Of a DNA stretch of 64,000 nt, positions 1 to 64,000 are shown in pieces (the stretch's first letter is position 1; each line of letters starts with the position of its first letter). Origin of the DNA: a virus. The translations under genes were made by a program, and so were the position numbers. Location of the stretch: positions 1-64,000 of the IMG/VR virus record IMGVR_UViG_3300042882_000899. One strand, written 5' to 3'. A model generated the notes under the pieces. That model saw only the letters and a list, made by a program, of their open reading frames with translations, did not search any database and was not told the DNA's origin.

Positions 1-2055
1 TTCCGCTTTATTAATCCAGAACGAAATGACTTTCCAGATATCGATACAGACTTTGAGGATCGTCGTCGTAAAGAGGTTAAAGATTATTTAAAGAAGAAGT
101 TCAAGCACGTTGCGTCTATTTCTACATTCACTTACTTTAAAGATAAGGGTGTTATTCGTGATGCAGCCCGTGTATTTATGGTTCCACTTTCTGATGTTAA
201 CCGTGCCATGAAGTCCATTGATACATTTGAAGACTTTATGGATTCACCAAATACAAAAGAGTTTAGATCAAAGTACCCAGAGGTCACATGGCTTGCTGAA
301 AAGCTACGTGGAAAAATTCGCAGCGTTGGAGTGCATGCTGCTGGAGTTGTTGTAGCAAAAGATGATTTAAGAAAGTATGCTCCAATAGAATCTAGAGCAG
401 ATGCAAATGACGAAGTTTCTGGAAGAATTCCAGTCGTGGCATACGACATGGATACGGTTGCAGATATAGGTCTTATTAAACTAGATGCCCTAGGACTTAA
501 GACTTTATCTGTAATCTCTGATACTTTAAAAACAATTAAGGACAGATCAGGTAAAGAAATTAACTTGTACGACATACCTCTTGACGATAAAAATGTTTAT
601 AAGATATTTAATGATGGATACACAAAGGGAATATTTCAGGCAGAAGCAACTCCATACACAAACCTTCTTATTAAAATGCGGGTTGACAAGTTTGAAGATT
701 TAGCTGCATCAAATGCTTTAGTTCGCCCAGGTGCAATGAATACAGTAGGTGCTTCTTATATTAAGCGTAAGCATGGAGATGAAGCGGTTCATTACACTCA
801 CCCTATAATGAAGCCTTTTACAGAAAATACATATGGAGTTATTATTTATCAAGAGCAAGTTATGCAAGCATGCGTACACTTGGGAGGCATGACTTGGTCA
901 GAAGCAGACAAGGTTAGAAAGGTTATTGGTAAGAAGCAAGATGCAAAAGAACTCAGTCCTTTCAAAGATAAGTTTATTGAGGGCGCTAAAAAACATATCA
1001 GCACCGATGAAGCAGAAAACCTCTGGAAAAACTTCGAAGCACATGCTGGATACTCATTCAATCGCAGTCACGCTGTCGCTTATTCTATGCTTTCTTATTA
1101 TACCGCTTGGCTTAAGTGCTATTATCCTTTGGAATTTTTATTCTCGATCCTTAAAAACGAAGGGGACAAAGACGCCAGAACAGGCTATCTGATTGAAGCA
1201 AAGAGACTTGGAATTAAGGTAAAGCTTCCACATGTTAATGAGTCTGATGTAAACTTTTCATTACAAAAAGATTCTATTAGGTTTGGATTAGCAGAGGTTA
1301 AATTTATTTCAGACAGTATTGCAAATAAGATTATAGAAAAGAGACCATATGAAAACTATAAAGACTTTGTTGATAAGGCATCCAAAAAAGGCAGTGGCAT
1401 TAATTCTAGGGCCATTTCTTCTCTTAACGCTATTGGCGGTGCTGCTTTTGATGATAATCCTAGAAGCGGCAAAGAAGCCGAGTCTTATTACGAATTTTTA
1501 GGGATACCATCCTTTAATCTTTCTAATCTGGATCCAAAGATTAAGGCACAGGCTAGACCAATTGACGAGTTTGAAGAGCTTGGCTCCTTTGTTATGTTTG
1601 GAATGGCTAAAAGTATAAAGCGTGGAAATGGTTGGTCAAGAATTGAGCTGGTCGATGAAAGCGGATCAGTAGGCCTATTTGATATTGAGCAAACAAAAAT
1701 AGAAACAAATAAAATGTATTTCGTTCTTGTTGGAGACAATAGAATATCTAGGTATGTAGAGGTCGACTTAATCAATAAAGATTCAGATGACGCTTTTGTT
1801 AAATATTTATATGCACAATCATACCCTATTGACGATAACCAGAGGTTTGTGATAAGCTATACACCATATAAAACAAAAGCTGGTAAGACTATGGCACACT
1901 TAGTTATGTCGGATAAAGATAAAAATTTAAATAGAGCAATTGTATTTTCAAGCATGTACCCACTTTCGTTGGCAAAAATGCGAGAAGGAATGATATGTCA
2001 GCCAGTTCTAAAAACTTTAGAAGATGGAACACTTATGGTTAAGGAAGTAATATGA
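1..2055 (+). CDS. dnaE: DNA polymerase III alpha subunit, 5'-truncated by the window edge
   Basis: Frame is open from base 1 (FRFINPERNDFPDIDTDF, catalytic PDIDxD); also HAAGVV, GLIKLDALGL, YSFNRSHA. Confidence 0.95.
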   Translation, partial: FRFINPERNDFPDIDTDFEDRRRKEVKDYLKKKFKHVASISTFTYFKDKGVIRDAARVFMVPLSDVNRAMKSIDTFEDFMDSPNTKEFRSKYPEVTWLAEKLRGKIRSVGVHAAGVVVAKDDLRKYAPIESRADANDEVSGRIPVVAYDMDTVADIGLIKLDALGLKTLSVISDTLKTIKDRSGKEINLYDIPLDDKNVYKIFNDGYTKGIFQAEATPYTNLLIKMRVDKFEDLAASNALVRPGAMNTVGASYIKRKHGDEAVHYTHPIMKPFTENTYGVIIYQEQVMQACVHLGGMTWSEADKVRKVIGKKQDAKELSPFKDKFIEGAKKHISTDEAENLWKNFEAHAGYSFNRSHAVAYSMLSYYTAWLKCYYPLEFLFSILKNEGDKDARTGYLIEAKRLGIKVKLPHVNESDVNFSLQKDSIRFGLAEVKFISDSIANKIIEKRPYENYKDFVDKASKKGSGINSRAISSLNAIGGAAFDDNPRSGKEAESYYEFLGIPSFNLSNLDPKIKAQARPIDEFEELGSFVMFGMAKSIKRGNGWSRIELVDESGSVGLFDIEQTKIETNKMYFVLVGDNRISRYVEVDLINKDSDDAFVKYLYAQSYPIDDNQRFVISYTPYKTKAGKTMAHLVMSDKDKNLNRAIVFSSMYPLSLAKMREGMICQPVLKTLEDGTLMVKEVI

Positions 2056-2276
2056 CAAATAACACAGAAGACATTTTTAAAACAATGAACGCCAGCAGAG
2101 TTCTAGTTGCTATTTTAAATAAAATTGGATCAATTGAGATTCCTACGGAAGATTTTATTAAGTCTAATAGTGAAGACACTCAGCTTTCTGTTGTTTATAA
2201 CGACGAGTCTTTGTCGTTTGAATTTAAGCTAGAGAGCAAAAATTCAGAATCTTATGATGAACTGGCTAATAATTAA
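2052..2276 (+). CDS. hypothetical protein
   Basis: ORF coupled between dnaE and recA. Confidence 0.6.
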   Translation: MTNNTEDIFKTMNASRVLVAILNKIGSIEIPTEDFIKSNSEDTQLSVVYNDESLSFEFKLESKNSESYDELANN

Positions 2277-2281
2277 TTAGC

Positions 2282-3286
2282 ATGGATATTCAACTAGATG
2301 ATATTTTAGCAAAGCTAGACCCAAAGACTAGAGCCAGGGTTCAGTCAGCTGTTGATATCCAGATAGATAAGCAGCCAACCCCAAGCATAGGACTAAACTT
2401 TGCACTAAACGGCGGATTTGCATATGGTAGGCAGATACTTGTTTGGGGAAACAAGTCAGCAGGAAAATCTTCTTTTTGCTTGCAAATGATTGCATTAGCT
2501 CAAAAAGAAGGAAAGACATGTGCATGGATCGATGCAGAGCACTCATATGATCCCGATTGGGCAGAAAAGCTTGGAGTAAACTCAAAAGAATTAATTTATT
2601 CACCAGCTAAAACAGTAAACGACATGGTAGATGTTGCAACAAAACTTATGGAAGCGGGAGTTGATTTGATTGTAGTAGACTCTATTTCAGCACTTCTACC
2701 AGCAATTTATTTTGAAAAAGATGGAAATGAAATGAAAGATTTGCAGGACACAAAGCAGATCGGCGCAGAAGCAAAGGATATGACCCACGCAGTCAAGATG
2801 TTAAACTATGCAAACAAAAATACACTACTTGTTCTCATTTCACAACAAAGAAACCAGTTTGGATCTATGCATGCTAGCCACATACCCACGGGAGGCATGG
2901 CAGTTAAATTCTTCTCATCTACCGTTGTTAAACTATGGTCTTCGGAAGCCGAAGCTAATGCTATTAAAGCTGGCATTAAGGTTGGTGACAAAATTATTGA
3001 GCAAAGGGTTGGCAGGCCAGTCAATTGGATTGTTGATTACAACAAAGTCGGTCCCCCAAATTTATCTGGACAATACGACTTTTACTACCAAGGGGAAGCT
3101 CTTGGTATAGATTATGTAGGTGAAACATTAGATGTTGCTGAAATGTGTGGTATTGTAGAAAAGGGCGGAGCCTGGTATACTGTTAATGGAGAGAGATTGC
3201 AGGGCCGTGCAAAAGCTGTTGCATATTTAAAAGATAATCCAAAAGTAGTAGATACCCTAATTGAGGAAATCCGTGCCAAATCTTAA
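2282..3286 (+). CDS. recA: RecA/UvsX-like recombinase
   Basis: Walker A GNKSAGKS, IDAEH, VVDSIS, C-terminal GAWY...QGR. Confidence 0.93.
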   Translation: MDIQLDDILAKLDPKTRARVQSAVDIQIDKQPTPSIGLNFALNGGFAYGRQILVWGNKSAGKSSFCLQMIALAQKEGKTCAWIDAEHSYDPDWAEKLGVNSKELIYSPAKTVNDMVDVATKLMEAGVDLIVVDSISALLPAIYFEKDGNEMKDLQDTKQIGAEAKDMTHAVKMLNYANKNTLLVLISQQRNQFGSMHASHIPTGGMAVKFFSSTVVKLWSSEAEANAIKAGIKVGDKIIEQRVGRPVNWIVDYNKVGPPNLSGQYDFYYQGEALGIDYVGETLDVAEMCGIVEKGGAWYTVNGERLQGRAKAVAYLKDNPKVVDTLIEEIRAKS

Positions 3287-3464
3287 TGAGTTTTTGAAAA
3301 AACAAGAGCGTAAGGAAATTAATTCTACATTTGAATCCCTTACAGGTATTAGACCATGCTCTAAGTGCGATCTTGATGTAGATGGTGGGTGGTGGGATCC
3401 CGATAATTTAATAATGAAATGGACCTGCTCTGAAGGCCACGAAACAGTACACAGGATTCAGTAG
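3261..3464 (+). CDS. small Zn-binding hypothetical protein (start may be GTG 3273)
   Basis: CxxC...CxxxH. Confidence 0.55.
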   Translation: MRKSVPNLNEFLKKQERKEINSTFESLTGIRPCSKCDLDVDGGWWDPDNLIMKWTCSEGHETVHRIQ

Positions 3465-3769
3465 TGTCGGAAAGAGCAGAAGTAAAAAGAGACGGCGCCA
3501 AAGCTCAAAAAAATAGTGGGCGTGGGGAATATCAAAAGGGCGATGCCAAATGGAAGATGTTCCTTGTAGACTATAAAGAGTCCAAATCATCTTTTAATTT
3601 AAATAAACCTGTGTGGGCTAAAATTTGTACAGACACGTTTAAGGTTAATAGAGATATGCATCCTGCGCTAAAAATAATAATTGGATCAGACAATAAGGTT
3701 AGGCTTGGTATAATAGAGTGGTCAGTGTTAGAAGAGCTGATTGATTTTTGGGAGGAAAACCATGTTTAG
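3464..3769 (+). CDS. PD-(D/E)xK nuclease, Holliday-junction-resolvase-like
   Basis: SGRG..KGDA...VDYKE motif. Confidence 0.65.
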   Translation: MSERAEVKRDGAKAQKNSGRGEYQKGDAKWKMFLVDYKESKSSFNLNKPVWAKICTDTFKVNRDMHPALKIIIGSDNKVRLGIIEWSVLEELIDFWEENHV

Positions 3770-4754
3770 TTTAGACGAAAAGCATCACATAATGCCATTC
3801 GTTACCTTGTATAAGAATGCAATTAAAAACCCTAAAGATTTTTTAGACATAATAGAGTCATCTGAGAATGCTAATCCTGAGAACAGTATAGAAAATTCGT
3901 GGGGTGCGTGGGATAATTTTGGGGTTAAAGCAAATCTTCATGACATACACAACCAATCTAATAAAAACACTCACCCAGAGCTAAACATATTAGACGAGTT
4001 TACAGAGTTGATTAATGCTGGCTTAGATGAGTATATAAACTATTGGATAACAGAAAAAAATGTTGATATGTATAAGACAACAAACCCAGAGCACTGGAAA
4101 ACAATATTTCCCCCATTTGTTAAAAATTGGAACTACAGATCAAACTTAGTTGACCTAGTAGAAGACTTCGAGTCTTGTGAGACTGTAATGACAGCAAGCG
4201 GTAATCCTGGATGGATAAGCTCTGGAATTGACATATTAAAGCACAAGGAAAATACATCAGATAAATTTGCAATAGGATATCATATTGATACAGACGGAAG
4301 CATCGACACCCCAGGCCCAAAAACAGTTTTGACCGCTACAATATATATCAACGATGACTACGATGGCGGAGGGGTCTCATACTTAAATGAATTTGATGGG
4401 ACCATAGTGAACTATAAGCCATCTGCTGGCGACCTAGTTATATTTCCTTCATCAAAACCATTTTTCCATGCAGCACTTCCTTTAAGCGGAGACAAGCCAA
4501 AATATTTAGCAAGGAAGTTTTTAAGATGGAAAAGCATTGGATCGGAAGCTTGGCAAAATGAGATTAAAGAAAATGGCGAACAGTTCACATTAAAGCTTCA
4601 CACTGAAAAAAGAAAAATTGAATCAGCAATGGGGTACTATACAAAAAGAGTTTTCCTTAAGGGAGAAGATAGGTCTACCCAAGATCAACACGGAGACCCT
4701 TTCTTTGTTAAAGACATAATCGATTTTAATAAAAAAATAGAGGGTGGTGCATGA
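3741..4754 (+). CDS. 2OG-Fe(II) oxygenase, prolyl-hydroxylase-like (start probably 3762)
   Basis: HID...YINDDYDGG...GDLVIFPS...H. Confidence 0.85.
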   Translation: MIFGRKTMFSLDEKHHIMPFVTLYKNAIKNPKDFLDIIESSENANPENSIENSWGAWDNFGVKANLHDIHNQSNKNTHPELNILDEFTELINAGLDEYINYWITEKNVDMYKTTNPEHWKTIFPPFVKNWNYRSNLVDLVEDFESCETVMTASGNPGWISSGIDILKHKENTSDKFAIGYHIDTDGSIDTPGPKTVLTATIYINDDYDGGGVSYLNEFDGTIVNYKPSAGDLVIFPSSKPFFHAALPLSGDKPKYLARKFLRWKSIGSEAWQNEIKENGEQFTLKLHTEKRKIESAMGYYTKRVFLKGEDRSTQDQHGDPFFVKDIIDFNKKIEGGA

Positions 4755-5839
4755 TGTGGGAAGGACAACCAGGTTTTGCTCCTGGGTACGAAAAAAACCA
4801 TGATCTTTCAAAAAGACATGACCTTTTCCCTTACATTTCTGTTTATTCTGGCGGGATTAAAAACCCAGAACAAGTGCTTTCAATAATAAAAAAATCAGAG
4901 TCGCTTGAAAAGGTAGGACCATACTTAAGTAAGTGGGAGAGATGGTATGATTTTGGATTAAAGTCTAGACTTTATCCACACTCAGAAACAAAAAATTTAA
5001 TAACATTAAACTCCGAGCATTTAAATATGCTGTCAGAAGAAGAAGATAAAACTTTTTACGAGCAAGAGAAGCTGTATTTTGAAATAGATGATGCAGTTTA
5101 TTCTGCAATGAAAGATTACCTAGATCATTGGGTAGATAAGCCATTTGACCAATCATACTTTAATGATAATTGGGAATACAAGCAATCAATTTTCCCAGAG
5201 TGGCTTCCAGACTGGAATATTCGAGAAACATCTGGAAAGATTGGGACAGGTTGGCTGCAAAGCTCTTATGATGTTTTAAGCCACAACTCTGAAACCGATA
5301 CAAGGAATAATCGTGAGTATGCAATTGGATTTCATACCGACAATAAGGCAAGCATGGTTTCTATGCCAGGCCCAAAGCCGATTCTTACGGCTACAATTTA
5401 TCTAAATGACGACTACGACGGGGGAGAGGTTTCGTTCTTAGCAGATAGAAGCTCTTCTATAATAAGCTACAAGCCAAAGGCTGGGGACATAACCGTTTTC
5501 CCATCCTACAATCCATTTTTCCATGCTGCACTACCAGTTAGTGGCGGCAAAAAGTATTTAATTAGATACTTTTTGTGCTATTATTATGGAGGGTCAGAAG
5601 ATTACCTAGATGGTTTAGAGGAATACGGCGAAGAGGTCTGGAAAAAAATGCAACAGTATAGAATTCTTGCAGAAGATAACTCTGGAATGCATGAAAGACA
5701 TGTGTTGTTCCCAGGAGACAGCCCAGAAGAAACATTTAGGAATTGGTCAAAAATTTATAGAAAGCAGTCTGCTATAAATAGACAACCATTTTTTGCTGAG
5801 ACTGTAAAATATGTAGATGGGAGAAAAGATTTTGATTAG
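4751..5839 (+). CDS. 2OG-Fe(II) oxygenase
   Basis: HTD...YLNDDYDGGE...FPS...H. Confidence 0.85.
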   Translation: MMWEGQPGFAPGYEKNHDLSKRHDLFPYISVYSGGIKNPEQVLSIIKKSESLEKVGPYLSKWERWYDFGLKSRLYPHSETKNLITLNSEHLNMLSEEEDKTFYEQEKLYFEIDDAVYSAMKDYLDHWVDKPFDQSYFNDNWEYKQSIFPEWLPDWNIRETSGKIGTGWLQSSYDVLSHNSETDTRNNREYAIGFHTDNKASMVSMPGPKPILTATIYLNDDYDGGEVSFLADRSSSIISYKPKAGDITVFPSYNPFFHAALPVSGGKKYLIRYFLCYYYGGSEDYLDGLEEYGEEVWKKMQQYRILAEDNSGMHERHVLFPGDSPEETFRNWSKIYRKQSAINRQPFFAETVKYVDGRKDFD

Positions 5840-6893
5840 TCATGAGATATTTAAGCAATGTATAGTTTACCAGGTGGAAGACTTCGATGCTAAAGGAGTG
5901 CTTGATGTTATAAAATCCTCAGAAGGAATACAAGAGGGACATCTTATAGCTGAATGGGAAGACTGGTACACATTTGGAAAAAAAACAAAGTTCATTGATG
6001 CAAGAAAAGAAACAAATCCTGTAACTGAAGATCTAGACCGTATTTATACTGATGCCCATATGAAAGTTAAGACTGTTATAGATAGATGTATTAATGACTA
6101 CATAGCCAATTATTTAGATAGCGGACAAAGATCTTGGCCAGATTATGTTGATTTTTCTGATTTAAAAAAGGGCGTGTACAAGAAAAAAAGTTATATAGAC
6201 TCGATAGACTTTGCTGACTTAGAAAGCGAAGATGTATTAGAAAGCATGATGGACCTTAAGATAGTCACCTGTGATAATACTGGAGATCCTATATTTAGAA
6301 ACCCTTCCAATGGGTGGTCTGATAGCTCCTATGATTTATTAAGGCATGACCCTTTAACAGACAGGGAGTATGCAATAGGTTGGCATACAGATAGAAATGA
6401 AGGTTTAGATGAAGCTCCAGGGCCAAAGTCTATACTATCAGTAACCATATATCTTAACGATGATTATGAGGGCGGCGAGATTGCATTCTTAAAGGATGGA
6501 GACGATAAGGTTATTGTTTATAAGCCAAAGGCTGGCGACATAGTAATTTTTCCTTCTTCTAATCCTTTTCAGCATGCAGCAATGCCAATAAAATCAAATG
6601 TTCCAAAATATTTTATAAGACACTTTCTTACTTGGTCGTACCCTGGAAGCGAAGATTGGAATTTAAACGCTAAAAAGTTTGGATTAGACGAGTGGATTCA
6701 AATGGAGCATGAGAGAATACACTTAGAAACAATTTCTGGCAAAGGAAGAAAGCATGTTGTTTTGCCAGGGGCAAGAAATGATTTTGATAAAAGATCTATG
6801 CCAGAACCATTTTACGTAGAATCCCAAATAAACGGAGAAGATTATTACATAAAAGAAGTTATTTTTATGTATGGAAGCTCTTTACAAAAATAA
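5817..6893 (+). CDS. 2OG-Fe(II) oxygenase
   Basis: HTD...YLNDDYEGGE...FPS...H. Confidence 0.85.
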   Translation: MGEKILISHEIFKQCIVYQVEDFDAKGVLDVIKSSEGIQEGHLIAEWEDWYTFGKKTKFIDARKETNPVTEDLDRIYTDAHMKVKTVIDRCINDYIANYLDSGQRSWPDYVDFSDLKKGVYKKKSYIDSIDFADLESEDVLESMMDLKIVTCDNTGDPIFRNPSNGWSDSSYDLLRHDPLTDREYAIGWHTDRNEGLDEAPGPKSILSVTIYLNDDYEGGEIAFLKDGDDKVIVYKPKAGDIVIFPSSNPFQHAAMPIKSNVPKYFIRHFLTWSYPGSEDWNLNAKKFGLDEWIQMEHERIHLETISGKGRKHVVLPGARNDFDKRSMPEPFYVESQINGEDYYIKEVIFMYGSSLQK

Positions 6894-6957
6894 AAAGATT
6901 TACTATACTTAGTTCTGAGCAGTTTAAAATAAATTACTCATATTTATAAGGAGTAAC

Positions 6958-7350
6958 ATGGCTAACCCAACAATTACAATAGTAGGAAGAGTTGGTAGTG
7001 ACCCAGAAGTTGTAGGATCAAACGGTCTTCGATTTAGAGTTGCTACAAATGATCGTGTTAAGAATGATGTTACTGGAGCCTGGGAAGATAAAAATACTTC
7101 TTGGTGGACAGTAAAGGCCTGGCGAACACTAGCCGATCAATCAAAGTCGGTAATTCGGAAGGGCATGGAAGTTACCATTGTAGGTAAAATCTATGAAGAT
7201 ACCTGGACAGATAAAGAAGGTATCAAGAAGAGCTCTTACGAAATTAATGCAGATTCAATTTCTGTAACAACATACACATTGTCTAAAGACAAGATGCCGA
7301 ATTCAGATGAATTCCCATCTTATAAGACATATGCAGAGGTTCCATTTTAA
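6958..7350 (+). CDS. ssb: single-stranded DNA-binding protein
   Basis: ITIVGRVGSDPE OB-fold start, C-terminal EVPF, good SD. Confidence 0.9.
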   Translation: MANPTITIVGRVGSDPEVVGSNGLRFRVATNDRVKNDVTGAWEDKNTSWWTVKAWRTLADQSKSVIRKGMEVTIVGKIYEDTWTDKEGIKKSSYEINADSISVTTYTLSKDKMPNSDEFPSYKTYAEVPF

Positions 7351-7505
7351 TGAAAGAAGTAGTTCTTACTACATTAGTAGGAATTGGCGTGGGTGGGATA
7401 TTTAGTCTATTTAGACTACCTATCCCTGCCCCTCCAGTATTCTCTGGTCTTATGGGCATATTTGGCTTATGGCTGGGGTATGGATTAGTTCAAAGGATAA
7501 TCTAA
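7350..7505 (+). CDS. XapX/DUF1427-like small membrane protein (absent from ORF track)
   Basis: MKEVVLTTLVGIGVGGIFSLFRLPIPAPPVFSGLMGIFGLWLGY...; LPIPAPP motif. Confidence 0.75.
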   Translation: MKEVVLTTLVGIGVGGIFSLFRLPIPAPPVFSGLMGIFGLWLGYGLVQRII

Positions 7506-7595
7506 TGCTAATATTTTTTTATGGTGTGATGTTAGGATTTGTTGTAGGCTACGGAGTTGGTCTTTTAATGGATAAATGGGATAAGAGGATTAAAA

Positions 7596-7934
7596 GTGAC
7601 AGAGGATAAAAACACACTAGAGCTAATTAACTCTATCACTGAGTTCAATGATCTTCATGAATATATGAATGATGCTCAACTTGATAGAGCTTTAGCTGTT
7701 ATAGTTAAGCTATTATTAAATCCAGATGTTCCTGCTGCAAAAGCACCACATCTTATCATTGAGCTTCAGGCTATGTCTACTAAGTTTGCCATGATGGCAT
7801 CATATTATTCAACAATAGCAAAAGATAAAGCTGGAACAGCAAACAACAATAAGAAAAATATATATTATTCAGCAAAGGAGTCCATAGACAAACTTGTAGA
7901 TGCACTTAAGTATGTCGTTAGGTATAACTTGTAA
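7596..7934 (+). CDS. hypothetical protein
   Basis: ORF in operon. Confidence 0.65.
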   Translation: MTEDKNTLELINSITEFNDLHEYMNDAQLDRALAVIVKLLLNPDVPAAKAPHLIIELQAMSTKFAMMASYYSTIAKDKAGTANNNKKNIYYSAKESIDKLVDALKYVVRYNL

Positions 7935-8725
7935 TGGGTAGAAACATAGTAAAAAATTTAAAGTTTAAAAAGCACATGGGTAAGTTTTTTGACCCAGAAC
8001 TTTTTGCATCGATGCTTGATGAGTCGTATAAGAATACAAAAAGAGCAGATGGAGAAATGACTAAGGCATCATTTAGTCCAAGCTCCCTTGGTTACGGCCA
8101 CGGAACATGTCCCAGATATTGGTATATGGCTTTTTCTGGAGCTGTTTTTATTGATAACAATGATGCGGTTGCCGTTGCAAATATGGCCCAGGGCACACAA
8201 GCTCACGAGAGGCTTCAAAATTTAATTAAAACTATGCCACAATGGAAAGCCGAAGAAGAAGAGATTACTAATGAGTATCCTCCAATACGTGGATTTATTG
8301 ACCTTGTAATGGAATATGATGGAGAAACAGTAATTGGTGAAATCAAAACTGCCAAGCAAGAAGTTTGGGATACTAGGCAGGCTGAGATGAGTCCATCTAC
8401 AAACCATCTACTTCAACTACTTACATACATGAAGTTAAAGGATGCAAAAGAAGGATTCTTTCTTTATGAAAATAAAAACACTCAAGAGATATTAATTATT
8501 CCAGTATCAATGAATGAGAGAAATAAAAAGATCATTGAGGACACTTTTATATGGATGAGAGAAGTCTGGGACAACTTTAAAGATGGCGACCTGCCAATGA
8601 AGCCAGAGGGAGCCACAAAAACCAAGATGCCTTGCACATACTGCCCTATTAAAAAAGAATGTTATTCAAAAGATACCCCTATTGGAACGGTGCAGATAGA
8701 AAGGTTCAAGGTGCCATCTTTATGA
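7934..8725 (+). CDS. Cas4-like PD-(D/E)xK exonuclease
   Basis: CPRY, GT..HE, GFID...EIKT, QL..Y, C-terminal CxxC...C. Confidence 0.85.
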   Translation: MGRNIVKNLKFKKHMGKFFDPELFASMLDESYKNTKRADGEMTKASFSPSSLGYGHGTCPRYWYMAFSGAVFIDNNDAVAVANMAQGTQAHERLQNLIKTMPQWKAEEEEITNEYPPIRGFIDLVMEYDGETVIGEIKTAKQEVWDTRQAEMSPSTNHLLQLLTYMKLKDAKEGFFLYENKNTQEILIIPVSMNERNKKIIEDTFIWMREVWDNFKDGDLPMKPEGATKTKMPCTYCPIKKECYSKDTPIGTVQIERFKVPSL

Positions 8726-9006
8726 TATGTGCAAACACAGATTGTATTAATGAGAAAGAGTTTACTCCAAAAACACATAATCAAAAGTATTGTAGCGACG
8801 AATGTTGCAGAGTTGCAACAAATAAAAAAATAATGGAAAAGTACTACGAAAAAAAAGCAATTAGATCTGGTCAAAAAAGATACTGCACCTCTTGCAAGTC
8901 TCCATTGAGTAGGTACAACACACTCTCTGTTTGTGCAAAATGCGAAAAAAATAATTCTACATCAGACAGAAATAAAATAATTGGAATGATCAATGACGCT
9001 TGCTAA
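8722..9006 (+). CDS. Cys-rich Zn-finger protein
   Basis: Several CxxC motifs; ATG overlaps the upstream stop. Confidence 0.6.
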   Translation: MICANTDCINEKEFTPKTHNQKYCSDECCRVATNKKIMEKYYEKKAIRSGQKRYCTSCKSPLSRYNTLSVCAKCEKNNSTSDRNKIIGMINDAC

Positions 9007-9559
9007 ACTATCTAGAACAAAGGCTTCCAGGGTTTTGGGGATAGACGCATCAACTTCATCGGTTGCTTTTTGTTTGATTGAAGACAACAAGCCTTTAAAG
9101 TGGGGTAAAATAAATTTAGTTGGAAATGATATATATGAAAAAATTCACGATGCAAAAATAAAAACTCATTCGATATTAAACGAGATTAAGTCGGACTATA
9201 TTGCCGTAGAAGGAGCTGTTCTTGTTAGATCTCCTGATGCTGTGATAAAATTATCATATGTCTACGGGGTTGTTATTGCTGAGCTAATGTCTACTGGAGC
9301 AAAAGTTATTACAATTAGTCCTTCTGCATGGCAATCGCATATTGGAAATAAAAACCCTACAAAAGAAGAAAAGTCTTCAATAAGATTAGCCAACCCAGGA
9401 TACGCAGACTCATGGTATAAAAATAAACTGCGTAGCATGAGAAAGCAAAGAACAGCAGATTATTTTAACAATAAGTACGGATTAGATATAATTGATTATG
9501 ACGTAGCAGATTCGTTTGGAATTGCTTACTATGCCAATGAAGTGTTGACAAAGAGGTGA
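8993..9559 (+). CDS. ruvC: RuvC-like Holliday junction resolvase
   Basis: VLGIDAS, AVEG, DVADSFGIA. Confidence 0.8.
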   Translation: MTLAKLSRTKASRVLGIDASTSSVAFCLIEDNKPLKWGKINLVGNDIYEKIHDAKIKTHSILNEIKSDYIAVEGAVLVRSPDAVIKLSYVYGVVIAELMSTGAKVITISPSAWQSHIGNKNPTKEEKSSIRLANPGYADSWYKNKLRSMRKQRTADYFNNKYGLDIIDYDVADSFGIAYYANEVLTKR

Positions 9560-9696
9560 AATTGTATAAAAATAGAGACTGGTTACATAGGAGATATGTA
9601 ATACAAAGAAAAACAATGTCTGAAATTGCACAAGAGTGTGGCGTAACTGTTATGACCATACATAGAGCATTAAAAGAAAAAGGTTTAATAAAATGA
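9556..9696 (+). CDS. small helix-turn-helix protein (absent from ORF track)
   Basis: MKLYKNRDWLHRRYVIQRKTMSEIAQECGVTVMTIHRALK. Confidence 0.7.
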   Translation: MKLYKNRDWLHRRYVIQRKTMSEIAQECGVTVMTIHRALKEKGLIK

Positions 9697-10034
9697 CTTT
9701 AGAACCAGTATTTGAAGATTCAAAAGAATTTAGATATGATGACCTATATTTGCTTACAGTAGGAACAGAAGCTGGAAAAGAAATTTTAAACACATGTCTT
9801 GAAATTGCTCATATGCTTATTAAAAAGAATATATCTTATGGAAACTCTGCGCTGGACCCAGTTCGTATATTTTCCAAAGCGGGCCCAAAAGAGCAGCTGT
9901 ACGTTAGAATTGATGACAAGCTAAATAGGCTTATTAAAGGAGAAGAGTATCCAGGAGATAATGATATTGATGATTTAATTGGCTACCTAATATTGCTAAA
10001 GGTTGCTAAGGAATTTGCTATTTCAGTCAACTAG
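9693..10034 (+). CDS. DUF1599/nucleotide-modification-associated-like protein
   Basis: KKNISYGNS...RIDDKLNR...DLIGY. Confidence 0.6.
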   Translation: MTLEPVFEDSKEFRYDDLYLLTVGTEAGKEILNTCLEIAHMLIKKNISYGNSALDPVRIFSKAGPKEQLYVRIDDKLNRLIKGEEYPGDNDIDDLIGYLILLKVAKEFAISVN

Positions 10035-10051
10035 AAGTATAATATATTAAT

Positions 10052-10588
10052 ATGGAAATTGAATTAGCTGATCATTTTGATCGAATGAATAAAGTAGTTG
10101 AAGAGCTTCTTAAGGGAAACACGCCCACTCAAATTGCTACAATTACTGGTCTCAAAAGGGCAGAGGTTTTAGAGCATATTGACGAGTGGAAAAAAGTAGT
10201 AAGAAACGATTCAAGCGCTAGAGATAAAGCAAAAGAAGCAATCTCTGCCGCAGACCAGCACTATGCAATGCTTATAAATGAAGCTTGGGAGCTAGCAAAA
10301 GAAGCCAAAATGCAGGGCCAACTTGGAGTTCAAGCTACAGCGATTAAGTTAGCAGGAGATATGCAAAACAAGAAAGTCACCATGCTTCAGGACGTAGGCC
10401 TTCTTGAAAACAATGAGCTTGCTTCACAGATATCAGACACAGAAAGAAAGCAAGAGATTCTGGTTAAGATACTTAAAGAGGTTTCTGCAACTTGCCCTAA
10501 ATGCAAACTTGAAGTTTCAAAGCGTCTATCTCAAATAAATGGAATAGCAGAGCCAATAGAAATTGTAGAGGCGGTGTCAAATGGTTAG
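10052..10588 (+). CDS. HTH protein, putative terminase small subunit
   Basis: N-terminal HTH, helical, upstream of terL; leaderless TATAAT at 10038. Confidence 0.5.
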   Translation: MEIELADHFDRMNKVVEELLKGNTPTQIATITGLKRAEVLEHIDEWKKVVRNDSSARDKAKEAISAADQHYAMLINEAWELAKEAKMQGQLGVQATAIKLAGDMQNKKVTMLQDVGLLENNELASQISDTERKQEILVKILKEVSATCPKCKLEVSKRLSQINGIAEPIEIVEAVSNG

Positions 10589-11168
10589 CAGTCCAATAAA
10601 TCTAACCAACTTTGAGATACTTGGAGAAAGAATCTATGTCTATAAAAATTTTATATCTGAGTCTGAGATTAATGAGGTTTTAGCAGAGGTAAAAAATGTT
10701 GAAGACTGGTATGTTGGTGAATATTTTACAAACACAATGGCAACATATAACACAAAGACTGTTGACTACCTAAGAGAAAGAATACAAAACCTTCTAGACG
10801 ACACTCATTTTGCATCAGCCTCAAGCCATGTAGTTAGAATGGTTGAGGGTAACACGTGGGGCGCTCACTCAGATGTTCATGATTTTGAAGAAATTGAGGA
10901 ATTAGCTAAACAGTATGAAGAAGGCGAAGACTACATAGATAGACAGCTCTCGGTATTTGGAACAATTGTTTATTATCAGCTTCCAAAAGAAGGAGGCGGT
11001 CTTTTCTATACAAAGCAAAATTTAGAGTATAAGCCTTCTCCAGGAGATTTAGTGATACACGGATCAGATGATTATTGTGAGCATGGAGTTAAAGAAGTCC
11101 TAGATGGTGAAAGATACGCCACTTCTGGGTACATATACAAAAATGTAAAGATTAAAAATGGAAATTGA
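10581..11168 (+). CDS. 2OG-Fe(II) oxygenase
   Basis: HSD...GGGL...PGDLVIH...HGV...RY. Confidence 0.8.
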   Translation: MVSSPINLTNFEILGERIYVYKNFISESEINEVLAEVKNVEDWYVGEYFTNTMATYNTKTVDYLRERIQNLLDDTHFASASSHVVRMVEGNTWGAHSDVHDFEEIEELAKQYEEGEDYIDRQLSVFGTIVYYQLPKEGGGLFYTKQNLEYKPSPGDLVIHGSDDYCEHGVKEVLDGERYATSGYIYKNVKIKNGN

Positions 11169-12948
11169 TTTTAATGATATTATCGACATCCTTGACGGCG
11201 AAGAGTTTGACGAAAGGCCAGTGGATCTTGAGACTTTTGTTACAGACAAAAACTATTTAGGTTTACCAGAGCTATCTAATCACCAATACACTCTGATAGA
11301 AAAATCTTCTCAAATTTATAAAGAGTCTACCCTTATAAAATTGTTTGGCGAAGAAGAGGGGTCTCTTAGATACAGGCAAACTTGCAATGAGGTTGTTGCA
11401 CAGTTAGGCAAGGGAAGCGGTAAAGATTATTGCTCCACTATATCTGTAGCTTATATAGTTTATTTACTATTATGCTTAAGAGACCCAGCATCATATTATG
11501 GGAAGCCTCCAGGTGACTCAATTGATATTATTAACATTGCTATTAACGCACAGCAGGCAAACAATGTTTTCTTTAAGGGGTTTAAAAACAGAGTAACACA
11601 CTCACCTTGGTTTGCAGGTAAGTACTTTGAAAAAGCTTCTGAGATAAAGTTTGACAAAAATGTTACTGTATATTCTGGACACTCCGAAAGAGAGGCGTTT
11701 GAGGGGTATAACGTTCTTGTTGCTGTTCTAGATGAAATCTCTGGATTTGCTTTGGACAGCACAAGTGGGCATGATCAGGCTAAGACCGCAAGCGGAATAT
11801 ATGATATGTACAGGGCCTCTGTAGACTCACGTTTTCCAGATTACGGTAAAGTGATATTGCTTTCTTTTCCAAGATTTAAGAATGATTATATACAGCAAAG
11901 ATATGATGAAATAATATCAGAAAAAGAAACAATATTGATGTCTCACAAGTTTAAGCTAGATCCAGATCTGCCAGACAATACAGTTGGCAACGAGTTTGAA
12001 ATATTTTGGGATGAAGATCAGATAATTTCTTATAAATATCCTAGAGTTTATGCAATACGTAGACCAACATGGGAAGTTAATCCTACAAGAAGCATAGAAG
12101 ACTTTAAGATTGCTTTTTATAGAGATGTAACTGATGCTCTAGGAAGATTTGCCTGTATGCCACCAGAAGCAATTGATGCTTTTTTTAAGTCTCGTGAAAA
12201 AATTGAAATGGCGTTTAATGATCTTTCATTAGCCGTAGACGGATTTGGGAGATTTGAAGAGTGGTTTGTTCCTCAAGATGATAAAGACTACTTTATACAT
12301 GTTGACTTAGCTCAAAAGCATGACCATTGTGCAGTGTCCATGGCTCATGTTGAGAAGTGGGTGAGTGTAAAGGTTACAGATACTCATTCTCAACCAGCAC
12401 CAATTGTTAAAGTTGATGCAGTTATGTATTGGACACCAACTTCGGATAAGTCAGTGGATTTTGCTGAAGTCAGAGACTATATATTATCACTAAGGTCCAG
12501 GGGTTTTAATATTAGGCTATGCACATTTGACAGATGGAACTCGCACGATATGATGCAGCAATTAAGACAGTACGGAATTAGCACAGAAACATTGTCTGTG
12601 GCAAAAAAACATTATGATGATATGGCTATGGTAGTTATGGAAGAAAGATTAAACGGTCCGCATATTCCACTTTTAGTTGATGAGTTACTAGAGTTAAGAA
12701 TTATGAGGGACAAGGTAGATCACCCTAGAAAGGGGTCTAAAGACTTGGCGGATGCTGTGTGCGGGTCAATATATAATGCTATCAGCATGACCAGAACGGC
12801 ATTTGGAGATATAGAGGTACACGACTATTCGTCAGTAAAAAAACAGTATAGGGAATCTTTATCTCAAGAAAGCCATAATTTAATTAAAGCCCCATCAGCA
12901 ATGCCAAAAGATCTTTCTGATGCAATAAGTGGAATGGAAATAGTATGA
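11158..12948 (+). CDS. terL: terminase large subunit
   Basis: Walker A GKGSGKD, Walker B VLDE, nuclease HVDLA...D and KDLADA. Confidence 0.9.
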   Translation: MEIDFNDIIDILDGEEFDERPVDLETFVTDKNYLGLPELSNHQYTLIEKSSQIYKESTLIKLFGEEEGSLRYRQTCNEVVAQLGKGSGKDYCSTISVAYIVYLLLCLRDPASYYGKPPGDSIDIINIAINAQQANNVFFKGFKNRVTHSPWFAGKYFEKASEIKFDKNVTVYSGHSEREAFEGYNVLVAVLDEISGFALDSTSGHDQAKTASGIYDMYRASVDSRFPDYGKVILLSFPRFKNDYIQQRYDEIISEKETILMSHKFKLDPDLPDNTVGNEFEIFWDEDQIISYKYPRVYAIRRPTWEVNPTRSIEDFKIAFYRDVTDALGRFACMPPEAIDAFFKSREKIEMAFNDLSLAVDGFGRFEEWFVPQDDKDYFIHVDLAQKHDHCAVSMAHVEKWVSVKVTDTHSQPAPIVKVDAVMYWTPTSDKSVDFAEVRDYILSLRSRGFNIRLCTFDRWNSHDMMQQLRQYGISTETLSVAKKHYDDMAMVVMEERLNGPHIPLLVDELLELRIMRDKVDHPRKGSKDLADAVCGSIYNAISMTRTAFGDIEVHDYSSVKKQYRESLSQESHNLIKAPSAMPKDLSDAISGMEIV

Positions 12949-13193
12949 GTATATACCAAGAAAAAGCAAAGCAATGTAAATGTTGCAGCAAGCACGTACC
13001 ACTGCCTACTAGGCTAAAGGAGTATGACGGCACCCTTGTATGCCCAACTACATTTGATAACATTCATGAATACAAAAGGGTGTGGCTATCTGTTGGTAAA
13101 AGGCCACCAGGAAGCATAAGAAAACATTTTTCTGAGTATGTACAGGATATAGTGGAAAAAACTATTGACAGTATAGACAATGAAATACTATAA
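12945..13193 (+). CDS. hypothetical protein
   Basis: Coupled ORF with Cys motifs. Confidence 0.55.
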   Translation: MSIYQEKAKQCKCCSKHVPLPTRLKEYDGTLVCPTTFDNIHEYKRVWLSVGKRPPGSIRKHFSEYVQDIVEKTIDSIDNEIL

Positions 13194-13202
13194 TATGACT
13201 AG

Positions 13203-13276
13203 GCAACAATAGCTTAGTCGGTTAAAGCCCCGAACTCATAATTCGGTAATCGTAGGTTCAAGTCCTACTTGTTGCA
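13203..13276 (+). tRNA. tRNA with CAT anticodon (Met or Ile2)
   Basis: GCAACAA/TTGTTGC acceptor, CCGAA-CTCATAA-TTCGG arm, GTTCAA T-loop. Confidence 0.85.
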
Positions 13277-13287
13277 CAGGAGGAATA

Positions 13288-13629
13288 ATGTTTAATGACT
13301 TTGATGATGAAGAAGAGATGATGTTAAAAATTCAACATTATTTAGATATCGGCGCCATAAGAATAGTTGGTTTTGCAGAAAATGGTGAGGCAATATTTGA
13401 GTTAAATGAGGAAACAACATCACTTCTGGCGCCAGATCTTTGGCAGGCACATAAAGAGTATGTAGACTCAGAGCTTATTGATTTAATGAATAATGGTCTT
13501 ATGGAAGTTGAATATGATGAAAATCTAAATGCTACATTTAATTTTACGGAAGAAGGATTTAAGATTGCAGAGTCTAAGGGTATTGTACCAATAGAAGATA
13601 TTGAAAGGTTTAATCCGTATGAAAATTAA
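13288..13629 (+). CDS. acidic hypothetical protein
   Basis: AGGAGG SD, ORF. Confidence 0.7.
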   Translation: MFNDFDDEEEMMLKIQHYLDIGAIRIVGFAENGEAIFELNEETTSLLAPDLWQAHKEYVDSELIDLMNNGLMEVEYDENLNATFNFTEEGFKIAESKGIVPIEDIERFNPYEN

Positions 13630-13717
13630 AATAGAGTATTATGTTTATAAAATTTATTCTTATATAAGAAAAAAAATAGTAAAGCCTAAAAGAGACAAGG
13701 AAGACTTTATTTACTAA
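13619..13717 (+). CDS. 32-aa peptide ending DFIY, coupled to the carbamoyltransferase
   Basis: MKIKIEYYVYKIYSYIRKKIVKPKRDKEDFIY; TAATG overlap. Confidence 0.45.
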   Translation: MKIKIEYYVYKIYSYIRKKIVKPKRDKEDFIY

Positions 13718-15144
13718 TGATAATTCTTGGAATTAACGAAACATCTCACGACGCTTCAATATCCTTAATCAAAGATGGAGAAATACTTTTTGCGGGGCAT
13801 GCAGAAAGATATAGCAAAAAGAAAAATGATTGGTACAACAACAAAAACATATATTTTGATATGCTTAACTATGGCACTCCAACACATATAGCATACTATG
13901 AGCATCCCCAACTCAAAAGATCACGAATACTATTAAGAGGTGGATCAGCCGACTGGAAGCCCAACATTCCAATGAATCTTCCAATTAAATACTTTAATCA
14001 TCACTACTCTCATGCCTGTGCTGGATACTATACAAGTAAATTTAATGATGCATGTATTGTTGTGCTTGATGCAATAGGTGAATACAATACCTCCACAATT
14101 TGGGTTGGAGAAGGAGATAAAATTAGATTAAAGTATAAGCAGAACTATCCAGTTAGTTTTGGTTTATTCTATTCTGCATTTACAAAACTAATTGGGCTTA
14201 TGCCAAACCAAGAAGAGTACATAATGATGGGTATGGCAGCCTATGGAGACTGGAGAAGATATTATAAAGAGGTTAATGAGTATTTTCCATCATACTCAAA
14301 ACAAAAATATAATTTTCACAAAGGTATAGATGACTGGGGAATTGTAATTACTGAGCAAGACAGGTTTGATATAGCTGCAGCAGTGCAAATGGTTTATCAG
14401 CAGAGGCTAAATGATTTTATGCACATGGCCCATTCGGTTACTGGCAAAAGTAATTTGGTGTTCATGGGAGGGTGTGCGCTTAATTCATCTGCAAACACAA
14501 TTCTTTGGAATATATTTAACATGGTGTGGATTATGCCAAATCCAGGAGATGCTGGTAGCTCTTTAGGAGCAGCAGCAGCACTGTATGGAAAGCACATTAG
14601 CTGGAAAAACCCTTACCTAGGATATGATTTAGGCGGAGAGTATCCAGTTCAGAAAATTGTTGATGGAATATTAAAGGATGGAATTGTGGCGGTGGCAACA
14701 GGAAGAGCTGAATATGGCCCAAGGGCTTTAGGAAACAGATCAATACTGGCAGACCCAAGAGATCCAGATATTAAAAACAAAGTTAACTTAATCAAACAAA
14801 GGGAATTGTTTAGGCCATTTGCTCCAGTAGTAATGGAAGAATATGCATCAGAGTGGTTTGACATGGATTTCCCAAGCCCATATATGCAGTATACTGTTAA
14901 GTGTTTAAAGCCAGATAAGATTCCATCGGTTGTGCATGCAGATGGAACATCAAGGGTTCAAACAGTAAATAGAGATCAGCATAGAGGTCTTTACAGGGTT
15001 TTAAATAAGTTTTATCTAGAAACTGGAGTACCAGTACTTTTAAATACAAGCTTAAACATAAAGGGCCAACCATTATTAAATGATGAACCTGATATAATTG
15101 CATGGGAAAATGAATATAATTTTAAGATATTGAGGGGAGACTAA
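13717..15144 (+). CDS. carbamoyltransferase (NodU/CmcH family)
   Basis: SHDAS, HHYSHA, GGCALN, EYGPRALGNRSIL, LNTSLN. Confidence 0.93.
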   Translation: MIILGINETSHDASISLIKDGEILFAGHAERYSKKKNDWYNNKNIYFDMLNYGTPTHIAYYEHPQLKRSRILLRGGSADWKPNIPMNLPIKYFNHHYSHACAGYYTSKFNDACIVVLDAIGEYNTSTIWVGEGDKIRLKYKQNYPVSFGLFYSAFTKLIGLMPNQEEYIMMGMAAYGDWRRYYKEVNEYFPSYSKQKYNFHKGIDDWGIVITEQDRFDIAAAVQMVYQQRLNDFMHMAHSVTGKSNLVFMGGCALNSSANTILWNIFNMVWIMPNPGDAGSSLGAAAALYGKHISWKNPYLGYDLGGEYPVQKIVDGILKDGIVAVATGRAEYGPRALGNRSILADPRDPDIKNKVNLIKQRELFRPFAPVVMEEYASEWFDMDFPSPYMQYTVKCLKPDKIPSVVHADGTSRVQTVNRDQHRGLYRVLNKFYLETGVPVLLNTSLNIKGQPLLNDEPDIIAWENEYNFKILRGD

Positions 15145-16236
15145 GTGGATTTAAATAAAAAAAACATTACATCGGCATCTTGGAGTTCAGACCCAATGGT
15201 TTATGTTGCTCTTTCTGCATTTAGAAGTTTAATAGAAAGAAGCAGGTATGGAGATTATTCCATTCAAAACCCTGATGATAATGAAATTTATTATGATTCT
15301 CGTGAAAATAAAAAAACTCTGCACTCCCCGTATATTAAAAATTTTTTAAACGATTATGATAAAAAAGAAATGTCTGTGCTTGCAGCTAAAAATGATTTTA
15401 AGGAGATAGATAAACATCAATACGAGCACTTGGGTGAAAAAGTAGATATTGAATACAGATTTAACAATATTGGATTTAGAGGACCAGACGTTAATGGAGA
15501 AGAAGATTTTATTGCAATTGGCTGCTCTCAAACATTCGGTTACTCACTGCCAGAAGAATTTACTTGGCCAGCTCAGATTGCAAAACTACATAAATCTAAT
15601 GTTGTTAATCTAGGCTTTAACGGTGATAGCGCAAAGGGCGCAATACTTAAAGCAATTGCGTATATAGAGCAGTTTGGAAAGCCGAAAGCTGTATTTGCCT
15701 GCTTCCCATTAAGAAGATCTGAGCATTTTGCTGTCCCCGAAATAAATTTTTTTAAATCTAATCGTGAAGTTGCTGGACCATTTAACTCTATGATTTTAAA
15801 AAATAATAATAAAGTTATATCGAAAGCCCCTCATGATTTTGATGAAGTAAATTCCGTTGAGGATCAGGTATTTGACACATACTGCATGATTAATATTTTT
15901 GATAAATATTGCAAAGAAGCAGGAATCAAATTTATTTGGACTGGGTGGGAGACTATGTTTGAATCCAATAGAATTCATTCAGTAATAAATAATCATACCA
16001 AGGGATTCTTTTTTATGAATAATATGAGTGATCTAAATTATGATAAAAGTATTTCATGTCATACAGAGTATTTAGACCACCCATTATTTCACTACGCCGC
16101 TGATGCAACAGTATCTAAAGATAATCCTAAAGACGTTAATGGCCATAAAGGAATACACTGGAATATACATATGGCAGAAAAGTGTTATTCTGAATATTTA
16201 AATGCAGTAGCTATTGATAATTCTTTAAGTAAATAG
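15145..16236 (+). CDS. SGNH-hydrolase-like protein
   Basis: N..GFRG, GCSQTFG, VNLG, late GH. Confidence 0.55.
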   Translation: MDLNKKNITSASWSSDPMVYVALSAFRSLIERSRYGDYSIQNPDDNEIYYDSRENKKTLHSPYIKNFLNDYDKKEMSVLAAKNDFKEIDKHQYEHLGEKVDIEYRFNNIGFRGPDVNGEEDFIAIGCSQTFGYSLPEEFTWPAQIAKLHKSNVVNLGFNGDSAKGAILKAIAYIEQFGKPKAVFACFPLRRSEHFAVPEINFFKSNREVAGPFNSMILKNNNKVISKAPHDFDEVNSVEDQVFDTYCMINIFDKYCKEAGIKFIWTGWETMFESNRIHSVINNHTKGFFFMNNMSDLNYDKSISCHTEYLDHPLFHYAADATVSKDNPKDVNGHKGIHWNIHMAEKCYSEYLNAVAIDNSLSK

Positions 16237-16250
16237 TATACTATTAATAT

Positions 16251-16322
16251 ACCTCTGTAGCTCAGAGGAAGAGCAACAGACTTCTAATCTGTTGGCCGCT
16301 GGTTCGAATCCAGCCAGGGGTG
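16251..16322 (+). tRNA. tRNA-Arg(TCT)
   Basis: Cloverleaf, ACAGA-CTTCTAA-TCTGT, GGTTCGAATCC. Confidence 0.9.
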
Positions 16323-16359
16323 CGATACAAAGTATCATCACTTATATATAAGGAGAAAC

Positions 16360-16896
16360 ATGAAAACCGTAGGAGATAAGATCGGCAACTTTGCCGTTGT
16401 TGGAGTTAAGCCTGGGGCATTGTCGTATGACGAAGCTTCATTTGAAACAATTACGCAAGAATCTTTCCCAGGAAAATGGAAGATTATTGCATTTTATCCA
16501 AAAGACTTTACATTTGTATGCCCAACAGAAATTGTTGCATATGATGCTTTAGTAAATGATTTTAATGATAGAGATGCAGTTCTAATGACTGGATCCGTAG
16601 ATAATGAATTTTGTAAAATTGCATGGCGAAATGCACACGATGATCTAAAGAAGACAAACTCATGGTCATTTGCCGACACAGCTCATCAGCTGGCAAGCGA
16701 CCTAGGAGTGCATCACTCTTCTGGTGTAACATACCGTGCAACATTTATTGTTGATCCTGACAATATTATTCAACATGTAACCGTTAACAACCTAGATGTT
16801 GGTCGCAATCCAGATGAAACACTTCGTGTTCTAGATGCACTACAAACAGGAGAGCTATGTGCATGCAATAGATCACTAGGTGGAGAAACTCTATAA
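16360..16896 (+). CDS. ahpC: peroxiredoxin AhpC
   Basis: FYPKDFTFVCPTE, GRN, LCAC. Confidence 0.95.
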   Translation: MKTVGDKIGNFAVVGVKPGALSYDEASFETITQESFPGKWKIIAFYPKDFTFVCPTEIVAYDALVNDFNDRDAVLMTGSVDNEFCKIAWRNAHDDLKKTNSWSFADTAHQLASDLGVHHSSGVTYRATFIVDPDNIIQHVTVNNLDVGRNPDETLRVLDALQTGELCACNRSLGGETL

Positions 16897-17408
16897 TGTC
16901 ATGGGTGGATCAGCTTAAGGATTCTCTTCCAGAGTATGCAAAAGATATTAAGTTAAATCTGGACGCTGTTATTAATAGGTCCACTATTGACCCAGAGCAT
17001 GCTACATATCTTTCAATTGCAGCAGCATTTGCAACTGGAAACGCTAAACTTCTTGCATTTATAGTTGCAAGCGCAACAGATGAAGTTGAAAAGAATGCAG
17101 CCCTTACGGCAGGCGCCATAATGGCACAAAATAATACTTGGTATCCTTTTATTGAAATGGCTGACGATGCTAATCTTAAGGGATTACCAGCACAGCTTAG
17201 AATGAATGCTATATCATCTCATGGCGGTACAACAAAAGGGAAGTTTGAAGCATATTCTTTAGCATCATCAATAGTTGGCAAGTGTCATTTTTGTGTTAAA
17301 GCACATTATGAGACATTAAAAGAAGAAGGATATAGTGTTGAGCAGTTGCGTGATATCGGAAGAATTGCAGCAACAATTAACGCATTGTCCAAAATCTTGT
17401 CAGCCTAA
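16896..17408 (+). CDS. ahpD: alkylhydroperoxidase AhpD
   Basis: LPEYAKDIKLNL, MAQNN, CHFCVKAH; follows ahpC. Confidence 0.93.
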   Translation: MSWVDQLKDSLPEYAKDIKLNLDAVINRSTIDPEHATYLSIAAAFATGNAKLLAFIVASATDEVEKNAALTAGAIMAQNNTWYPFIEMADDANLKGLPAQLRMNAISSHGGTTKGKFEAYSLASSIVGKCHFCVKAHYETLKEEGYSVEQLRDIGRIAATINALSKILSA

Positions 17409-17414
17409 ACTTAT

Positions 17415-17440
17415 TTCCTTGGCATGAATTAAAACTGCCA
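17415..17440 (+). ncRNA. 3'-UTR H-type pseudoknot motif, copy 1 of 4
   Basis: TTC-CTTGGCAT-GAA-TTAAAAC-TGCCA. Confidence 0.55.
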
Positions 17441-17445
17441 GATTT

Positions 17446-17518
17446 GTTCCTATAGCTCAGTTGGTAGAGCAGCAGACTTTTAATCTGCGGGTCGTAGGAT
17501 CGATACCTACTGGGGACA
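17446..17518 (+). tRNA. tRNA-Lys(TTT)
   Basis: GCAGA-CTTTTAA-TCTGC; atypical T-loop ATCGATA. Confidence 0.85.
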
Positions 17519-17598
17519 CCTTGTTTGCAATATGATATAATTGATATAGGCTGCCGATTGGGGCCTAAATTAACTTATTCGCTTGAAAGGGGAATAAA

Positions 17599-18015
17599 AT
17601 GGTAACACAATTTGCTATGGATCTATTCAAAGATCCATTTTTTATTGGCTTTAACAGAGAGTTGGAGCGTTTCAATAGTCTTAGTAAGGTAAATAATACT
17701 GCATTCCCGCCGTATGATTTGCTAAAGCTAGACGAAGACAACTATCAGTTAACGCTGGCAGTTGCTGGATTCACCAGAGAAGATCTAACTGTATCAATAG
17801 AGGACGGAAGTCTTTGGATTACAGGTGAGATTACAGAAGTAACAGATGCAGAAGTTGTCCATAAGGGAATTGCTGCACGTAAGTTCACAAGAATCTTTGA
17901 ACTAAGTGAATACATGGAAGTTTCTAGCGTAGAACTAAAAGACGGAATGTTAAATATCCGTGTTATTAGAAATCTACCAAAAGAAAAACAACCAAAAATT
18001 CTAAAAATTAAATAA
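17599..18015 (+). CDS. small heat-shock protein Hsp20
   Basis: FPPYD, AVAGF, HKGIAARKF, DGML. Confidence 0.93.
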   Translation: MVTQFAMDLFKDPFFIGFNRELERFNSLSKVNNTAFPPYDLLKLDEDNYQLTLAVAGFTREDLTVSIEDGSLWITGEITEVTDAEVVHKGIAARKFTRIFELSEYMEVSSVELKDGMLNIRVIRNLPKEKQPKILKIK

Positions 18016-18021
18016 AAGTGA

Positions 18022-18047
18022 GACCTGGGTATGTCCAAAAACTGCCC
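18022..18047 (+). ncRNA. 3'-UTR pseudoknot motif, copy 2
   Basis: GAC-CTGGGTAT-GTC-CAAAAAC-TGCCC. Confidence 0.55.
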
Positions 18048-18065
18048 TCTAACAGAGAGATTGAT

Positions 18066-18827
18066 ATGATTATTCAAATTATTGGGCTACCAGGTTCTGG
18101 AAAGACGGAGTTAGCAAAAGCATTAAAGGAAAGAATTAACGCCATTCATCTTAACGCAGATGAAGTACGTGCAACAGTAAACTCTGATTTAAGTTTTACC
18201 CCAGAGGATAGAATTGAGCAGGCAAGACGCATGGGTGAGATGGCTCGCTTAATTGCTAAGCAAGGAGTTGCACCAGTTATTGTAGATTTTGTATGTCCAA
18301 CTGACATTACTCGTGCAGCATTTGGCAAGCCAGATATATTTGTATTTATGGACACTCTTGCTGAAGGTCGTTTTGAAGACACAAACAAAATGTTTGAGCG
18401 ACCAACAGAGTTTGATGTATCATTTATTAGCCATAACTTAGATGCTGAAGCAAAGGCGTCTCATATTATTGACAAGTTCCGCCTGCACGATTGGTCAGCT
18501 CCAACAACTTTAATGCTGGGCAGATATCAACCATGGCATGAGGGACACCATGCACTATATAAAGAGGCGGGAAAGAGAACAGATCAAGTCCTACTTGGAG
18601 TACGCAATACATACAATACAAGTGAGAAAGATCCTCTCAAGTTTGATCAGGTAAAAGAATACATTGCTAAAGATGAATTTATGGATGGCGCATTAGTGCT
18701 AAGACTTCCTAATATTACTAACATTGTATATGGTCGTGATGTAGGGTATAAGATTGAGCAAGTAGATTTGGGGGCAGACATTCATGCTATATCGGCTACG
18801 CAAAAACGTAAAGAAATGGGCATCTAA
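18066..18827 (+). CDS. APS-kinase-like P-loop domain fused to a HIGH-motif nucleotidyltransferase
   Basis: GLPGSGKT, LNADEVR, DLSFTPEDRIEQ, FERP; then GRYQPWHEGH...ISATQKR. Confidence 0.8.
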   Translation: MIIQIIGLPGSGKTELAKALKERINAIHLNADEVRATVNSDLSFTPEDRIEQARRMGEMARLIAKQGVAPVIVDFVCPTDITRAAFGKPDIFVFMDTLAEGRFEDTNKMFERPTEFDVSFISHNLDAEAKASHIIDKFRLHDWSAPTTLMLGRYQPWHEGHHALYKEAGKRTDQVLLGVRNTYNTSEKDPLKFDQVKEYIAKDEFMDGALVLRLPNITNIVYGRDVGYKIEQVDLGADIHAISATQKRKEMGI

Positions 18828-18866
18828 GTTTTTTAAAAAGATGAATAAGCCAGTTAATAATTACGA

Positions 18867-19079
18867 GTGGCCAGCATGAACGTATCTAAACAAAGATCAG
18901 CACTCAAGGCTATAACATGGCGTATAATTGGAACAGCTGACACCTTCGCTATATCTTGGATAATAACAAAGGAACCAGTTACTGCAGGTGCAATAGCGAG
19001 CTTTGAGGTATTTACAAAAACAATACTTTATTATTTTCATGAGCGTGGCTGGAACAAAGTAAAGTGGGGCAGAAAGTAA
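18867..19079 (+). CDS. DUF2061 membrane protein
   Basis: RS.LKAITWR...YYFHERGW. Confidence 0.8.
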   Translation: MASMNVSKQRSALKAITWRIIGTADTFAISWIITKEPVTAGAIASFEVFTKTILYYFHERGWNKVKWGRK

Positions 19080-19267
19080 TGCCAGTATACGAATATAAAT
19101 GCTCATACGATGAAGCACATGCAACTATGTCAGTACATAGATCAATTAAAGATGATGATCCAGGTTACACATGTGTTGAATGTGAATCAGTAATGATAAG
19201 ACATTTCACACCATTTGGTATACAATTTAAAGGTAATGGCTTTTATAAAACAGATAATCCCAAATAG
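19079..19267 (+). CDS. FmdB-family Zn-ribbon protein
   Basis: MPVYEYKC...CxxC...FKGNGFYKTD. Confidence 0.85.
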   Translation: MPVYEYKCSYDEAHATMSVHRSIKDDDPGYTCVECESVMIRHFTPFGIQFKGNGFYKTDNPK

Positions 19268-19318
19268 TTAAAGTGGTATAATTACTATGTAACAAAATAT
19301 GTTATGTAGGAGTTATAG

Positions 19319-21403
19319 TTGACTAGGACTAAAGCATGGAGATTATCATTAGCCACCATTTTAATGTTTGGATGGGTATTTCTTACTCCTGCCCATGGAG
19401 ATGATCCACTTAGCCTAGCCGCTCAAGAAATAGAAGAGCTTAATAATAAAGTATCTAATTTAGTTTATCAAGATGATTTTATAGATCTTATAGATATAGC
19501 AGAAAATAAATTTACATATGCAAAAAATGCGATGGAGCTTAAAGATGATGCATATGATGCCTACGATGATTCAGTAGATGCAGAGGCCGCAGCACTAGAA
19601 GCTAGAAGCCTTGCCCAGTCAAATGTAGATGGCCAGACAGCCACAGTAGCTTTGGCTCTTGAGCATAAAGATAATGCCCTTGAAGAAAAGAATGACGCTC
19701 AAGATGCGCTAAGCATAGCCAACATTAATGTTCAAACCACCCAATCAAATATGCAGAGTGCTGGAGGAGCAGGTCTTTCTTATACAGTTTATAACCTATT
19801 AAGAAGTGGAAATTCGGCAGTCCCTGGATCTGTAATTTGTTCTGGAACATGGAACTCAAATTATATGCAACTCCCAGTATGCGGAAATAGATACGAGGAT
19901 TTCATTGTTAAATTTACTGGACATATTACTGTTCCATCATGGTTTTCAACAGTAGAATTCGCAGGATACACAGATGATGGTTTTAGAATGTATGTTGATG
20001 GACAACTTGCTGTTAATAACTGGGTGGAGCAAGGTGTAAGATGGAGTGCTTGGTCTCCAACATACGATGTAAGCGAAGACAAGACTTTAGATGTAGAGAT
20101 ATGGTGGTATAACGGAGGAGGCCCAGGATCCTATCATCTTGGTTGGACAATTCCTGGAGGAATGACTGGTGCAGGGTGTGATTATGCTGGAGATCCACGA
20201 GTATGGGGAGAAAACTTTAGTTGTAATCTAAATACATTCTCTTCTGGATCAGGACCAACTCAAGCACAGTTAGATGCATATGACGAAGCACTTGCAGCAA
20301 GGGCTACAGCGCAAACAAATTATAACAATAAGTTAGAAGTATACAATGACAAACTAAGTATTTATAATCAAGAAGTGCAGACCTTACAAAATCTTACATC
20401 AAACCTTACAACAGCAGTCCAAAACCTAACAATCGCACAACAAAACCTAACATCTGCTTTAGAATTAAAGAATAATAGAATAAACACATATGATCAATCT
20501 ATAATTGATTTGAATGCTGCTATTGAAGATGCATGGACTTATTATTTTGAGCAATCTGAAAGAGAATTAAACGCTGCTATTGCACAAGCAGCAGCCAACG
20601 CTGCAGCCAATCAGCCTACACCAGAACCAAGTCAAGAACCAACACCTGAGCCTACAGACGAACCAACACCTGAGCCTACAGACGAGCCCACACCTGAGCC
20701 TACAGACGAGCCCACACCTGAGCCTACAGACGAGCCCACACCTGAGCCTACAGACGAGCCCACACCTGAGCCTACAGACGAGCCCACACCTGAGCCTACA
20801 GACGAGCCCACACCTGAGCCTACAGACGAGCCCACACCTGAGCCTACAGACGAGCCAACAGATAATGTTGAAATTAAAGATGAAGTTTTAGCAGCCTTAG
20901 TTCCTGAAAAAGGAAGCGGAACCGAAGAAGATCTATCTAATGTTATTGCAAATCTTACAAGCAAGGATAATAAATTAGTTGTATTATCTCCAGAACAAAT
21001 CTCTGCAGTTAGCCAAACGCTACAGGCTTTAACTCAAGAGGCAAAGGTTGAAGTTGCAGAAACCCTAGGAATTAAGGCTTCAGATGTTGCTAAAATTGCA
21101 GAGGCTATGGAAAGCAACCCAGGGCTTGCACAGGCATTTGTTGAGTTTGAGTCTAGAGCAGAGTCAGCGGGAGATGCAAGCATGCCATATACTTTAGCGG
21201 ACGCAACAACAGAGGTGCAAACAGAAGCATTTTTGGCGGATCCAATAGGAGCATTTACGGACATAGATTTTGGTAAGGTATTAAATCCCTCAGAATGGGG
21301 TAAAGATATGACAGATGACCAAAGAGAAAAAGCGCAGGAAGTTGTAATACCAGTAATTATCGCATCAAATATTATTGCAGCTGCAATGACTAGGAGGATA
21401 TAA
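19319..21403 (+). CDS. secreted/anchored protein: coiled coil, PA14-like domain, PTPEPTDE linker
   Basis: Signal peptide, TDDGFRMYVDG and WWYNGGG, C-terminal hydrophobic segment. Confidence 0.75.
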   Translation: MTRTKAWRLSLATILMFGWVFLTPAHGDDPLSLAAQEIEELNNKVSNLVYQDDFIDLIDIAENKFTYAKNAMELKDDAYDAYDDSVDAEAAALEARSLAQSNVDGQTATVALALEHKDNALEEKNDAQDALSIANINVQTTQSNMQSAGGAGLSYTVYNLLRSGNSAVPGSVICSGTWNSNYMQLPVCGNRYEDFIVKFTGHITVPSWFSTVEFAGYTDDGFRMYVDGQLAVNNWVEQGVRWSAWSPTYDVSEDKTLDVEIWWYNGGGPGSYHLGWTIPGGMTGAGCDYAGDPRVWGENFSCNLNTFSSGSGPTQAQLDAYDEALAARATAQTNYNNKLEVYNDKLSIYNQEVQTLQNLTSNLTTAVQNLTIAQQNLTSALELKNNRINTYDQSIIDLNAAIEDAWTYYFEQSERELNAAIAQAAANAAANQPTPEPSQEPTPEPTDEPTPEPTDEPTPEPTDEPTPEPTDEPTPEPTDEPTPEPTDEPTPEPTDEPTPEPTDEPTPEPTDEPTDNVEIKDEVLAALVPEKGSGTEEDLSNVIANLTSKDNKLVVLSPEQISAVSQTLQALTQEAKVEVAETLGIKASDVAKIAEAMESNPGLAQAFVEFESRAESAGDASMPYTLADATTEVQTEAFLADPIGAFTDIDFGKVLNPSEWGKDMTDDQREKAQEVVIPVIIASNIIAAAMTRRI
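20635..20860 (+). repeat. coding 24-nt tandem repeat (~9 units, PTPEPTDE)
   Basis: (CCCACACCTGAGCCTACAGACGAG)n. Confidence 0.95.
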
Positions 21404-21597
21404 TGAAAATAATCAAGGCCCTATTTAAATATATATGGGAAGTAATCAAGGAAAGCATAGCCCAGATATTTACCCTTTTGGGATTCTTTATTGCTTGGCT
21501 AACCCTTACTGGATCAGCCCAGCAGGTAGTAGGAGTTGCTACAGTTATTGCTACAGCAATATGGCTTCTAACCATACCACTACGAAAAGAGGACTAA
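21403..21597 (+). CDS. small membrane protein
   Basis: Two hydrophobic segments. Confidence 0.65.
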   Translation: MKIIKALFKYIWEVIKESIAQIFTLLGFFIAWLTLTGSAQQVVGVATVIATAIWLLTIPLRKED

Positions 21598-21614
21598 TAG
21601 TGTATAATTATCCT

Positions 21615-21830
21615 ATGAAGAAAATAAGTGCTATTGCTTTAGCATGCTTGCTAATGCTATCATTAACTGGGTGCGACTCTTTAAATAGATACCGCTATCC
21701 ATGCCAAGATCCTAAAAATTGGGAAACAGCAGAGTGCACTCCTCCAGAATGTGAAGCTTCACAGACTTGCACAAAAGATGTAATAAAGATTACACCTACA
21801 ACACCAGAACAGGAAATAACAAATGGCTAA
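21615..21830 (+). CDS. putative lipoprotein
   Basis: Lipobox LTGC; leaderless start after TATAAT. Confidence 0.7.
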   Translation: MKKISAIALACLLMLSLTGCDSLNRYRYPCQDPKNWETAECTPPECEASQTCTKDVIKITPTTPEQEITNG

Positions 21831-22233
21831 AGAAAAACTAACGCCCGCAGATTTAGATGCTCGATTAAAGTTTATTCTAGGAATAACACTTGGAAGCATT
21901 TTGTTTCTAACAGCTCTTGGAATTATTTATGGGCTGTTGTTTGTAACACAACCTATTGGAGCTCAGTCAGAAAACGACAAGATGTTTTTCAATGTTCTAG
22001 GAAGCATTGCAACGTTTATTACAGGCACACTGGCAGGAATTTTGATTGGAAACTCAGGCGCTAAAGATATTATGGCTGCCCAGATTCAAAATAAAGAAGT
22101 AGATGCAAAAAATACTCAGGCGGATAAAAAATTAGAAGCAGAGATTGACGCAACAGCAGCACGTTTAGCGGCAAAGCCTGATGGGGCTATGCCAGCAGAG
22201 CAGCCAGTTGATGCAGATTGGGATAAGGAATAA
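21823..22233 (+). CDS. two-TM membrane protein, holin candidate
   Basis: Two TM segments, adjacent to the endolysin. Confidence 0.55.
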   Translation: MAKEKLTPADLDARLKFILGITLGSILFLTALGIIYGLLFVTQPIGAQSENDKMFFNVLGSIATFITGTLAGILIGNSGAKDIMAAQIQNKEVDAKNTQADKKLEAEIDATAARLAAKPDGAMPAEQPVDADWDKE

Positions 22234-22235
22234 TT

Positions 22236-22832
22236 ATGTCACAAGATTTCCCAGTTCCAGCAGAAACAGCAAAGGCTCCTAAAGGAAGCGTTGCTAGATT
22301 AATTCAAGTTGCTAAATCTCAAGTAGGATACATTGAAGGTCCTAAAGATAATGAAACAAAGTATGGCGCTTATACAAAAGCCAACTTTCAGCCATGGTGC
22401 GGAAGCTTTGTAAATTGGTGTGGAAATGAAGCTGGCGTAAAGATTCCTAATACTGTATATACTCCAGGTGGTGCAGCAGCATTTAAAAAAGCTGGTGCAT
22501 GGATTGATGGAGATATTGCAGATCCAGAACCAGGAGATATAGCCTATTTTGATTTCCCTTCAGACGGTGTCGATAGAATTTCTCACGTAGGAATTGTTAT
22601 TGAAGACAACGAAGACGGAACTGTTTGGTGCATTGAGGGAAATACATCAAGCAACAAAAAGGGAAGTCAAAGAAATGGCGGAGAAACCTGCAAACAACTT
22701 CGTGCCTATAAGAAAAACAAAGCAGGAGTTATGGTTTCTATTGTAGGATTTGGTCGCCCAAAGTTTAAATCTGGAGGGTCAGCAAAGCCAACCGTATCAG
22801 CAGATGGTGTTTGCCCAACCTGCGGTAAATGA
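22236..22832 (+). CDS. CHAP-domain endolysin
   Basis: PWCGSFV, SHVGIV, IEGNT. Confidence 0.88.
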   Translation: MSQDFPVPAETAKAPKGSVARLIQVAKSQVGYIEGPKDNETKYGAYTKANFQPWCGSFVNWCGNEAGVKIPNTVYTPGGAAAFKKAGAWIDGDIADPEPGDIAYFDFPSDGVDRISHVGIVIEDNEDGTVWCIEGNTSSNKKGSQRNGGETCKQLRAYKKNKAGVMVSIVGFGRPKFKSGGSAKPTVSADGVCPTCGK

Positions 22833-22975
22833 ATAAATATTTAATAAAGCTAGAAATATCCGTAGAGGTTGAAGCTTTTGATGAAAACGATGCAAGAGAG
22901 TATGTTTCAGACATATTTGGAGTTGATGATGAAGTCAAGTCTGTCAAGATTTTGACTGTTAAACAAAAGAGTTAG
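22829..22975 (+). CDS. 48-aa hypothetical protein (absent from ORF track)
   Basis: MNKYLIKLEISVEVEAFDENDAREYVSDIFG... Confidence 0.6.
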   Translation: MNKYLIKLEISVEVEAFDENDAREYVSDIFGVDDEVKSVKILTVKQKS

Positions 22976-22984
22976 GCTAAAAAG

Positions 22985-23677
22985 ATTAAAGTTGTTGTTG
23001 TCACTGGTGCCAGTTTTGGAATAGGTAAAGCAGTAGCATTGGGGTTTTCAAAACTTGGGTACAAGGTATTTGCCTGTTCTAGAAAGATGCCATACCTGGA
23101 AGATCTGACAAGGCTAGATGGCGGAGAAAATATAGTTCCAGTACAGTTGGATATAACATTGCCAGATAGTGTAAAGAATCTTTCTGAAAAAATTGGAAAT
23201 TTAAATATTGATATTTTAGTTAACTCTGCTGGTGGAGATATGACTGGTCCTAAAGATGGCGGCTTGAAAGATTACACAATGGAAGAGTTTAGCGAGGCAT
23301 TTAATTTAAATGTTTTTGGAACTTTTGAAGTTATAAAAACAATAATCCCTAAAATGAAAAAAGAAAGCAACCCTATTATATTTACACTATCATCTGTTGC
23401 TGGTCAAGCAAATACAAATAATGTAGGTTTGCCTTACCATTTAGCTAAAAATTCAGAGAGTAAAATGCTTGACTTTTTATCAAAAGACATCTATCCTATA
23501 AGAAGTACAGATTTAATAATTTCTACAGTAAATAGCTTTAGAAAAGAAGAGATGAAAGATTCAGCTATGACCCCAGAAGATATATTTAGTGTAATTAAAT
23601 TTATATCAGAATCACCAAGCTATTTAACTGTAGACAAGATTCATTTAAGGCACATAAATTCAGGCGGGGCAATATAA
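22985..23677 (+). CDS. short-chain dehydrogenase/reductase (probable ATT start)
   Basis: VVVTGASFGIG lies upstream of the track start; LVNSAG, YHLAK. Confidence 0.8.
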   Translation: MKVVVVTGASFGIGKAVALGFSKLGYKVFACSRKMPYLEDLTRLDGGENIVPVQLDITLPDSVKNLSEKIGNLNIDILVNSAGGDMTGPKDGGLKDYTMEEFSEAFNLNVFGTFEVIKTIIPKMKKESNPIIFTLSSVAGQANTNNVGLPYHLAKNSESKMLDFLSKDIYPIRSTDLIISTVNSFRKEEMKDSAMTPEDIFSVIKFISESPSYLTVDKIHLRHINSGGAI

Positions 23678-23910
23678 TGATCTGTCTTAACGAGTCAGGC
23701 GTTAATGTATTAAAAAAAAGAGCAGAGTCTAGTAACCTAGAAATTCGCTGGAATAACTACGATGTAATATTATGGCAAAAAGACTCTTCTGGATTCTTTA
23801 ATGTAAACGGAGAGTATAGAAAAAATAGCTGGGGCATTAGCAGTAAGTTTATTGTTAATGAAAATGGAGTTTGGGCTTTTCCAAAAAAATATGTCAAATA
23901 TTTTAAATGA
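23677..23910 (+). CDS. hypothetical protein
   Basis: Coupled ORF. Confidence 0.6.
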   Translation: MICLNESGVNVLKKRAESSNLEIRWNNYDVILWQKDSSGFFNVNGEYRKNSWGISSKFIVNENGVWAFPKKYVKYFK

Positions 23911-24202
23911 TTTAGACTCTGATGAGCAATCTATAAGGTGGTGGCACCTTGCCGCATGCAGTGGCATGGATACAAATTTATTTTTTGATAAATATGAATC
24001 AGATATAAATATGTCTAAGGCCATAGATCAATGCTGTTTATCTTGCCCAGTTATGGCAATTTGTTATAAAGCTGGTGTAGATAATAATGAGTACGGAGTT
24101 TGGGGCGGTGTATTTTTGTCAGCAGGGCTAGTAGATAAAATAAAAAATGTTCATAAGACAAAAGATATATGGAAACAAGTAAAGGCAAAACATAGTGTCT
24201 AA
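23891..24202 (+). CDS. whiB: WhiB-family transcription factor
   Basis: AAC..MD..LFF, CxxCPV...C, GVWGG. Confidence 0.9.
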   Translation: MSNILNDLDSDEQSIRWWHLAACSGMDTNLFFDKYESDINMSKAIDQCCLSCPVMAICYKAGVDNNEYGVWGGVFLSAGLVDKIKNVHKTKDIWKQVKAKHSV

Positions 24203-24500
24203 CGTTTACGACAATAAGCATTTTAAATATGGTATGAACCAATGGACTGGTGAACCCAACAAGCCAGTTTTTTATAATGCAGATATGAAAAAAAAGTTAA
24301 GGGAATTAAACAAGCCTATGTTTTTGCTTATGGATGTTGTTCAGTACCCAGAATTTTTAGCATTAAGGCTATATGAAGATAATTTTATTCAGTTTGATGG
24401 CATTGAGAAAGAAAAAGTTATTGATTATGTTTCAAAAGCTAAAAAGCTACTTGAATCTTATGGAGTCAGGGTTGAACTAGAAGGGAAACCTCATGGGTAA
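24195..24500 (+). CDS. hypothetical protein
   Basis: Coupled ORF. Confidence 0.65.
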   Translation: MSNVYDNKHFKYGMNQWTGEPNKPVFYNADMKKKLRELNKPMFLLMDVVQYPEFLALRLYEDNFIQFDGIEKEKVIDYVSKAKKLLESYGVRVELEGKPHG

Positions 24501-25005
24501 TCAGAAAAAATATTTAGAGGAATATAAAACAGCTAGCGAGTTGCAGTTAAACAAAACACACTATCAGGTAGTAGATGACTTTAAAGAGTCTAGTAAGGGC
24601 CAGTTTGATAAATATATGCTCACTGTTGCCAGGGATGGTGAGAGCCCAGTTAGGTCTATTCGTGAGTTCAATAATGCAGTAGATGCTGTTAATGTTTATA
24701 ACTCATATACAGACTGGGGTTTTGCAAAGGAGTACCTGACTGTTTGCCTTTACCAGCCAGGTGGATTTATGTCAGAAAAAATATTAAGGCGTGTCCATAT
24801 AGGGGGTTCAAGCGGTGACTGCACATTTATAAAAGATGATTATATAAAGGCAGCAAAAATCTTGCTTGACTTCAAAGATAATTTAGAATATGCTGTATAC
24901 CAGCAACTTGTTAAAGAATTTGCTGGATTGTTTTCAAAAGATAACATCAGGTTTGATGTTACTCGCTTCTTTAAAGAAGCTCAATGTGAAGAGGTTTTTG
25001 AATGA
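24493..25005 (+). CDS. hypothetical protein; fused paralogue of ORFs 49643-49849 and 49455-49646
   Basis: Shared TDWGFA.EY.TV.LY.P and F.KDN.RFDV.RF. Confidence 0.75.
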   Translation: MGNQKKYLEEYKTASELQLNKTHYQVVDDFKESSKGQFDKYMLTVARDGESPVRSIREFNNAVDAVNVYNSYTDWGFAKEYLTVCLYQPGGFMSEKILRRVHIGGSSGDCTFIKDDYIKAAKILLDFKDNLEYAVYQQLVKEFAGLFSKDNIRFDVTRFFKEAQCEEVFE

Positions 25006-25241
25006 ACGAAAAAATATTTTGCTACTCATGCAACAAAACAAAAAATAAATTAAATTTAAAGAAGTCATCTCTTCTAAATATAAACTTATTTCTTTGCCAG
25101 ACATGCATAGACAATAAGTTTGAGCCAAGGTGGGTAGTTCTAATTGCTGGAAGGCAGGATGGGCATGAGCATGTTAAGGATTTCATTCAGAAAAAAAGAT
25201 ATATTGGAGCTGAAATTACAGCATCTGAGCTATTAATTTAG
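25002..25241 (+). CDS. Zn-finger hypothetical protein
   Basis: Two CxxC motifs. Confidence 0.6.
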   Translation: MNEKIFCYSCNKTKNKLNLKKSSLLNINLFLCQTCIDNKFEPRWVVLIAGRQDGHEHVKDFIQKKRYIGAEITASELLI

Positions 25242-25269
25242 ATTAATTATAAGGTATAATTACCTTATA

Positions 25270-25584
25270 ATGGAAATAACTTACATAACGATTGTAGTAT
25301 CAGTATTAGCTGCAACGCTCAGCGGGTTTGCTACTGCGTTGGTTAATGGGTTTAGAGACGCTAAAAAGGAAAGAAATAGGCGGGAAGAGCGTGAAAAAGA
25401 CCACCTTAAATTAGATATAAAAGACCTAAAAATAGAGTTATATCAGCTTGAAAAAGAATTAAATGAGTGGAAAGATAAATATTATAAAGCCATTCAAGAT
25501 TTAATTGAAATGAAATCTGAGCTTGAAAGCGTATTATCCCAATTAAATCATATTGAATATCATGAGATGATGGACACAGAATAA
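25270..25584 (+). CDS. membrane-anchored coiled-coil protein
   Basis: N-terminal TM segment plus heptads. Confidence 0.65.
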   Translation: MEITYITIVVSVLAATLSGFATALVNGFRDAKKERNRREEREKDHLKLDIKDLKIELYQLEKELNEWKDKYYKAIQDLIEMKSELESVLSQLNHIEYHEMMDTE

Positions 25585-25605
25585 TTAAAATAGTACAATA
25601 AAGGT

Positions 25606-26163
25606 ATGACTTGTATTGTTGCAATTGCCCAAAATGGTGTAGTATACATGGGTGCTGATCATGCAGCATCTGACGATAAGACTGGATGGATTTTGTCCAG
25701 AAAAGATCCCAAGGTTTTTAAAGTGGGACAATATGGTATTGCATTTACAGATTCTTTTAGAATGGGACAGATCTTACAATACAACTGGACCCCACCAAAA
25801 TACACTCCTACAAAAACAAACTCAGGTCTTGACAAGTTTATGAGAACTAAATTTGTTGACTCAGTCAAAGAATCATTTAAGGAACATGGTTACGGAAACT
25901 TTGGCCCAAACGAAGATGGAGATACTGGTGGTATTTTTATAGTTGGGGTATGCGGTAGACTCTTTACTGTAGATGAAGACTTCCATGTTGGAGAAAATGT
26001 TGTAAACTACATGGCTGAAGGATCTGGCGGAACGATAGCTCTTGGAGCTTTACACGCTACGAAGAAACAAAAAAACCCTAGAATTAGATTGAAAGCAGCC
26101 TTAGAGGCGGCAACTGAGTTTAATATGAGCGTAGCAGCCCCCTATACATACATTCAAGTTTAG
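25606..26163 (+). CDS. Ntn-hydrolase, HslV/proteasome-beta-like
   Basis: MTCIV (Thr nucleophile), GAD, KVF, GSGG..ALGAL. Confidence 0.75.
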   Translation: MTCIVAIAQNGVVYMGADHAASDDKTGWILSRKDPKVFKVGQYGIAFTDSFRMGQILQYNWTPPKYTPTKTNSGLDKFMRTKFVDSVKESFKEHGYGNFGPNEDGDTGGIFIVGVCGRLFTVDEDFHVGENVVNYMAEGSGGTIALGALHATKKQKNPRIRLKAALEAATEFNMSVAAPYTYIQV

Positions 26164-26177
26164 TGTATAATTAATTA

Positions 26178-26390
26178 ATGGATATAAACGACTTAAGGCC
26201 AGACTATTCAAAATCAATGGACATAAGAGGTGTACCAACACATGTATGTCCATGTGGTTGTGAAATATGGAATCTTAAAGTTATCTTTGATAGTTGCGAA
26301 ATTGCAACTTATTTTTTAGATATGGAGTGTGCTAATTGTGGCACACTGGCAACTGCACCAACGCCACTGGATAGAAAAGAAGAAGAATGA
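26178..26390 (+). CDS. Zn-binding hypothetical protein
   Basis: CPCG...CANCG; leaderless start. Confidence 0.65.
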   Translation: MDINDLRPDYSKSMDIRGVPTHVCPCGCEIWNLKVIFDSCEIATYFLDMECANCGTLATAPTPLDRKEEE

Positions 26391-26563
26391 GATCACAAAG
26401 AAGAATTGACATGCTAGAGCTTGAACTATATAAGCTTAGAATTGAATTAGATATAATGCACGAAATCATGAGTAATATTATCAATACTCAGCAAGTAGCG
26501 GCGGAAGCTAAAAACATGGATTCTGGTAAATGGTATCCACGAACAAGACCAGCACAGAACTAA
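26387..26563 (+). CDS. 58-aa hypothetical protein
   Basis: Coupled ORF MRSQRRIDMLELELYKL... Confidence 0.5.
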   Translation: MRSQRRIDMLELELYKLRIELDIMHEIMSNIINTQQVAAEAKNMDSGKWYPRTRPAQN

Positions 26564-26605
26564 AACCTATTGACAATACTTAGTCAATTTAGTAGAATTA
26601 GCTTT

Positions 26606-27565
26606 ATGAAAAAACTAATAGCTGTGGTACTTCTAGCCAGCTCAATGATTATTACTTCAGTTCCCGCACAGGCAAACTTAAAAACACCCACCCCCACCCT
26701 TGCCATTCTTGACACAGCATTGGACACATCAATTCCATACATCAAGTCTAGATTAATTGCAGAGGTTTGCATTTTAGACTGGCCTTCTTGCCCAAACAAA
26801 AAGGCATTCATGGAGGGTTCTGGATCTACAGTTCTTCCAATGAATATTCTTTCTAATTCAAACTTTAGTCATGGCACACAGATGGCATCAATAGCATTAC
26901 TAAATAATCCGAACTTGAATATTGTATTTGTTAGAATTTTTGGGCACACGCCCAAAGGACAAAGGCAGACAACTGGGATAAATACCCTGGTAAACGCTTT
27001 AAATTGGGTTCAATTAAATAGAATTAAGTATAATATAGTAGCAGTTTCTGCTTCTCAGGGTGCATCAAATCCTGTTATAAATAAAATTGCTTCTTCAAGA
27101 TACTGCTCTGTAACAGCATTAGATTCAGTAGTTTCAAATTTAAATAATGTTGGAGTTCCAGTATTTTTCCCTGCTGGCAATAGTGCGAGAGTTGCAAAGA
27201 TGAATGGAAAAATTGAATGGCCAGCATGTATCCAACAATCAATAGCCGTTGGTGGAGTTGAAACGTTGGGTGTTAGTAAACCAAGTATCTCACTGATTAG
27301 TAATTACGACAAAAACTTGGTAGACATTTGGGGAGATATTAATCAGCCAGCTTTGTATCCTGGTAACATTAATGGATATTCATATGGAACATCTGCTGCC
27401 AATCAGGTGGTAGCAGCAAAGTACGTTGCTTTAAAGGCATTTAAACCAAACCTTACAGTTGATCAGCTAATGGCTCTAATTAAGTCTTCAGCTGATAAGG
27501 TTGAAAATGATCTTTCTCAAGAAGTGTACTTGTTTAATTTATCTAGGGCTATCAATGGACAATAA
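26606..27565 (+). CDS. secreted subtilisin-like (S8) protease
   Basis: Signal peptide; ILDT, HGTQMA, AGN, GTSAA; TTGACA/TAGAAT promoter. Confidence 0.85.
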   Translation: MKKLIAVVLLASSMIITSVPAQANLKTPTPTLAILDTALDTSIPYIKSRLIAEVCILDWPSCPNKKAFMEGSGSTVLPMNILSNSNFSHGTQMASIALLNNPNLNIVFVRIFGHTPKGQRQTTGINTLVNALNWVQLNRIKYNIVAVSASQGASNPVINKIASSRYCSVTALDSVVSNLNNVGVPVFFPAGNSARVAKMNGKIEWPACIQQSIAVGGVETLGVSKPSISLISNYDKNLVDIWGDINQPALYPGNINGYSYGTSAANQVVAAKYVALKAFKPNLTVDQLMALIKSSADKVENDLSQEVYLFNLSRAINGQ

Positions 27566-27764
27566 GTTAACTGTACTAGAAGAAATTATTAAAGATATTG
27601 GTGAGGAGCTATATCAGAAATGGTATAACGCATTGGCAATTGAGGATAGGACAGAAGAGGCATCAAGGGCAATGTCTTCAAATGCTGGAGAAACAGCAAT
27701 TTGGGTTATTCAAAAATTTATGGATAAGTTCAATCAAGCAGCAGATGAACTAAAGGGAGAATAG
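27555..27764 (+). CDS. hypothetical protein
   Basis: Coupled ORF. Confidence 0.55.
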   Translation: MDNKLTVLEEIIKDIGEELYQKWYNALAIEDRTEEASRAMSSNAGETAIWVIQKFMDKFNQAADELKGE

Positions 27765-27765
27765 A

Positions 27766-28068
27766 TTGATAGTAACAGATGAAAGTTTTGATAATGTACT
27801 TAAGTCTCACGATTTAGTGCTTATCGACTTTTGGGCTCCATGGTGTGGCCCATGTAAAAAGGTATCTCCCATATTAGATGAGATATCAGAAGAGCGTGGA
27901 TTATGGGTGGGGAAGCTAAATGTTGATGAGAATCCAATAAAATCAGCAGAATACTCTATTACTTCTATCCCATATATGGTATTATTTAAGTCTGGGAAGC
28001 CAGTAAAGTCTATTACTGGAGCAAAACCTAAGCATGTAATGCTAGAAGAACTTTCAGAATGGATCTAG
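27766..28068 (+). CDS. trxA: thioredoxin
   Basis: DFWAPWCGPC. Confidence 0.93.
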   Translation: MIVTDESFDNVLKSHDLVLIDFWAPWCGPCKKVSPILDEISEERGLWVGKLNVDENPIKSAEYSITSIPYMVLFKSGKPVKSITGAKPKHVMLEELSEWI

Positions 28069-28253
28069 AGAATATAGATTCAAATCATTTAGAGTTTGAA
28101 ATATGGCTCAAGAGTGGTTATGATAGAGGTTGGGTGTCTGATGTATTTTGCGATACTCATGACGGTCCGCCTTTGACAGATGAAGAAATGCAAGAATGGG
28201 AAGAAGGCGGGGACCCCTGCTCTTTCCATGTAAAAATAAATGCACTACACTAA
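28059..28253 (+). CDS. hypothetical protein
   Basis: C.THDG.P...GGDPC. Confidence 0.6.
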   Translation: MDLENIDSNHLEFEIWLKSGYDRGWVSDVFCDTHDGPPLTDEEMQEWEEGGDPCSFHVKINALH

Positions 28254-28301
28254 CATTCTGCAATCGCAAAGATTACAGAGGAAATAAGGAGAATAAATTA
28301 A

Positions 28302-29492
28302 ATGAACTCATTTAAGAAAATCGCACTAGCCATGGTTGCAGCCATGACTTTGGGCACAATGGTAGCAACACCTGCAAGTGCTAACACCATGTCAGTTGTA
28401 GCATCTACATGGAACGCTGCAAAGGCTGGCGGAGCTGGTTTTGATACACCCGCAACTGCTGGTACAGCACTAACTACTGCAATCGTACGTCCAGTACCTG
28501 CAGACAATGCAATTGACAACACAGATGTTGTACAGTTGGTAGCAACAGTAGTTGCTGGAACAAACGTAGTCGCAACAGCAACAAACGCAACAATCGTTTC
28601 TGCATTGCACTCATCAGCTGCACCAGTAGGAGCATCTTCAGGTTCTTCAAGCCTAACAGTTGCAACTGGAACTGGAACAACAGCAACATTTTATGTCTAT
28701 ACAAAGACAACAGCGATTGGAACAGTTGTAATTACAAATGGTCCAGTAACACTTACATACTATGTACAGGGTACAGCTGGTCTAATTAATAACCTAACAG
28801 TATCTGCTCCAGCAGCAGGTGCAGCAGGAACAAAGCAGGACATTGTTGTGACAGCAACGGATGCATTTGGAAACAAGGTATCTGGCAAGTCAATTACAGC
28901 AACAGTTTTTGCTTCAACAGCAGTGATGGATACAGCAACAGTAACAACTGGTGCCACACTTGCAGATTTTGGAACAGCAACCTTTAAGGCAACTCTTCCA
29001 ACAACTGGAACACGCTCACTTATTACATTTGCGCCAACAACATCAACAGATGCAGTTGCAGCAGCAGTAGTAGGATTGACCGCTCCAACACTAGCACCGT
29101 TTGCAGAAATTACAGTTCGTGATCTAGTATCAGAGCTTGCTGCTCAAACTGCAGCTAAAGATGCAGCGCTTGCTGCTAAGGCTGTTGCAGATGCTGCAGT
29201 TCTAAAGGCTGCTGAAGATGCAGTTGCTGCTAAGGCTGCTTCAGATAAGGCTCTTGCTGATGCAAAGGTTGCTGCAGATGCAGCACTTGCTGCAGCAGTT
29301 AAGGTAGAGACAGATAAGGCTGCTGCTGCTAAGGTAGCATCAGATGCTGCTCTTGCTGCTAAGGATGCACAGATTGCTAAGTTGACAGCAGATAATGCTG
29401 CTGCACTTGCTTCTTTGAAGAAGTCATTCAATGCACTTGCTACAAAGTGGAACAAGAAGAATCCAAAAGCTAAGGTCACCTTAGTTAAGTAA
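28302..29492 (+). CDS. secreted Ala/Thr-rich Ig-like protein with C-terminal Ala-rich coiled coil
   Basis: Signal peptide, TATDAFGN motif, strong SD, biased codon usage. Confidence 0.7.
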   Translation: MNSFKKIALAMVAAMTLGTMVATPASANTMSVVASTWNAAKAGGAGFDTPATAGTALTTAIVRPVPADNAIDNTDVVQLVATVVAGTNVVATATNATIVSALHSSAAPVGASSGSSSLTVATGTGTTATFYVYTKTTAIGTVVITNGPVTLTYYVQGTAGLINNLTVSAPAAGAAGTKQDIVVTATDAFGNKVSGKSITATVFASTAVMDTATVTTGATLADFGTATFKATLPTTGTRSLITFAPTTSTDAVAAAVVGLTAPTLAPFAEITVRDLVSELAAQTAAKDAALAAKAVADAAVLKAAEDAVAAKAASDKALADAKVAADAALAAAVKVETDKAAAAKVASDAALAAKDAQIAKLTADNAAALASLKKSFNALATKWNKKNPKAKVTLVK

Positions 29493-29500
29493 TTAGTTTT

Positions 29501-29532
29501 TAGTGGGGTGGGCACCAGTGCTTGCCCCACTA
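29501..29532 (+). terminator. GC hairpin after the gene, terminator-like
   Basis: TAGTGGGGTGGGCAC...GTGCTTGCCCCACTA. Confidence 0.5.
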
Positions 29533-29703
29533 ATACTATTATGATAAAATAGATATTATGGAATGGGACCATTTTCACATAATTAAAAAAAAGATTCTAA
29601 GAGAATTGATAATTGAAATAGAAAATTTAGAATTTCCGCCAGACTGGAGACCCAAAGACGTTTTGGGACTAGTAGTAAGAAAATTAAAAGAAAAAGAGGA
29701 ATC

Positions 29704-29958
29704 ATGTTAAGAAATAAGTTTAAGAAGTGGTTTGGTTTCCCTATGGGAAATGACTACAATGTTGATTCGCTAGAAAGATTACAGAAGTTAGTTAAAGAGG
29801 ATCTTAATGTTGTAGTAAAGAGGGCACCAGCCAAGAAGGCACCAGCCAAGAAGGCACCAGCCAAGAAGGCACCAGCCAAGAAGGCACCAGCCAAGAAGGC
29901 ACCAGCCAAGAAGGCACCAGCCAAGAAGGCACCAGCCAAGAAGAAGGCAACTCGATAA
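29704..29958 (+). CDS. histone-H1-like basic protein with PAKKA repeats
   Basis: 15-nt unit GCACCAGCCAAGAAG x8. Confidence 0.7.
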   Translation: MLRNKFKKWFGFPMGNDYNVDSLERLQKLVKEDLNVVVKRAPAKKAPAKKAPAKKAPAKKAPAKKAPAKKAPAKKAPAKKKATR

Positions 29959-30177
29959 ATGGACTCAAATAGAAAGTCCTTGCTTAAGACCATTAGTTGG
30001 CCTTTCGTACACTTCACATTTGTTGCTGGAATAATTTACTTTGCTCTTAAATATTTTACTGGAGAGGCAGAGTGGGAGTATGTTGGCCTATATGGCCTAA
30101 TGTATCTTTCTTTAGAAATGACATTCTTTTTTATTCATGAAAGATTATGGAATAAATTTGGCGGGAAGATTAAGTAG
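29959..30177 (+). CDS. DUF2061-like membrane protein
   Basis: KSLLKTISW...FFIHERLW. Confidence 0.7.
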   Translation: MDSNRKSLLKTISWPFVHFTFVAGIIYFALKYFTGEAEWEYVGLYGLMYLSLEMTFFFIHERLWNKFGGKIK

Positions 30178-30184
30178 CTAATTA

Positions 30185-30979
30185 ATGAAATTTCACTGGA
30201 TGATAAGGCATGAAGATACAAGTCCAGAAGGCCTAAAAAAAGCATTTGCGTATATAAATAGCTTTGGATACGACTCATGCATGCTGACTTATCATTCAAG
30301 AGAAAATGACATGTTTATCAAATTAGCTAGGGCAATTGATCCTGACCTGCCATTAAAATATATTATTGCGATGAGGACCTATGCCATTAGCCCAGAGTAC
30401 CTTGGGCTAATGGTTAAGGGGTTTGAAGAGATTGCAAAAGACAAGATAATGTTCAACATAGTTGCTGGGGACCTTCACGCAAATGAAACTAGCGTAGAAG
30501 ATGTGGTTGATTCTAGTCTTTTATCTACATCTCAAGATAGAGTTAAGTATACTGGATTATGGTTAGAAAAATTTACAAACTTAGAAATATTAAATGGCCG
30601 ATTACCCAAAATGTTTATGAGCGGAACTTCGAAGGCCACTTTTGACAACTGTAAAAATTTTAATGGCGGAATAATGGTAATGGTTGACTACTACATGGAA
30701 AACTTAGAGTTTTTATCCAAATTTGATACACGTTGCGTAAGCCTTCAAATATGTATTAGAGATACAGATGAAGAGGCTGATGAAGTAAAGCATGCCAATT
30801 ATGAAGGCGATAAGCTAAAATGGTGTTATTTTTATTCAGAAGATACTTTGTTGAAAAAGATCATGGATCTAAAAAGAAATGGAGTAACTGATATAATGGT
30901 TACTGGTTTACCATTTGACCCTGAAGTTCAAAGGGTTCATGAGTTTATTAAAAAAAACCTGGAGGCTTTTAATGGATGA
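30185..30979 (+). CDS. luciferase-like monooxygenase
   Basis: MKFHW, LKYIIAMR...SP.Y, FNIVAG. Confidence 0.7.
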   Translation: MKFHWMIRHEDTSPEGLKKAFAYINSFGYDSCMLTYHSRENDMFIKLARAIDPDLPLKYIIAMRTYAISPEYLGLMVKGFEEIAKDKIMFNIVAGDLHANETSVEDVVDSSLLSTSQDRVKYTGLWLEKFTNLEILNGRLPKMFMSGTSKATFDNCKNFNGGIMVMVDYYMENLEFLSKFDTRCVSLQICIRDTDEEADEVKHANYEGDKLKWCYFYSEDTLLKKIMDLKRNGVTDIMVTGLPFDPEVQRVHEFIKKNLEAFNG

Positions 30980-31652
30980 TGTAAAGATAGTAAATAATTT
31001 TATCTCAAAAGAAGACATAAAAACCTTTACTAAGTATATAGATGACAACTGGCAGGACCAAAACTTATTTAGACACAGGGTTGGGCTTGCTTTTAATAAA
31101 GGGCTTGCCGTAAGAGCTGTTTTCCCAGATGAAAAGCCTGCATCTTTATTTAAAGACCTTGAGGGTATTATATACAAACATTCTGAAAAATTTTTAAATT
31201 TATCAAAAAGCTTGTTTGATGACGATAGAGATGTTTATTTTTATGGAGTTTCTATCACAAGGTTGAGCAAGGATATTCAAATAAGAATACATACTGATGT
31301 CCACGACTACTTTACCGATCTTTTATACTCTGGTGTCATATACTTAAATGATGACTACCGTGGAGGAGAAATAACATTTTTAGATGAATACTCTTCTAGA
31401 GAAGAAGATGTTAAAATTGATCATTCTAAATCACAGAAAGTTGATTTCCCTTTGTACGACGACTCTTTAGGTGGATTTTCATATAAGCCTAAAGCTGGAG
31501 ATATTGTAATTTTCCCAGCAAATAAACTTCACGGAGGCAAGGTGGTCACCGAGGGGACTAGAGATGCAATAGTTTTTTGGTCAACTTTAGCAAAAGAATA
31601 CGAATTTGAAGGCTTTGATTCAGATCGAATCGTAGCAAAAATAAGAAGTTAA
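30972..31652 (+). CDS. 2OG-Fe(II) oxygenase
   Basis: HTD, YLNDDYRGGE, FP..LHG, R. Confidence 0.85.
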   Translation: MDDVKIVNNFISKEDIKTFTKYIDDNWQDQNLFRHRVGLAFNKGLAVRAVFPDEKPASLFKDLEGIIYKHSEKFLNLSKSLFDDDRDVYFYGVSITRLSKDIQIRIHTDVHDYFTDLLYSGVIYLNDDYRGGEITFLDEYSSREEDVKIDHSKSQKVDFPLYDDSLGGFSYKPKAGDIVIFPANKLHGGKVVTEGTRDAIVFWSTLAKEYEFEGFDSDRIVAKIRS

Positions 31653-32013
31653 GGGTATTTATGTTTAGTGGTTTTTGTGAAATAGAAGGCTGTGGCCAAA
31701 AGGCAACTAGGCTTTCTGGAAAGCTTAATGGGCCAATAATAGACATATGTGATGAGTGTTGGCACGAGCAATATAAGTCCTAATCAACTAAATGCTATAA
31801 TAGTCTTATAAGCGGAATACTAGTCCCGCTTAAATTAAATAACCTATAGGAGTAATAATATGTCAGACGGAAAAGATTTAAACGGATTTACATCACCAAA
31901 GGTAAACGACTCAACTGTTTGGGGAAACAATGAGCAGTACGCAGCTGATCCAAAGGCAGCATTCCCATCAACAGACGTTTCAAACCAGGCACAGGCTCAA
32001 GGCCCTAAGTAAC

Positions 32014-32213
32014 ATGTGCGTTGAATGCGGTTGCGAAAGTTTAGGCAGTGAAACTGGAATTAAAGAAGTTAATATCCAGGATGTTTCAGATCAAGGTAAT
32101 AGATAATGTGTAAAGATTGCGGATGTGGAGTAGAACAAGAAATTCAAAACGAGTCTGCTGAATCACCAGCTAGCAGAAACGTTGTAACTATATCACAGAT
32201 TAAGGGCGCATAG
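32014..32213 (+). other. two coupled peptides (32014-32106, 32106-32213), each starting MCxxCGC
   Basis: MCVECGCES..., MCKDCGCGV...; TAATG overlap. Confidence 0.55.
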
Positions 32214-32395
32214 TGTCAGAAAACGTTGTAAGCTCTGGAGAGGCAACTAAAAAAAATCCTTCTCAGGGTAAATTTAAATCTGGTATACAGTCTAAAAGAC
32301 CACCAATTAAGATAGACGTTAACAAGCACGGAATTAGAAGAGAAACTCCAACTGTTCCTAAATCACCTAGAAAAACTGGAAGAAAAAAAGTATAA
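32213..32395 (+). CDS. basic hypothetical protein
   Basis: Coupled ORF. Confidence 0.55.
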   Translation: MSENVVSSGEATKKNPSQGKFKSGIQSKRPPIKIDVNKHGIRRETPTVPKSPRKTGRKKV

Positions 32396-32534
32396 TGTCG
32401 CCAAAAAAGTTTGGCAAATTTGCGCCATTTAATGATACCATTATAAAAGATGGTAAAATTATAAAGATTAGAAAAGACGGTAGAATAAAGTCTATTGTTA
32501 ATGATTACGAACCTAACCATAAAGGGGATAAAAA

Positions 32535-32765
32535 ATTAGAAAGCTTCAGGACGGAACAGAAGTAGAAGAATTTGAATTCCCTATAGATTTAATTATACAC
32601 ACTAAAGCACCTGCTAAGTGGAAAATTATTGACATGGAGACTGGCGAAGAGTACCTTGGAAACCAAGAACCCCATAAAACTTTTGCGGAGATCTTGAGAT
32701 CTAGGGTTTCTTCTGGTAAAATTGGTCAATGGAAGAAAATAAAAAGGAGATCTGGTCATGAATGA
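32535..32765 (+). CDS. hypothetical protein, probable ATT start (absent from ORF track)
   Basis: AGGGGA SD + ATT, then RKLQDGTEVEEFEFPIDLIIHTKAPAKW... Confidence 0.55.
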   Translation: MRKLQDGTEVEEFEFPIDLIIHTKAPAKWKIIDMETGEEYLGNQEPHKTFAEILRSRVSSGKIGQWKKIKRRSGHE

Positions 32766-33237
32766 AAAAAATGTAGCTGAATGGATAGATGAGGATTTAA
32801 TAAAAAACGGAATTGCAGACGTTGTTAAAAATTTGAATTTATATAACTATAAGTATTTAAACATTCATTTTATACCAAATATCTTGAGCGATACCTGTTC
32901 AATAGAAGTTGAAGAGCTAAAAAGTGGTTACGAAGTTATTGATGGAATAGCCCTAGTAATCATAACATGTAATTCTGATCAGGATAAAGAGCTATGGTTA
33001 AAAGAAAATAACATCCCAGACTATTGGAATATATTCTTAGATCACGATAGAAGTGTATCTAAAAATTTTTCTAATCTAAATACAGAATACGATATCCCAG
33101 AAAGACTTTCCTGCTTAGTTAATTTTAACGGCGAGGTCCTGTGGTCCATGAAAAATGGTTTAAACGAAAAAAGAGATATGCTACTTTCAAATGAATTTAA
33201 TAAAGGCTTTGAAACTTTAAAAAATACAGCAGAGTAG
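32758..33237 (+). CDS. degenerate thioredoxin-fold protein
   Basis: F.P....TC..E, D.DR.VS..F, ER...LV. Confidence 0.45.
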   Translation: MNEKNVAEWIDEDLIKNGIADVVKNLNLYNYKYLNIHFIPNILSDTCSIEVEELKSGYEVIDGIALVIITCNSDQDKELWLKENNIPDYWNIFLDHDRSVSKNFSNLNTEYDIPERLSCLVNFNGEVLWSMKNGLNEKRDMLLSNEFNKGFETLKNTAE

Positions 33238-33241
33238 TTTA

Positions 33242-34036
33242 ATGAAAAAGTTGTATTTTTTACATATACCAAAAACTGCTGGTAAATTTGTATCTGCTGG
33301 TGTATCAAAATCTCTTTCGGATCATGCTAACTCTTTATACATAAGCACACATTTTCCTAACAACAAAGAATTTTTATCGGATAAAATATATATCTCTGCA
33401 CATGCTGGTATGTATATACCAGAAAACGTAGAAGGTGTTGATGTAGCCACTATAGTTAGGAATCCCATTCATGCCAGGGCAAGCTACTTTAATTTTATAT
33501 ATCATATGTATTTAGACAAAAGGGAAGAGTATCTAAATCTTAATACAATGCGTGAAAAGTTCTTATACTACCTCTTTGAAGATAATAATTTTTTATCCCA
33601 TAACAATTATCAAACCAGATTTCTATGCAATTCTTCAAACCCAAAATCATGGGACAGAAAAGAGTATTTTAAAGAAAGCAATAGTCTTTTAAAAAAATAT
33701 CATGACGGTCAGGCTTTTGATTGGTTTATTGATAATGATAATACTTCAGTAGAATTAGCTATTTCAAATTTATCTAATTTTAAAATAAAAAATACTGTTG
33801 AAAGGATAGATTTATTTTTAGAAAGCGTATCTTCATGGTTTATGGATAACTATGGGATCAGCGTAGAGTTTAATAAAAATGATAGGATAAACGAAAGCTT
33901 GTCGAAGGACAAAAATAATTCCTATTCATCTAAAGATTTAATTGACATGCTAAGCGAAAAAGAAATAGAAAAAGTTTTAACTTTAAATAGCATGGACTAT
34001 GCTGTTTATAATTTTGTAAAGGGCATGGAGTCTTAA
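33242..34036 (+). CDS. sulfotransferase-family protein
   Basis: FLHIPKTAG, RNP..R..S, N.MDYAVY. Confidence 0.8.
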   Translation: MKKLYFLHIPKTAGKFVSAGVSKSLSDHANSLYISTHFPNNKEFLSDKIYISAHAGMYIPENVEGVDVATIVRNPIHARASYFNFIYHMYLDKREEYLNLNTMREKFLYYLFEDNNFLSHNNYQTRFLCNSSNPKSWDRKEYFKESNSLLKKYHDGQAFDWFIDNDNTSVELAISNLSNFKIKNTVERIDLFLESVSSWFMDNYGISVEFNKNDRINESLSKDKNNSYSSKDLIDMLSEKEIEKVLTLNSMDYAVYNFVKGMES

Positions 34037-34037
34037 A

Positions 34038-35336
34038 ATGAAATTAAGTCCAGAAAGACCAAAAAAAGAATTAGAAGCGTTTAACTTTAAAATGCAAGGC
34101 TCATATGAAATAGATGAAATTACGAATATCGCCTTGTCATTTGATAAGCAGTGGAATTTATATACCTCTAGACAAAAAGAAGTGTATCCAGATAGAGTAA
34201 ACCCACATCTACACACAAATACTTATATCATACAGAACCACCCCCTGGACTGGGTTTTTGGAAGCCCAATAGCATCAGAGGTTTTGGATCCAGAAGCATT
34301 GTCTTCTATTTCTCATATAGTAGAATCTCTGGAGGAGGATTTAGTTGGAAAAGCTGCCAGAGTGCTTTTGATAAAACTAGAAGCTAATAAAGATGTCGCT
34401 ACACATGTTGATAATGGCGACTACTTATCAACAGTTAGAAGGTTTCACATACCATTGATAACAAATGATTTAGTTTCATATACAGTTAATGATGAAACTA
34501 TACATATGAAAAAATCTGAATGCTGGGAAATAAACAACCTAAAATATCATTCAGTTAGAAATGATGGGGATCAAGATAGAATACACTTATTAATAGATAT
34601 ACTTCCTGAGTATTCATTTAGAGTTTATAACGATAATTTAGACAAAAATGTTAGAATTATTGAAAATTTTATAACATCAGAAGAAGCAATTTTTTTTATA
34701 GATTATATAAACAAAAATAAAGATGACAAATCTAAATTTCCTTTAACAAGAGGCGAGGTGAGAGGAAAGATTAGAAGTGAAGCAAACATACCAGAGCTGG
34801 TGCCATTAAAAAAACATGAGGAAATACTAAATCAAATAAAAGATATTTCTAATAGGACTATGCGTGAGTTTAAGGATATATCTGGCAAAGATGACCTGTG
34901 CACCTCTGCATTTTGGATGACCAGACTTGGTCCCAATACAGTTTTGCCAATGCATACAGATGACCACAAGTTTGCTCAACATCTCTATATGAGCTCAGTT
35001 ATATATTTAAATGAAGATTATGAGGGCGGCTATATTAAATTTAAAGATGTTGATGTAACCTATAAGCCTAAAAAATATAGTGCAATATTTTTCCCATCTT
35101 CATATCAGCATGCAGTAACTAGAGTGAAAAGTGGTATAAGAATGACTTTGCCTAACTGGGTTTCGCTTGGGCAGGAAAGAAATATATTTGTAGAGAATCC
35201 AATTGTACATGATCCAAGAACTTTATTTGGTAGTGATTCTGATGATCCAGCTCTTCCAGCCCTTCTAGCAAGCTGGGCCAAAGCAAACAAGACAACAATA
35301 GCTGGTTATGATGGAACTGAGTATTATGGAGAGTAA
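34038..35336 (+). CDS. Asp/Asn-beta-hydroxylase-like domain fused to a 2OG-Fe(II) oxygenase
   Basis: HVD...RFHIPL...HSV.N...RIHLLID; then HTD...YLNEDYEGG...H. Confidence 0.85.
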   Translation: MKLSPERPKKELEAFNFKMQGSYEIDEITNIALSFDKQWNLYTSRQKEVYPDRVNPHLHTNTYIIQNHPLDWVFGSPIASEVLDPEALSSISHIVESLEEDLVGKAARVLLIKLEANKDVATHVDNGDYLSTVRRFHIPLITNDLVSYTVNDETIHMKKSECWEINNLKYHSVRNDGDQDRIHLLIDILPEYSFRVYNDNLDKNVRIIENFITSEEAIFFIDYINKNKDDKSKFPLTRGEVRGKIRSEANIPELVPLKKHEEILNQIKDISNRTMREFKDISGKDDLCTSAFWMTRLGPNTVLPMHTDDHKFAQHLYMSSVIYLNEDYEGGYIKFKDVDVTYKPKKYSAIFFPSSYQHAVTRVKSGIRMTLPNWVSLGQERNIFVENPIVHDPRTLFGSDSDDPALPALLASWAKANKTTIAGYDGTEYYGE

Positions 35337-36030
35337 AACGTTTGATCAAGAACACGCCATAGATTTGCTTGGTTACAACCTTAATAAAGTACCAATAAGT
35401 GAAGTTATTTGGTTAGATAAAAGCATACTGTTAAGTTTTGATTTAATGATTCACAAAAGCCCACTGCAGTACTCAGCTATAGTAGATATTGATTTTTTTA
35501 CACATGATAAAGATAAGGCATTTGAAAAAGAAAAGGCAAAATCATTTGCATCGATAACAATAAACGATAAAAGCATTTTATTGTCTTACAATGATTTCAG
35601 CATAAAATCTCCTTATATTTTTAATTTATTTGATTATGATAATAAATGGCATAGTTTTGAAATAGAAATTTTTCGGGAAAATCTATGGTGTCCAAATAAA
35701 AAATGTAAGTTTGAAGATTGTGTTCATTTAGATGCAGAGGCTTTAGATGATGACTATTTGGGATGGGACAATAGAGGATTAAAAAAGCATAGACGGGTTT
35801 CACTGTCTATTGATGGTTCAGAAAAACAATATTTTAACTATATGACTGATGCTAATAATTCTGTGATAAGTTTTGGAAACAATAACTTTAATCTAACAAA
35901 AGATTCAAAGTTGTATGCAGACGTAATTAAATATAATTTAGCAAATAAGCCATCATTATCATTAAAAAACATAAAAGCTGTATCGGGCGAGGATGAGGTA
36001 GAGTTTACATTAAAGAATAATATAAGTTAA
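35308..36030 (+). CDS. hypothetical protein
   Basis: Long ORF. Confidence 0.6.
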   Translation: MMELSIMESKTFDQEHAIDLLGYNLNKVPISEVIWLDKSILLSFDLMIHKSPLQYSAIVDIDFFTHDKDKAFEKEKAKSFASITINDKSILLSYNDFSIKSPYIFNLFDYDNKWHSFEIEIFRENLWCPNKKCKFEDCVHLDAEALDDDYLGWDNRGLKKHRRVSLSIDGSEKQYFNYMTDANNSVISFGNNNFNLTKDSKLYADVIKYNLANKPSLSLKNIKAVSGEDEVEFTLKNNIS

Positions 36031-36227
36031 AAATATGCTATTGACATACACCTACATATATTATATAATTTAATTATGAAAACTTTAGGAACATTAATTT
36101 TGTTAGGATTTATTGCCTACTTTATCTTTGCTGCTTATAGAGATATGAAGCAGGCAGTTGAAGCAACAAAGATACAGGAAAAGTACAATACAGACAAATT
36201 TTGGACATCTCAAAGGGATTTTGAGGA

Positions 36228-36530
36228 ATGAGTATGATTAAGCCATATGGCAATTTGCTGCTAGTTAAAGAAGATAAGGTAGAAGACAAAACAACATCCT
36301 CTGGTATTGTTTTGATGGCTTCTTTAAATGAATCATCTCTTAGAACTGGAAAGATCATCGACCTTGGAAATGGTGAGCATAACTATAAGGGTGAGCTAAT
36401 CCCTATTAACGGATTAGACGTTGGTGATGTAGTTTACTACAATCAAAACAGCGGTATTGATATTGAAGATGAAGGCGGAGAAAAGTATTTACTTCTGAAT
36501 ACAAAAAGCGTACTAGCGATTAAGGATTAA
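36228..36530 (+). CDS. groES: co-chaperonin GroES
   Basis: IKPYGNLLLV, TSSGIVL, VGDVV, VLAI. Confidence 0.88.
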   Translation: MSMIKPYGNLLLVKEDKVEDKTTSSGIVLMASLNESSLRTGKIIDLGNGEHNYKGELIPINGLDVGDVVYYNQNSGIDIEDEGGEKYLLLNTKSVLAIKD

Positions 36531-36810
36531 TTATTGTGAGAGAGCCTAAAATCATGAAGATGGACTGGCGTTCACTAGGATATTGGCCAGTTTACAAAGA
36601 TGAAAAGCTTACATGGGAAAAGGATCCTGATAAAGATGTGCAATAAATGCGGGATGTATCAAGAGAACATAGAGTATTGGGATAATCATCAGACTATGTC
36701 AGATAACAATGTATGGTGTGCTAAATGAAAGCTTTCTTAATATTAATGCTAGGTTTATTTCTATTTCTTAATTACATGGCCTGGTTACAACAGCAAAGAA
36801 TGGTCGGATA

Positions 36811-37080
36811 ATGATTGATTGGTTAGTTAATCGCATATTTAGATTTACATCTCTAAGGCAGGCCATCTTTAATGAAGTACATCTGTATGACCATTTAGAT
36901 AGTATTATGAGTGACCCAGAATCTATGGAAACAGCATCATTGAGCTGGTGTGAAGGAGATACATGGTATGGTTGGGCGCATGATAGTAACGCAAAACGTT
37001 ACTACTTTGATGATATTGGAAATAAGTCTCTCATTGGATTATGGGAAGATCAATTTTTAAGCAAGGCTGATAACAATTAG
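36811..37080 (+). CDS. hypothetical protein
   Basis: ORF. Confidence 0.55.
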   Translation: MIDWLVNRIFRFTSLRQAIFNEVHLYDHLDSIMSDPESMETASLSWCEGDTWYGWAHDSNAKRYYFDDIGNKSLIGLWEDQFLSKADNN

Positions 37081-37083
37081 AAT

Positions 37084-37154
37084 TTCAGGTTCCTATAATG
37101 GTCGTAGAGCGGTTTCCGAAACCGACAATGAAGGTCCGATTCCTTCACCTGGAG
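37084..37154 (+). tRNA. tRNA-Arg(CCG), divergent
   Basis: TTCAGGT/ACCTGGA acceptor, CGGT-TTCCGAA-ACCG, GAAGG-TCCGATT-CCTTC. Confidence 0.65.
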
Positions 37155-37365
37155 CATAATGCCTAAACGTTGGGAAGATAAATCTCAATGGATAACTCAT
37201 TGCCCAATATGTTTTTGTGCAACCACACATCAATTATTAGATTTTCATTTACAATATCATAAAATGTTGATCCCAATTAGTGAGGCCGTCGAAAAAAGAG
37301 ACATCTCAGTCAACTACGTTGACGCAACTGATGGTATAATAGATATCTAACGATAAGGATATAGT

Positions 37366-37596
37366 ATGTGGTGGTCATGGGTACTTGCTGCGATAGGTGT
37401 AGCTGGGATATATTTTGTAGGTCGAAAAGATAAGTGGGGGTGGTTTGTCCTGCTATTTAACGAATGTCTCTGGATAGCTTACGCAGTAATAACAAAACAG
37501 TATGGGTTTATTGCATCTGCAATCGCATATGCAGCAGTGTATATTAGATCTTATATACACTGGTCTAAAGAGCCAGTAAATAAAATAAGCATATGA
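37366..37596 (+). CDS. PnuC-like small membrane protein
   Basis: Three TM segments, WGW...NE.LW...YGF. Confidence 0.6.
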   Translation: MWWSWVLAAIGVAGIYFVGRKDKWGWFVLLFNECLWIAYAVITKQYGFIASAIAYAAVYIRSYIHWSKEPVNKISI

Positions 37597-38372
37597 AACA
37601 AACAATTAAGTTTCATTCAAAAACATTTAAAAACAATTTAGTTAAAGAAAATGCCCCATCACCTGCAAAAAGCTTTATGCCAGACTGGTTTGTGTCTAAA
37701 GAAAAATATGTTGTGGATGAAAATAATAACAAGTCTATTGAGTTTTACAAAACTAAAGATGGATCTGTCAAATTCAAAAGAAACAGAACGTATAAAGCTT
37801 GCCCTGCACTACTGGATTCTTTGTCGTCTGGCTACCTATTGTACACTCCATGCGACATAGAGGTTAAGAAAAAAGATGGGCAATACTTAATATCCGTAAA
37901 TGAAGATTTTGGTTCTGGAGTCAATGTAAAAAATGGTGCATTTTCATTTATTAGGGGCGAGAATGACGGATTTCCAACCCCAGTTGGCCACAGCCCAGTG
38001 CATTTTGTATGGAATACCAACTGGTTTCCAGAGGTTCCAGATGGGTATGTAGCTCTATTTGCTCACCCTATAAACAGGTTTGATCTACCATTCACAACAA
38101 TATCTGGAATAGTAGATTGCAGCGGATACATAAATGGAGGGGCAATCCCTTTCTTTATCAAAGAAGGATTTGAAGGTATAATAGAAGCTGGCACACCATT
38201 TGTTCAGATAATTCCATTTAAAAACGAGCAATGGGAGCACGAATCTATATTCTATAACGAAGAAGAGTCCTTAATTCATAGGCAACAAATGAACTCAGAA
38301 TATAGAGTTGTAGATGTTGATCACGACACTAACTATAAGCAAAAATTTTGGACTAAAAAAACTTATAAATAG
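37593..38372 (+). CDS. hypothetical protein (DUF6065-like)
   Basis: KACPA.LD...GY, HP.NR..LPF...SGIVD, GTPFVQIIPF. Confidence 0.6.
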   Translation: MKQTIKFHSKTFKNNLVKENAPSPAKSFMPDWFVSKEKYVVDENNNKSIEFYKTKDGSVKFKRNRTYKACPALLDSLSSGYLLYTPCDIEVKKKDGQYLISVNEDFGSGVNVKNGAFSFIRGENDGFPTPVGHSPVHFVWNTNWFPEVPDGYVALFAHPINRFDLPFTTISGIVDCSGYINGGAIPFFIKEGFEGIIEAGTPFVQIIPFKNEQWEHESIFYNEEESLIHRQQMNSEYRVVDVDHDTNYKQKFWTKKTYK

Positions 38373-38381
38373 GGGGAACAA

Positions 38382-38630
38382 ATGGCATACTCTAGATTCG
38401 CAGATAGCGATATATACATCTATCCTCATGTTGGCGGGTGGATTGAATGTGCAGCATGCTGGCTAAATGAGCCTTCAGATGAATATTCTTTATTCTCTAT
38501 GTCAGAAGAAATACATGACGATGGTCATCTAATTGCACATGTAAGAGAACATATTAAGGCGGGACACAATATTCCAACTGGTCTACTAATGGACATCCTG
38601 GAAGATGATAATAGATATGGTAAAATATAA
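38382..38630 (+). CDS. hypothetical protein
   Basis: SD plus ORF. Confidence 0.6.
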   Translation: MAYSRFADSDIYIYPHVGGWIECAACWLNEPSDEYSLFSMSEEIHDDGHLIAHVREHIKAGHNIPTGLLMDILEDDNRYGKI

Positions 38631-38632
38631 TT

Positions 38633-38854
38633 ATGGATAATATAGAATTAACAGATGAAGAGATCTCAAAGGGCTATGAGTCAGATAACCCAGATGAAGA
38701 TAAATGGGACAACATTGAAAAAGCTTGCTGGAGCGGTTATAAGCAGGTTGGTATGAAAGAAAAGGGTGGACAAAAAGTCCCCAACTGCGTACCTGTAAAA
38801 AAGTCCCTATTTGGCACTGAAGGCCCCCAGAAGCTCATACCAAGGAATAAGTAA
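38633..38854 (+). CDS. hypothetical protein
   Basis: CWSGY...VPNCV motif; leaderless start. Confidence 0.55.
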   Translation: MDNIELTDEEISKGYESDNPDEDKWDNIEKACWSGYKQVGMKEKGGQKVPNCVPVKKSLFGTEGPQKLIPRNK

Positions 38855-39058
38855 CATGGGTATACTAGACAACCTTGAAGCGGCTTTAGAGGCGGAAGAG
38901 GCAGAAAAGTGTCATTACTGCCAAGCTGTAGCTATATATAATGACCTTGCTGAAGTAGATAAGAACTATCAAATAGTAGGCGTATGTGCATGCCATTCAT
39001 TTAAAGGACTATCCTCCTAACTATTGACAATTCCTAGTCGACTAGGATATAATGTAAT

Positions 39059-40015
39059 ATGAAAAAAACAAAATGGCTATCATCAATTGCTATATCAATT
39101 ATTATGGCTATTTCTCCTGCGTCAGCAGTCGAGAATGGAACCTTATTAACACACGATGACAATGCTGTCTATTTATTAGACGGATCAGTAAATGCTTTCC
39201 TTTACAAGCCACAGATCGTATTCACATCTGCACATGGAATGGACCAGTGGGCTAAAGGAGATCTATTTGTTAATACATCCTACGGCAAAAAAGTAATGGT
39301 TAAACAGATACTAATGGCAAAGGGATTTAAAGATAGAATAATTACTAAAGAATCAATTGCGTCAGGAACATCAGTCACAAGCAGGTCCAATGACTTTGCA
39401 ATACTAATCTTATCAGAACCAATTCCAATGACAAATACAGTAGAATTAATTAAGGCTGAAGATCTTCCTATCATTCTTAATAGCCAAGAGCCAGTATACT
39501 CAGTTGGATATAGCTATTATGACAACACTCGCAAGAAAGACCAGAGCCCAAGACAACTTGAAGCAAAGATGATTGATAAAGAGTTGGCACGTCAGATATA
39601 CCAAAGGTACTATTCAGTCTGGCATCCAAATTGGGGTCCACGTGGAGCAACATTCGAACTGCTAGATATTCAATTAGTACATTCTGCAGCAAAAGGCTCA
39701 GGTTGTGACGGAGACTCAGGCAGTGGTTACTTTATTAAAAGGGGTGAAAACAAGGTCTACTTGGGTCCTGCTGGGGCACACAGTATTGGAATACCAAACT
39801 GCGGTCAGCCTGGATATTGGGGTGAGTACGGTAATGCCTTTGGTATTGAACCTGTATATAAACACTTAGATCTTATAAAAGAGGCTGAACTAATTGTTGA
39901 TAGCATGGTAATTAAGCCAGTAGACCCGAAGGTGGAACCTAAAGTAGAACCGAAAAAGAAGTATAATAGGAGATGGTCTAGCTTATTCAGGTATACACAA
40001 TTTCTTATGTGTTAA
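39059..40015 (+). CDS. secreted trypsin-like serine protease
   Basis: Signal peptide, TSAH, NDFAIL, GDSGS; TTGACA/TATAAT leaderless promoter. Confidence 0.8.
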   Translation: MKKTKWLSSIAISIIMAISPASAVENGTLLTHDDNAVYLLDGSVNAFLYKPQIVFTSAHGMDQWAKGDLFVNTSYGKKVMVKQILMAKGFKDRIITKESIASGTSVTSRSNDFAILILSEPIPMTNTVELIKAEDLPIILNSQEPVYSVGYSYYDNTRKKDQSPRQLEAKMIDKELARQIYQRYYSVWHPNWGPRGATFELLDIQLVHSAAKGSGCDGDSGSGYFIKRGENKVYLGPAGAHSIGIPNCGQPGYWGEYGNAFGIEPVYKHLDLIKEAELIVDSMVIKPVDPKVEPKVEPKKKYNRRWSSLFRYTQFLMC

Positions 40016-40092
40016 TATAGTCTAATATAGGCCGAAAGTGAAGTCGAAAAGTAGAGACACCCAGTCACTACGTGACAATATAGATTGGCAAC

Positions 40093-40440
40093 ATGAAGAA
40101 TTTAAATCAGGTATTTAAGCCTTATAAGGCTCAGTTTGATAGATGCCCTATACATATTAAGATCCTAGCCATATTGTGCGTTATGTACCTATCTGTCCCA
40201 ATTGACCCATTTGATATACTATTCCCCTGGGCGGCATTCTCAGATGATATATTCATAGCAGGCATCCTACTCAAGATATTGCACAAACACGGCGGGCTAC
40301 CAGAAGAAGATAGAACTACCCCTATAGATCTACTAAGAGATATATTCAAGAGAACAGATAAGAAACAAGAAGATACTTCCTTGGCAGTACATTTATTTAA
40401 AGATAATGTATGCAAGGATTGTGGATTGAAGCAAGTATGA
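40093..40440 (+). CDS. DUF1232/YkvA-like protein
   Basis: YLSVPIDPFD...DD. Confidence 0.65.
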   Translation: MKNLNQVFKPYKAQFDRCPIHIKILAILCVMYLSVPIDPFDILFPWAAFSDDIFIAGILLKILHKHGGLPEEDRTTPIDLLRDIFKRTDKKQEDTSLAVHLFKDNVCKDCGLKQV

Positions 40441-40645
40441 AAGAAGAATTAGATCCATTAGGCATATCTTGGAAAGATGCACCAGATTGGTGTGATGATT
40501 GCAATTCAAATCCTGGAGAAAAATGTCCAGATTGTGGCTATACACACAATTGCTAGAGCTCCACAAATAGGGACATATTAGCTCCTAACTACTATATCCC
40601 CCCTCCCTTTATCTCCCTTGTATCAGCCTCCTAGAGGCTTATATA

Positions 40646-40671
40646 GTGGAGTATTGTGGAGTAAAGTGGAG
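40646..40671 (+). promoter_or_regulatory. MraZ-like triple box
   Basis: GTGGAG-N4-GTGGAG-N4-GTGGAG. Confidence 0.55.
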
Positions 40672-41067
40672 AATCATACTATCAATTAATGTCTAAATAC
40701 TATCATTATATATATCTAAACATATGTATGTAATGGAACGCTACCATTTGATGTTCATAATGTCAATAGCGCCTATATAAAGCATATTGGCCAATATATG
40801 TCAATAGATATTCCAGGAAATTTTTTTATTTGTTCGTAAAGAGCAATTTTGGCCCATATTTATGGCAAAAATTATGTCAAATTCTGCATGATTTGTCTCA
40901 TATAATGAGATATTCTATGCACATTTTGACAGATTATATTAGATTTAATACAAATTCCAGGGCATTTTTATATGTGATCGTAAAGAGAAAATTTGGCCCA
41001 TAAGATGGGCATACAAAAATGGGACATATAGCTAATTAAAGCCATATGCCCCATAGGGGAAGTTATC

Positions 41068-41412
41068 TTAGAATGAATCCAAGTCCATTATGTATTTACT
41101 ATCTCTTACTCTTGTTTCTTCAAGGGATTGGATTGTTAGGTTTCTATCCACCGCCCCGTATTTTGCTTCCAGGATGTCATTGAGAGCATCTGCCATAAGC
41201 AATCCTTCGGATGTGTATCCTTTATCCCATTCTGACTTTAATCTAAGGGAATTGTATTGGATAATGTATCTAACTAGTTCCATTAGCCTGTCTTGGGTAT
41301 ACAAGGTATGTTCAGTTGTTAATACATTTGCCATTACAGCAGGTGAGAAGTTAGCATTATTTAGATAGTCTGTTAGTTTTTCTGCCGCTTTGAATTCGTT
41401 TGCTTTAGCCAT
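41068..41412 (-). CDS. hypothetical early protein
   Basis: Own promoter and AACGAAAGG leader. Confidence 0.75.
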   Translation of the reverse strand: MAKANEFKAAEKLTDYLNNANFSPAVMANVLTTEHTLYTQDRLMELVRYIIQYNSLRLKSEWDKGYTSEGLLMADALNDILEAKYGAVDRNLTIQSLEETRVRDSKYIMDLDSF

Positions 41413-41509
41413 TGAGTTCCGCCTTTCGTTTTGATTATACCATTGACCACTGACATTTGTAAATGAAGGGGGACCCGCCTCAGCAGAGGCAGGTCCCCAC
41501 AGTTAGTTG

Positions 41510-41662
41510 TTACTTGACGTTCTTCTTGTCTGTGAAGACTACGCCTTCTTGTGCTGCCTTGCTGATAGCTCCTAGAGCTGCTGCTGAAAAGCGACCACGC
41601 TTGCCTACAGAAATGCCCTGGGTCTTTAGGTACTCACGAGTTGTTGTTGGTGTTGATGTCAT
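41510..41662 (-). CDS. Lsr2-like DNA-binding-domain-only protein (absent from ORF track)
   Basis: TREYLKTQGISVGKRGRFSAAAL; SD GAAAGGA; followed by a GC hairpin. Confidence 0.7.
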   Translation of the reverse strand: MTSTPTTTREYLKTQGISVGKRGRFSAAALGAISKAAQEGVVFTDKKNVK

Positions 41663-41812
41663 TTAGTTTGATCCTTTCTAGATCGAGTTGTTATATATAT
41701 TATATCCGAATTTCGGGGATTTGTAAATAGAGTCGTAAAGCAATATTTTTGCCCGTCTCCCTTAGATTGATGACCGTTATGTCCGAATTGTCCATAACGG
41801 TCCAACCTATCT

Positions 41813-43309
41813 TTATTTAGTTGTTACTTCTAGTTCTACTACATTGTATGGCTCAATCAGGTCATCAGTTGGAATCTCAGTCCAGCCCTCTGCAGGAATC
41901 CTAAGCGCTGACTCCCATGCAAGGTCGTGAGACTCTGCGTTAATGATTACATAAAACTCTTGCTTGCGGTCACCATAGATTTTATAGTCTTGTCTCATAG
42001 TCCCACCTGTTCTACCCTATCTTTAATTAGTTTAGCAATGATGTTATGGGCCTCGATGTTTTCAGTTTCGCTGCCACCCCATAGCAAAGCTTGGGCCTTG
42101 CTAAGTTGATCGTTTAAGTATTCATCACTCATCTTCATCTTCGTCTTCTTCCTCTTCCCACTCAGGGTCAGTAATGTAGTCACGATTCAACATCCACTCT
42201 AGGACATCGTCTTGGTGCTGTTCTGCACCGTATTCCAAGGAAAAGCCTTGTCCAGCCTCCACAGCCTCGCACAGGTGGTTCCACATGTCATCTTGGGTAA
42301 CCTTAGCATTGTAGTTCTCATCATCTAAGATGTTATTAATAGTTGACCATGTCCATAGCCAAACAAGCGATAGGCCAAGGTCGGTGCTGTCTAGAATCTC
42401 TAAACACTTGTTTAGTTTATCTTTATCTTCAGGCTTCATTCAATGGCTCCGAATCTATTCTCTCTTGAATTGCAAATGAGAGTTGATATGTTAGTTGATA
42501 CAGGTCAACTAGCATGTCGAGTCGTCCTTCACACTCTGTACGGACCATAGAGTCCATTGCCTCTTCGGACCTTTCTTCTTGTGCTAATGCCTCTGATAGG
42601 TCTTGCTCAGCAATTAGCATTAGATTCTTTAGTTCACCATGCAAGATATCAAGGCCTGATACTCCAGCATTAACCATGCGTTGCAAATGGGGCGGGAGCC
42701 CAATGTCTTCTGCAGTCATATTCATTAATATACCCTTTCGTTATCAAGCATTATATCAGTTGCCACTGACAAAATATGTTCCATAGTATCAATTGCTCCT
42801 GTGTAATATGCATCTGATTCAAAGTACTCATCTTCATTTAAAGGTATGTTATTTCTAGCATCCTCTAAATCTTGTTCTAAACTAATCTTATGTATCTTTA
42901 GATATTCCATAAAATGTGATGACCTAGTCAAAATAACCCTCCGCCCATAGTCCCTGGAGAAAACTAACTGTCATCTCCAAATCATTTCTAAGTTGTGTCT
43001 TGTCCATTAAATCGGACGGGGATCGAAGATAGAATAACTTAGCATCATGTACTGAGTTAATCATAGTATCTAAATCTTTTTTCTCATATCCTAACATCAT
43101 AAGCAGAACTCATCTCCTTCAATATATCCATAGTATTCATTGTATGATTGTTTTAAGTTATCAGGTGCAAATTGCATAAACTTAAATTCTGCATAATCTG
43201 TACCTTCATCTAAATTAGCATTGTTCCATTGCTCAAATAGATGTTGCTCAATATCTACTTGAATTGCTCCAAGAAGATGTTCTCCTACTGTATCTGTAAA
43301 TGCTTCCAT
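41813..43309 (-). other. run of seven coupled small hypothetical ORFs
   Basis: 41813-41998, 41995-42138, 42125-42439, 42429-42725, 42725-42931, 42924-43100, 43097-43309. Confidence 0.7.
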
Positions 43310-44043
43310 TATGCTTCCGCCTTTCTATATTCAGGAACTTTGGTTTCTAAGTATACACTATGGGTCTGACATTCTTTAACAGCCTCTAGGTCTGCCTCGC
43401 CAAGCCAGTTGCAAGCACCGCAGATTTCTCCACATTCATTCTCGCAGTATTCCATTTGATTAGTTGCATCACAATCACGGCACATGTTATCATATTCTGA
43501 TTCTGAGATAACTTCACCACGGAGGAATTCCATTTCCCCACCCCAACCTGTTTCTTCTTCATATGATAAAGTAAATAGTAGTGTTGGGTATTGTGCAGAT
43601 AGTTTAGAGATAGCACCAAGAGGCCGTGACCATGCAGTATTAAAGTTATAATGAACTACATAGTTCTCGCCATTCTCGGCTTCCTCGATAGTTGTATCAG
43701 GATACTTGTCATCTTCTGATACAGCAACATCCCACTTAGTACCCCACTCACGAACATTAAAGTTGTACCAGTCATTGGTCTCAAACTTCATTGCCTGAGA
43801 AAAGTCGGTGGAACGAGGAGGTTGTCCATGATATACCTCATCAGTAATACCAGCATCCTTATATGAATAGATATTATGAAAAGCAAAGATAGGATTAACA
43901 TACTTAGTCTGCTTGACATCATATGATAAATCACCTACAGGTGTAATAGAATAAACAAATGGCTTATTCATCTGCTTGATTAGATTTTTAACTTGCTCAG
44001 GATTACCTTCAATAGTTAATCCATTAAATACCCAGTTTGGCAT
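43309..44043 (-). CDS. DUF1281/YubB-ferredoxin-like protein
   Basis: MPNW, WY.FN..WGTKWD, FNTAWS.P. Confidence 0.75.
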   Translation of the reverse strand: MPNWVFNGLTIEGNPEQVKNLIKQMNKPFVYSITPVGDLSYDVKQTKYVNPIFAFHNIYSYKDAGITDEVYHGQPPRSTDFSQAMKFETNDWYNFNVREWGTKWDVAVSEDDKYPDTTIEEAENGENYVVHYNFNTAWSRPLGAISKLSAQYPTLLFTLSYEEETGWGGEMEFLRGEVISESEYDNMCRDCDATNQMEYCENECGEICGACNWLGEADLEAVKECQTHSVYLETKVPEYRKAEA

Positions 44044-44267
44044 TTTATATCCTTTCGTTGATATGTTCCTATTATATATTAGACCACTGACAAATGTCTA
44101 TATGATATGGGTCACAAACGATAATTTGACCCCTCCAAATTAGTGTTTACACTTCTATATGTAAATCAATATAGATGTGTAAGCTTTGTGGTCAAGATCA
44201 TAGCAAATTCCAGGGAATATAATTGACAGTCGTAACGACAATATGCTACCCTCATGTCTTTGCGGGC

Positions 44268-44297
44268 AAAGAAAAACCCCCCAGCTAGTGGGGGGTC
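44268..44297 (-). terminator. intrinsic terminator
   Basis: CCCCCC-ACTAGCT-GGGGGG followed by TTTTTCTTT. Confidence 0.75.
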
Positions 44298-44417
44298 TTG
44301 AATAATGGCTGCCTGGATTTCCAACGAAAGAAATAAACCCGCTTTACTTAGCGCCTGGCCATTGAGACTGATAGACGCACCATTATATTTCCTATTAAAA
44401 CCAGGACCTTAGTCCTA
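44268..44417 (-). ncRNA. candidate small RNA with an anti-leader loop
   Basis: TGGTATAAT at 44423-44431, 5' hairpin, loop AUUUCUUUCGUUGG, intrinsic terminator. Confidence 0.55.
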
Positions 44418-44423
44418 GTCTAA

Positions 44424-45356
44424 TTATACCATAACTAGTCGACTGTATTTGTCTACGAATGCCGCCAAGGATAGACTGAATACAACCGTGCTCATATCTT
44501 CCTCGTACAGTGTAAACGTTTGAGAGGCCCAGTTAATTACAGGCACCTTGTGTTCGTTGTCCCCTAGTTGATTTACGTAGAGCCCCCATGATAATGTTTG
44601 ATTCCAGTCTTCTCCAATTAAATGAGAGATTGCAATACGTGTTGCATATGATGGGTCCTGCCAACGTGTCTCTGCAGCGCTAACAGCATTTGCCAGTTTG
44701 GCTAGCATGTCGTGGCCTGCCCAGTGCCCGTATAAAAATATTGTATCGCCTTTTTGGTCTTTAAACCCAAAGTTTGCTCTGTCGCCCATATTATTCCGCC
44801 GTTTCTAAAGTAGGTACTGCTTCTTCTATTTTGTTTAATTCTATCACTTCGTATGCGACCTTGTCAAGGCCACGCTTGCTTGCATTGTAGTGGTGACCGC
44901 AAAAGAACAGTTCACCTTCTACTAGTTTAACTAAGTACATTGCTTGAGCTGTGTTACATTGATCACATGCTATCCATCTTGTTAGATCTTCCGTTGTCAT
45001 AGTTTTCCTCCTTCGATCATCTCAGATAGACGGTCAAGGATCCAGGAATCAATGTCGTTGATATCAATCTCTGACAACTTTTCCATGATCTCTTCACGAG
45101 CAAACTTATATCCATCTGCCCAGCCATCTTTATATTCTGACATAATCTCTCCTTAGTAACCTGTTGTTTCGTAGTCTGATATGTATGATTCAGTTAAGTT
45201 GTACTTATCACGCAGACGACTTACTTTCTCAATACTACCAGTTCCAATGTTGAATGTCAATGGAGCCATTCTCTGCGGGTCGAGTCCGTTGATTTCTGCA
45301 TCCCAATAGGCCCTCTCCATGGAGAGCCTATTAGGAGCGGTGAGTTCAAAATACAT
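44424..45356 (-). other. four small hypothetical ORFs
   Basis: 44424-44789 (LYGHWAG), 44791-45000 (CxxC..CGHH), 44997-45143, 45153-45356. Confidence 0.7.
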
Positions 45357-46012
45357 TATGCCTCCCTAACGTTGCAAACTTCGGTGTCATCAATTGTGAT
45401 GTTTCCGTCATTTGATTCAGCATATAATGAATCTGTTATAACTGACTCAAGGTCGTACTCTGAATAATCTGATAGAACATCATATGAATATGTTCCAGTA
45501 ACTTCTACAGATGCAGTAAACTGAACTTCCTTGATAAGTTCGATACCAAGCGCTTCAGCAATGTCACGCAATGTATCTTGGTCTTGTGAATCTGCATATG
45601 CCTCGCAGATGATTTCCTTGACTGCATCAATCTTAGATTGAATAGAACTTAAAGTCTTCTGCGATTGACGGGCATTGTGAAGGTCCCATTCAATACTGGT
45701 AACCTTATCTGTAATGTACTCAGGATTAGAATAACCGTTAATCTTTTTATATGTTACTAATAGATTAGAGTTATATGTATCTGGTACCAAGTGCTCTGTT
45801 GTTTCCATTTTTTCCTCTTTCGTTTGGGTTAAGGGTGTAATTGTAGCATGCTCCACTGACAATAATGTAGTCTTACGCCCGCATGGGCATGTGAGTTCTG
45901 TCACACCTGAAGGAAAGCCAAATCCATCAGATGATGTAAGTTCAATTAAACAATCGCAATGCTCAGGATCACATGCGAATGTGTATTTACTTGATATGAG
46001 TTCGTTGGTCAT
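45356..46012 (-). CDS. hypothetical protein with long (46012) and short (45808) in-frame starts
   Basis: Two nested promoters; Cys-rich N-terminal extension. Confidence 0.7.
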   Translation of the reverse strand: MTNELISSKYTFACDPEHCDCLIELTSSDGFGFPSGVTELTCPCGRKTTLLSVEHATITPLTQTKEEKMETTEHLVPDTYNSNLLVTYKKINGYSNPEYITDKVTSIEWDLHNARQSQKTLSSIQSKIDAVKEIICEAYADSQDQDTLRDIAEALGIELIKEVQFTASVEVTGTYSYDVLSDYSEYDLESVITDSLYAESNDGNITIDDTEVCNVREA

Positions 46013-46113
46013 GAAGAGAATTATACACCAGGCCACTGACATTTACAATAGATTCCAGGGAATATTTGTGTGAGTCGTAACACACTTTTTGCCCCCTTAG
46101 CTTTGAGGGCGCT

Positions 46114-46190
46114 TGGCGATCCATATCGGACTTGAACCGACGGCCTCTACCGTGACAGGGTAGCGCTCTAACCAACTGAGCTAATGGACC
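46114..46190 (-). tRNA. tRNA-Asp(GTC) with encoded CCA
   Basis: Canonical cloverleaf, CTACC-CTGTCAC-GGTAG. Confidence 0.92.
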
Positions 46191-46201
46191 AAGAAAAATT
46201 G

Positions 46202-46229
46202 TGAGCAGTTTTTAATCATGCTCAGGATT
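46202..46229 (-). ncRNA. 3'-UTR pseudoknot motif, copy 3
   Basis: AATC-CTGAGCAT-GATT-AAAAAC-TGCTCA. Confidence 0.55.
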
Positions 46230-46236
46230 TTATTTA

Positions 46237-47244
46237 TTAAAACGCAGAAACTAATTTTTTAATTTTATTTTTTTCTGCGGTTAGAATTGGGTCAAAGCCT
46301 GATGCACCAGCCATAAGTGTTTCAGAATTGCCACGACCTGAACGATAATAGTCAAGGCGTTCAGTAAGTGCATTGAAAGCACCCCACTTTGTACCCTTGA
46401 TGTTAGCGTTAGTTGGTGAGTTATGATAAAGGTCATCAAGCAAAACGACTTTATTCTCCCACTTAGTTAGCGCAACTTTAGCAGCATCCTTATCTGGCTT
46501 AGGATAAATTGTCTGAATCAACTTTGAGAATTCTGCATCAGTAATTGATTGAGAATAAAGTGCTTGCGCTTCCTTCTCAAATTCATCAAAGTATCCAAGA
46601 GCAAGACCAAGAGTCTCACGAGCAACTTGGATGCGACCTTCAACAGATTGCGTGTGGCGAATCTTAAATGATTGCTTTGCATTACGCATTGCAAGATTAA
46701 GAGTGTTTTGGCATACTACACGAACAGGGGTAACAGCAGCCTGAACAGCCACAGACCCGTCATGAGATGTCCATACGATTAGATACAACTTAGTTGCATC
46801 ATTTGCGCCTTGTGGGTCAAGCACCATTGTGCGAGGAATGTCCACAGTACCAAATACAACTTTACCGCTACGCAATGAGCCAGCAGACTCCCAGCGACAG
46901 TCAGCGTTTGCATCATGAATTGCATCAGCAAATGCAAATAGTTCCTCATTCTGCACAGGCTTGTAACGCTTGCCAACAGTGGCAAGAACATCAGTACCCT
47001 GATTGAATGGGTTATCACGAATAACTAACTGAGCATTTGATACATCATTCCATGTATCGGAGATGTGGTCAGTTAGTGGAGATAGACGAACATTCCAATT
47101 GGAAAGTTTTGCCTCATCCAACATCATTTGAGTTGTAACATCCTCATCTTGTGTAAAGATGCGATTTGCGAGATTGTGCCATGCAGGTGCGCCACGCAAT
47201 GCAAAAGCAACTTGACCATTTTCGGTTTCTAGATTATGAGCCAT
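46237..47244 (-). CDS. DUF932-family phage/plasmid protein
   Basis: MAHNLE...PAWH, Y.PVQNEE.F, SHDGS, TPVRVVCQNTL, RHT. Confidence 0.88.
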   Translation of the reverse strand: MAHNLETENGQVAFALRGAPAWHNLANRIFTQDEDVTTQMMLDEAKLSNWNVRLSPLTDHISDTWNDVSNAQLVIRDNPFNQGTDVLATVGKRYKPVQNEELFAFADAIHDANADCRWESAGSLRSGKVVFGTVDIPRTMVLDPQGANDATKLYLIVWTSHDGSVAVQAAVTPVRVVCQNTLNLAMRNAKQSFKIRHTQSVEGRIQVARETLGLALGYFDEFEKEAQALYSQSITDAEFSKLIQTIYPKPDKDAAKVALTKWENKVVLLDDLYHNSPTNANIKGTKWGAFNALTERLDYYRSGRGNSETLMAGASGFDPILTAEKNKIKKLVSAF

Positions 47245-47444
47245 TTATTTTTTACCTTTCGTTTGATTAGTTGTAAGTATAACAGAACCCACTGACAAAT
47301 ACTAGTCTAGTTACATTATGTCTCATTATGTGGGATGTGATCAATCTCACAAAATTCCAGGGATATCCACAGGCAGTCGTAACCCTGTGGATAACCCCTC
47401 AGATTTACGGGCCAGCTGCAGAGAATGCAGCCAGTGTTAGATCT

Positions 47445-47699
47445 TTAAAGACCTAACTCATCCCTAGTTAATTTATTTGTTCTCCCATAATTAATAACTT
47501 CGGACGGGAGGTAAAGAGCAGTAGTCTTAGTCTTCTTCAATGTATCATACACATAAGCACGTACATCACCAAAGAAGTTACGTCGATTAGAAAATGCTAA
47601 CTCAGTTAAGTATTCTTTATCTACGCCTTGCTCTGAATAAATTGTTAAATCATTTAACTTATTTGCGTCATAAATTTCTACACGAAATCTATTTTTCAT
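47445..47699 (-). CDS. hypothetical early protein
   Basis: SD plus ORF. Confidence 0.65.
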   Translation of the reverse strand: MKNRFRVEIYDANKLNDLTIYSEQGVDKEYLTELAFSNRRNFFGDVRAYVYDTLKKTKTTALYLPSEVINYGRTNKLTRDELGL

Positions 47700-47734
47700 T
47701 TTGTTACCTTTGTTAGTGGTTGTCCCCGAAGGGA

Positions 47735-47761
47735 GAGCAGTTTGGCGACATACTCAGGTCG
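47735..47761 (-). ncRNA. 3'-UTR pseudoknot motif, copy 4
   Basis: CGAC-CTGAGTAT-GTCG-CCAAAC-TGCTC followed by a UUCG hairpin. Confidence 0.55.
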
Positions 47762-47770
47762 TTGGATTGT

Positions 47771-48187
47771 TTAGAGATACTTAGCAATTTGCTTCATTGT
47801 AGAAGCATTTACTGTTTCCTCATCTGTCATCTTGAGAATTGTGAGAGCATTTGTGATGTCCTCTTTCATTTCCTTATACTGCCATTGTTGTATAGTCTCA
47901 AAGTCCTTCTCAGGCTCAGCAGGGAAATCGCTTTCGCCTGTTGTGATGTCAAAATCAACATTGAGAGTTTTGTTCCATTGACGATAGTTTGTGCGAAGGT
48001 TCTCAGCCTTTGAGAAGCGGTCAATAGCCCACTTTCCAATTTCCTTCTGCCACTTTTCATAAGCCTTCTTATACTTTGCTTCGTTGGCTTCTTGTGAGGC
48101 ATAGTTCTTTTCTATTTCTGCTAGACGAGTCTCTAGTGCCTTGATTACCTTTGGTGTTGCCACCTTTACTGTGATTGCTCTACTCAT
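47771..48187 (-). CDS. hypothetical early protein
   Basis: Own promoter and leader. Confidence 0.75.
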   Translation of the reverse strand: MSRAITVKVATPKVIKALETRLAEIEKNYASQEANEAKYKKAYEKWQKEIGKWAIDRFSKAENLRTNYRQWNKTLNVDFDITTGESDFPAEPEKDFETIQQWQYKEMKEDITNALTILKMTDEETVNASTMKQIAKYL

Positions 48188-48273
48188 TGTTATTACCTTT
48201 CGTTGGTTGTTTAGTTTGTTTGAGTATTATAGCAGGGGGGTCTGACATTTCTGCGACCCCCCATGCCGTTAGA

Positions 48274-49171
48274 TTATACGCCTAGTAGGGTTTGAGCAGA
48301 TACCGAAGTCCAACGAGTTTCCTTGTTGGGCATTTCTAGTAGCACACGCACCGAGCCAGATGTTTGTGGGTGGATTTCCTTAATCACACCTGTTTTCTTT
48401 GACTTGAGAGTGGTGAATAAATCGCCCACCTGATACAACTTGTCGTTGATTGTCATTTATTGCCTCTTTTCTTTGTTAGGTTGGTAATTATAGCATTGGG
48501 GTCTGACATTAGTCTAGCCCTATCTCACTATGTGAGAAAGTTATTGTGTGATAAAAATCACAAGTATTCGGTTAGATCGCCATCCATGATCTCATTTAGC
48601 TCTAAGCCTTCTGAGTCTGCGATTGCTTCCCATAGATCCATTTCATTAAAGTCTCCATCAGGATGTCTCTCTGATAAGATAGAATAAAGATTATTCATTA
48701 GTAATCCTCCTCTGGTAGCCAAGCGTCTAAGTGGTGTTGTTCAGCAATTGCCCAAGCGGGTGCTGTTGTTCTATCTTTGTATTTCACGCCTTCAGGAAGT
48801 GCTATTGGTGCATCGTATTCTCCCGCATGGATAGCATCAATGGCATCAATGCAGGGTTGCACCATAGAAAGTGGGACGGGTGGGTAATGATTACCCTGTA
48901 AGTGATAGCCTAGTGCTACCTCTAAATCTAATTCAGTTAAATCTAATGCTGTGTTGTATCCCATTTATTCTGCCACCTTTAGAATAGCCCATGAGCCACC
49001 CTTGTTAATTTCATCTAGTGCAGGCTTAAGTGTTGGTGCAATAAGTGTTTTTAGCATTCCTTCTAGCATAAGTATTTGGTCTGACTTATCAAGTGCAAGT
49101 AGCATAGCACCTGTTGGATTAGTTTCATCAACTTCAGTTATGAAGCGGAGAGCGTGTTCGATAGTTATCAT
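48274..49171 (-). other. small early ORFs 48274-48456, 48698-48964, 48965-49171
   Basis: Each behind a promoter or coupled; HLQGNHYPPVP motif in 48698-48964. Confidence 0.7.
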
Positions 49172-49454
49172 TTTTTGCCTTTCGTTGTTGGTATAAGAGT
49201 ATTATAGCGTAGGCCACTGACAAATTGTGCAACACTCCCAAGATTAATCTAATTTATTTTGTGATTAATCTCACAAATTTCAGGGGGTTGTGGATAACGC
49301 CCGTAAGCCTGTGGATAACCCCGCAGTATTGCGGGCTTCCCGCAGCTTTTATTGATCAAATTTATTTTTATGTTTTATTTTGCGTGTGTATTTTTTTTTA
49401 TTACGAACAGGTTGCGCCGCATTACTGCGGCGCAATTCCTGAATTCGTTTTACT

Positions 49455-49646
49455 TTATCTCGAAGTGAATTTTGGAACATTGTATCCACTCGCTTCGTGA
49501 AATCGTTTTACATCAAATCGCTCATTATCTTTAGCAAACATTTCAGCGAAATCATTTACCATTTTAGAAAAAACAGCGGGGTGAGTTTTATCGCTAGCAT
49601 ACTTTAGAATTTCTGCGGTTGCGACATAATCTTTGCGTGTCATCAT
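49455..49646 (-). CDS. hypothetical protein, paralogue of the C-half of 24493-25005
   Basis: MTRKDYVATAEIL...FAKDNERFDVKRF. Confidence 0.75.
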   Translation of the reverse strand: MMTRKDYVATAEILKYASDKTHPAVFSKMVNDFAEMFAKDNERFDVKRFHEASGYNVPKFTSR

Positions 49647-49849
49647 TTTACTACGACCCTTCTGCCTTCACGATAAAAAACTTTTGTGTGGCATTTGCCA
49701 GTTGGCGTGTAAAGATTTACAGTTGCGTATTCATCAGCAAATCCCCAATCGGTAAAGCGGAAAAAGTTTTCCCACGCACCAAATTCGTTTTCGTATTCTG
49801 CCGACCAATGCGGAGCATTTGAGTCATAGGCGCAAGTTAGTTTATACAT
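49643..49849 (-). CDS. hypothetical protein, paralogue of the N-half of 24493-25005
   Basis: MYKLTCAYD...TDWGFADEYATVNLYTP. Confidence 0.75.
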   Translation of the reverse strand: MYKLTCAYDSNAPHWSAEYENEFGAWENFFRFTDWGFADEYATVNLYTPTGKCHTKVFYREGRRVVVK

Positions 49850-52547
49850 TAGTTGTTCTCCAATTCTTTTACACAATCGCATTGTTCGCAATCATAGTCA
49901 TTATCATTACCAAAAAAGATTACTCCGTATCCGTGGCAATCTATACAATCTATTCTTATTAGTGAGTTTATCATTTAGTTTTCCTTTCGTTTTGTTATTG
50001 CTTATTATAGCCTAAGCCACTGACATTTATTCGGCTTCGGGGGTGGTGAATAAGGCTCCCTCGTTGAGTAGCCCTACCTCAATGTTAAACAGTTCATCAG
50101 GGGTGGCTTCGGATAAATCTACCCAGCCCGCACCATTTTGATCAATTCTAAAAATCTCAATGTATCCCATTAGTGTTGTTCCTCGCAATCTTTGTCATAG
50201 TCAAATCCGCAAAAGTAGCAACCCATAAACTCTAGGTGCTCTATACAGTAATACTTAAATTGACTTTCATCACAGCAAAAATGTTGCTCGTCTGCGATTT
50301 CATAGAAATCGGTTTTGTCGATTATGTTTAGCATTAGTTTTCCTTTCGTTTGCTTATTTAGTTATTGTACCGCAAGGGTCTGACAAATTAGTCAGACACC
50401 TTGACGGCTAAATAGCGGTATGTATCTTTTAGATTTAGCGGGGCTGAATAATGAGGTCGAACCTGAACCTTGTATGTATCACAATTCGCATACCATACAT
50501 CATCATTTTTTTCCGCTGAGATAATTTCACCCTTTAGAGTTTTTGAGTGATAAGTTTTTCCTACAAGTAGGCTTTCGATAGAATAGACATTTGCTGACAT
50601 TTGAGTCCGCCTTTCGTTTGTTGATAGTAGCAATTATAGCCTATCCCACTGACATTTTCTAATTACTAGCGAGTAATTCCAAATAATGAGACGCTCAAGT
50701 CATGTGATAAAAATCACAAAATCTCGGGCGTGTCGCAAATTCCAGGGGTTGTGGATAACTCCCGTAACCCTGTGGATAACCCCGCTCTTTTGCGGGCGCA
50801 TCAACTTTTGTCAAGTCGACACGCCGTTACTTATTTAAAATCTTTAAAAATTTCCTCAAGCTTTAAGATTTGCTCATCTGTTAAATGATCAATTTCAATT
50901 GCTTTTTCAAATCCAAAAAAATCTGTCATTCGCTCATCAACCTTTCTAAATCGTCTGCGTTATCTTTCATGTAATTATCTTGAAAATCTAGTAACGCCTC
51001 ATTGTAAGCAATTGGGTCACAATCTTTTAAGATTTGGGAGGGATAGAAAACAGCGTTACCCATTTCATAGACGGGATAACAATCATCAAGCATTTCATCA
51101 AATAATTGTTTAATCGCAAAAGTAATTTCGAAATCTAGCATTAGTTAGTTTCCTTATCTTTTAGAATGTTAAGAATAATTTGTAATTGTTCAACAGAAAG
51201 AAGTGCTTGAGCACAACCCCATGTAAATGCTAAATCCATTTCTTGATAATGTTTTTTAGCAAGTGTATTTATTTCTTGCGTTAATTCGAAATTAGTTTTC
51301 ATTTAGATACATACCAATCTGTCCACATAGGAAGTTGCTCAGGGTCACTATCATAGTAGTAACGCTCAATGTTTTGTTCACAATCCATACAGAAAGTGTA
51401 TTGCTCATCTCCGATTTCTGAGATAGCGGATTTCATAGGGTTATGTTCTTTACATAGCGTGTTTAGTGTAGTCATTTGAGACCACCTTTCTTTTTGTTTG
51501 TATGTCGCTATTGTAGCAGGGGGGTCTGACATTTTGACCTGTTTCTCGGGCGTGTCGCAAAACTATTTTTGTGATAAAAATCACATAAATCCTGGGGTTT
51601 TCCACAGATGCCCGTAAGCCTGTGGATAACTCCCGCAAGTACTTGCGGGCCAGCTTGATAATGTCAAGCCGACACGCCGTTAGGCTAGTGTGACTCTTGC
51701 CACAATTCACGCATCTCTGCCATGAAGTCATGGTAGGCGATCCTCGCCATGTATAGGGCGGGAATAGCAATGGCTAATTGTACTAGTGTAGTAAGTAGTC
51801 TATTCATAGTGTAGCAACCGCCTTTATGTCCATTACATTAGCAGTAAACTTTTTACTCTTTCCTAATTCGCTCTCATTAAGAGCATTGATTAGATTATCA
51901 ATAGCCTTTACATCATGAGCAACATTATCGATTGAGATTAGTTTAGAGCCTTGCCAAATTGAGTAAGTGATAGTCATTATTAGTTCTCCCATGTTAGTGC
52001 GTATAGTTTTGCTAGTGCTTCATCATCTTCATCATCAAAGTCATCAAAGTCAAGCGCTGGCGCTTCATCTAGTTCATCATCAAGGTGACGATAGGCGTCT
52101 GATACATCTGATTGGATAGTGTCCCACTTAGAGACGGAATTATTTTCGTATGAGTATGCGTATGACATTATTTATTCATCTCCTTAGCGATAGCCTCTGA
52201 CTTAGTTAGTGCCTCTAGGGCGATTGCTAGGGAGGCAAGGCGTTGCGCCTCTACCATTTGCTTGTATTCATCTAGGTTCATTTATGACCTTCTTTCGTTG
52301 TTGTTATTCTGTAATTGTAGCGTATGGGTCTGACAAATTGGGGAGGTTGGCTAGTGTGTCGGTGTGATACTAGTCACACTCTCCACATGGGCATTGAGGA
52401 AACTCTCGCTCTTGCTTTATGCGGTTAGCGAGTCGCTCTACCTTTAGGTATGTATCAGCGGAGGCACCTCGGAAAGATACTACCTTTCCTTCAGCGATAA
52501 GGTGAGCAGCCTTAGCAATCTTTTGCTCTAGTGTTAGTGAAGTCATT
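49849..52547 (-). other. about a dozen further 35-75 aa early ORFs
   Basis: e.g. 50388-50600, 50926-51141, 51299-51475, 51804-51977, 51980-52168; coupled TAATG junctions and SDs. Confidence 0.65.
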
Positions 52548-52805
52548 ATTTAACTTCCTTTCTTTTTGTTATACCTTAAGCATAGCATGGGGGACTGACA
52601 AATTGACGCAAATCTCGGGCGTGTCGCAAAAAAACCTTTGTGATTAGCATCACACTCACGCTCAAGGCTCAAATAATTATGGGCGCACTATCCAAAATGT
52701 CCGTTTTGTCTAGGATGTGTATCATACATGTAAAAAATATATTAACATTTTTAGAAATCCTAAAAAGCAGTCGACTGGAATATAATGCGGTGGTACAATA
52801 GAAAC

Positions 52806-53546
52806 ATGGAAGATAAAACCTACAAAGAAGCTAACGATATATTCGGAGACAATCAAATATTGTTTATGAATCACGGGTTTTGTCCAGTATCAGAAGATAT
52901 ACAGGATCTTGAATTTAAACATCAGGTAGAGTTATATAATCAAGCTATTAAAGAAATAGATTTAGATGACAAAGTAGTTTTAGAAATTGGTTGCGGAAGA
53001 GGCGGGGGATCAAAATGGATTTCAAGCAAACACAATGTGCCTACATATCATGCTTGCGATATATCTGAAGAAAATATAAACTTTTGTAATAAAACAAATA
53101 CTAATAATAATATAATATACTCAATTATGGATTCTCAAAATTTACAATATCCAGATGATTTCTTTGATCTTGTAATATGCGTAGAGTCTTCTCACAATTA
53201 TAAAAACATGGAACTATTTTTTGAGAACGTAAGACGTGTGTTGAAAAAAACTGGTCAACTGGTTTTATTAGATAACTATGTTCTTGGAGAGGAAGCAATC
53301 CAAAATAAGCTGATGTCTATAGATAGCGTAAAAGGGTCGGCAGTAGGATTTAATGTTTTAGAATATGTCGACATTACTGAAAATGTAAAAGCATCCTGTA
53401 AAGAAGATATCGAATTAATAGACAATTGGGTTTCTGACATAAACGCAGCGGAAAAATTAAAGTCTATATCTTCTGGTTCATACAAAAGATATGAAAATAA
53501 CCGCTGGGCCTATTTTAAATTTAAATTTGGTATGATAGATCTATGA
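52806..53546 (+). CDS. class I SAM-dependent methyltransferase
   Basis: FMNHG, VLEIGCGRGGG, FDLVICVESSH; leaderless start after TACAAT. Confidence 0.85.
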   Translation: MEDKTYKEANDIFGDNQILFMNHGFCPVSEDIQDLEFKHQVELYNQAIKEIDLDDKVVLEIGCGRGGGSKWISSKHNVPTYHACDISEENINFCNKTNTNNNIIYSIMDSQNLQYPDDFFDLVICVESSHNYKNMELFFENVRRVLKKTGQLVLLDNYVLGEEAIQNKLMSIDSVKGSAVGFNVLEYVDITENVKASCKEDIELIDNWVSDINAAEKLKSISSGSYKRYENNRWAYFKFKFGMIDL

Positions 53547-53864
53547 CATGTTCATTTTGCGATAAATACGCATATACAAGTATAATAGATAACCGCGGGG
53601 TTAAATATCGACTTTGCGAAGTACATGTCAAAAAAATTAGCACAACTTCTTGACTTCGATAAAAGTTAAATGCTACACTTAGTTTGCTTTGTGGGGGGCT
53701 TACCCTGAAACTCAATATGTACCAGATAGTATCTGAGAATATATGTTCCAGGAATTGCTTTCTCTATCTTTCCAAAAAGAAAAAATTTGGGGGGTAGGGG
53801 GGCTTTCCTAAAATCTAATATCCCCAGATAAATCTATAAATACAAACAGAAAAGAAGGTGTATA

Positions 53865-54548
53865 GTGGATAATGGAATAGTCGACAAAGACAAAAACGTA
53901 TACTTTTTGCATATTGCTGGTAATGGTGGAAGAGCTTTAAAAGAATATGTTTTAAATCCATTGTTTGGTAAGCAATCTGATATAGTAGGAAAACATAACG
54001 GGTGGTCAGATTTTATTAATGATCAAACATATGTTATTTGCATATTAAGAGATCCTGTAAAGCATGCTTGCGGATTTTATCTTCACTTTGTATATAAAGA
54101 AAAAGAAGGAACTGATGTAAAGTCCCGATTCCTTGATTACTATAGAAATACAAAGCAGCTTCACAATTTTCAATCTCAAAATATACTTGTTTCAGGACAA
54201 CATTTTAATTATGGGAATGGAAAACACTTTAATGAAGATCTAGCTGATACAGACTTAGATCTACTTAACAGTAGAATTAAAAGAATAGATCTGCTTATAA
54301 GCCAAGATATGCTCCTTAATGACATTCAGCATGTCTCTAATGTTTTGGCTGAAAATTTAGATCTACCAACAATCAAAATTAAAGAAGTTGACAAAACAAA
54401 ATATTCAAATTATATGTCACGCAACTTGTATAAATCTCTTACAGAAGAAGAAAAACAGGAAATTCAAAATTTAAATAGTATTGATTATAAAATTTATAGT
54501 CAACTAAGATTAGAAGAAATAAAAAAACGGGGAGAGTACAAAAATTAA
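53865..54548 (+). CDS. sulfotransferase-like protein
   Basis: YFLHIAGNGG, LRDP, N.IDYKIY. Confidence 0.65.
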   Translation: MDNGIVDKDKNVYFLHIAGNGGRALKEYVLNPLFGKQSDIVGKHNGWSDFINDQTYVICILRDPVKHACGFYLHFVYKEKEGTDVKSRFLDYYRNTKQLHNFQSQNILVSGQHFNYGNGKHFNEDLADTDLDLLNSRIKRIDLLISQDMLLNDIQHVSNVLAENLDLPTIKIKEVDKTKYSNYMSRNLYKSLTEEEKQEIQNLNSIDYKIYSQLRLEEIKKRGEYKN

Positions 54549-54626
54549 GACTCTATATGCCATTATCATAGTCACAGTAATGACTACTATCCTTGGCATA
54601 CTATATCAGATATGGCTCTAATATTA

Positions 54627-54701
54627 GGGCCTATAGCTTAATCTGGTTAAAGCACTTGTCTTATATACAAGCGACTTTGGGTTCAAATCCCAATGGGCCT
54701 A
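54627..54701 (+). tRNA. tRNA-Ile(TAT)
   Basis: CTTGT-CTTATAT-ACAAG arm, GGTTCAAATCC. Confidence 0.8.
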
Positions 54702-54867
54702 CTTGGTTTAAATAGGGAGTATAATACTTATATGTTAGCTTATGATGTTCCTCTTTCCGCCCTCCTTTTTATTCTATGGGCAGGTGTACCTGTTGAGGAA
54801 TACATAAAAGGTCCGTCTCAGGAAGAAACTCTAGCTTATATTGAGATGTTGAAGAGGATACAGGAGA

Positions 54868-55131
54868 ATGAAAATGAGTAAATACAGTATACTTACTGGT
54901 TTAAACAAAGAGCCTGGAAAATGCGAATATTGTGATGAAGATGCCTATGTTAAGTTAACCATAAAATTAGAAAGTGCTAAAGACCTAAATGATCCTCATA
55001 AATGCGAATCTAGATTCTGCTCTATAAGAGGTGGAGTACAATTAGAAAGCATTAAGTGGTTATGTGCTGAATGTCTAAATGAAAAGCTTCCGCACGATTT
55101 TACGCACATGGGTAAATATGTCAATCTTTAA
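54868..55131 (+). CDS. Cys-rich hypothetical protein
   Basis: CxxC pairs. Confidence 0.55.
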   Translation: MKMSKYSILTGLNKEPGKCEYCDEDAYVKLTIKLESAKDLNDPHKCESRFCSIRGGVQLESIKWLCAECLNEKLPHDFTHMGKYVNL

Positions 55132-55187
55132 TATTGAGGTCTCTATTTTTCGGCTCACTTTTCGACGCACTTTAGGACTAATCTAAT

Positions 55188-55970
55188 ATGATAAATATTG
55201 ATCAAGATATACTTTACTTAAACAATAAACTTCTTTCTAATGATAGATTTGAAAAAATTCACGATGAAATATACATATGCAAAAAATTTTTATCTGAAGA
55301 AGAGTGCTATATTCTAGTTGAGGATGCAAAAAAAGATATTGGTGCTCAAGGTAAACAATATACAAGCAACCTTTTGATTAATTATAAGGACAGGCTTTTG
55401 AGCTTGATTGATTTTGAGAGTCAAGGCAATATAAAAGAGAGCAATATAAACGGTGGCTGGGATAAGCTTGTCTTACGATCAGATGGTGATTCCGATAAAT
55501 TCCACATAGACATATATAATTATTTAAACAAGTATATGGAATCATCACAGATACAGTTTGATGAAAGACTTGAAAAAATTAATACTTCATTCATGTCATT
55601 TGTGATTTACTTTTCAGAAGACTTTGATGGTGGAAGTATATCTTACCCAGAATACAACTTTAAGTACAAGCCATCTATTGGAGATATGATATTGCATAAT
55701 GTTCAAATTGTTCACGGTGTTGAGCCAGTTACAAGCGGCGAGAGATGGTCGTATCAAGGATCTATAGATATGGTTAAATATATTGAAAAAGATTTATTTA
55801 CTAAGTTTATCGTTGACAATGAATATTTTCAAAATAGACATGACGCTTTAAAGATGCCTAAAGAGCCAGACCATAAGATGAAGGACGATATGTTTTTTTA
55901 TAGAGAAGATCAGTCCCCTCTTTTAAACAAAAGATTACTTAAGTATGTTACTCAGGAGCCATATCTTTAA
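55188..55970 (+). CDS. 2OG-Fe(II) oxygenase
   Basis: HID, YFSEDFDGG, HGV.PV.SGER. Confidence 0.82.
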   Translation: MINIDQDILYLNNKLLSNDRFEKIHDEIYICKKFLSEEECYILVEDAKKDIGAQGKQYTSNLLINYKDRLLSLIDFESQGNIKESNINGGWDKLVLRSDGDSDKFHIDIYNYLNKYMESSQIQFDERLEKINTSFMSFVIYFSEDFDGGSISYPEYNFKYKPSIGDMILHNVQIVHGVEPVTSGERWSYQGSIDMVKYIEKDLFTKFIVDNEYFQNRHDALKMPKEPDHKMKDDMFFYREDQSPLLNKRLLKYVTQEPYL

Positions 55971-56784
55971 AGAATTCAGCTGCAAGTTCTTTGCCTTTTA
56001 GTCCAGATTCTTGCATAGCTTTAATTTTTTCTTTAGTAAACTGAGGATTTTGTATTAAAGGCTTCATCCATTCAAGTTCATATCTTTCTGATTTGTCTCC
56101 GATTTGATTGTAGTACTCATCAGTTTTGTAATTATAAAATGTTCCTGGATTATCTTCTGCTCTTAAAACAAAGTTTGAGTATGCGTATCTTGTTCCTGAT
56201 GTAACTTCTCTAACACCGTGTGCATAATCAGCAAAAGCTCCATGTATTACAACATCTCCTTCTTCTGGCTGATATTCTAGGCATGGTCCGTCAAAATTAG
56301 TTGTTTTCTTTGTGCCATCTGGATTAAAGTTTGGATAAAATACAGCACCGCCTTCAAATTTTCCAAAATACCCAACTAGGCCATAATCAATTATGCAGCA
56401 TGTTTGAAAAACATCTGGCTGCGATAGAAGGTGGCATGAGTGCTTTCCTGGAGAATCTGAGTGGATAAACATTCCTCCATCGCCAGGCTTAACTTTTAAA
56501 AAGTTTCTAGATGGATGGATTACGTATTCTGGATATATAAGTTCTGATATATACTCCCAGATATCTATAATTCCACCGATAGGATTAGTAGTTTTTTCAG
56601 CATACCAATCAATTAATGTTTCTTCGTATTGAGTTGTCATCTGAGATTCTTTTTCCAGCTGTTCTCTAACTGACTCTAATATACTTTCTGGTATTATTTT
56701 TTTAAAAACAAAAACTCCTGTTTTTGTACCATATTCATCGATTGTTGAAACAATAGTTTCACACTCTGGTTTATCGTAAAACAT
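55948..56784 (-). CDS. 2OG-Fe(II) oxygenase
   Basis: HSD, FEGG, HGVREVTSGTRY. Confidence 0.85.
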   Translation of the reverse strand: MFYDKPECETIVSTIDEYGTKTGVFVFKKIIPESILESVREQLEKESQMTTQYEETLIDWYAEKTTNPIGGIIDIWEYISELIYPEYVIHPSRNFLKVKPGDGGMFIHSDSPGKHSCHLLSQPDVFQTCCIIDYGLVGYFGKFEGGAVFYPNFNPDGTKKTTNFDGPCLEYQPEEGDVVIHGAFADYAHGVREVTSGTRYAYSNFVLRAEDNPGTFYNYKTDEYYNQIGDKSERYELEWMKPLIQNPQFTKEKIKAMQESGLKGKELAAEFFKDMAPE

Positions 56785-56970
56785 TACTTCCCCCTAAAAA
56801 ATTTATCCATAAGTTTTTCAATTTTGCATAACCAGGATTTACATTTATGATCTTTGTAGTTATTGAAATTAGCAAAGTACGGCCTTGTAGCAACTTGCTT
56901 AAAGTGATCTCTTGCCATTTCTTAATTATACCACCAATAATAAAAAAACCCCATTTCTGGGGTTTTCTTA

Positions 56971-57756
56971 TTACTTCAATAAATTATTAGCTAGCAACTC
57001 ATCATACACTTCTGAAAGAAGGTATTCCATTGCCACTAGGCCTTCAGAAATCTTTGCTTCAACTTCCTCTTCTGGCATTCCAGAACCTTTGCCTAGGTAT
57101 CTATTTCCTTCGAGAAACTTTTCAAGCATTAACTTTATTACAGACTCTTTATCCATTTTCTTCCCTTAAGTTGTTGTAAGCTGGACTGGGACCAAGGAGG
57201 AACCCATCTTTATGATATCCTATCATTTTTTCTATTTTTTGTAAATCTTCATCTGATTTAGCAAGCATATTAGCAATTAGGACCATAATGTCATATATTC
57301 TGTGAGACATTATATAATTTACAAGTGGTAAATTGTCTTCTAGAGCATCACTTTTTTCTGGACCCGCCTCATTCAACATCTTTAGTCTTAATTCCGTCTA
57401 TTGCTTCTTGAAGAGTGCTGCCACTTTCAAGGTGGTGATTTAAATATTTAATAAATACAGAAATGGCATTGGCAGCCAAAAAATCAGTATTCATATGTAT
57501 GCATGGGATATTTCTAGAAACAGCCCTAACTAAATCTTGGTCTAGATCAATTTTTTTCATTAATTTCTTTTTCCATTCTGCTGTAAAGTGCTAGTCCTAT
57601 TTGTTTTTTATAATTGCAAGCTAAACAGTATAAGAATATTTCATCTTCTGTGTTAGCATTGGCAAAAAGAAAGCCTTGGCATAATGGGCAATCCATAGAT
57701 GCAACAAGGCCTTCTCTTGCAAGAGTTAAATATGTAGATACTAGCTGTATCTTAAT
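56971..57756 (-). other. four small ORFs: 56971-57156, 57149-57379, 57369-57560, 57547-57756
   Basis: Coupled ORFs; the last has CxxC pairs and a probable ATT start. Confidence 0.6.
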
Positions 57757-57768
57757 ATTAACCCCTTT

Positions 57769-58344
57769 CTAATTTTTAGATGGAAACTTGTCTAACCACT
57801 CTTTTGTTCGAGGAGTCAAACCTTTCCATGACGACCAATTTTGACCGCCATTGGTCATGTAATACGTTATCTCTGCGTTGATTGCTGGATCAAATAACGA
57901 ATAGTTACTATCCAGTTTGAATTTTTCTTTACGATCATCACCTAGGTTGCCCAGCATGTTGATCTGAAAAATTCCATAGGAACTGTCTCCAGTTTTCCTG
58001 TTGCCGTTATAAGCCATTGGGCGTCCATTAGACTCCTTTTTAGCTACAGCCCACGCCATTTTAAGGGCGCTACCCTCAAAGCCTACAGCCTTGAGAAGTT
58101 CAACCAATTCTTTGTCCGTTAAAGATTCAGATGGTTTCCACACAGTATTGCTGAATTCCTCCAGCTTTTCCTTGTTAAGTTGTGCTTCGGTTTTTACATC
58201 TGGTTTTACAACCAGAGCAGACGCAGATTGAATTACTTCTGTTTGACCAGTAAATAAAAACAACACTGCTACTGATATTGCAACGTAGTGATGTAGAACA
58301 TCGCTAAGTTTTTCTTTTATATTCTCCATAGGCATTTCCTCCAA
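57769..58344 (-). CDS. membrane-anchored lysozyme/lytic-transglycosylase-like protein
   Basis: AVAKKESNG, SYGIFQIN, NWSSW. Confidence 0.8.
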   Translation of the reverse strand: MEEMPMENIKEKLSDVLHHYVAISVAVLFLFTGQTEVIQSASALVVKPDVKTEAQLNKEKLEEFSNTVWKPSESLTDKELVELLKAVGFEGSALKMAWAVAKKESNGRPMAYNGNRKTGDSSYGIFQINMLGNLGDDRKEKFKLDSNYSLFDPAINAEITYYMTNGGQNWSSWKGLTPRTKEWLDKFPSKN

Positions 58345-58541
58345 TAGAGATAACGAGCTATAAGAATACCATTAAAAACTTTAATCTGTCAACTTAAAAA
58401 ATATTTTATTTTATTCTAGTTAACTAATAAATATGGCTATTTTTATGTATTATTTATAAAGTCTTCACTTTCGTAAGAAACTTTGATAGAATAGGACTCT
58501 ATCAAATTAAATTTAACCGCTAAGCGGAGAAAAGGTCATAC

Positions 58542-60476
58542 ATGTCAAATACCATTGCAAACCCATACGAAAATTTTATTGCTTTATCACGTTACGCTAG
58601 ATGGATTCCAGAAGAGAACCGTCGTGAAACGTGGGGTGAGACGGTAGATAGATATTTTGACTTTATGCTAAACCATCTTAGAGAAAATCACAATTACATT
58701 CCAACTGAAAAGCTTGTAGCGGAATTAAAAGACGGTGTATTCAAAAGAAACGTAATGCCCTCTATGCGCTCCGTTATGACTTCAGGAGCAGCACTAGAAA
58801 GAGATAATGTTGCAGGATACAATTGTTCATTTGTCCCAGTTGATTCTCCAAGATCTTTTGATGAAACTATGTATATTCTTATGTGTGGAACAGGTGTTGG
58901 TTTTTCTGTTGAATACAAGTATGTTAACAAACTTCCTTCCGTTCCAGAAACATTTGAAAAATCTACAACAGTTATTACAGTAGAAGATTCAAAGCAAGGT
59001 TGGGCAAAAGCCTACCGTGAACTTCTTGCACTGCTTTGGTCAGGACAAATTCCAGCAATTGATGTTTCAAAGGTTAGACCAGCGGGTGCACGTTTAAAAA
59101 CAATGGGCGGAAGATCTTCAGGTCCTCAGCCACTAGTCAATCTTTTTGATTTTACAATTGCAAAGTTTAAAGCAGCAGCAGGCCGAAATTTAAAGCCAAT
59201 TGAGGCGCATGACATTATGTGCAAGATTGGTGAAGTTGTTGTTGTTGGCGGAGTTCGCCGATCAGCTATGATTTCTCTTTCAAACATTAACGATATTGAA
59301 ATGGCTGCAGCCAAGTCAGGAAACTGGTGGGAAAACAATACACAACGTGCTCTTTCAAATAACTCTGTAGCTTATTCTCGTAAGCCAGACATGGAGCAAT
59401 TTATTGCAGAATGGAAATCACTTTATGATTCAAAATCAGGAGAGCGTGGAATATACAATGTTGCAGCAGCTCAAAAACAAGCCTCAAAGTATGGACGAAG
59501 AGATCCAGAAATTCATTATGGAACAAACCCCTGTTCAGAAATTATTTTACGCCCCTATCAATTTTGTAATCTTTCAGAAGTCGTACTACGTGAAAGCGAT
59601 ACAAAGAAGGATATTGAGCGCAAAGTTGAGCTCGCAACAATCCTTGGAACATGGCAAGCAACATTAACAGATTTTAAGTACCTTAGAAAAATCTGGAAAG
59701 ACAATACAGAAGAGGAAAGACTTTTAGGGGTTTCTCTTACTGGACAATTCGGTCATAAATTTATGTCTGGTAAAGAAGATATCATTGCCCTAGAGTCTTT
59801 TCTAATGTCTATGCGTGAAAAAGCTAGGGATACAAATAAAGAAGAGGCTGCTAAAATAGGTATTCCAGAGTCAGCAGCAATTACATGCGTAAAACCTTCT
59901 GGAACTGTTTCACAGCTTGTAGGAGTATCTTCAGGCATGCATCCTTGGCATTCACCATATTACATTCGCACAGTTCGTGGATCCAAAGGCGACCCAATTT
60001 CTGTTTTCTTAAAAGAAGTTGGAATCCCAGTAGAAGATGATGTTATGAAACCAAATGAAACTTATGTTTTTTCATTTCCAGTAAAAGCCCCAGAAGGTGC
60101 AATTGTAAGAAGTGATTTAACTGCATTAGATCACCTAAACACTTGGTTGGTGTATCAACGTGCATGGTGCGAGCACAAGCCGTCTATTACAGTTTCTGTA
60201 AAAGAAGACGAGTGGATGGAAGTTGGTGCGTGGGTCTACAAACACTTCGATGAAGTTTCAGGTATATCATTCTTACCTCATTCAGATCACACCTACAAAC
60301 AAGCCCCTTACCAGGAGGTAACTAAAGAAGAGTACGAAACCCTTGTTGCAAAAATGCCTAAGCAAATTAGGTGGGAAGATTTATCTTTTTATGAAACAAA
60401 AGACGGAACTTCTGTAAATGCAACACTTGCATGCAGCTCTGATGGAAATTGCGAATTGGTAGATATTAGCGCATAG
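58542..60476 (+). CDS. nrdJ: class II (B12-dependent) ribonucleotide reductase
   Basis: YNCSF, GGVRRSA, GTNPCSEI, TCVKPSGT, C-terminal CxxxxC. Confidence 0.92.
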   Translation: MSNTIANPYENFIALSRYARWIPEENRRETWGETVDRYFDFMLNHLRENHNYIPTEKLVAELKDGVFKRNVMPSMRSVMTSGAALERDNVAGYNCSFVPVDSPRSFDETMYILMCGTGVGFSVEYKYVNKLPSVPETFEKSTTVITVEDSKQGWAKAYRELLALLWSGQIPAIDVSKVRPAGARLKTMGGRSSGPQPLVNLFDFTIAKFKAAAGRNLKPIEAHDIMCKIGEVVVVGGVRRSAMISLSNINDIEMAAAKSGNWWENNTQRALSNNSVAYSRKPDMEQFIAEWKSLYDSKSGERGIYNVAAAQKQASKYGRRDPEIHYGTNPCSEIILRPYQFCNLSEVVLRESDTKKDIERKVELATILGTWQATLTDFKYLRKIWKDNTEEERLLGVSLTGQFGHKFMSGKEDIIALESFLMSMREKARDTNKEEAAKIGIPESAAITCVKPSGTVSQLVGVSSGMHPWHSPYYIRTVRGSKGDPISVFLKEVGIPVEDDVMKPNETYVFSFPVKAPEGAIVRSDLTALDHLNTWLVYQRAWCEHKPSITVSVKEDEWMEVGAWVYKHFDEVSGISFLPHSDHTYKQAPYQEVTKEEYETLVAKMPKQIRWEDLSFYETKDGTSVNATLACSSDGNCELVDISA

Positions 60477-60546
60477 TGGTACAATAATATAATTGGGCTA
60501 AAACCCAAAATTCCTAGGCAACCCGCCTAGAAATAAGGAGGATCTA

Positions 60547-60771
60547 ATGAAACAAGATCTTAATGGAGATGGAAAGGTTACAATGCAGGAGAAGATTCTA
60601 GCAGCACTAGCAAGTTACGGACGTCATTTTCTAGGAGCAGCAATTGCCCTATACATGACTGGCAACACTAGTCCAAGAGACCTACTGTTGGGCGGATTTG
60701 CTGCCACAGCACCCGTAATTTTGAAAGCGCTCAACCCAAATGAGCCATCGTTCGGCTTCACAAACAAGTAA
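60547..60771 (+). CDS. small membrane protein, holin-like
   Basis: ASYGR.F...ALNPNEP.FG. Confidence 0.55.
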   Translation: MKQDLNGDGKVTMQEKILAALASYGRHFLGAAIALYMTGNTSPRDLLLGGFAATAPVILKALNPNEPSFGFTNK

Positions 60772-60846
60772 GCAAAAATAGTCAATTAAGAATACTCCTG
60801 TGCTAAAATTAGTACAGGAGTATTCCTATTTAGGAGACTATGGCAA

Positions 60847-61194
60847 ATGGCAGGACAAAAGAATTTCGAAGTAGATCAAAACGCAACATTTAGCTTTGTA
60901 GTAGAATATAAAGACGAAAGTGATAATGCCATTGATCTGAGTGGCGCATCTGCAAAAATGCAAATCCGTGATACAAAAGGCGGAACTAAATTAGCCGTCA
61001 CATTAACATCACCTTCAGGCGGCATTACAATTGATGGACCAAATGGTAAATTAACTGTAAAGATGACACCAACACAAACTAGCAAAATCTTTTATCCTAA
61101 ATCATCTTATGATGTAATGGTTATAGATTCTAATGGGAATAAAATAAAACTCCTTGAGGGTTTCATGACCCTAAATAGATCGGTAACTATATAA
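60847..61194 (+). CDS. virion/baseplate-associated protein
   Basis: IDLSGASAKMQIR, YDV, LLEG. Confidence 0.6.
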   Translation: MAGQKNFEVDQNATFSFVVEYKDESDNAIDLSGASAKMQIRDTKGGTKLAVTLTSPSGGITIDGPNGKLTVKMTPTQTSKIFYPKSSYDVMVIDSNGNKIKLLEGFMTLNRSVTI

Positions 61195-61634
61195 TGGTTG
61201 AATCAGTAGTTGTCAGAGAACAAATAAATAAAATTGTAGTATCTTCTCCAGGTCCGCAAGGACCAAGAGGAAGAACAATTCTAAATGGATCTGGAGATCC
61301 TTCAGCAAATTTAGGACTCACAGGAGATTTTTATTTTGATAATCTTTCAGCAGCTTTTCATGGACCAAAACTTTCTGATCAATCGTGGTCAGGATCTAGC
61401 AAAATATTTTTAACAAATAACACTTTAGCTTATTCATGGGAGCTTGCTCAAGTAACTGGGCCATCCCAAGGAGTTTACTCTGTTGTTATTTCTCATGGAC
61501 TTGGTTATCAACCAAATGTTACAGTTAAGTCAAGTGCTGGAGATATTTTGGAAACTGGAATAGACTACAATAGTACTAATCAAATAACACTGACTATGGC
61601 TCAACCATTTTCAGGGACAGCATACCTGTCATAA
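61194..61634 (+). CDS. minor tail protein
   Basis: GPQGPRG, G.PS..LG..GDFY, HGLG..P.V. Confidence 0.65.
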   Translation: MVESVVVREQINKIVVSSPGPQGPRGRTILNGSGDPSANLGLTGDFYFDNLSAAFHGPKLSDQSWSGSSKIFLTNNTLAYSWELAQVTGPSQGVYSVVISHGLGYQPNVTVKSSAGDILETGIDYNSTNQITLTMAQPFSGTAYLS

Positions 61635-61645
61635 GGAGATAGCAA

Positions 61646-62926
61646 ATGGCAAGAAAATTTTTAGTTAGCGTTGATCTCAACAAGAATGAGTTGCTCAATG
61701 CTAGAATCCAAAACTTAGGCGCAGCGCCTTCAAATCCAGTATCTGGTCAAATATACTACAACACTGGAACAAATGTTCTTTACTTCTACAATGGTACAGA
61801 GTGGACACCAGCTTCTGGTTCTACTGAAGTAATTCAAGACCTCATTGGTTCTTCTGTAATAGGGGGAACAGGGTTAACATCAACATATGATGATGCAGCA
61901 GGAACAACAACTTTAAAATTAAATGATACATCAGTTACAACTGGATCTTATGGTTCACAAACAAAAATTCCTACATTTACAGTAGATCAGCAAGGTAGAC
62001 TAACTGCAGCTGGCGAAGTTGATGTAGCAACAGAGCTTGGAATAACTGGAGATACTGGAACTACATCTATTTCGTTACTAACAGAAGGATTAACAGTATC
62101 TGGCGGAGAAGGAATTGATGTAGCAGTAACAAATAACACAATTACAGTTTCTGCAGAAGATGCAACATATACAAATAAAGGCGTAGCATCATTTGATTCA
62201 ACAGACTTTACAGTAACAGCAGGAGCTGTGTCCCTAAATAAAGATCCAGTAATTACTCTTTCAGGAGATGTAACTGGTTCTGCAACAATGACCAATCTTG
62301 GCGATGTAACTATTTCAACTACAATTGAGCCAAACTCTGTTGCATTGGGAACAGATACAACTGGAAGCTATGTTTCAACAATCACTGGAACAACTGGAGA
62401 AATTACAGTATCTGGATCTGGATCAGAATCAGCGGCAGTAACAATTGGTTTGCCAGACGATGTAACAATTGCTGGTGACTTAACAATTAATGGAAACCTC
62501 GACGTACAAGGATCTATCAACTCTATAAGCACAACAGAAGTTAATATTGTTGATAACAAAGTTGTTCTTAACACAAACGTTACTGGAGCTCCATCAGCAG
62601 ATGCTGGGCTAAAAGTAAATCGTGGAACCTCAGCAGACGTAGAGCTTCTATGGAATGAAACGGCAGACCAGTGGACATTAACAAATGATGGCACAAGCTA
62701 TCATGAAATAACAAGAAAGTATAAGACTACACTAAACACATCAGCAACATCTTATACTGTAACCCATAATTTAGGTACAAAAGATACAGTAGTTTCTATA
62801 TATGAAGTTGCTTCCCCATTTGCAGAAGTACTTGCAGATGTTGAGCATACATCAGATTCAGATATAACTATTAAATTTGCAGTTGCACCAACAGCTGGAG
62901 AATATAGAGTAGTTGTAATAGGGTAA
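61646..62926 (+). CDS. tail fibre-like protein
   Basis: GQIYYN, GSYGS...IP.FTVD.QGRLTAA, VTHNLGT. Confidence 0.7.
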   Translation: MARKFLVSVDLNKNELLNARIQNLGAAPSNPVSGQIYYNTGTNVLYFYNGTEWTPASGSTEVIQDLIGSSVIGGTGLTSTYDDAAGTTTLKLNDTSVTTGSYGSQTKIPTFTVDQQGRLTAAGEVDVATELGITGDTGTTSISLLTEGLTVSGGEGIDVAVTNNTITVSAEDATYTNKGVASFDSTDFTVTAGAVSLNKDPVITLSGDVTGSATMTNLGDVTISTTIEPNSVALGTDTTGSYVSTITGTTGEITVSGSGSESAAVTIGLPDDVTIAGDLTINGNLDVQGSINSISTTEVNIVDNKVVLNTNVTGAPSADAGLKVNRGTSADVELLWNETADQWTLTNDGTSYHEITRKYKTTLNTSATSYTVTHNLGTKDTVVSIYEVASPFAEVLADVEHTSDSDITIKFAVAPTAGEYRVVVIG

Positions 62927-62935
62927 GGATTTCAA

Positions 62936-63310
62936 ATGGCTAAAAAGTTTAAGTCCTTACTCAATCTACTTACACTTACAGAAGACCCTATTGTAGGATC
63001 ATCTGGAGATGTATACTTCAATGTTACAAGTAAAAATATTAAGATATACAATGGCAGTATTTGGGTTGACTTAACACCAGCTTCTGATGATCCCGCCCCA
63101 TTTTACATGCACACACATTCTTACGATGGAAATGTTCACACAGTTAACTTAAATGAAACTGTATATTTTGATAATTTAAATCAAAATGTTGGCGTTGAAG
63201 AAACGGTTCCTGCTATAATTGGCATAGACGGTGGTTCTCCAACATCATCGTATGTAGACGCAAGCTATAAGCAATTAACATTGTTGGATGGAGGCCAAAT
63301 TGGCGACTAA
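62936..63310 (+). CDS. minor virion protein
   Basis: GDVYFN...KIYNG.W, LDGG. Confidence 0.6.
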   Translation: MAKKFKSLLNLLTLTEDPIVGSSGDVYFNVTSKNIKIYNGSIWVDLTPASDDPAPFYMHTHSYDGNVHTVNLNETVYFDNLNQNVGVEETVPAIIGIDGGSPTSSYVDASYKQLTLLDGGQIGD

Positions 63311-63851
63311 TTACCCTACATCAAAAGATAATCTTAGCAACCCTGCCGCAAGCGAATCAATGGAAGGCCATGCAGAGTTGCATGGTAATGTAAATGATGC
63401 GATTGAAGCAATTGAAAACAAACTTGGTGTAAACGGATCAACAGATACAAATTCAATAGATTACAAAGTAACTCAGCTTGAGTCATCATTAGCAATCCTT
63501 GATTCAGAAAATGCATCAGAGCTTTTAGGACTTGACGGAAACAATGATTTAACTATAGACGGCATAGAAAACAAAACTGCTATAGATTCATTTTCAAAGA
63601 CAGTATACAAAACAGCTAAATACTCACTACAGATTCATAAATCTGTTGGGAACCTAACATCCACATCAACCATACTTTTGTTAAACGATGGAAATGATTT
63701 TTACATATCAGAATCAGATATAGTATCAAACACAGATTTATCTTTAGCTACAGTTACTTTTGAAGAAAATAACGGTATAATAAGTTTATGCGTAACTCCT
63801 GTTTCAGGATCAATAAAAGTAAGATATTTTAGAACAGCACTAAAAGCATAA
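63300..63851 (+). CDS. minor virion protein
   Basis: GGAGG SD + TTG; NDAIEAIE.KLG. Confidence 0.6.
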   Translation: MATNYPTSKDNLSNPAASESMEGHAELHGNVNDAIEAIENKLGVNGSTDTNSIDYKVTQLESSLAILDSENASELLGLDGNNDLTIDGIENKTAIDSFSKTVYKTAKYSLQIHKSVGNLTSTSTILLLNDGNDFYISESDIVSNTDLSLATVTFEENNGIISLCVTPVSGSIKVRYFRTALKA

Positions 63852-63885
63852 AAGTATAAAAAAGCAGTAAAAGGGAGTCATATCA

Positions 63886-64000
63886 ATGGCAACAGTAAAT
63901 AAAAACTTTAGAATTAAAAATGGTCTTATCGTTGAGGGTGCTACCGCTACCGTTAACGGTTTTGGTGTATTAACCAAGGCTCAGGCAGACCAAGACTACA
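63886..64000 (+). CDS. tail-associated protein, 3'-truncated by the window edge
   Basis: MATVNKNFRIKNGLIVEG. Confidence 0.6.
   Translation, partial: MATVNKNFRIKNGLIVEGATATVNGFGVLTKAQADQDY

Follow-up and report, generated by a model that had tools for sequence, protein, structure and literature searches.

The question raised by this locus was what reads the control regions of a dense run of small phage genes in which look-alikes of host regulator sites recur. The window (the 64,000-nucleotide stretch analysed here) was part of a 114,960-bp (~115-kb) phage genome that was assembled as a circle. The locus itself, positions 40563 to 52811 on the minus strand, was a leftward module of ~38 small ORFs in at least 16 transcription units, plus one tRNA and one small RNA, and the genes were arranged as single-gene or few-gene cassettes. 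Few of the genes had known relatives, and a family match was absent for more than 30 of the block proteins. The original prediction of a one-strand module of tiny genes in an actinobacterial phage was borne out. The features are collected in Table 1.

This uncultured actinobacterial phage, abundant in lakes, is a freshwater virus distantly related to the Streptomyces BE/BK phages (Stanwilliamsviridae). The best matches of its DnaE and DUF932 proteins were from Streptomyces phages, and the presence of a WhiB gene supported the actinophage identity. The host is probably an acI/Nanopelagicales-type actinobacterium. For the host-side checks, we used 13 complete actinobacterial genomes of 1.3 to 1.5 Mb, which we infer to be acI-like from size, class, and GC content only.

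A genome-wide motif scan placed all of the motif sets within about 40.56 to 52.81 kb. The claim that the sets were absent outside the block held, with counts slightly different from the earlier ones and with two copies each of TTATCCACA and AACGAAAG elsewhere in the genome. The proposed limits of the block coincided with sharp homology breakpoints (left, 40,563 to 40,599; right, 52,744 to 52,811), each found in 16 of 17 full-length relatives, and the module flanks varied among these 17. The motif sets were also present in 80 related IMG/VR loci. A distant relative retained the promoters, the palindromes, the GTGGAG triplet, and CGACACGCC, and it lacked the DnaA boxes, the TTACG/CCCTGGAAT scaffold, and the small RNA. 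Because these last three were found only in the close lineage, the combination of five regulators is not a fixed system. Calling the block a new system was too strong, as early-gene modules of this kind are already known; the unusual part was the promoter wiring. The TCTCA-N5-TGAGA palindrome occurred three times in the block, once within a gene.

Table 1. Features of the leftward module (window positions)
Feature	Position	Strand	Details
PafBC-type promoter TGTCAGTCCCCCATGCTATGCT, first unit	52579..52600	-	-10 ends 33 nt before ATG 52546; palindrome 54 nt upstream
PafBC-type promoter	52314..52335	-	33 nt to ATG 52281; palindrome 43 nt upstream
PafBC-type promoter	51510..51531	-	35 nt to ATG 51475; palindrome 54 nt upstream
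PafBC-type promoter	50633..50654	-	33 nt to ATG 50600; palindrome 64 nt upstream
PafBC-type promoter	50364..50385	-	30 nt to ATG 50334
PafBC-type promoter	50004..50025	-	30 nt to ATG 49974
PafBC-type promoter	49201..49222	-	30 nt to ATG 49171; palindrome 53 nt upstream
PafBC-type promoter	48487..48508	-	31 nt to ATG 48456; palindrome 54 nt upstream
PafBC-type promoter	48226..48247	-	39 nt to ATG 48187
PafBC-type promoter, DUF932 gene	47276..47297	-	32 nt to ATG 47244; palindrome 54 nt upstream
PafBC-type promoter	46020..46041	-	-10 TATAAT about 7-8 nt before ATG 46012, in frame with 45356 ORF
PafBC-type promoter within 46012-45356 ORF	45840..45861	-	then AACGAAAG, internal ATG 45808; palindrome 44 nt upstream
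PafBC-type promoter, Api92-like gene	44071..44092	-	28 nt to ATG 44043
PafBC-type promoter, in 3' end of upstream gene	43350..43371	-	41 nt to ATG 43309
PafBC-type promoter, in 3' end of upstream gene	42750..42771	-	25 nt to ATG 42725
PafBC-type promoter, last gene	41434..41455	-	22 nt to ATG 41412
CRP/GlxR-consensus palindromes, eight	45890-45905, 47336-47351, 48547-48562, 49260-49275, 50703-50718, 51570-51585, 52363-52378, 52639-52654	.	8 vs 0.06 expected
DnaA-box 9-mer pair 1	47386-47394(-) + 47363-47371(+)		plus-strand copy ATATCCACA
DnaA-box 9-mer pair 2	49310-49318(-) + 49289-49297(-)
DnaA-box 9-mer pair 3	50771-50779(-) + 50750-50758(-)
DnaA-box 9-mer pair 4	51621-51629(-) + 51598-51606(+)		plus-strand copy TTTTCCACA
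Scaffold [GC hairpin]-TTACG-N15/16-CCCTGGAAT, nine copies	40810-40839, 40955-40983, 41711-41738, 44208-44235, 46053-46080, 47355-47382, 49278-49306, 50740-50767, 51589-51617	-
MraZ-operator-like triple direct repeat GTGGAG-N4-GTGGAG-N4-GTGGAG	40646..40671	+	downstream module edge
CGACACGCC(CGAGA) elements	52618-52626(-), 51549-51557(-), 50727-50735(-), 51670-51678(+), 50817-50825(+)		5/5 genome copies in block
Shared leader/ribosome-binding element AACGAAAG(G), 11 copies	41423..52299	-	11-17 nt after -10 of promoter-proximal genes
Small non-coding RNA unit	44268..44431	-	extended -10 TGGTATAAT (44423-44431), 5' hairpin, internal stems
Small RNA anti-leader UUUCUUUCGUUGG	44321-44333	-
Small RNA terminator	44272-44297	-
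DUF932 protein, 335 aa	46237..47244	-	Pfam PF06067, E 6e-56; most conserved gene of module
tRNA-Asp(GTC)	46114..46190	-	within module
DUF7455 protein, 69 aa	44791..45000	-	Pfam PF24254, E 2e-12
Api92-like (DUF1281_C) protein, 244 aa	43309..44043	-	Pfam PF18406, E 5e-11
50-aa protein, weak Lsr2 DNA-binding-domain likeness	41510..41662	-	Pfam PF23359, E 0.009, below cut-off

The first motif was TGTCAG-N10-TANNNT. We counted 16 sites in the block, one more than the 15 claimed earlier, against 0.63 expected from shuffles; all 16 lay on the minus strand, and there were none elsewhere in the 114,960-bp genome. Every site was positioned to drive a gene, and in 15 of the 16 cases a start codon lay 22 to 41 nt past the end of the -10 element. 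The promoter at 46020 to 46041 probably gives a leaderless mRNA starting at ATG 46012. The published PafBC motif, tGTCgg(N10)tA(N3)T, consists of -26 and -10 elements with no -35 element (PMC8635444), and the geometry of the phage promoters was identical: each cassette began with a hybrid promoter in which TGTCAG occupied -28 to -23, a canonical -10 element followed after exactly 10 nt, and a -35 hexamer was missing. Across 646 distinct promoter variants of the relatives, TGTCRG was kept and no -35 element appeared. The TGTCAG-N10 geometry even survived in a 71%-identity relative whose intergenic DNA looked different when judged by eye rather than by formal alignment. About half of the promoters carried a TGn extended -10 element and a near-consensus TATAAT and, for this reason, may fire without PafBC. 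The motif was absent from the cultured relatives Jay2Jay and BillNye, which marks it as a trait of this lineage rather than an ancestral one. We found no published description of PafBC-type promoters in these phages.

The candidate host genomes contained the matching components. TGTCAG(TGG)-N-TACCTT was located upstream of recA in 13 of 13 genomes, adjoining a LexA box, and the phage 9-mer TGTCAGTGG was identical to this recA element, including the A at position 5. In the five genomes tested, pafB and pafC were in tandem; the products matched PafB and PafC of PDB 7P5X at E values of 4e-39 and 9e-22, respectively, and the DNA-reading R-x3-R arginines were conserved. TGTCAG-type host promoters (~10 per chromosome) were found 28 to 47 nt before gene starts and clustered in an island with a DrmD-like helicase, a GmrSD/SspE-like protein, and a C5-methylase. 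The published geometry, the recA element, and the host-encoded PafBC lend support to the earlier suggestion that PafBC reads these promoters.

The second motif, TGTGA-N6-TCACA, formed eight perfect palindromes (seven had been reported), all in the block. Each was located 43/44, 53/54, or 64 nt upstream of a TGTCAG promoter, that is, in helical phase. The spacers between palindrome and promoter differed in sequence and kept their length; relatives showed classes of 44, 54, 64, 75, and 86 nt, and the 71%-identity relative had palindromes at 64, 43, 64, and 74 nt. An off-phase class at 49 to 50 nt was observed in 31 of 646 units of the relatives. Because the cassettes are paralogous, the common spacing partly reflects shared descent. 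The palindrome centres (about -63.5/-64.5, -73.5/-74.5, and -84.5) were 2 to 3 bp off the classical Escherichia coli class I positions. Host Crp was the orthologue of Mycobacterium tuberculosis CRP (E 6e-77) with the same recognition helix (...GASRETVNKALADFA), which strengthens the prediction that CRP would recognize these sites.

The predicted DnaA and MraZ sites also had host-side counterparts. In the block, TTATCCACA was present in six perfect copies (eight in the genome) and two inverted copies with one mismatch. In 203 distinct units of the relatives, the boxes lay at fixed positions of -12 and +9 relative to TTACG. In the block itself, the second box of a pair flipped orientation while its position remained constant. 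We counted 381 copies of the TTACG/CCCTGGAAT scaffold in relatives, each of them in gene-strand orientation, and none in the 13 host-like genomes. In these genomes, TTATCCACA clustered at oriC/dnaA, with three to five copies at oriC, consistent with the DnaA reading. As for MraZ, the GTGGAG triplet was found at the same module edge in relatives and in the distant relative, and upstream of mraZ the candidate hosts carried GTGGNG repeated every 10 bp, including GTGGAGTAAAGTGGGG (phage counterpart, GTGGAGTAAAGTGGAG), as would be expected if MraZ recognized the phage copy. The proposal that WhiA reads CGACACGCC was not supported: the conserved motif is longer than the GACAC core of WhiA, and no host-side enrichment was found in the candidate host genomes. 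The element was kept in relatives, in up to eight copies.

The small transcript complementary to the shared leader, also part of the original prediction, corresponded to a conserved and structured unit with an invariant -10 element and a terminator. Its 19 sequence variants ranged down to 71% identity, with the -10 element and CTTTCGTTGG invariant and compensatory changes in seven pairs; there was no Rfam match. The leader AACGAAAG, with the Shine-Dalgarno part GAAAGG, also had one opposite-strand copy in the block, which was the complement of the small RNA's anti-leader. The median duplex energy between the small RNA and the block translation-start regions was -11.8 kcal/mol, compared to -8.3 kcal/mol for controls. 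This complementarity suggests a shut-off role.

Given the observed geometry of the motifs, their confinement and conservation, their phasing, and their host-side counterparts, we favor, with a probability of roughly 0.6, the view that the block is a leftward early or accessory module whose PafBC-type promoters are read by host PafBC, with CRP and further host sites. The phage promoters would belong to the class that PafBC, a WYL activator switched on by single-stranded DNA (ssDNA), opens to the housekeeping RNA polymerase ("sigma adaptation"). Infection or replication would yield ssDNA or DNA damage and activate host PafBC, which would then fire the phage cassettes; the same switch would drive recA and the defence-type island in the candidate hosts. 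Since half of the promoters have a perfect CRP/GlxR site upstream, on a constant helix face, cAMP-CRP probably modulates them. The DnaA boxes (in the close lineage, at scaffold positions) and the MraZ-operator copy at the module end may regulate, sequester host proteins, or both. The constitutively promoted small RNA, complementary to the leader and ribosome-binding site, probably reduces translation of the leading cistron in every unit. Each binding event, like the timing, is a prediction from sequence. Reliance on a factor that needs ssDNA for activation would be odd for immediate-early genes, which counts against PafBC.

It is unlikely that TGTCAG is instead read by a phage-encoded or virion-delivered factor, with the likeness to PafBC sites being convergent or shape mimicry. 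The more than 30 unassigned block proteins provide candidates, the TTACG/CCCTGGAAT scaffold demonstrates that the phage has other strictly phage-specific cis elements, and AsiA/MotA of T4 are a precedent for phage-supplied sigma appropriators (PMC8635444). However, we found no WYL gene or sigma factor in the phage and detected no WYL, helix-turn-helix, or sigma domains among its proteins; the identity of TGTCAGTGG to the host recA element also speaks against such a reader, which could not start the very first genes unless injected. We give similarly low odds to the arrays being mainly decoys that soak up PafBC, CRP, DnaA, and MraZ, with control of phage genes secondary. As decoys, they would blunt the host damage/defence response and stop host replication and division. 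The numbers fit (16 TGTCAG promoters per phage genome versus ~10 per candidate host chromosome, 8 perfect CRP palindromes versus 0 to 1, and 6 perfect DnaA boxes versus 3 to 5 at host oriC), and the MraZ-like triplet has no obvious target gene. Yet decoys need neither the gene-driving placement of every TGTCAG site nor the helical phase of the palindromes, and the distant relative lacks the DnaA boxes. Least probable is that the motifs, apart from the sigma-A -10 element, are by-products of a duplicated and shuffled cassette, like PeSL of T4-type phages, and resemble host sites by coincidence. The regulatory cassettes are clearly paralogous and mosaic, three palindromes share an identical sequence, and homology between relatives breaks more often than expected in regulatory zones (25 of 59 clusters versus 26%; P = 0.005), with gene junctions enriched as well, all of which fits shuffling. 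It does not fit the diverged spacers of constant length, the second DnaA box inverted in place, the TGTCAG-N10 geometry kept in the 646 variants and the 71%-identity relative, or the four separate motifs that each have a host-side counterpart.

A further reading concerns genome topology and is compatible with the PafBC explanation. We judge the chances to be about even that a direct terminal repeat of ~12.2 kb was collapsed in the assembly into this single module copy, which would give virion DNA of ~127 kb; the module would then enter the cell ahead of all other phage DNA, as happens with SPO1, T5, and the Streptomyces BE phages. The block DUF932 protein was 51% identical to the products of genes in the terminal repeat of BE phages, and the 25 best matches among cultured phages, Streptomyces BE phages without exception, each carried its homologue twice per record. 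The 11,438-bp (11.4-kb) Jay2Jay repeat comprises ~23 small genes that share one strand, with converging genes on either side, and its genes have a CGAAAGG leader similar to AACGAAAG. Beyond DUF932, however, it shares only a weak match between its Lsr2-like gene and the 50-aa protein (tblastn, E 0.008), and BillNye, the closest phage by DnaE, lacks DUF932. The contig ends overlapped by 156 nt (154 of 156 matching) and DnaE read through the junction, a closure that either a collapsed repeat or circular permutation would give. The sum of 114.8 and 12.2 kb, 127 kb, matches BK/BE genome sizes. The sharp module boundaries in 16 of 17 relatives are explained equally well by variable flanking genes, and the relatives' contig ends scattered through the block with no pile-up at both edges.

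The host-regulator look-alike sites, together with the PafBC-type promoters, suggest that early gene expression of this phage is coupled to the physiology of its host.

The window covers bases 1-64,000 of a 114,960-bp IMG/VR contig (37% G+C). The first 156 nt of this contig were repeated at genome positions 114805-114960, with 154 of 156 positions identical and 2 mismatches, and a 1,147-aa DnaE open reading frame (ORF) spanned the junction of the contig ends. The end overlap and the DnaE frame across the junction therefore indicated a closed circle of ~114.8 kb, and the "linear" IMG/VR record is a closed circular assembly, in which strain variants meet at the join. The phage carried a WhiB-family protein, a DnaE-type polymerase, a class II RNR, and six tRNAs. 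Its DnaE was 52-56% identical to those of the Streptomyces BK and BE phages (Stanwilliamsviridae), and the DUF932 protein, which is the largest encoded in the block, was 51% identical to BE phage genes. Judged from its gene content, the phage is an actinophage, and the divergent WhiB-family gene located outside the module supports an actinobacterial host.

More than 270 related contigs were found in IMG/VR, so the phage is common, and contig names, among them a Lake Mendota series, indicated freshwater lakes. A nucleotide search of the phage collection for nearest neighbors yielded no match, and no flank synteny with the cultured Streptomyces phages Jay2Jay or BillNye was found except at RNR. 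Host tracing by comparison of the phage RNR with genome contigs was rejected, as the matches were only phage contigs mis-binned into MAGs of many phyla. Contigs of this phage group were binned in MAGs labeled Bacteroidia, Saccharibacteria, Brevundimonas, cyanobacterium, Maricaulis, Methanobacteriota, and others; such placements reflect phage sequences that contaminate published MAGs, and they do not indicate the host. One distant relative, whose contig of 109.9 kb had been mis-binned into a "cyanobacterium" MAG, was 71% identical in DUF932 and 79% identical in RNR, and its intergenic DNA was judged by eye to be dissimilar to that of the block.

The original prediction placed several sets of regulatory motifs in a 12-kb block of tiny minus-strand genes. 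When the whole genome was searched, all of the listed motif sets were present and were confined to 40.56-52.81 kb. The limits of this block were also real, as homology began at 40,563-40,599 and ended at 52,744-52,811 in 16 of 17 full-length relatives. Pfam and PHROGs searches left most of the block proteins without a function and identified no helix-turn-helix domain, and an Rfam search returned only the tRNA.

One of the motif sets was the proposed match to PafBC promoters. TGTCAG-N10-TANNNT occurred at 16 sites, compared to 0.63 expected, and every site was on the minus strand and in the block. In 15 of the 16 promoters, the end of the -10 element was 22-41 nt upstream of a start codon; the sixteenth was located 8 nt before the ATG at 46012, and its transcript is probably leaderless. 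The gene behind this promoter seemed to have two promoters and two starts. The ATG at 46012, behind the promoter at 46041, would yield a 218-aa form with a Cys-rich N terminus, and an internal TGTCAG promoter, followed by a AACGAAAG leader and the ATG at 45808, would yield a 150-aa form.

The in vivo PafBC motif, tGTCgg(N10)tA(N3)T, consists of a -26 element at -23 to -28 and a SigA -10 element with no -35 element, and PafBC acts by inserting between the DNA and sigma region 4, a mechanism termed sigma adaptation (PMC8635444). Single-stranded DNA (ssDNA) is the PafBC activator (PMC11804915). All 16 sites in the window had the exact published geometry, with TGTCAG and its invariant GTC. Like the PafBC (RecA-NDp) promoters of Mycobacterium and other Actinobacteria (PMC8635444; PMC11804915), the phage promoters had TGTC(R)G at -28 to -23, exactly 10 nt from TANNNT, an invariant GTC, and no -35 element. 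Unlike those promoters, they were located on a lytic-type genome, their number (16 within 12 kb) exceeded that of an entire candidate host chromosome, and they often had an extended -10 element and an upstream CRP-type site. Among 80 related loci, 646 distinct promoter variants were collected, all with TGTCAG or TGTCGG by construction of the search pattern (TGTCRG-N10-TANNNT). The variants were A-rich upstream of TGTCRG (consensus AAA), with no -35 element and no TTGACA-like hexamer. The distant relative had 12 co-oriented TGTCAG promoters.

Jay2Jay and BillNye had 0-2 motif sites, which was the same as the control. Because the motif was missing from these cultured phages, the promoter wiring is specific to the freshwater lineage. 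No WYL protein or sigma domain was found in the phage, and no LexA boxes were found in this genome or in 80 close relatives. In the distant relative, a perfect actinobacterial LexA box, TCGAACAGATGTTCG, immediately preceded a CRP-like palindrome and a TGTCAG promoter, and this box was identical to the recA-adjacent box of the candidate hosts. Full-text literature searches yielded no description of phage-borne PafBC-type promoters; promoters were not a subject of the literature on acI phages or on actinophages that encode whiB, and PafBC has been tied to mycobacteriophage resistance (Rafique et al. 2025, as cited in PMC12848934). The sequence features make the phage promoters candidate members of the PafBC-dependent class.

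On the host side, 301 genomes of the class Actinomycetia were sampled, and those flagged as unpublished were left out of the analysis. In 13 of 13 complete genomes of 1.33-1.47 Mb, TGTCAG(TGG)-N-TACCTT, followed by a LexA box, was located 235-285 nt upstream of the RecA domain, and three larger Actinomycetia genomes had TGTCGG at that recA position. Based on genome size and a G+C content of ~45%, we infer that the 13 genomes, which serve as candidate hosts, are acI/Nanopelagicales-type. Tandem WYL genes were present in all five small genomes tested. In candidate host G127, the WYL pair matched PafB (E = 4e-39) and PafC (E = 9e-22) of the RNAP-PafBC structure 7P5X, and the DNA-reading i/i+4 arginine pair in ...RMFERD... 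was kept. Only ~10 TGTCAG-N10-TANNNT sites were found per candidate host genome, and most were in one island, where they were located 28-47 nt before gene starts, a leaderless-type arrangement. The island genes included a DrmD-like SNF2 helicase (E = 2e-127), a GmrSD/SspE-like protein, a C5-methylase, an OGG-like glycosylase, TPR proteins, and a trypsin-like peptidase. From this gene content, the island looks like a defense island under PafBC-type promoters, which would place it on the same switch as recA.

Half of the phage promoters were accompanied by a second element, the 16-bp palindrome TGTGA-N6-TCACA. Eight perfect copies were found in the block, compared to 0.06 expected, and all eight started upstream of a TGTCAG promoter (at 54, 43, 54, 64, 53, 54, 54, and 44 nt), with intervening spacers that differed in sequence. 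In the relatives, the distances fell into classes of 43-45, 53-55, 63-65, 75, and 86 nt, with an off-phase minority at 49-50 nt, and the four palindromes of the distant relative were at 64, 43, 64, and 74 nt. The ~10.5-bp periodicity argues for a protein that binds one constant side of the helix with respect to the promoter. Each candidate host had one Crp, an orthologue with E values of 6e-77 to Mycobacterium tuberculosis CRP and 7e-73 to Corynebacterium glutamicum GlxR, and its recognition helix, GASRETVNKALADFA, was identical to that of M. tuberculosis CRP. The candidate host chromosomes contained 0-1 perfect TGTGA-N6-TCACA sites.

The palindrome, the host recognition helix, and the placement relative to the promoter all agreed with the claim that these are CRP/GlxR consensus sites. 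As in class I CRP promoters and actinobacterial CRP/GlxR sites (PDB 3MZH and 4CYD families), a perfect palindrome was located upstream of a core promoter, and, as in class I promoters, the positions differed by ~10.5 bp. However, the palindrome centers deviated by 2-3 bp from the class I positions of E. coli, and the block would pair CRP with a PafBC-type core promoter. We know of no description of this combination.

The leader AACGAAAG was present in 11 copies on the gene strand. A small transcript complementary to this leader had been proposed, and a conserved unit with a promoter -10 element, a terminator, and a complementary segment was indeed identified. In addition to an invariant extended -10 element (TGGTATAAT) and a strong terminator, the unit contained a 5' hairpin and internal stems. 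Among 19 sequence variants, with identities down to 71%, CTTTCGTTGG was invariant, and compensatory changes were observed in seven pairs. CTTTCGTTGG was complementary to the shared leader/Shine-Dalgarno region CCAACGAAAG, and the small-RNA segment CUUUCGUUGG and the leader AACGAAAG are putative pairing partners. The predicted duplex energies had a median of -11.8 kcal/mol in the translation-start regions of the block versus -8.3 kcal/mol for other phage genes, and the best predicted duplexes were -18.8, -17.7, and -16.0 kcal/mol. The small RNA matched no Rfam family and was not found in Jay2Jay or the distant relative.

The c4 RNA of P1/P7 is a trans-acting phage antisense RNA that masks ribosome-binding sites, and T4 RegB shuts off early mRNAs at GGAG. 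As in these systems, a small structured RNA is complementary to a common Shine-Dalgarno region of early phage mRNAs; in contrast to them, there are many putative targets rather than one, and there is no sequence or Rfam relationship. Read from complementarity and conservation only, it is plausible that the small RNA damps or shuts off early translation.

The 9-mer TTATCCACA occurred seven times in the window (0.78 expected), and six of these copies were in the block. With two near-perfect copies, the six perfect boxes of the block formed four pairs. The paired boxes were 21 bp apart and fixed at -12 and +9 relative to TTACG, and the second box was sometimes inverted. Because TTATCCACA clustered near dnaA/oriC in all 13 candidate hosts, the block 9-mer can be read as the DnaA box that had been claimed. 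No DnaA boxes were found in the distant relative. The TTACG sequence belonged to a hairpin-TTACG-N15/16-CCCTGGAAT scaffold, which was present in 9 copies here and 381 copies in the relatives, all on the gene strand, and was absent from the distant relative. We rejected the scaffold as a host promoter class, as it was absent from 13 host-like genomes, and as a sigma-54 promoter, as the spacing was wrong by eye.

CGACACGCC had been read as a WhiA site. All five copies were in the block, and the conserved form was longer, (G)CGACACGCC(CGAG). GACAC alone showed no enrichment within the block (12 of 52), the long form was not enriched in the host genomes, and CGACACGCCCGAG was at chance level there. 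The WhiA reading was unsupported because CGACACGCC(CGAG) had no host-side counterpart and GACAC was unenriched. There were only three TCTCA-N5-TGAGA sites, one of which was intragenic. Sequence comparison indicated that the block has a conserved core, made up of its promoters, the palindromes, CGACACGCC, and the GTGGAG triplet, to which the scaffold, the small RNA, and the DnaA boxes are lineage-specific additions.

Coordinates of features in the window, the distant relative, and a candidate host
Feature	Position	Strand or direction	Remarks
Divergent WhiB-family gene	23852-24202	+	Outside the module; Pfam E = 1e-12
Left variable flank	39000-40560	Rightward genes	
Trypsin-like protease	39059-40015	Rightward	In the left variable flank
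AT-rich, ORF-free 500-bp stretch	40560-41067		Downstream end of the module
GTGGAG x3, GTGGAGTATTGTGGAGTAAAGTGGAG	40646-40671		MraZ-operator-like; downstream edge of the module
Small RNA unit	44268-44431	-	Intergenic, ORF-free
Gene with two apparent promoters and starts	45356-46041	-	
SAM methyltransferase	52785-53546	Rightward	In the right variable flank
Right variable flank	52810-54500	Rightward genes	
LexA box, CRP-like palindrome, and TGTCAG promoter	~6040-6095 of L135		Distant relative
Host island (L127/L128)	G127:C1:438000-470000		Like clusters in G085, G213, and G243

The rightward genes beside the module varied between otherwise very close relatives, and only 0-30% of the 17 aligned there. 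Inside the module, relatives differed by entire cassettes. Homology breakpoints were located in regulatory zones in 25 of 59 clusters (26% expected; p = 0.005), and the remaining breakpoints were mostly at gene junctions. No repeat longer than 9 nt was common to both module edges. The promoter-early stem-loop (PeSL) cassettes of T4-type phages, reportedly described by Arbiol and coworkers in 2010, offer an analogy. In both cases, hairpin-plus-promoter cassettes recur within a hyperplastic region and delimit single small genes, and the mosaic breakpoints between relatives of our phage were at cassettes and gene junctions. The phage block differs in its promoter class, in having no sequence relationship to PeSLs, and in cassettes that add host-transcription-factor-like sites and the TTACG/CCCTGGAAT scaffold. 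By analogy only, the block cassettes resemble PeSL mobile regulatory cassettes.

The ORF-free stretch at the downstream end of the module contained two scaffold copies, three TTGACAT motifs, and the GTGGAG triplet. Its scaffold copies were preceded by ATGGGCCAAA(T/A)TT..CTCTTTACGA, in which the CTCTTTA part resembles a boxA core. This stretch might function as a packaging, end, or origin region. The GTGGAG triplet had been attributed to MraZ, and the phage has three direct GTGGAG repeats with a 10-bp period, which resemble host arrays of three or more GTGGNG repeats. Such arrays preceded mraZ in five of five candidate hosts (e.g., GTGGAGTAAAGTGGGG), and the phage repeat matched 15 of 16 bases of the 16-nt core GTGGAGTAAAGTGGAG in candidate hosts G243 and G283. 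The triplet was kept at the downstream edge of the module, including in the distant relative, and might alternatively be a terminase-binding or recognition repeat rather than an MraZ operator.

A related question is whether the module is a collapsed long direct terminal repeat, and here the odds seem to us about even. The circular contig held one module copy, and the size, layout, and circular closure fit a collapsed repeat; adding 12.2 kb to 114.8 kb gives the 127-133 kb of the BK/BE genomes. DUF932 (51%) was common to the module and the proven BE repeat, as the Jay2Jay homologue was located inside an 11,438-bp direct terminal repeat (positions 1-11438 of that genome). However, only DUF932 and a weak Lsr2-like match were shared with the Jay2Jay repeat, and DUF932 was missing from BillNye. 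The Jay2Jay repeat consisted of ~23 small leftward genes with rightward genes converging on them. Its repeated intergenic cassette, analogous in design to those of the module, paired a GC hairpin with either a GTCCGnCCCGGACA palindrome or CGGACA(T/A), a TTGnnn/TAGACT sigma-A promoter, and a CGAAAGG leader. CGGACAT, the Jay2Jay-type motif, was not enriched in this genome; CGGACAT-type motifs were also seen in the distant freshwater relative.

Host-takeover or early modules in long terminal repeats are also known from coliphage T5 and from Bacillus phage SPO1. The module resembled the SPO1, T5, and BE repeats in its 10-13 kb size, dozens of tiny genes on a single strand, a large number of promoters at short intervals, a hairpin and operator-like repeat before each promoter, and a CGAAAGG-type leader. 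Unlike the module, the BE repeat had sigma-A -35/-10 promoters (TTGnnn...TAGACT) and the GTCCGnCCCGGACA palindrome instead of a -26 element, it had almost no further genes in common with the module, and the repeat status of the module is only putative. Contig ends were rejected as physical termini, as they were scattered through the block and strain variation fits better.

The interpretation of the block as an early module that reads host physiology through host factors was supported in part: an early or accessory module with PafBC-type promoters and CRP-, DnaA-, and MraZ-like sites had support, and the WhiA component was unsupported. From its sequence, the block is an early or accessory gene module of a phage; modules of this general kind are known, and the kind of promoter wiring is new. 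In the joint reading, to which we assign a probability of roughly one in four, the host ssDNA alarm PafBC, which in the candidate hosts seemingly also switches on recA and the defense island, would be the ignition key for 16 phage promoters. Half of these promoters would be gated further by cAMP-CRP, through sites that keep to one side of the helix. As phage DNA accumulates, it would sequester DnaA and MraZ, and the small anti-leader RNA would close the regulon later.

Phage early promoters are normally of the plain housekeeping-sigma type or are read by phage-made factors. In this very common lake phage, a whole early or accessory module is equipped with promoters of the type that belongs to the RecA-independent DNA-damage activator of actinobacteria. 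If the joint reading is true, the early region of a lytic phage would simultaneously mimic several host regulons at the cis-regulatory level. If PafBC fires the phage promoters, this would be the first natural viral exploitation of sigma adaptation, and the phage program would be linked to a WYL-type alarm that seemingly drives a host defense island. In that case, the block would also provide compact natural promoters with PafBC and CRP inputs for in vitro study, and TGTCAG at recA would be a sequence-only host-prediction signal for phages of the hard-to-culture acI bacteria.

Follow-up and report, generated by a model that had tools for sequence, protein, structure and literature searches.

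The window analysed here, a stretch of 64,000 nt, belongs to an uncultured lake phage whose whole genome is 114,960 bp (about 115 kb) long, has a GC content of 37% and contains about 200 ORFs, most of them without a family match. The ORF map shows a block of small genes on the minus strand (41068..52672), composed of about 45 small ORFs and one tRNA, which are all read leftward. Almost all of the proteins encoded in this block have no family match. The biggest gene (46237..47244, minus strand) encodes a DUF932 protein of 335 amino acids (PF06067 at 190 bits; phrog_1221), and a protein of 244 amino acids matches DUF1281_C. We used the DUF932 gene, which is carried by 271 IMG/VR contigs, as a marker to trace the relatives of the phage.

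Between positions 41434 and 52600, we identified 16 copies of the motif TGTCAG-N10-TAnnnT, all of them on the minus strand. The first-pass annotation had reported 15 of these copies, with correct coordinates, strand and -10 boxes, and had omitted the one at 43350-43371, whose -10 box is TATACT. In all 16 copies the hexamer is TGTCAG and the spacer is 10 nt long. The -10 boxes are TATAAT, TACAAT, TATACT or TATGCT, and the spacer starts with the triplet TGG in nine copies, ACC in six and TCC in one. Dinucleotide-preserving shuffles of the window returned 0.63 copies on average and three at most. No full copy was detected outside the block on either strand of the whole 114,960-bp genome, and no convincing copy with one mismatch was found within the block. 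Only scattered weak -35-like hexamers were seen near the promoters. We found no paper describing TGTCAG-N10-TAnnnT promoters in a phage.

The sites lie directly upstream of ORFs, as had been annotated: at 15 of the 16, an ATG lies 21 to 40 nt past the -10 box and has a ribosome site of the GAAAGG type, and at the one located at 46020..46041 an ATG lies 7 nt past the box. We infer from this block at least 16 short transcription units, all leftward. Four or five sites overlap the upstream or surrounding ORF (43371, 42771, 51531, 45861 and perhaps 46041), and seven match the extended -10 consensus TGnTAyAmT. The rightmost promoter (52579..52600, minus strand, as are all the others) has the TCC-type spacer, the -10 box TATGCT and an ATG at 52546, 32 nt past the box. 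Promoters with an ACC spacer lie at 52314..52335 (TACAAT, ATG 52281), 51510..51531 (TG-extended TACAAT, ATG 51475, overlapping the end of the upstream ORF), 50364..50385 (TACAAT, ATG 50334, with TGTCGG in one orthologue), 48487..48508 (TG-extended TATAAT, ATG 48456), 48226..48247 (TG-extended TATAAT, ATG 48187) and 43350..43371 (TATACT, ATG 43309). The last of these is located inside the 3' end of the 244-aa ORF and is kept in eleven orthologues. Those with a TGG spacer include 50633..50654 (TATAAT, ATG 50600), where TGTCAG and TATAAT are kept in 11 out of 11 unique orthologues, 50004..50025 (TATAAT, ATG 49974), 49201..49222 (TATAAT, ATG 49171), the promoter of the DUF932 gene at 47276..47297 (TG-extended TATACT, ATG 47244) and that of the DUF1281_C gene at 44071..44092 (TATAAT, ATG 44043). 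The same spacer type is found at 46020..46041 (TATAAT), where the start of the downstream gene may be leaderless, and, 180 nt downstream, at 45840..45861 (TG-extended TACAAT, ATG 45808); this pair is conserved in relatives. The two leftmost promoters, again with TGG spacers and TG-extended TATAAT boxes, lie at 42750..42771 (ATG 42725) and at 41434..41455 (ATG 41412), the latter preceded by a 13-bp terminator-like hairpin. Orthologues were also compared for the promoters at 49201..49222, 48487..48508, 46020..46041, 45840..45861 and 42750..42771. Some cassettes, whose leaders and upstream palindromes are shared, are clearly paralogous to one another. A candidate RNA complementary to the leader common to the block promoters was also detected, and it looks like an off-switch feature.

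To describe the conservation of the motif, we relied on 80 related IMG/VR contigs, each of which has 7 to 18 copies. The distance between TGTCAG and the -10 box in these 80 loci is 10 nt in 859 instances and 9, 11 or 12 nt in none, which bears out the annotated spacer of fixed length and variable sequence. Five near-complete relatives concentrate 13 to 17 copies in a single block and have no more than two outside it, and the cluster is kept in more distant relatives, whose terminases are 64-75% identical. Among 655 unique instances in relatives, the hexamer is TGTCAG in 92% and TGTCGG in 8%. We also compared 83 unique orthologous segments in a motif-blind manner, and conservation there reaches 99-100% for TGTCAG and 96-100% for the -10 box, compared with 61-93% for the spacer and 69-83% for the upstream flank. 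Similarly, alignment of 47 unique orthologues of the DUF932 promoter shows no change in TGTCAG, the TG or the -10 box, against a spacer that varies and in which TGG can give way to ACC. TGTCAG and the -10 box are under purifying selection.

The same 655 instances hold at most about 0.2 bit of information in the -35 zone, 16 to 18 nt upstream of the -10 box. The extended -10 is frequent, position 14 being T in 66% of the instances and position 15 being G in 77%; overall, the TG at positions 14-15 is present in about 65-75% of the promoters and absent in a quarter to a third. Half of the promoters have CRP-like palindromes upstream, and their regulation is therefore likely composite.

A second class of promoters has an extended -10 with neither TGTCAG nor -35. 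One example, TGGTACAAT (52791..52799, plus strand), diverges from the block and has an ATG 6 nt downstream, which makes the methyltransferase gene that it precedes leaderless. Four extended -10 sites with an ATG exactly 6 nt downstream occur in the genome, and none at other spacings. These four genes therefore suggest a transcription start 7 nt past the -10 box, and on this basis TGTCAG would occupy -28 to -23 in the promoters of the block. The extended -10 alone appears to be sufficient at these other promoters of the phage. Since many promoters of the block also have the TGn, basal activity without an activator may occur, and the -26 element may modulate transcription rather than be required.

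The gene content identifies the phage as an actinophage, because it has a WhiB-like gene (23858..24202, plus strand; PF02467 at 45.4 bits, cut-off 23.6), leaderless genes, and kin among the Stanwilliamsviridae. PF02467 is present in all close homologues of the WhiB-like gene, which is not driven by any TGTCAG promoter. The nearest kin of the terminase, RNR and DUF932 proteins are from Streptomyces phages of the Stanwilliamsviridae, and the close kin of the phage as a whole are all uncultured IMG/VR contigs. The first-pass annotation had proposed reporter fusions in M. smegmatis. Given these uncultured close kin and the 37% GC of the phage, Mycobacterium is an unlikely host, and M. smegmatis can be considered as a surrogate only. 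The host is probably an uncultured actinobacterium with low GC content.

Comparison with cultured Streptomyces phages helps to place the block. Jay2Jay (133,531 bp) carries the DUF932 homologue twice, at 1614 and 123707, and therefore has a terminal repeat of about 11.4 kb. The lake phage has in common with Jay2Jay and other Stanwilliamsviridae the DUF932 gene, the layout and strand of the block, a small HTH protein and further core genes, among them those for the terminase and RNR. Judging from these homologies, the block probably matches the terminal repeat of the cultured relatives and is probably an early, host-takeover module, the early timing being suggested by the gene content and by the position of the homologous Jay2Jay block in the terminal repeat. 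The promoters are, however, of a different type: in the same places, the Jay2Jay block has ordinary -35/-10 promoters of the sigma-HrdB type (TTGTAY-17-TAGACT). TGTCRG-N10-TAnnnT shows no enrichment above background in Jay2Jay, Mandalore or Blueeyedbeauty. To judge by these sequences, promoter type may track the host and not the phage family.

We then looked for a protein of the phage that could read the motif. WYL proteins are absent from the whole genome and from five near-complete relatives, which extends to both what had been noted for the window. The annotation had also proposed a search for a WYL/PafBC-like or sigma gene in the rest of the genome, and this returned none: we detected no sigma factor (Sigma70_r2), no Lsr2 and no convincing HTH activator in a search that covered families other than MotA and AsiA. 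The only small HTH protein found is also present in Streptomyces phages without the motif, which speaks against it as the reader. A small unannotated protein of the phage, or one delivered with the virion, may still read TGTCAG.

The motif has a counterpart on the bacterial side. At least 120 metagenome contigs have TGTCAG-N10-TAnnnT 60 to 120 nt before the RecA motif GKGxxM(R/K)LG. The RecA N-terminus is mycobacterium-like in 59 out of 79 of these contigs, and a LexA box lies near the recA motif in 50 out of 73. In particular, five low-GC actinobacterial contigs (43.8-47.8%) have a perfect TCGAACACTTGTTCGA box (LexA) at -67/-68, and the motif occurs in these loci only before recA. One of the five shows the synteny thyX-dapA-RNase J-ftsK-pgsA-cinA-clgR-recA-recX, and its RecA is closest to entries 1g18, 4po1, 1ubc and 2zr0, which we take to be Mycobacterium RecA. 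Flanking bases outside the selection agree as well: in recA and phage promoters alike, positions -3 to -1 are rich in A, +7 is W and both +8 and +9 are S, and TGG and ACC are the two commonest spacer triplets in both sets.

A known bacterial mechanism fits this arrangement, namely the one by which actinobacteria control their LexA-independent DNA-damage regulon (RecA-NDp promoters). In 'sigma adaptation', the WYL heterodimer PafBC, loaded with ssDNA, sits between DNA and sigma region 4 (PMC8635444, PMC11804915, PMC6789036). The PafBC motif, tGTCgg(N10)tA(N3)T, consists of a -26 element and a canonical -10 box with no -35, and PafBC makes contacts at -23 to -28 with the read-out at the GTC triplet (PMC8635444). 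On the sequence evidence, we consider it fairly probable that the 16 sites are host PafBC-type -26/-10 promoters that work by sigma adaptation. The PafBC interpretation already proposed for them is partly supported, by the geometry, the lack of a phage reader, the identification of the phage as an actinophage and the presence of TGTCAG at actinobacterial recA genes. The housekeeping RNA polymerase of the host (sigma A) would read the 16 promoters with no -35, through a -26 element (wwwTGTCAG) lying 10 nt upstream of a near-consensus, often TG-extended -10 box. Host PafBC would most likely fire or boost the approximately 45 small genes; the phage encodes no such factor of its own. The block, probably located in a terminal repeat, would be the first part to enter the cell, and the trigger would be ssDNA that arises in the infected cell, for instance where genome ends are resected. 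The first-pass annotation had suggested the incoming phage DNA itself as a possible trigger. Compared with its mycobacterial counterpart, the phage motif tolerates less variation, T1, A5 and G6 being almost invariant, and another reader, with a site that resembles that of PafBC, may be at work.

Such a reader might be a small non-WYL activator of the phage, expressed from the extended -10 promoters or delivered by the virion, which binds TGTCAG at -26 and recruits sigma A. Phage T4 provides a precedent, since at its MotA/AsiA middle promoters recognition of the -35 is replaced with a box of its own (PMC8635444). Most of the approximately 200 ORFs have no family match, and the second class of promoters, which looks independent of activators, could express the factor first. 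However, an unrelated factor would need the same hexamer, 10-nt spacing and flanks as the bacterial recA promoters, and transcription of a block located in a terminal repeat should precede the appearance of any phage protein. With no WYL, sigma or MotA-like candidate, and with the one small HTH protein common to relatives without the motif, we regard a phage-encoded activator as unlikely.

We see little likelihood that the promoters are self-sufficient and that TGTCAG serves as an operator instead of an activator site, bound by a repressor or by another DNA-binding protein of host or phage that shuts the block off later. Many copies do combine TGn with a near-consensus -10 box, the extended -10 alone appears to be enough elsewhere in the genome, and the block seems to contain further off-switch features, the candidate RNA complementary to the common leader among them. 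A repressor site, however, needs no invariant distance of 10 nt (859 instances against none), the TG is missing from a quarter to a third of the copies, and the identity with an activator-type recA element and its flanks would be a coincidence. It also seems improbable that the main role of the sites is titration, in which the 16 sites of each genome, their number raised further by replication, would sequester PafBC and weaken the DNA-damage response of the host, with transcription as a by-product. The copy number in this short stretch is high, and PafBC is reported not to become more abundant under DNA stress (PMC6789036), but every site precedes a ribosome site and a start codon by a short, fixed interval, and conserved small ORFs come next. 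This is the layout of working promoters, and titration and activation are compatible. Finally, although some cassettes are clearly paralogous, a motif without function, due to cassette duplication or to chance, is very improbable given that shuffles yield at most three copies, that neighbouring bases change among orthologues but those of the hexamer and the -10 box do not, and that the cluster persists in the distant relatives.

The closest known system to the reading that we favour, host PafBC acting at the 16 sites, is that of the PafBC-dependent (RecA-NDp, recA P1-type) promoters of Mycobacterium and other Actinobacteria. These resemble the phage promoters in having TGTCRG with an invariant GTC, 10 nt to TAnnnT and no -35. 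The A-rich stretch 5' of the phage hexamer and the W-S-S behind it recur at metagenome recA genes, and the predicted position of the phage element, -28 to -23, would also agree. They differ in their targets, which are DNA-repair genes, whereas the phage has 16 promoters within 11 kb, upstream of tiny genes with no known function. Moreover, 92% of the phage copies have A as their fifth base, the -10 is mostly extended, and half of the promoters have a CRP-like palindrome.

Middle promoters of T4 (MotA box at -30, 'sigma appropriation' by AsiA/MotA) are similar in that the -35 is replaced by a box near an intact -10. The sequence and spacing of their box are different, though, and their factors are encoded by the phage, whereas the box described here equals that of a host regulon and no phage factor was found. 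The terminal redundancy of SPO1 and the first-step-transfer region of T5 are early host-takeover modules in terminal repeats. Like the block of the lake phage, they are composed of many tiny genes on one strand, with a strong promoter, ribosome site and terminator for each gene or every few genes. Their promoters are, however, host sigma-70/sigma-A promoters with a -35, whereas those of the lake phage would be of the stress-activator type.

A pattern search of the window for TGTCAG-N10-TANNNT returned 16 copies, every one of them minus-strand and within 41434-52600; dinucleotide-preserving shuffles average 0.63 copies and never exceed 3. The observation is confirmed as real and far above chance: the 15 coordinates reported in the first-pass annotation were all correct when searched again, one further site (43350-43371) had been overlooked, and the minus strand claimed for every copy holds for all 16. 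Relaxing the hexamer to TGTCRG added no copies in the window. Neither strand of the whole 114,960-bp genome, whose initial 64 kb form the window and in which bare TGTCAG occurs 53 times, holds further full copies, and no convincing one-mismatch copies were found within the block, the minus-strand run of small ORFs at 41068-52672. The placement just upstream of ORFs was also borne out, as 15 of the 16 copies have an ATG 21-40 nt downstream, preceded by a shared AACGAAAGG-type leader, and the copy at 46041 has an ATG 7 nt downstream. Given this layout and the terminator-like hairpins upstream of several copies, the block, which contains approximately 45 small ORFs and a tRNA-Asp, appears to be a row of short transcription units, and we refer to the 16 sites as class-1 promoters. 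Two of them lie 180 nt apart (45840-46041, minus strand), a pair that is kept in relatives. The ATG 7 nt past the -10 box of the upstream promoter opens a 218-aa frame; within this frame lies the downstream promoter, which belongs to a 150-aa ORF that is in frame and has a ribosome site to itself.

A search with the DUF932 protein, encoded by the largest gene of the block (46237-47244, minus strand), retrieved 271 IMG/VR contigs. The best 80 of the 271 (92-100% identity in the DUF932 protein) carry 7-18 motif copies each on the gene strand. The consensus of 655 unique instances from these 80 relatives is wwwTGTCAG[T/A][G/C][G/C]c...TGcTAtAAT, with the variant TGTCGG in 8% of them and no information at the -35 positions. 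The spacer had been described as variable in sequence and constant in length, and both properties extend to the 80 related loci, where hexamer and box are separated by exactly 10 nt in 859 cases and never by 9, 11 or 12 nt. To avoid circularity, we also BLAST-aligned the flanks of the window promoters to the relatives and read off the orthologous bases without reference to the motif. In the resulting 83 unique gap-free orthologous segments, TGTCAG is 99-100% and the -10 box 96-100% conserved, compared with 61-93% for the spacer and 69-83% for the upstream flank. Aligned orthologues of the DUF932 promoter follow this pattern too, with a spacer that switches between the TGG and ACC types within this one orthologous promoter. 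Five near-complete relatives have 13-17 copies on one strand of a single block of approximately 11 kb and at most two elsewhere, while a reversed control pattern occurs at most four times per strand. The cluster is kept also in more distant relatives (terminase 64-75% identical), as seen on phage contigs binned into MAGs. This conservation indicates that the TGTCAG hexamer, hereafter the -26 element, is under selection. Only about 15% of the instances have a GACAC box 25 nt before TGTCAG, and a GACAC or GACAT box lies at this distance in 4 of the 16 promoters of this phage.

The in vivo motif of PafBC, an actinobacterial WYL-domain heterodimer, is tGTCgg(N10)tA(N3)T (PMC8635444). Cryo-EM of the complex shows the PafB HTH in contact with positions -23 to -28, reading both guanines of the GTC triplet, and PafC in contact with sigma region 4; the promoters are devoid of a -35 element (PMC8635444). 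Activation occurs through single-stranded DNA (ssDNA) at the WYL domains (PMC11804915). If transcription starts 7 nt after the -10 box, the hexamer of the phage would occupy -28 to -23; this predicted start comes from four phage genes in which the distance from an extended -10 box to the ATG is exactly 6 nt (window 52791-52808, plus strand, and 56918-56941, minus strand; genome 74714-74731 and 98040-98057, both plus strand). Among the spacings from 3 to 13 nt, no other one has an ATG, and these four genes probably produce leaderless mRNAs. Three other readings of the class-1 promoters were rejected: TTGTCA as a -35 element, because just 7 of the 16 sites have the first T and this reading implies an 11-nt spacer; sigma-54 or ECF promoters, because of the TATAAT-type -10 box; and a link to LexA, because the window has no SOS box even with 2 mismatches.

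The same element precedes bacterial recA. We scanned metagenomes for TGTCAG-N10-TAnnnT followed, after 60-120 nt, by the RecA N-terminal motif GKGxxM(R/K)LG, and at least 120 contigs matched. Among the matches listed, the 79 contigs analyzed range from 42% to 74% GC and 59 of them encode mycobacterial-type RecA N-termini (IPTGSIALD...); an actinobacterial LexA box lies within 200 nt in 50 of 73. Five contigs among the matches listed are low in GC (43.8-47.8%), and all five show, in this order, a perfect TCGAACACTTGTTCGA box at -67 or -68, TGTCAG-N10-TAnnnT, a ribosome site and recA. One of them has the synteny thyX-dapA-RNase J-ftsK-rimO-pgsA-cinA-clgR-recA-recX, and its RecA scores approximately 600 bits against 1g18, 4po1, 1ubc and 2zr0, which we take to be Mycobacterium RecA, and about 487 bits against entries that are presumably E. 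coli RecA. Within approximately 40 kb of the five low-GC loci, the motif was found nowhere other than before recA. Bases outside the search pattern agree between the recA and phage copies (A-rich at -3 to -1, A/T at +7, G/C at +8 and +9), and TGG and ACC are the two commonest spacer triplets in both sets. The five loci and the agreement in flanks between the recA and phage sets point to the existence of low-GC actinobacteria whose recA bears the phage's form of the element. Class-1 promoters match PafBC-type promoters in sequence, spacing and flanks and in their predicted position, and we consider activation by host PafBC the most likely mechanism and reasonably probable.

Other recA groups carry variants of this arrangement. 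In a high-GC group (67-74%; contigs L092, L094-L096, L101, L114, L117, L119, L127, L132, L135, L143, L148, L159, L166 and L169), with the RecA N-terminus GKGAVMRLG(E/D)RPNEPIEVIPTGSTALD, recA is preceded by TGTCAGTGG-N7-TAGCGT and the start codon lies 7 nt after the -10 box. Two further groups with other RecA N-termini (L099, L121, L128, L129, L134, L137 and L170; L139 and L147) carry TGTCAG-N10-TAnnnT preceded by conserved blocks (GGGTGTAAnTTTA... and TATGACCnnTTT...). Because of these different N-termini, the recA-linked element may extend further than the classical actinobacterial lineages.

The PafBC-type reading of the first-pass annotation is borne out in sequence, spacing and flanks and agrees with the predicted position; Mycobacterium as its setting was wrong in detail, since a genome of only approximately 37% GC is not that of a mycobacteriophage. 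The record is an uncultured viral genome, linear and in a single contig (CheckV completeness 96%). By terminase (61-63% identity), class II ribonucleotide reductase (65%) and DUF932 protein (51%), its closest matches are Streptomyces phages of the Stanwilliamsviridae, for instance Jay2Jay, Gilson, Blueeyedbeauty and Mandalore. The phage also encodes a WhiB-like protein (23858-24202; PF02467, 45 bits), whose family is reported to occur only in Actinobacteria and the phages that infect them (PMC10202952). Homologues of this protein and RecA look-alikes are all viral and give no host clue, and a megablast of the block against INPHARED phages gave no match. Leaderless mRNAs are common in Actinobacteria, and on account of this signature, the Stanwilliamsviridae kin and the WhiB-like protein, the host is very probably an actinobacterium. 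Planktophila-type isolates have been obtained (PMC10202952). Bacteroidia, Cytophagaceae and cyanobacteria were rejected as hosts because a terminase scan of GTDB matched only related-phage contigs binned in such MAGs (L084-L087: CAILUB010000111, JBBALJ010000003/49 and CAINGU010000031, labelled Cytophagaceae, Bacteroidia and cyanobacterium). Since the motif is clustered only on the phage-like contigs, with the remainder of each genome at control level, these look like low-GC phage DNA, probably mis-binned by composition. The phage has its own RecA (2282-3286; PF00154, 137 bits), SSB (6958-7350), PD-(D/E)XK (Cas4-like) nuclease (7934-8725) and RuvC (8993-9559), all on the plus strand; these recombination functions make or handle ssDNA, and none lies behind a class-1 promoter.

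The Streptomyces relatives use another promoter type. In the homologous block of Jay2Jay, promoters consist of a -35-like TTGTAY, a 17-nt spacer and TAGACT, and in three cultured Streptomyces relatives TGTCRG-N10-TAnnnT does not rise above background. One Streptomyces study reports that it did not find the PafBC motif of M. smegmatis conserved in S. venezuelae (PMC9380542), a remark with which the high-GC recA group would be at odds if its contigs were Streptomyces-like. From the background level in these relatives and the S. venezuelae report, promoter type seems to follow the host and not the phage family, and a host factor fits better than one inherited within the family. This suggests that the promoter type is swapped when a phage lineage changes host. 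In the early block of Jay2Jay (L001, 1-14612, reverse complement), the GACAC box belongs to intergenic GC-rich palindromes, GTGTC-GGGCCCG-GACAC, which lie at variable distances (29-48 nt) from -10 boxes.

A phage-encoded protein might instead read TGTCAG. No WYL protein had been seen in the window, and a search of the rest of the genome for a WYL/PafBC-like or sigma gene had been proposed; neither was found, with WYL, sigma region 2 and Lsr2 absent from the whole phage genome and WYL absent from the five near-complete relatives. The only small HTH detected in HTH_11 and Sigma70_r4_2 searches is a 50-aa protein (9544-9696, plus strand) that resembles sigma-70 region 4 below the cut-off (22.8 versus 24.1 bits). 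It also occurs in Jay2Jay, Mandalore and Blueeyedbeauty, all of which lack the motif, and is therefore not the reader. The WhiB-like protein may be a co-factor, but it has no known sequence-specific site, and its gene is not part of the block and is preceded by another kind of promoter. We consider a phage-encoded reader unlikely.

Plus-strand genes outside the block have extended -10 boxes (TGnTAyAAT) without TGTCAG and without a -35 element, so the -26 element is a block-specific addition and not general to phage transcription. Since the extended -10 box is used alone there, many class-1 promoters, often with TGn, may have basal activity without an activator. Such activity would suit TGTCAG as an operator on self-sufficient promoters, an explanation to which we give rather little credence. 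That the sites mainly titrate PafBC would accord with their high number in a short stretch and less with their regular placement before leaders and ATGs, and is quite improbable. With the hexamer almost invariant among orthologs, a motif without function is scarcely credible.

The block contains additional elements. CRP/GlxR-type perfect palindromes, TGTGA-N6-TCACA, occur eight times in the window (0.06 expected), all inside the block (45890-45905, 47336-47351, 48547-48562, 49260-49275, 50703-50718, 51570-51585, 52363-52378 and 52639-52654). Measured from the T of a TGTCAG, their centers lie 35.5, 45.5-46.5 or 56.5 nt upstream; with these steps of approximately 10 bp they would all share one face of the helix, as class I CRP sites do. 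DnaA-box-like TTATCCACA nonamers number six in the block and seven in the window, against 0.8 expected (47386-47394, 49289-49318, 50750-50779 and 51621-51629, minus strand). Some are paired at a distance of 21 nt or arranged as inverted repeats (TTATCCACAGG...CCTGTGGATAA), on the upstream side of CRP-like sites, and the nonamers are conserved in relatives. A unit without an ORF (44262-44431, minus strand) has an extended -10 box, TGGTATAAT, without TGTCAG, and a strong terminator at its end. It contains AUUUCUUUCGUUGG, complementary to the AACGAAAGG leader common to block mRNAs, which makes its transcript a candidate shut-off RNA; its fold z-score is only -1.8 and an Rfam search with it gave no match.

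In Jay2Jay, the DUF932 homologue has two copies (1614 and 123707 of 133,531 bp), so the homologous block lies in the terminal repeat, whose approximately 11.4 kb equal the size of the block here. With its tiny ORFan genes, each having a promoter, a ribosome site and a terminator, the block resembles the SPO1 and T5 take-over modules. From this likeness and the position in Jay2Jay, it is plausible that the block genes are early. Activation by host PafBC could then go further, and we tentatively propose, as a possibility, that the host ssDNA alarm is the phage's immediate-early switch, fired by resected ends of the incoming genome. The block would be located in the terminal repeat; on entry of the linear genome, its ends would be resected and ssDNA would arise beside the class-1 promoters. 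This local ssDNA would load PafBC, which would fire the takeover genes, while the upstream CRP-like and DnaA-box-like sites would convey information on nutrients and on the cell cycle. The phage would thus take as its starter an alarm that also governs repair and, in some other bacteria, defence against phages, and would possibly titrate it off host genes.

We found no paper linking RecA-NDp promoters, the PafBC class, or PafBC itself to phage genes, and none on the phage motif. If PafBC reads these promoters, an abundant lake phage family (271 IMG/VR contigs) starts a gene module via a host stress activator. The family would offer several hundred natural -26/-10 promoter variants for studies of sigma adaptation, the mechanism by which PafBC acts, and a handle for host prediction in actinobacteria without CRISPR. 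Sigma adaptation by PafBC, known to date solely from the response of bacteria to DNA damage, would then also be a new route of phage transcriptional take-over that uses neither a -35 element nor a factor of the phage's own.

Follow-up and report, generated by a model that had tools for sequence, protein, structure and literature searches.

A putative structured small RNA of a freshwater phage with a loop complementary to a common ribosome-binding leader

The locus and its transcription signals

The window, by which we mean the whole stretch of 64,000 nucleotides that was analysed, contains on its minus strand an upstream operon with genes for a 69-aa and a 121-aa protein, then a segment of ~147 nt running roughly from 44416 to 44270, and directly downstream a gene for a 244-aa protein. 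Judged from its sequence, the intervening segment is best explained as a stand-alone small-RNA gene, of which there is one copy in the genome. A search for tRNA or tmRNA at the RNA locus found none, and neither PHROGs, Pfam nor ESM Atlas gives a function for the neighbouring proteins. The source record is a 114,960-bp IMG/VR phage estimated to be 96% complete, and the window corresponds to its bases 1–64000. Megablast and blastn returned no close DNA-level relatives of the locus among GenBank phages. The DnaE-like polymerase of this phage is 56% identical to its counterparts in 127–133-kb Streptomyces phages of the Stanwilliamsviridae, and a 335-aa protein matches mainly actinophages. This uncultured freshwater phage is thus kin to large Streptomyces phages. 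Together with a G+C content of ~37%, these two protein relationships make a low-G+C freshwater actinobacterium the most likely host, and the PafBC-type promoters on the candidate target genes, discussed below, also point to an actinobacterial host.

Three elements that the original prediction had placed along this unit are indeed found there. An extended -10 promoter-like element, TGGTATAAT, occupies positions 44423–44431 on the minus strand, a hairpin (AGGAC-UAAG-GUCCU, 44403–44416) lies at or near the presumed 5′ end of the RNA, and the unit is closed at about 44268–44297 by an intrinsic terminator, composed of a G+C stem (CCCCCC-N7-GGGGGG) followed by the U-run UUUUUCUUU. In most relatives, across three upstream contexts, TG(G/C)TATAAT is present ~43–52 nt 5′ of P1, the first helix of the conserved core; in other clades, a TATAAT-like hexamer lies 8–12 nt 5′ of P1 and the 5′ hairpin is absent. 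A -10 element is kept in every arrangement seen among the relatives. The stem of the 5′ hairpin varies where it occurs, with pairing kept (GGAC/GUCC, GGUC/GACC and GGC/GCC), and the terminator behaves similarly, its stem varying in sequence while stem and U-run are mostly kept; it is missing in two related loci, L059 and L078. Some 12 other promoter-like sites in the genome belong to the same class as TGGTATAAT, which is an ordinary extended -10 class and not the PafBC type.

The upstream 121-aa ORF runs up to the RNA gene, its TAA stop codon sitting within the TATAAT of TGGTATAAT. The RNA may be transcribed from TGGTATAAT itself; since no terminator was found between it and the upstream operon, it may also be made as the tail of that operon's transcript. 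By sequence and comparison, the -10 elements, the terminator and the lack of conservation of the one short ORF in the unit describe an independent non-coding transcription unit. The further proposal that the RNA acts at an early-to-middle switch is conjecture. A palindrome beside the promoter, AGTCGACT, was also considered as an operator and rejected, as relatives read AGTCAACT or AGTCAACC at this place and the region encodes the C terminus of the upstream protein.

Fold, covariation and strand of the RNA

The evidence for the RNA itself comes from its relatives. Anchored on the 244-aa gene that follows the RNA, 80 related loci were gathered (63–98% protein identity), and ~120 more were gathered by DNA pattern. 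Between the -10 element and the terminator, most of these loci are 72–100% identical, and over 100 related IMG/VR contigs carry a common core, a three-way junction made up of the helices P1, P2/P3 and P4. A covariance model built from 20 sequences gave 75 matches, 74 of them distinct. In the covariance-model alignment of these 74 sequences, 92.3% of cells are paired versus 32–47% in slid controls, with a covariation score of 0.349 versus at most 0.086; of the 21 pairs, 12 have changed on both sides. A MAFFT alignment that was not fitted to the structure agrees (91.2% paired, score 0.372), the slid controls over both alignments spanning 32–49% paired cells and covariation scores of at most 0.11. 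Furthermore, RNAalifold recovered P2 unaided.

Each helix contributes to this picture. P1 pairs UAAUGGU (44379–44385) with GCCAUUA (44303–44309); four of its seven pairs have changed on both sides, and a U-G pair is invariant in 74/74 sequences. P2 pairs GCGUCU (44373–44378) with AGGCGC (44351–44356), is paired in 100% of cells with 10 distinct arm pairs, and has one position that is GC, CG, AU or UA depending on the sequence. P3, a small hairpin (GUC-UCAAU-GGC, 44358–44368), is represented by 42 distinct segments, all of them hairpins, whose stems include GUC/GGC, GCG/CGC, GGG/CCC, GGC/GCC and GCU/AGC. The junction strand UAAGUAAA (44343–44350) is nearly invariant, conforming to UAA[AG]UAAN. 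P4 (44311–44342) has a GC/GC base with a bulged AG, a GGGUUU/AAAUCC stem and a 14-nt loop; it shows 22 distinct arm pairs, and six of its eight pairs have changed on both sides. Within the loop lies the seed, CUUUCGUUGG (44321–44330), which is the complement of CCAACGAAAG.

This fold departs in part from what had been described at first. The GGGUUU/AAAUCC stem with its G-U pair is present as described (44340–44335 with 44320–44315), enclosing the loop AUUUCUUUCGUUGG. The proposed outer stem AATGGC/GCCATT, however, has to be redrawn, because covariation pairs GCCAUUA (44309–44303) with UAAUGGU (44385–44379), and relatives that lack AATGGC keep both of these arms. P2 and the P3 hairpin are two helices beyond those initially described. 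The strand is also defined: G-U accounts for ~15% of paired cells, which identifies the minus strand as the one that folds, and both the terminator and the -10 element share this orientation. The fold is poorly predicted from one sequence, with a single-sequence z-score of only -2.25 and a minimum free energy structure that differs from the covariation-supported one. Searched against Rfam, the window gave no match at gathering score, and between 44000 and 44600 the best E-value was at least 0.24, with scores far under the cut-offs. Comparative sequence analysis thus supports a non-coding RNA gene that is conserved, structured and strand-specific and that has promoter-like and terminator elements, and we are highly confident that it is a genuine and novel small-RNA gene.

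The loop seed and the leaders that match it

The original prediction also held that the loop is the complement of a word overlapping the Shine-Dalgarno sequence of 11 leaders, and this is borne out apart from one coordinate, 47257, which should read 47256. The seed complements (CC)AACGAAAG, which lies on the Shine-Dalgarno sequence of those leaders. On the plus strand the word reads CTTTCGTT and occurs 14 times in the window versus 1.56 expected, a count reached in 0 of 100 shuffles. Eleven of these copies correspond to minus-strand AACGAAAG, each 7–11 nt 5′ of a minus-strand ATG and 12–25 nt 3′ of a TGTCAG-N10-TAYAAT promoter. The candidate target leaders, all on the minus strand, have the word at 41423–41430 (10 nt before the ATG), 42735–42742, 44052–44059 (the 244-aa gene directly downstream of the RNA), 45817–45824, 47256–47263 (the 335-aa gene), 48197–48204 (a full CCAACGAAAGG match that gives the best duplex, -16.2 kcal/mol), 49179–49186, 49984–49991, 50343–50350, 50611–50618 and 52292–52299. 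The CUUUCGUUGG at 44321–44330 is the sole minus-strand copy in the gene block that extends over ~40–53 kb. The leader motif can be divided into GAAAGG, which is its Shine-Dalgarno part, and an extension, AAC and often CCAAC, made up of bases for which the ribosome should have no use. We estimate the probability that a 14-nt loop would by chance contain the exact 8–10 nt complement of the top over-represented leader word at ~1e-4.

The promoters in front of these leaders form a class of their own, TGTCAG-N10-TAYAAT occurring ~20 times on the minus strand between 41.4 and 52.6 kb. In mycobacteria, the PafBC consensus is tGTCgg(N10)tA(N3)T (PMC8635444), and the TGTCAG-N10-TAnnnT promoters of the target genes match this bipartite (RecA-NDp) motif, which has no -35 element, the consensus being mycobacterial. 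The target genes are therefore predicted, from sequence, to be driven by PafBC-type promoters. That they are expressed early is an assumption.

Comparison across relatives strengthens the association between seed and leaders. Among 53 distinct clade-1 cores, only one departs from CUUUCGUUGG, and the P4 stem around it changes freely (22 arm pairs). Leaders in these relatives read AACGAAAGG and very often CCAACGAAAGG, which amounts to a match of 10–11 nt. AACGAAAG leaders number 5.7 per 10 kb in loci with the RNA versus 1.4 in loci without it. Counted per gene start with a RAAAG-type Shine-Dalgarno sequence, CGAAAG accounts for 62% of sites in clade 1, for 40% of those in clade 2 and for 7–22% in lineages without the RNA. 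TGTCAG promoters are kept in three of the lineages lacking the RNA, and whole-record covariance-model searches of five records from such lineages found no seed-bearing RNA. In one contig, L004, the RNA has been precisely deleted and the leaders are intact. The second RNA-bearing clade, clade 2, which was gathered with the L081 protein, has the loop UUCCUUUCGUUUG and leaders reading CGAAAGGAA; these leaders have kept GGA after CGAAAG (G in 97%, A in 79%) and have lost AAC. Loop and leaders therefore appear to have moved in the same direction, which is suggestive but not decisive. When each clade's own loop was compared with the swapped one, the difference in duplex energy was -0.4 kcal/mol in clade 1 (not significant) and -1.06 kcal/mol in clade 2 (p = 0.004), the leaders being non-independent. 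The proposed complementarity to a common leader is thus upheld by an invariant loop and by a leader form that co-occurs with the seed across lineages, a co-occurrence that is confounded by shared ancestry. As for co-variation of loop and leader, presence and absence go together and clade 2 shows a parallel shift, but the reciprocal energy test is weak and the lineages are few.

Modelling indicates that pairing between seed and leaders is energetically feasible. The duplexes are predicted at -10 to -16 kcal/mol, opening the targets costs 0–3 kcal/mol, and opening the seed costs 3.4 kcal/mol in the unconstrained ensemble, falling to 1.1 kcal/mol with the covarying helices enforced. As for the exposed loop of the original prediction, the two kinds of folding differ: the seed is single-stranded in the covariation-supported fold, but thermodynamic folding alone buries it, the unconstrained minimum free energy structure (-46.8 kcal/mol) beating the covariation-supported fold (-37.1 kcal/mol). 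The probability that the seed is unpaired is 0.004 without constraints and 0.16 with the covarying helices enforced, and mean seed unpaired probability over 72 variants is 0.54. In a genome-wide RNAduplex scan, the leaders rank high and yet are inseparable from chance sites, the U-rich loop having many unrelated sites with comparable duplex energy (0.1% quantile, -15 kcal/mol). Because such sites give similar energies, the case for the leaders as targets rests on exact, repeated and conserved complementarity, not on energy.

On these grounds we lean, with modest confidence, towards a trans-acting RNA whose P4 loop would pair with the common leaders, occlude their ribosome-binding sites and lower their translation. 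The three-way junction would display the 14-nt P4 loop bearing the invariant CUUUCGUUGG, and this loop would pair, over a stretch of 8–10 nt, with the (CC)AACGAAAG(G) of the short leaders that open ~11 transcription units with PafBC-type promoters. Pairing would cover the GAAAGG Shine-Dalgarno sequence, 7–11 nt before the start codon. Through the AAC extension, the duplex would be longer than any that the 3′ tail of 16S rRNA can make, and the RNA should for this reason compete with 30S subunits for the site. The outcome of this competition would be lower translation of the gene set and possibly decay of the mRNAs. The structure of the gene, its conservation, its strand, the complementarity and the joint occurrence of seed and leader can be read from the sequences, whereas transcription, pairing in vivo, a repressive effect and its timing are inferences.

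The scaffold in other lineages, competing explanations and known systems

The scaffold is also found with other P4 loops. In L073, a distant relative, P1–P3 and the junction are kept and P4 is replaced by GCGC-UUAG-GCGC; this seedless variant has its own TTGACA-N18-TAAAAT promoter and its own terminator. The scaffold is present in 83 cultured Streptomyces phage records, where it is mostly unannotated. These homologs, seen in the Stanwilliamsviridae (Riptide 823–900, Samistivirus and Karimacvirus), have CCCCUAUCAGUC and AGGGGUUAAAUA in common with the window, words that belong to P2, the P3 flank and the junction, and their P1 and P4 covary, with 97.9% of cells paired and 10 pairs changed on both sides. 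Their P4 is a 4-bp stem with a conserved loop, AWGGUCGG. The element lies downstream of a phrog_1221 gene, as in the window, and no clear terminator was found after it. In Riptide, it has its own TTGACA-type promoter and neighbours that differ from those in the window, and gene 1 of that phage shows no homology to the 121-aa protein. No Rfam match was obtained for the Streptomyces phage homologs. The loop complement CCGACCWT gives 12 matches in Riptide against 12 for the control, that is, no enrichment, with none in its early leaders. BillNye has a weak homolog, located in a 5′ UTR. Since the scaffold is kept with other loops in other lineages, it is older and more widespread than the anti-leader seed, which is a lineage-specific P4 module. 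The scaffold probably serves some purpose by itself, for instance in stability or in docking a protein partner, and pairing with leaders may be neither its only nor its original function.

The best placed of the competing explanations is that of an RNA centred on a protein (as a scaffold, decoy or sponge). A protein of host or phage would then be bound by the junction and the single-stranded CUAUCAGUC and UAAAUAAAGC, with the P4 loop serving for recognition in a lineage-specific way, and the complementarity to leaders would be incidental or secondary. We consider this unlikely, but it deserves to be taken seriously. It would account for the scaffold being found without the seed in the cultured Streptomyces phages, in L073 and, weakly, in BillNye; for bases of the junction and the P3 flank that do not vary between soil and freshwater phages, as a tertiary contact or one with a protein would suggest; and for a Streptomyces loop whose complement is not enriched in its own genome. 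Moreover, part of the seed could serve to close the loop, as C(UUUCGUU)G. What it leaves unexplained is the invariant AAC/CG extension of leaders, found only where the seed-bearing RNA exists, as well as the way in which loop and leaders have moved together in clade 2 and an exact match to the top leader word that chance would so rarely provide. In addition, no partner protein was identified, and the neighbouring genes belong to no informative family. In a broader scheme, which we put forward tentatively and regard as doubtful, actinophages would share a widespread and hitherto undescribed small-RNA chassis, a conserved three-way junction that probably docks a conserved protein and bears a swappable P4 guide loop, and the freshwater guide would be an extended mimic of the 16S anti-Shine-Dalgarno sequence that outcompetes ribosomes and so silences the entire set of genes driven by PafBC-type promoters through a leader word evolving together with it.

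It is improbable that the RNA is simply a cis-acting 3′-UTR element that stabilises and terminates the transcript of the upstream operon, with no function in trans. The stop codon inside TATAAT and the missing terminator mean that read-through transcripts must contain the RNA, and the gene for the 121-aa family precedes it in most freshwater clades. However, a -10 element is kept in spite of differences in the upstream sequence, L073 and Riptide carry versions with TTGACA-type promoters of their own and other neighbours, and a stabiliser would need neither an invariant 10-nt loop nor a three-way junction with invariant bases. Even less probable, in our view, is a riboswitch-like attenuator in which an aptamer-like junction and the terminator would decide whether transcription continues into the 244-aa gene. 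The layout is right, with an intrinsic terminator placed directly after a three-way junction, and the weak BillNye homolog does sit in a 5′ UTR. Against this, the 244-aa gene has its own PafBC-type promoter ~175 nt past the terminator, the L073 and Riptide copies have no such gene downstream, the terminator is free to change in sequence with respect to P1, no anti-terminator alternative was seen to be conserved, and no Rfam riboswitch matched. Finally, the 11-codon ORF noted in the original prediction (MVRLSVSMARR) does exist, with its ATG at 44383 and AGGAAA 6–9 nt upstream, but a micropeptide gene can safely be dismissed, as the ORF is not conserved in relatives: entire clades have AAGGGTGC or AAAGGTGC in place of the ATG, the reading frame is shifted by indels in the loop of P3, and substitutions track base-pairing and not codons. 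We also rejected a resemblance to the RNA-primed replication origin of cluster A mycobacteriophages (PMC7157519), which differs in size and in its parABS-adjacent context and has no strong terminator.

If the reading that we favour, an RNA occluding the ribosome-binding sites of the common leaders, is correct, a regulator and about a dozen of its targets would be evolving in concert. The PafBC-type promoters suggest that a large gene block is tied to a host DNA-damage activator, for which a post-transcriptional brake on the same block would be a natural counterpart. Whatever its function, this is a new RNA family supported by covariation and absent from Rfam, present in more than 100 freshwater contigs and, with another loop, in 83 Streptomyces phage genomes, and the cultured Streptomyces phages offer a laboratory route to the function of the scaffold.

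By analogy with known systems, this RNA quite plausibly works in the manner of the c4 RNA of P1/P7 and of the Gram-positive small RNAs that target Shine-Dalgarno sequences, a view we hold with some reserve, while being a member of no known family. The c4 antisense RNA has loops that pair in trans with the ribosome-binding region of a phage mRNA and block its translation, and it is likewise a structured small RNA, encoded by a phage, that displays in loops the complementary bases on which its function depends (PMC12197685). There is, however, no relation in sequence or structure between the two, and no Rfam family matched our RNA at gathering score or at E-values up to 10. c4 controls one operon, icd-ant, and thereby the immunity of the temperate phage of enterobacteria that encodes it, and is produced by processing of the transcript which it controls, unlike the situation in this large actinophage, where one seed matches ~11 separate transcription units. 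RsaE/RoxS, RNAIII and the actinobacterial 6C RNA are other parallels: their loops carry pyrimidine-rich seeds that pair with purine-rich Shine-Dalgarno regions of many mRNAs, independently of Hfq. Their seeds are C-rich (CCC/UCCC) and are directed at host regulons. The seed described here differs from all three in that CUUUCGUU(GG) reaches past the Shine-Dalgarno sequence into AAC(CC) and its candidate targets are genes of the phage itself. Developmental switches known in phages are mainly proteins, such as T4 RegA, RegB and MotA/AsiA, or, as with c4, sar and OOP, antisense RNAs that have a single target; a phage small RNA addressing a whole promoter class of its own genome would be an RNA-based off-switch for a regulon. 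Functional counterparts are T4 RegA, a translational repressor, and RegB, an endoribonuclease, which end the translation of many early mRNAs by acting at their ribosome-binding sites. In contrast to these proteins, the effector proposed here would be an RNA, and its specificity would reside in a leader word common to one promoter class.

Promoters and leaders of the small-gene block

The minus strand of the window carries, between 41434 and 52600, about 20 TGTCAG(TGG/ACC)-N-TAYAAT promoters in which TGTCAG and the -10 element are separated by exactly 10 nt, and which match the mycobacterial PafBC consensus tGTCgg(N10)tA(N3)T. Behind 11 of these PafBC-type promoters lies a leader with AACGAAAG, the word overlapping the SD to which the P4-loop seed of the ~147-nt structured sRNA (hereafter the RNA) is complementary, while AAAGAAAGG-type leaders follow the rest. 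In some close relatives (L035, L038, L045, L048-L050, L052 and L060), the gene immediately downstream of the RNA, which encodes a 244-aa protein, is driven by TTGACA-N17-TAGAAT rather than by a promoter of this type.

One promoter of the PafBC type, at 46041 on the minus strand, is followed by an ATG at 46013 that lies 7 nt after the -10 element (46013-46041). Judged by this sequence, the mRNA appears to be leaderless and to encode a protein of ~219 aa. A second PafBC-type promoter (45861) and a AACGAAAG leader (45817) are found inside this ORF, and would yield a shorter in-frame product starting at 45806. The small-gene block also includes a tRNA-Asp gene (46114-46190) on the minus strand, the same strand as the genes of the block; the plus strand has five more tRNA genes, at scattered positions.

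Sequence between the RNA and the 244-aa gene

A conserved minus-strand block, GCCCGCAAAGA...GAGGG...TTACGAC...TTCCCTGGAAT...TTGACCAC, lies 3' of the terminator (44180-44262), and is retained even where the RNA is absent by deletion. Similar sequence precedes other PafBC-type promoters, including a block at 46053-46110 on the minus strand, so the conserved block would seem to be a repeated promoter-upstream module and not to belong to the RNA. A further stretch of ~85 nt (44097-44181), which contains the inverted repeats TTTACA-N8-TGTAAA and GGGTCA-N-TGACCC, is shared by the window and its two closest relatives, whereas in most relatives the upstream module and the 244-aa gene's promoter are separated by ~37 nt of different sequence.

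Possible masking of the seed

In the unconstrained minimum free energy fold, the linker AGGAAAUA that joins the 5' hairpin to P1 (44386-44402, minus strand) can pair with UAUUUCUU in the 5' part of the P4 loop (44327-44334), a possible alternative conformer in which the seed would be masked. Words equivalent to AGGAAAUA and UAUUUCUU are conserved in the clade with the 5' hairpin and missing in other clades.

Natural variants and homologs of the RNA

Comparison of related contigs L004 (5700-6000) and L005 reveals a natural, exact deletion of the RNA in L004, running from within the P1 5' arm to just beyond the terminator; the flanks and AACGAAAG leaders are unbroken. A seedless variant is found at L073:8249-8328 (= L201:1501-1580), where GCGC-UUAG-GCGC replaces P4 and P1-P3 and the junction are retained. 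A promoter of its own (TTGACA-N18-TAAAAT) and a strong terminator flank this variant, whose position relative to the 244-aa gene homolog is 1.5 kb downstream, not upstream.

Cultured Streptomyces phages also have a homologous scaffold, for which no matching family was found in Rfam, in 83 records, mostly without annotation. Examples are Riptide (PV654398.1, 823-900 on the minus strand and 122275-122352; L285/L287) and loci L289-L298, and BillNye (NC_042105.1, 115861-115938; L286) has a weak homolog. In the 83 records, the scaffold lies inside the terminal repeat, downstream of the phrog_1221 gene, and its P4, a covarying 4-bp stem, carries a conserved AWGGUCGG loop.
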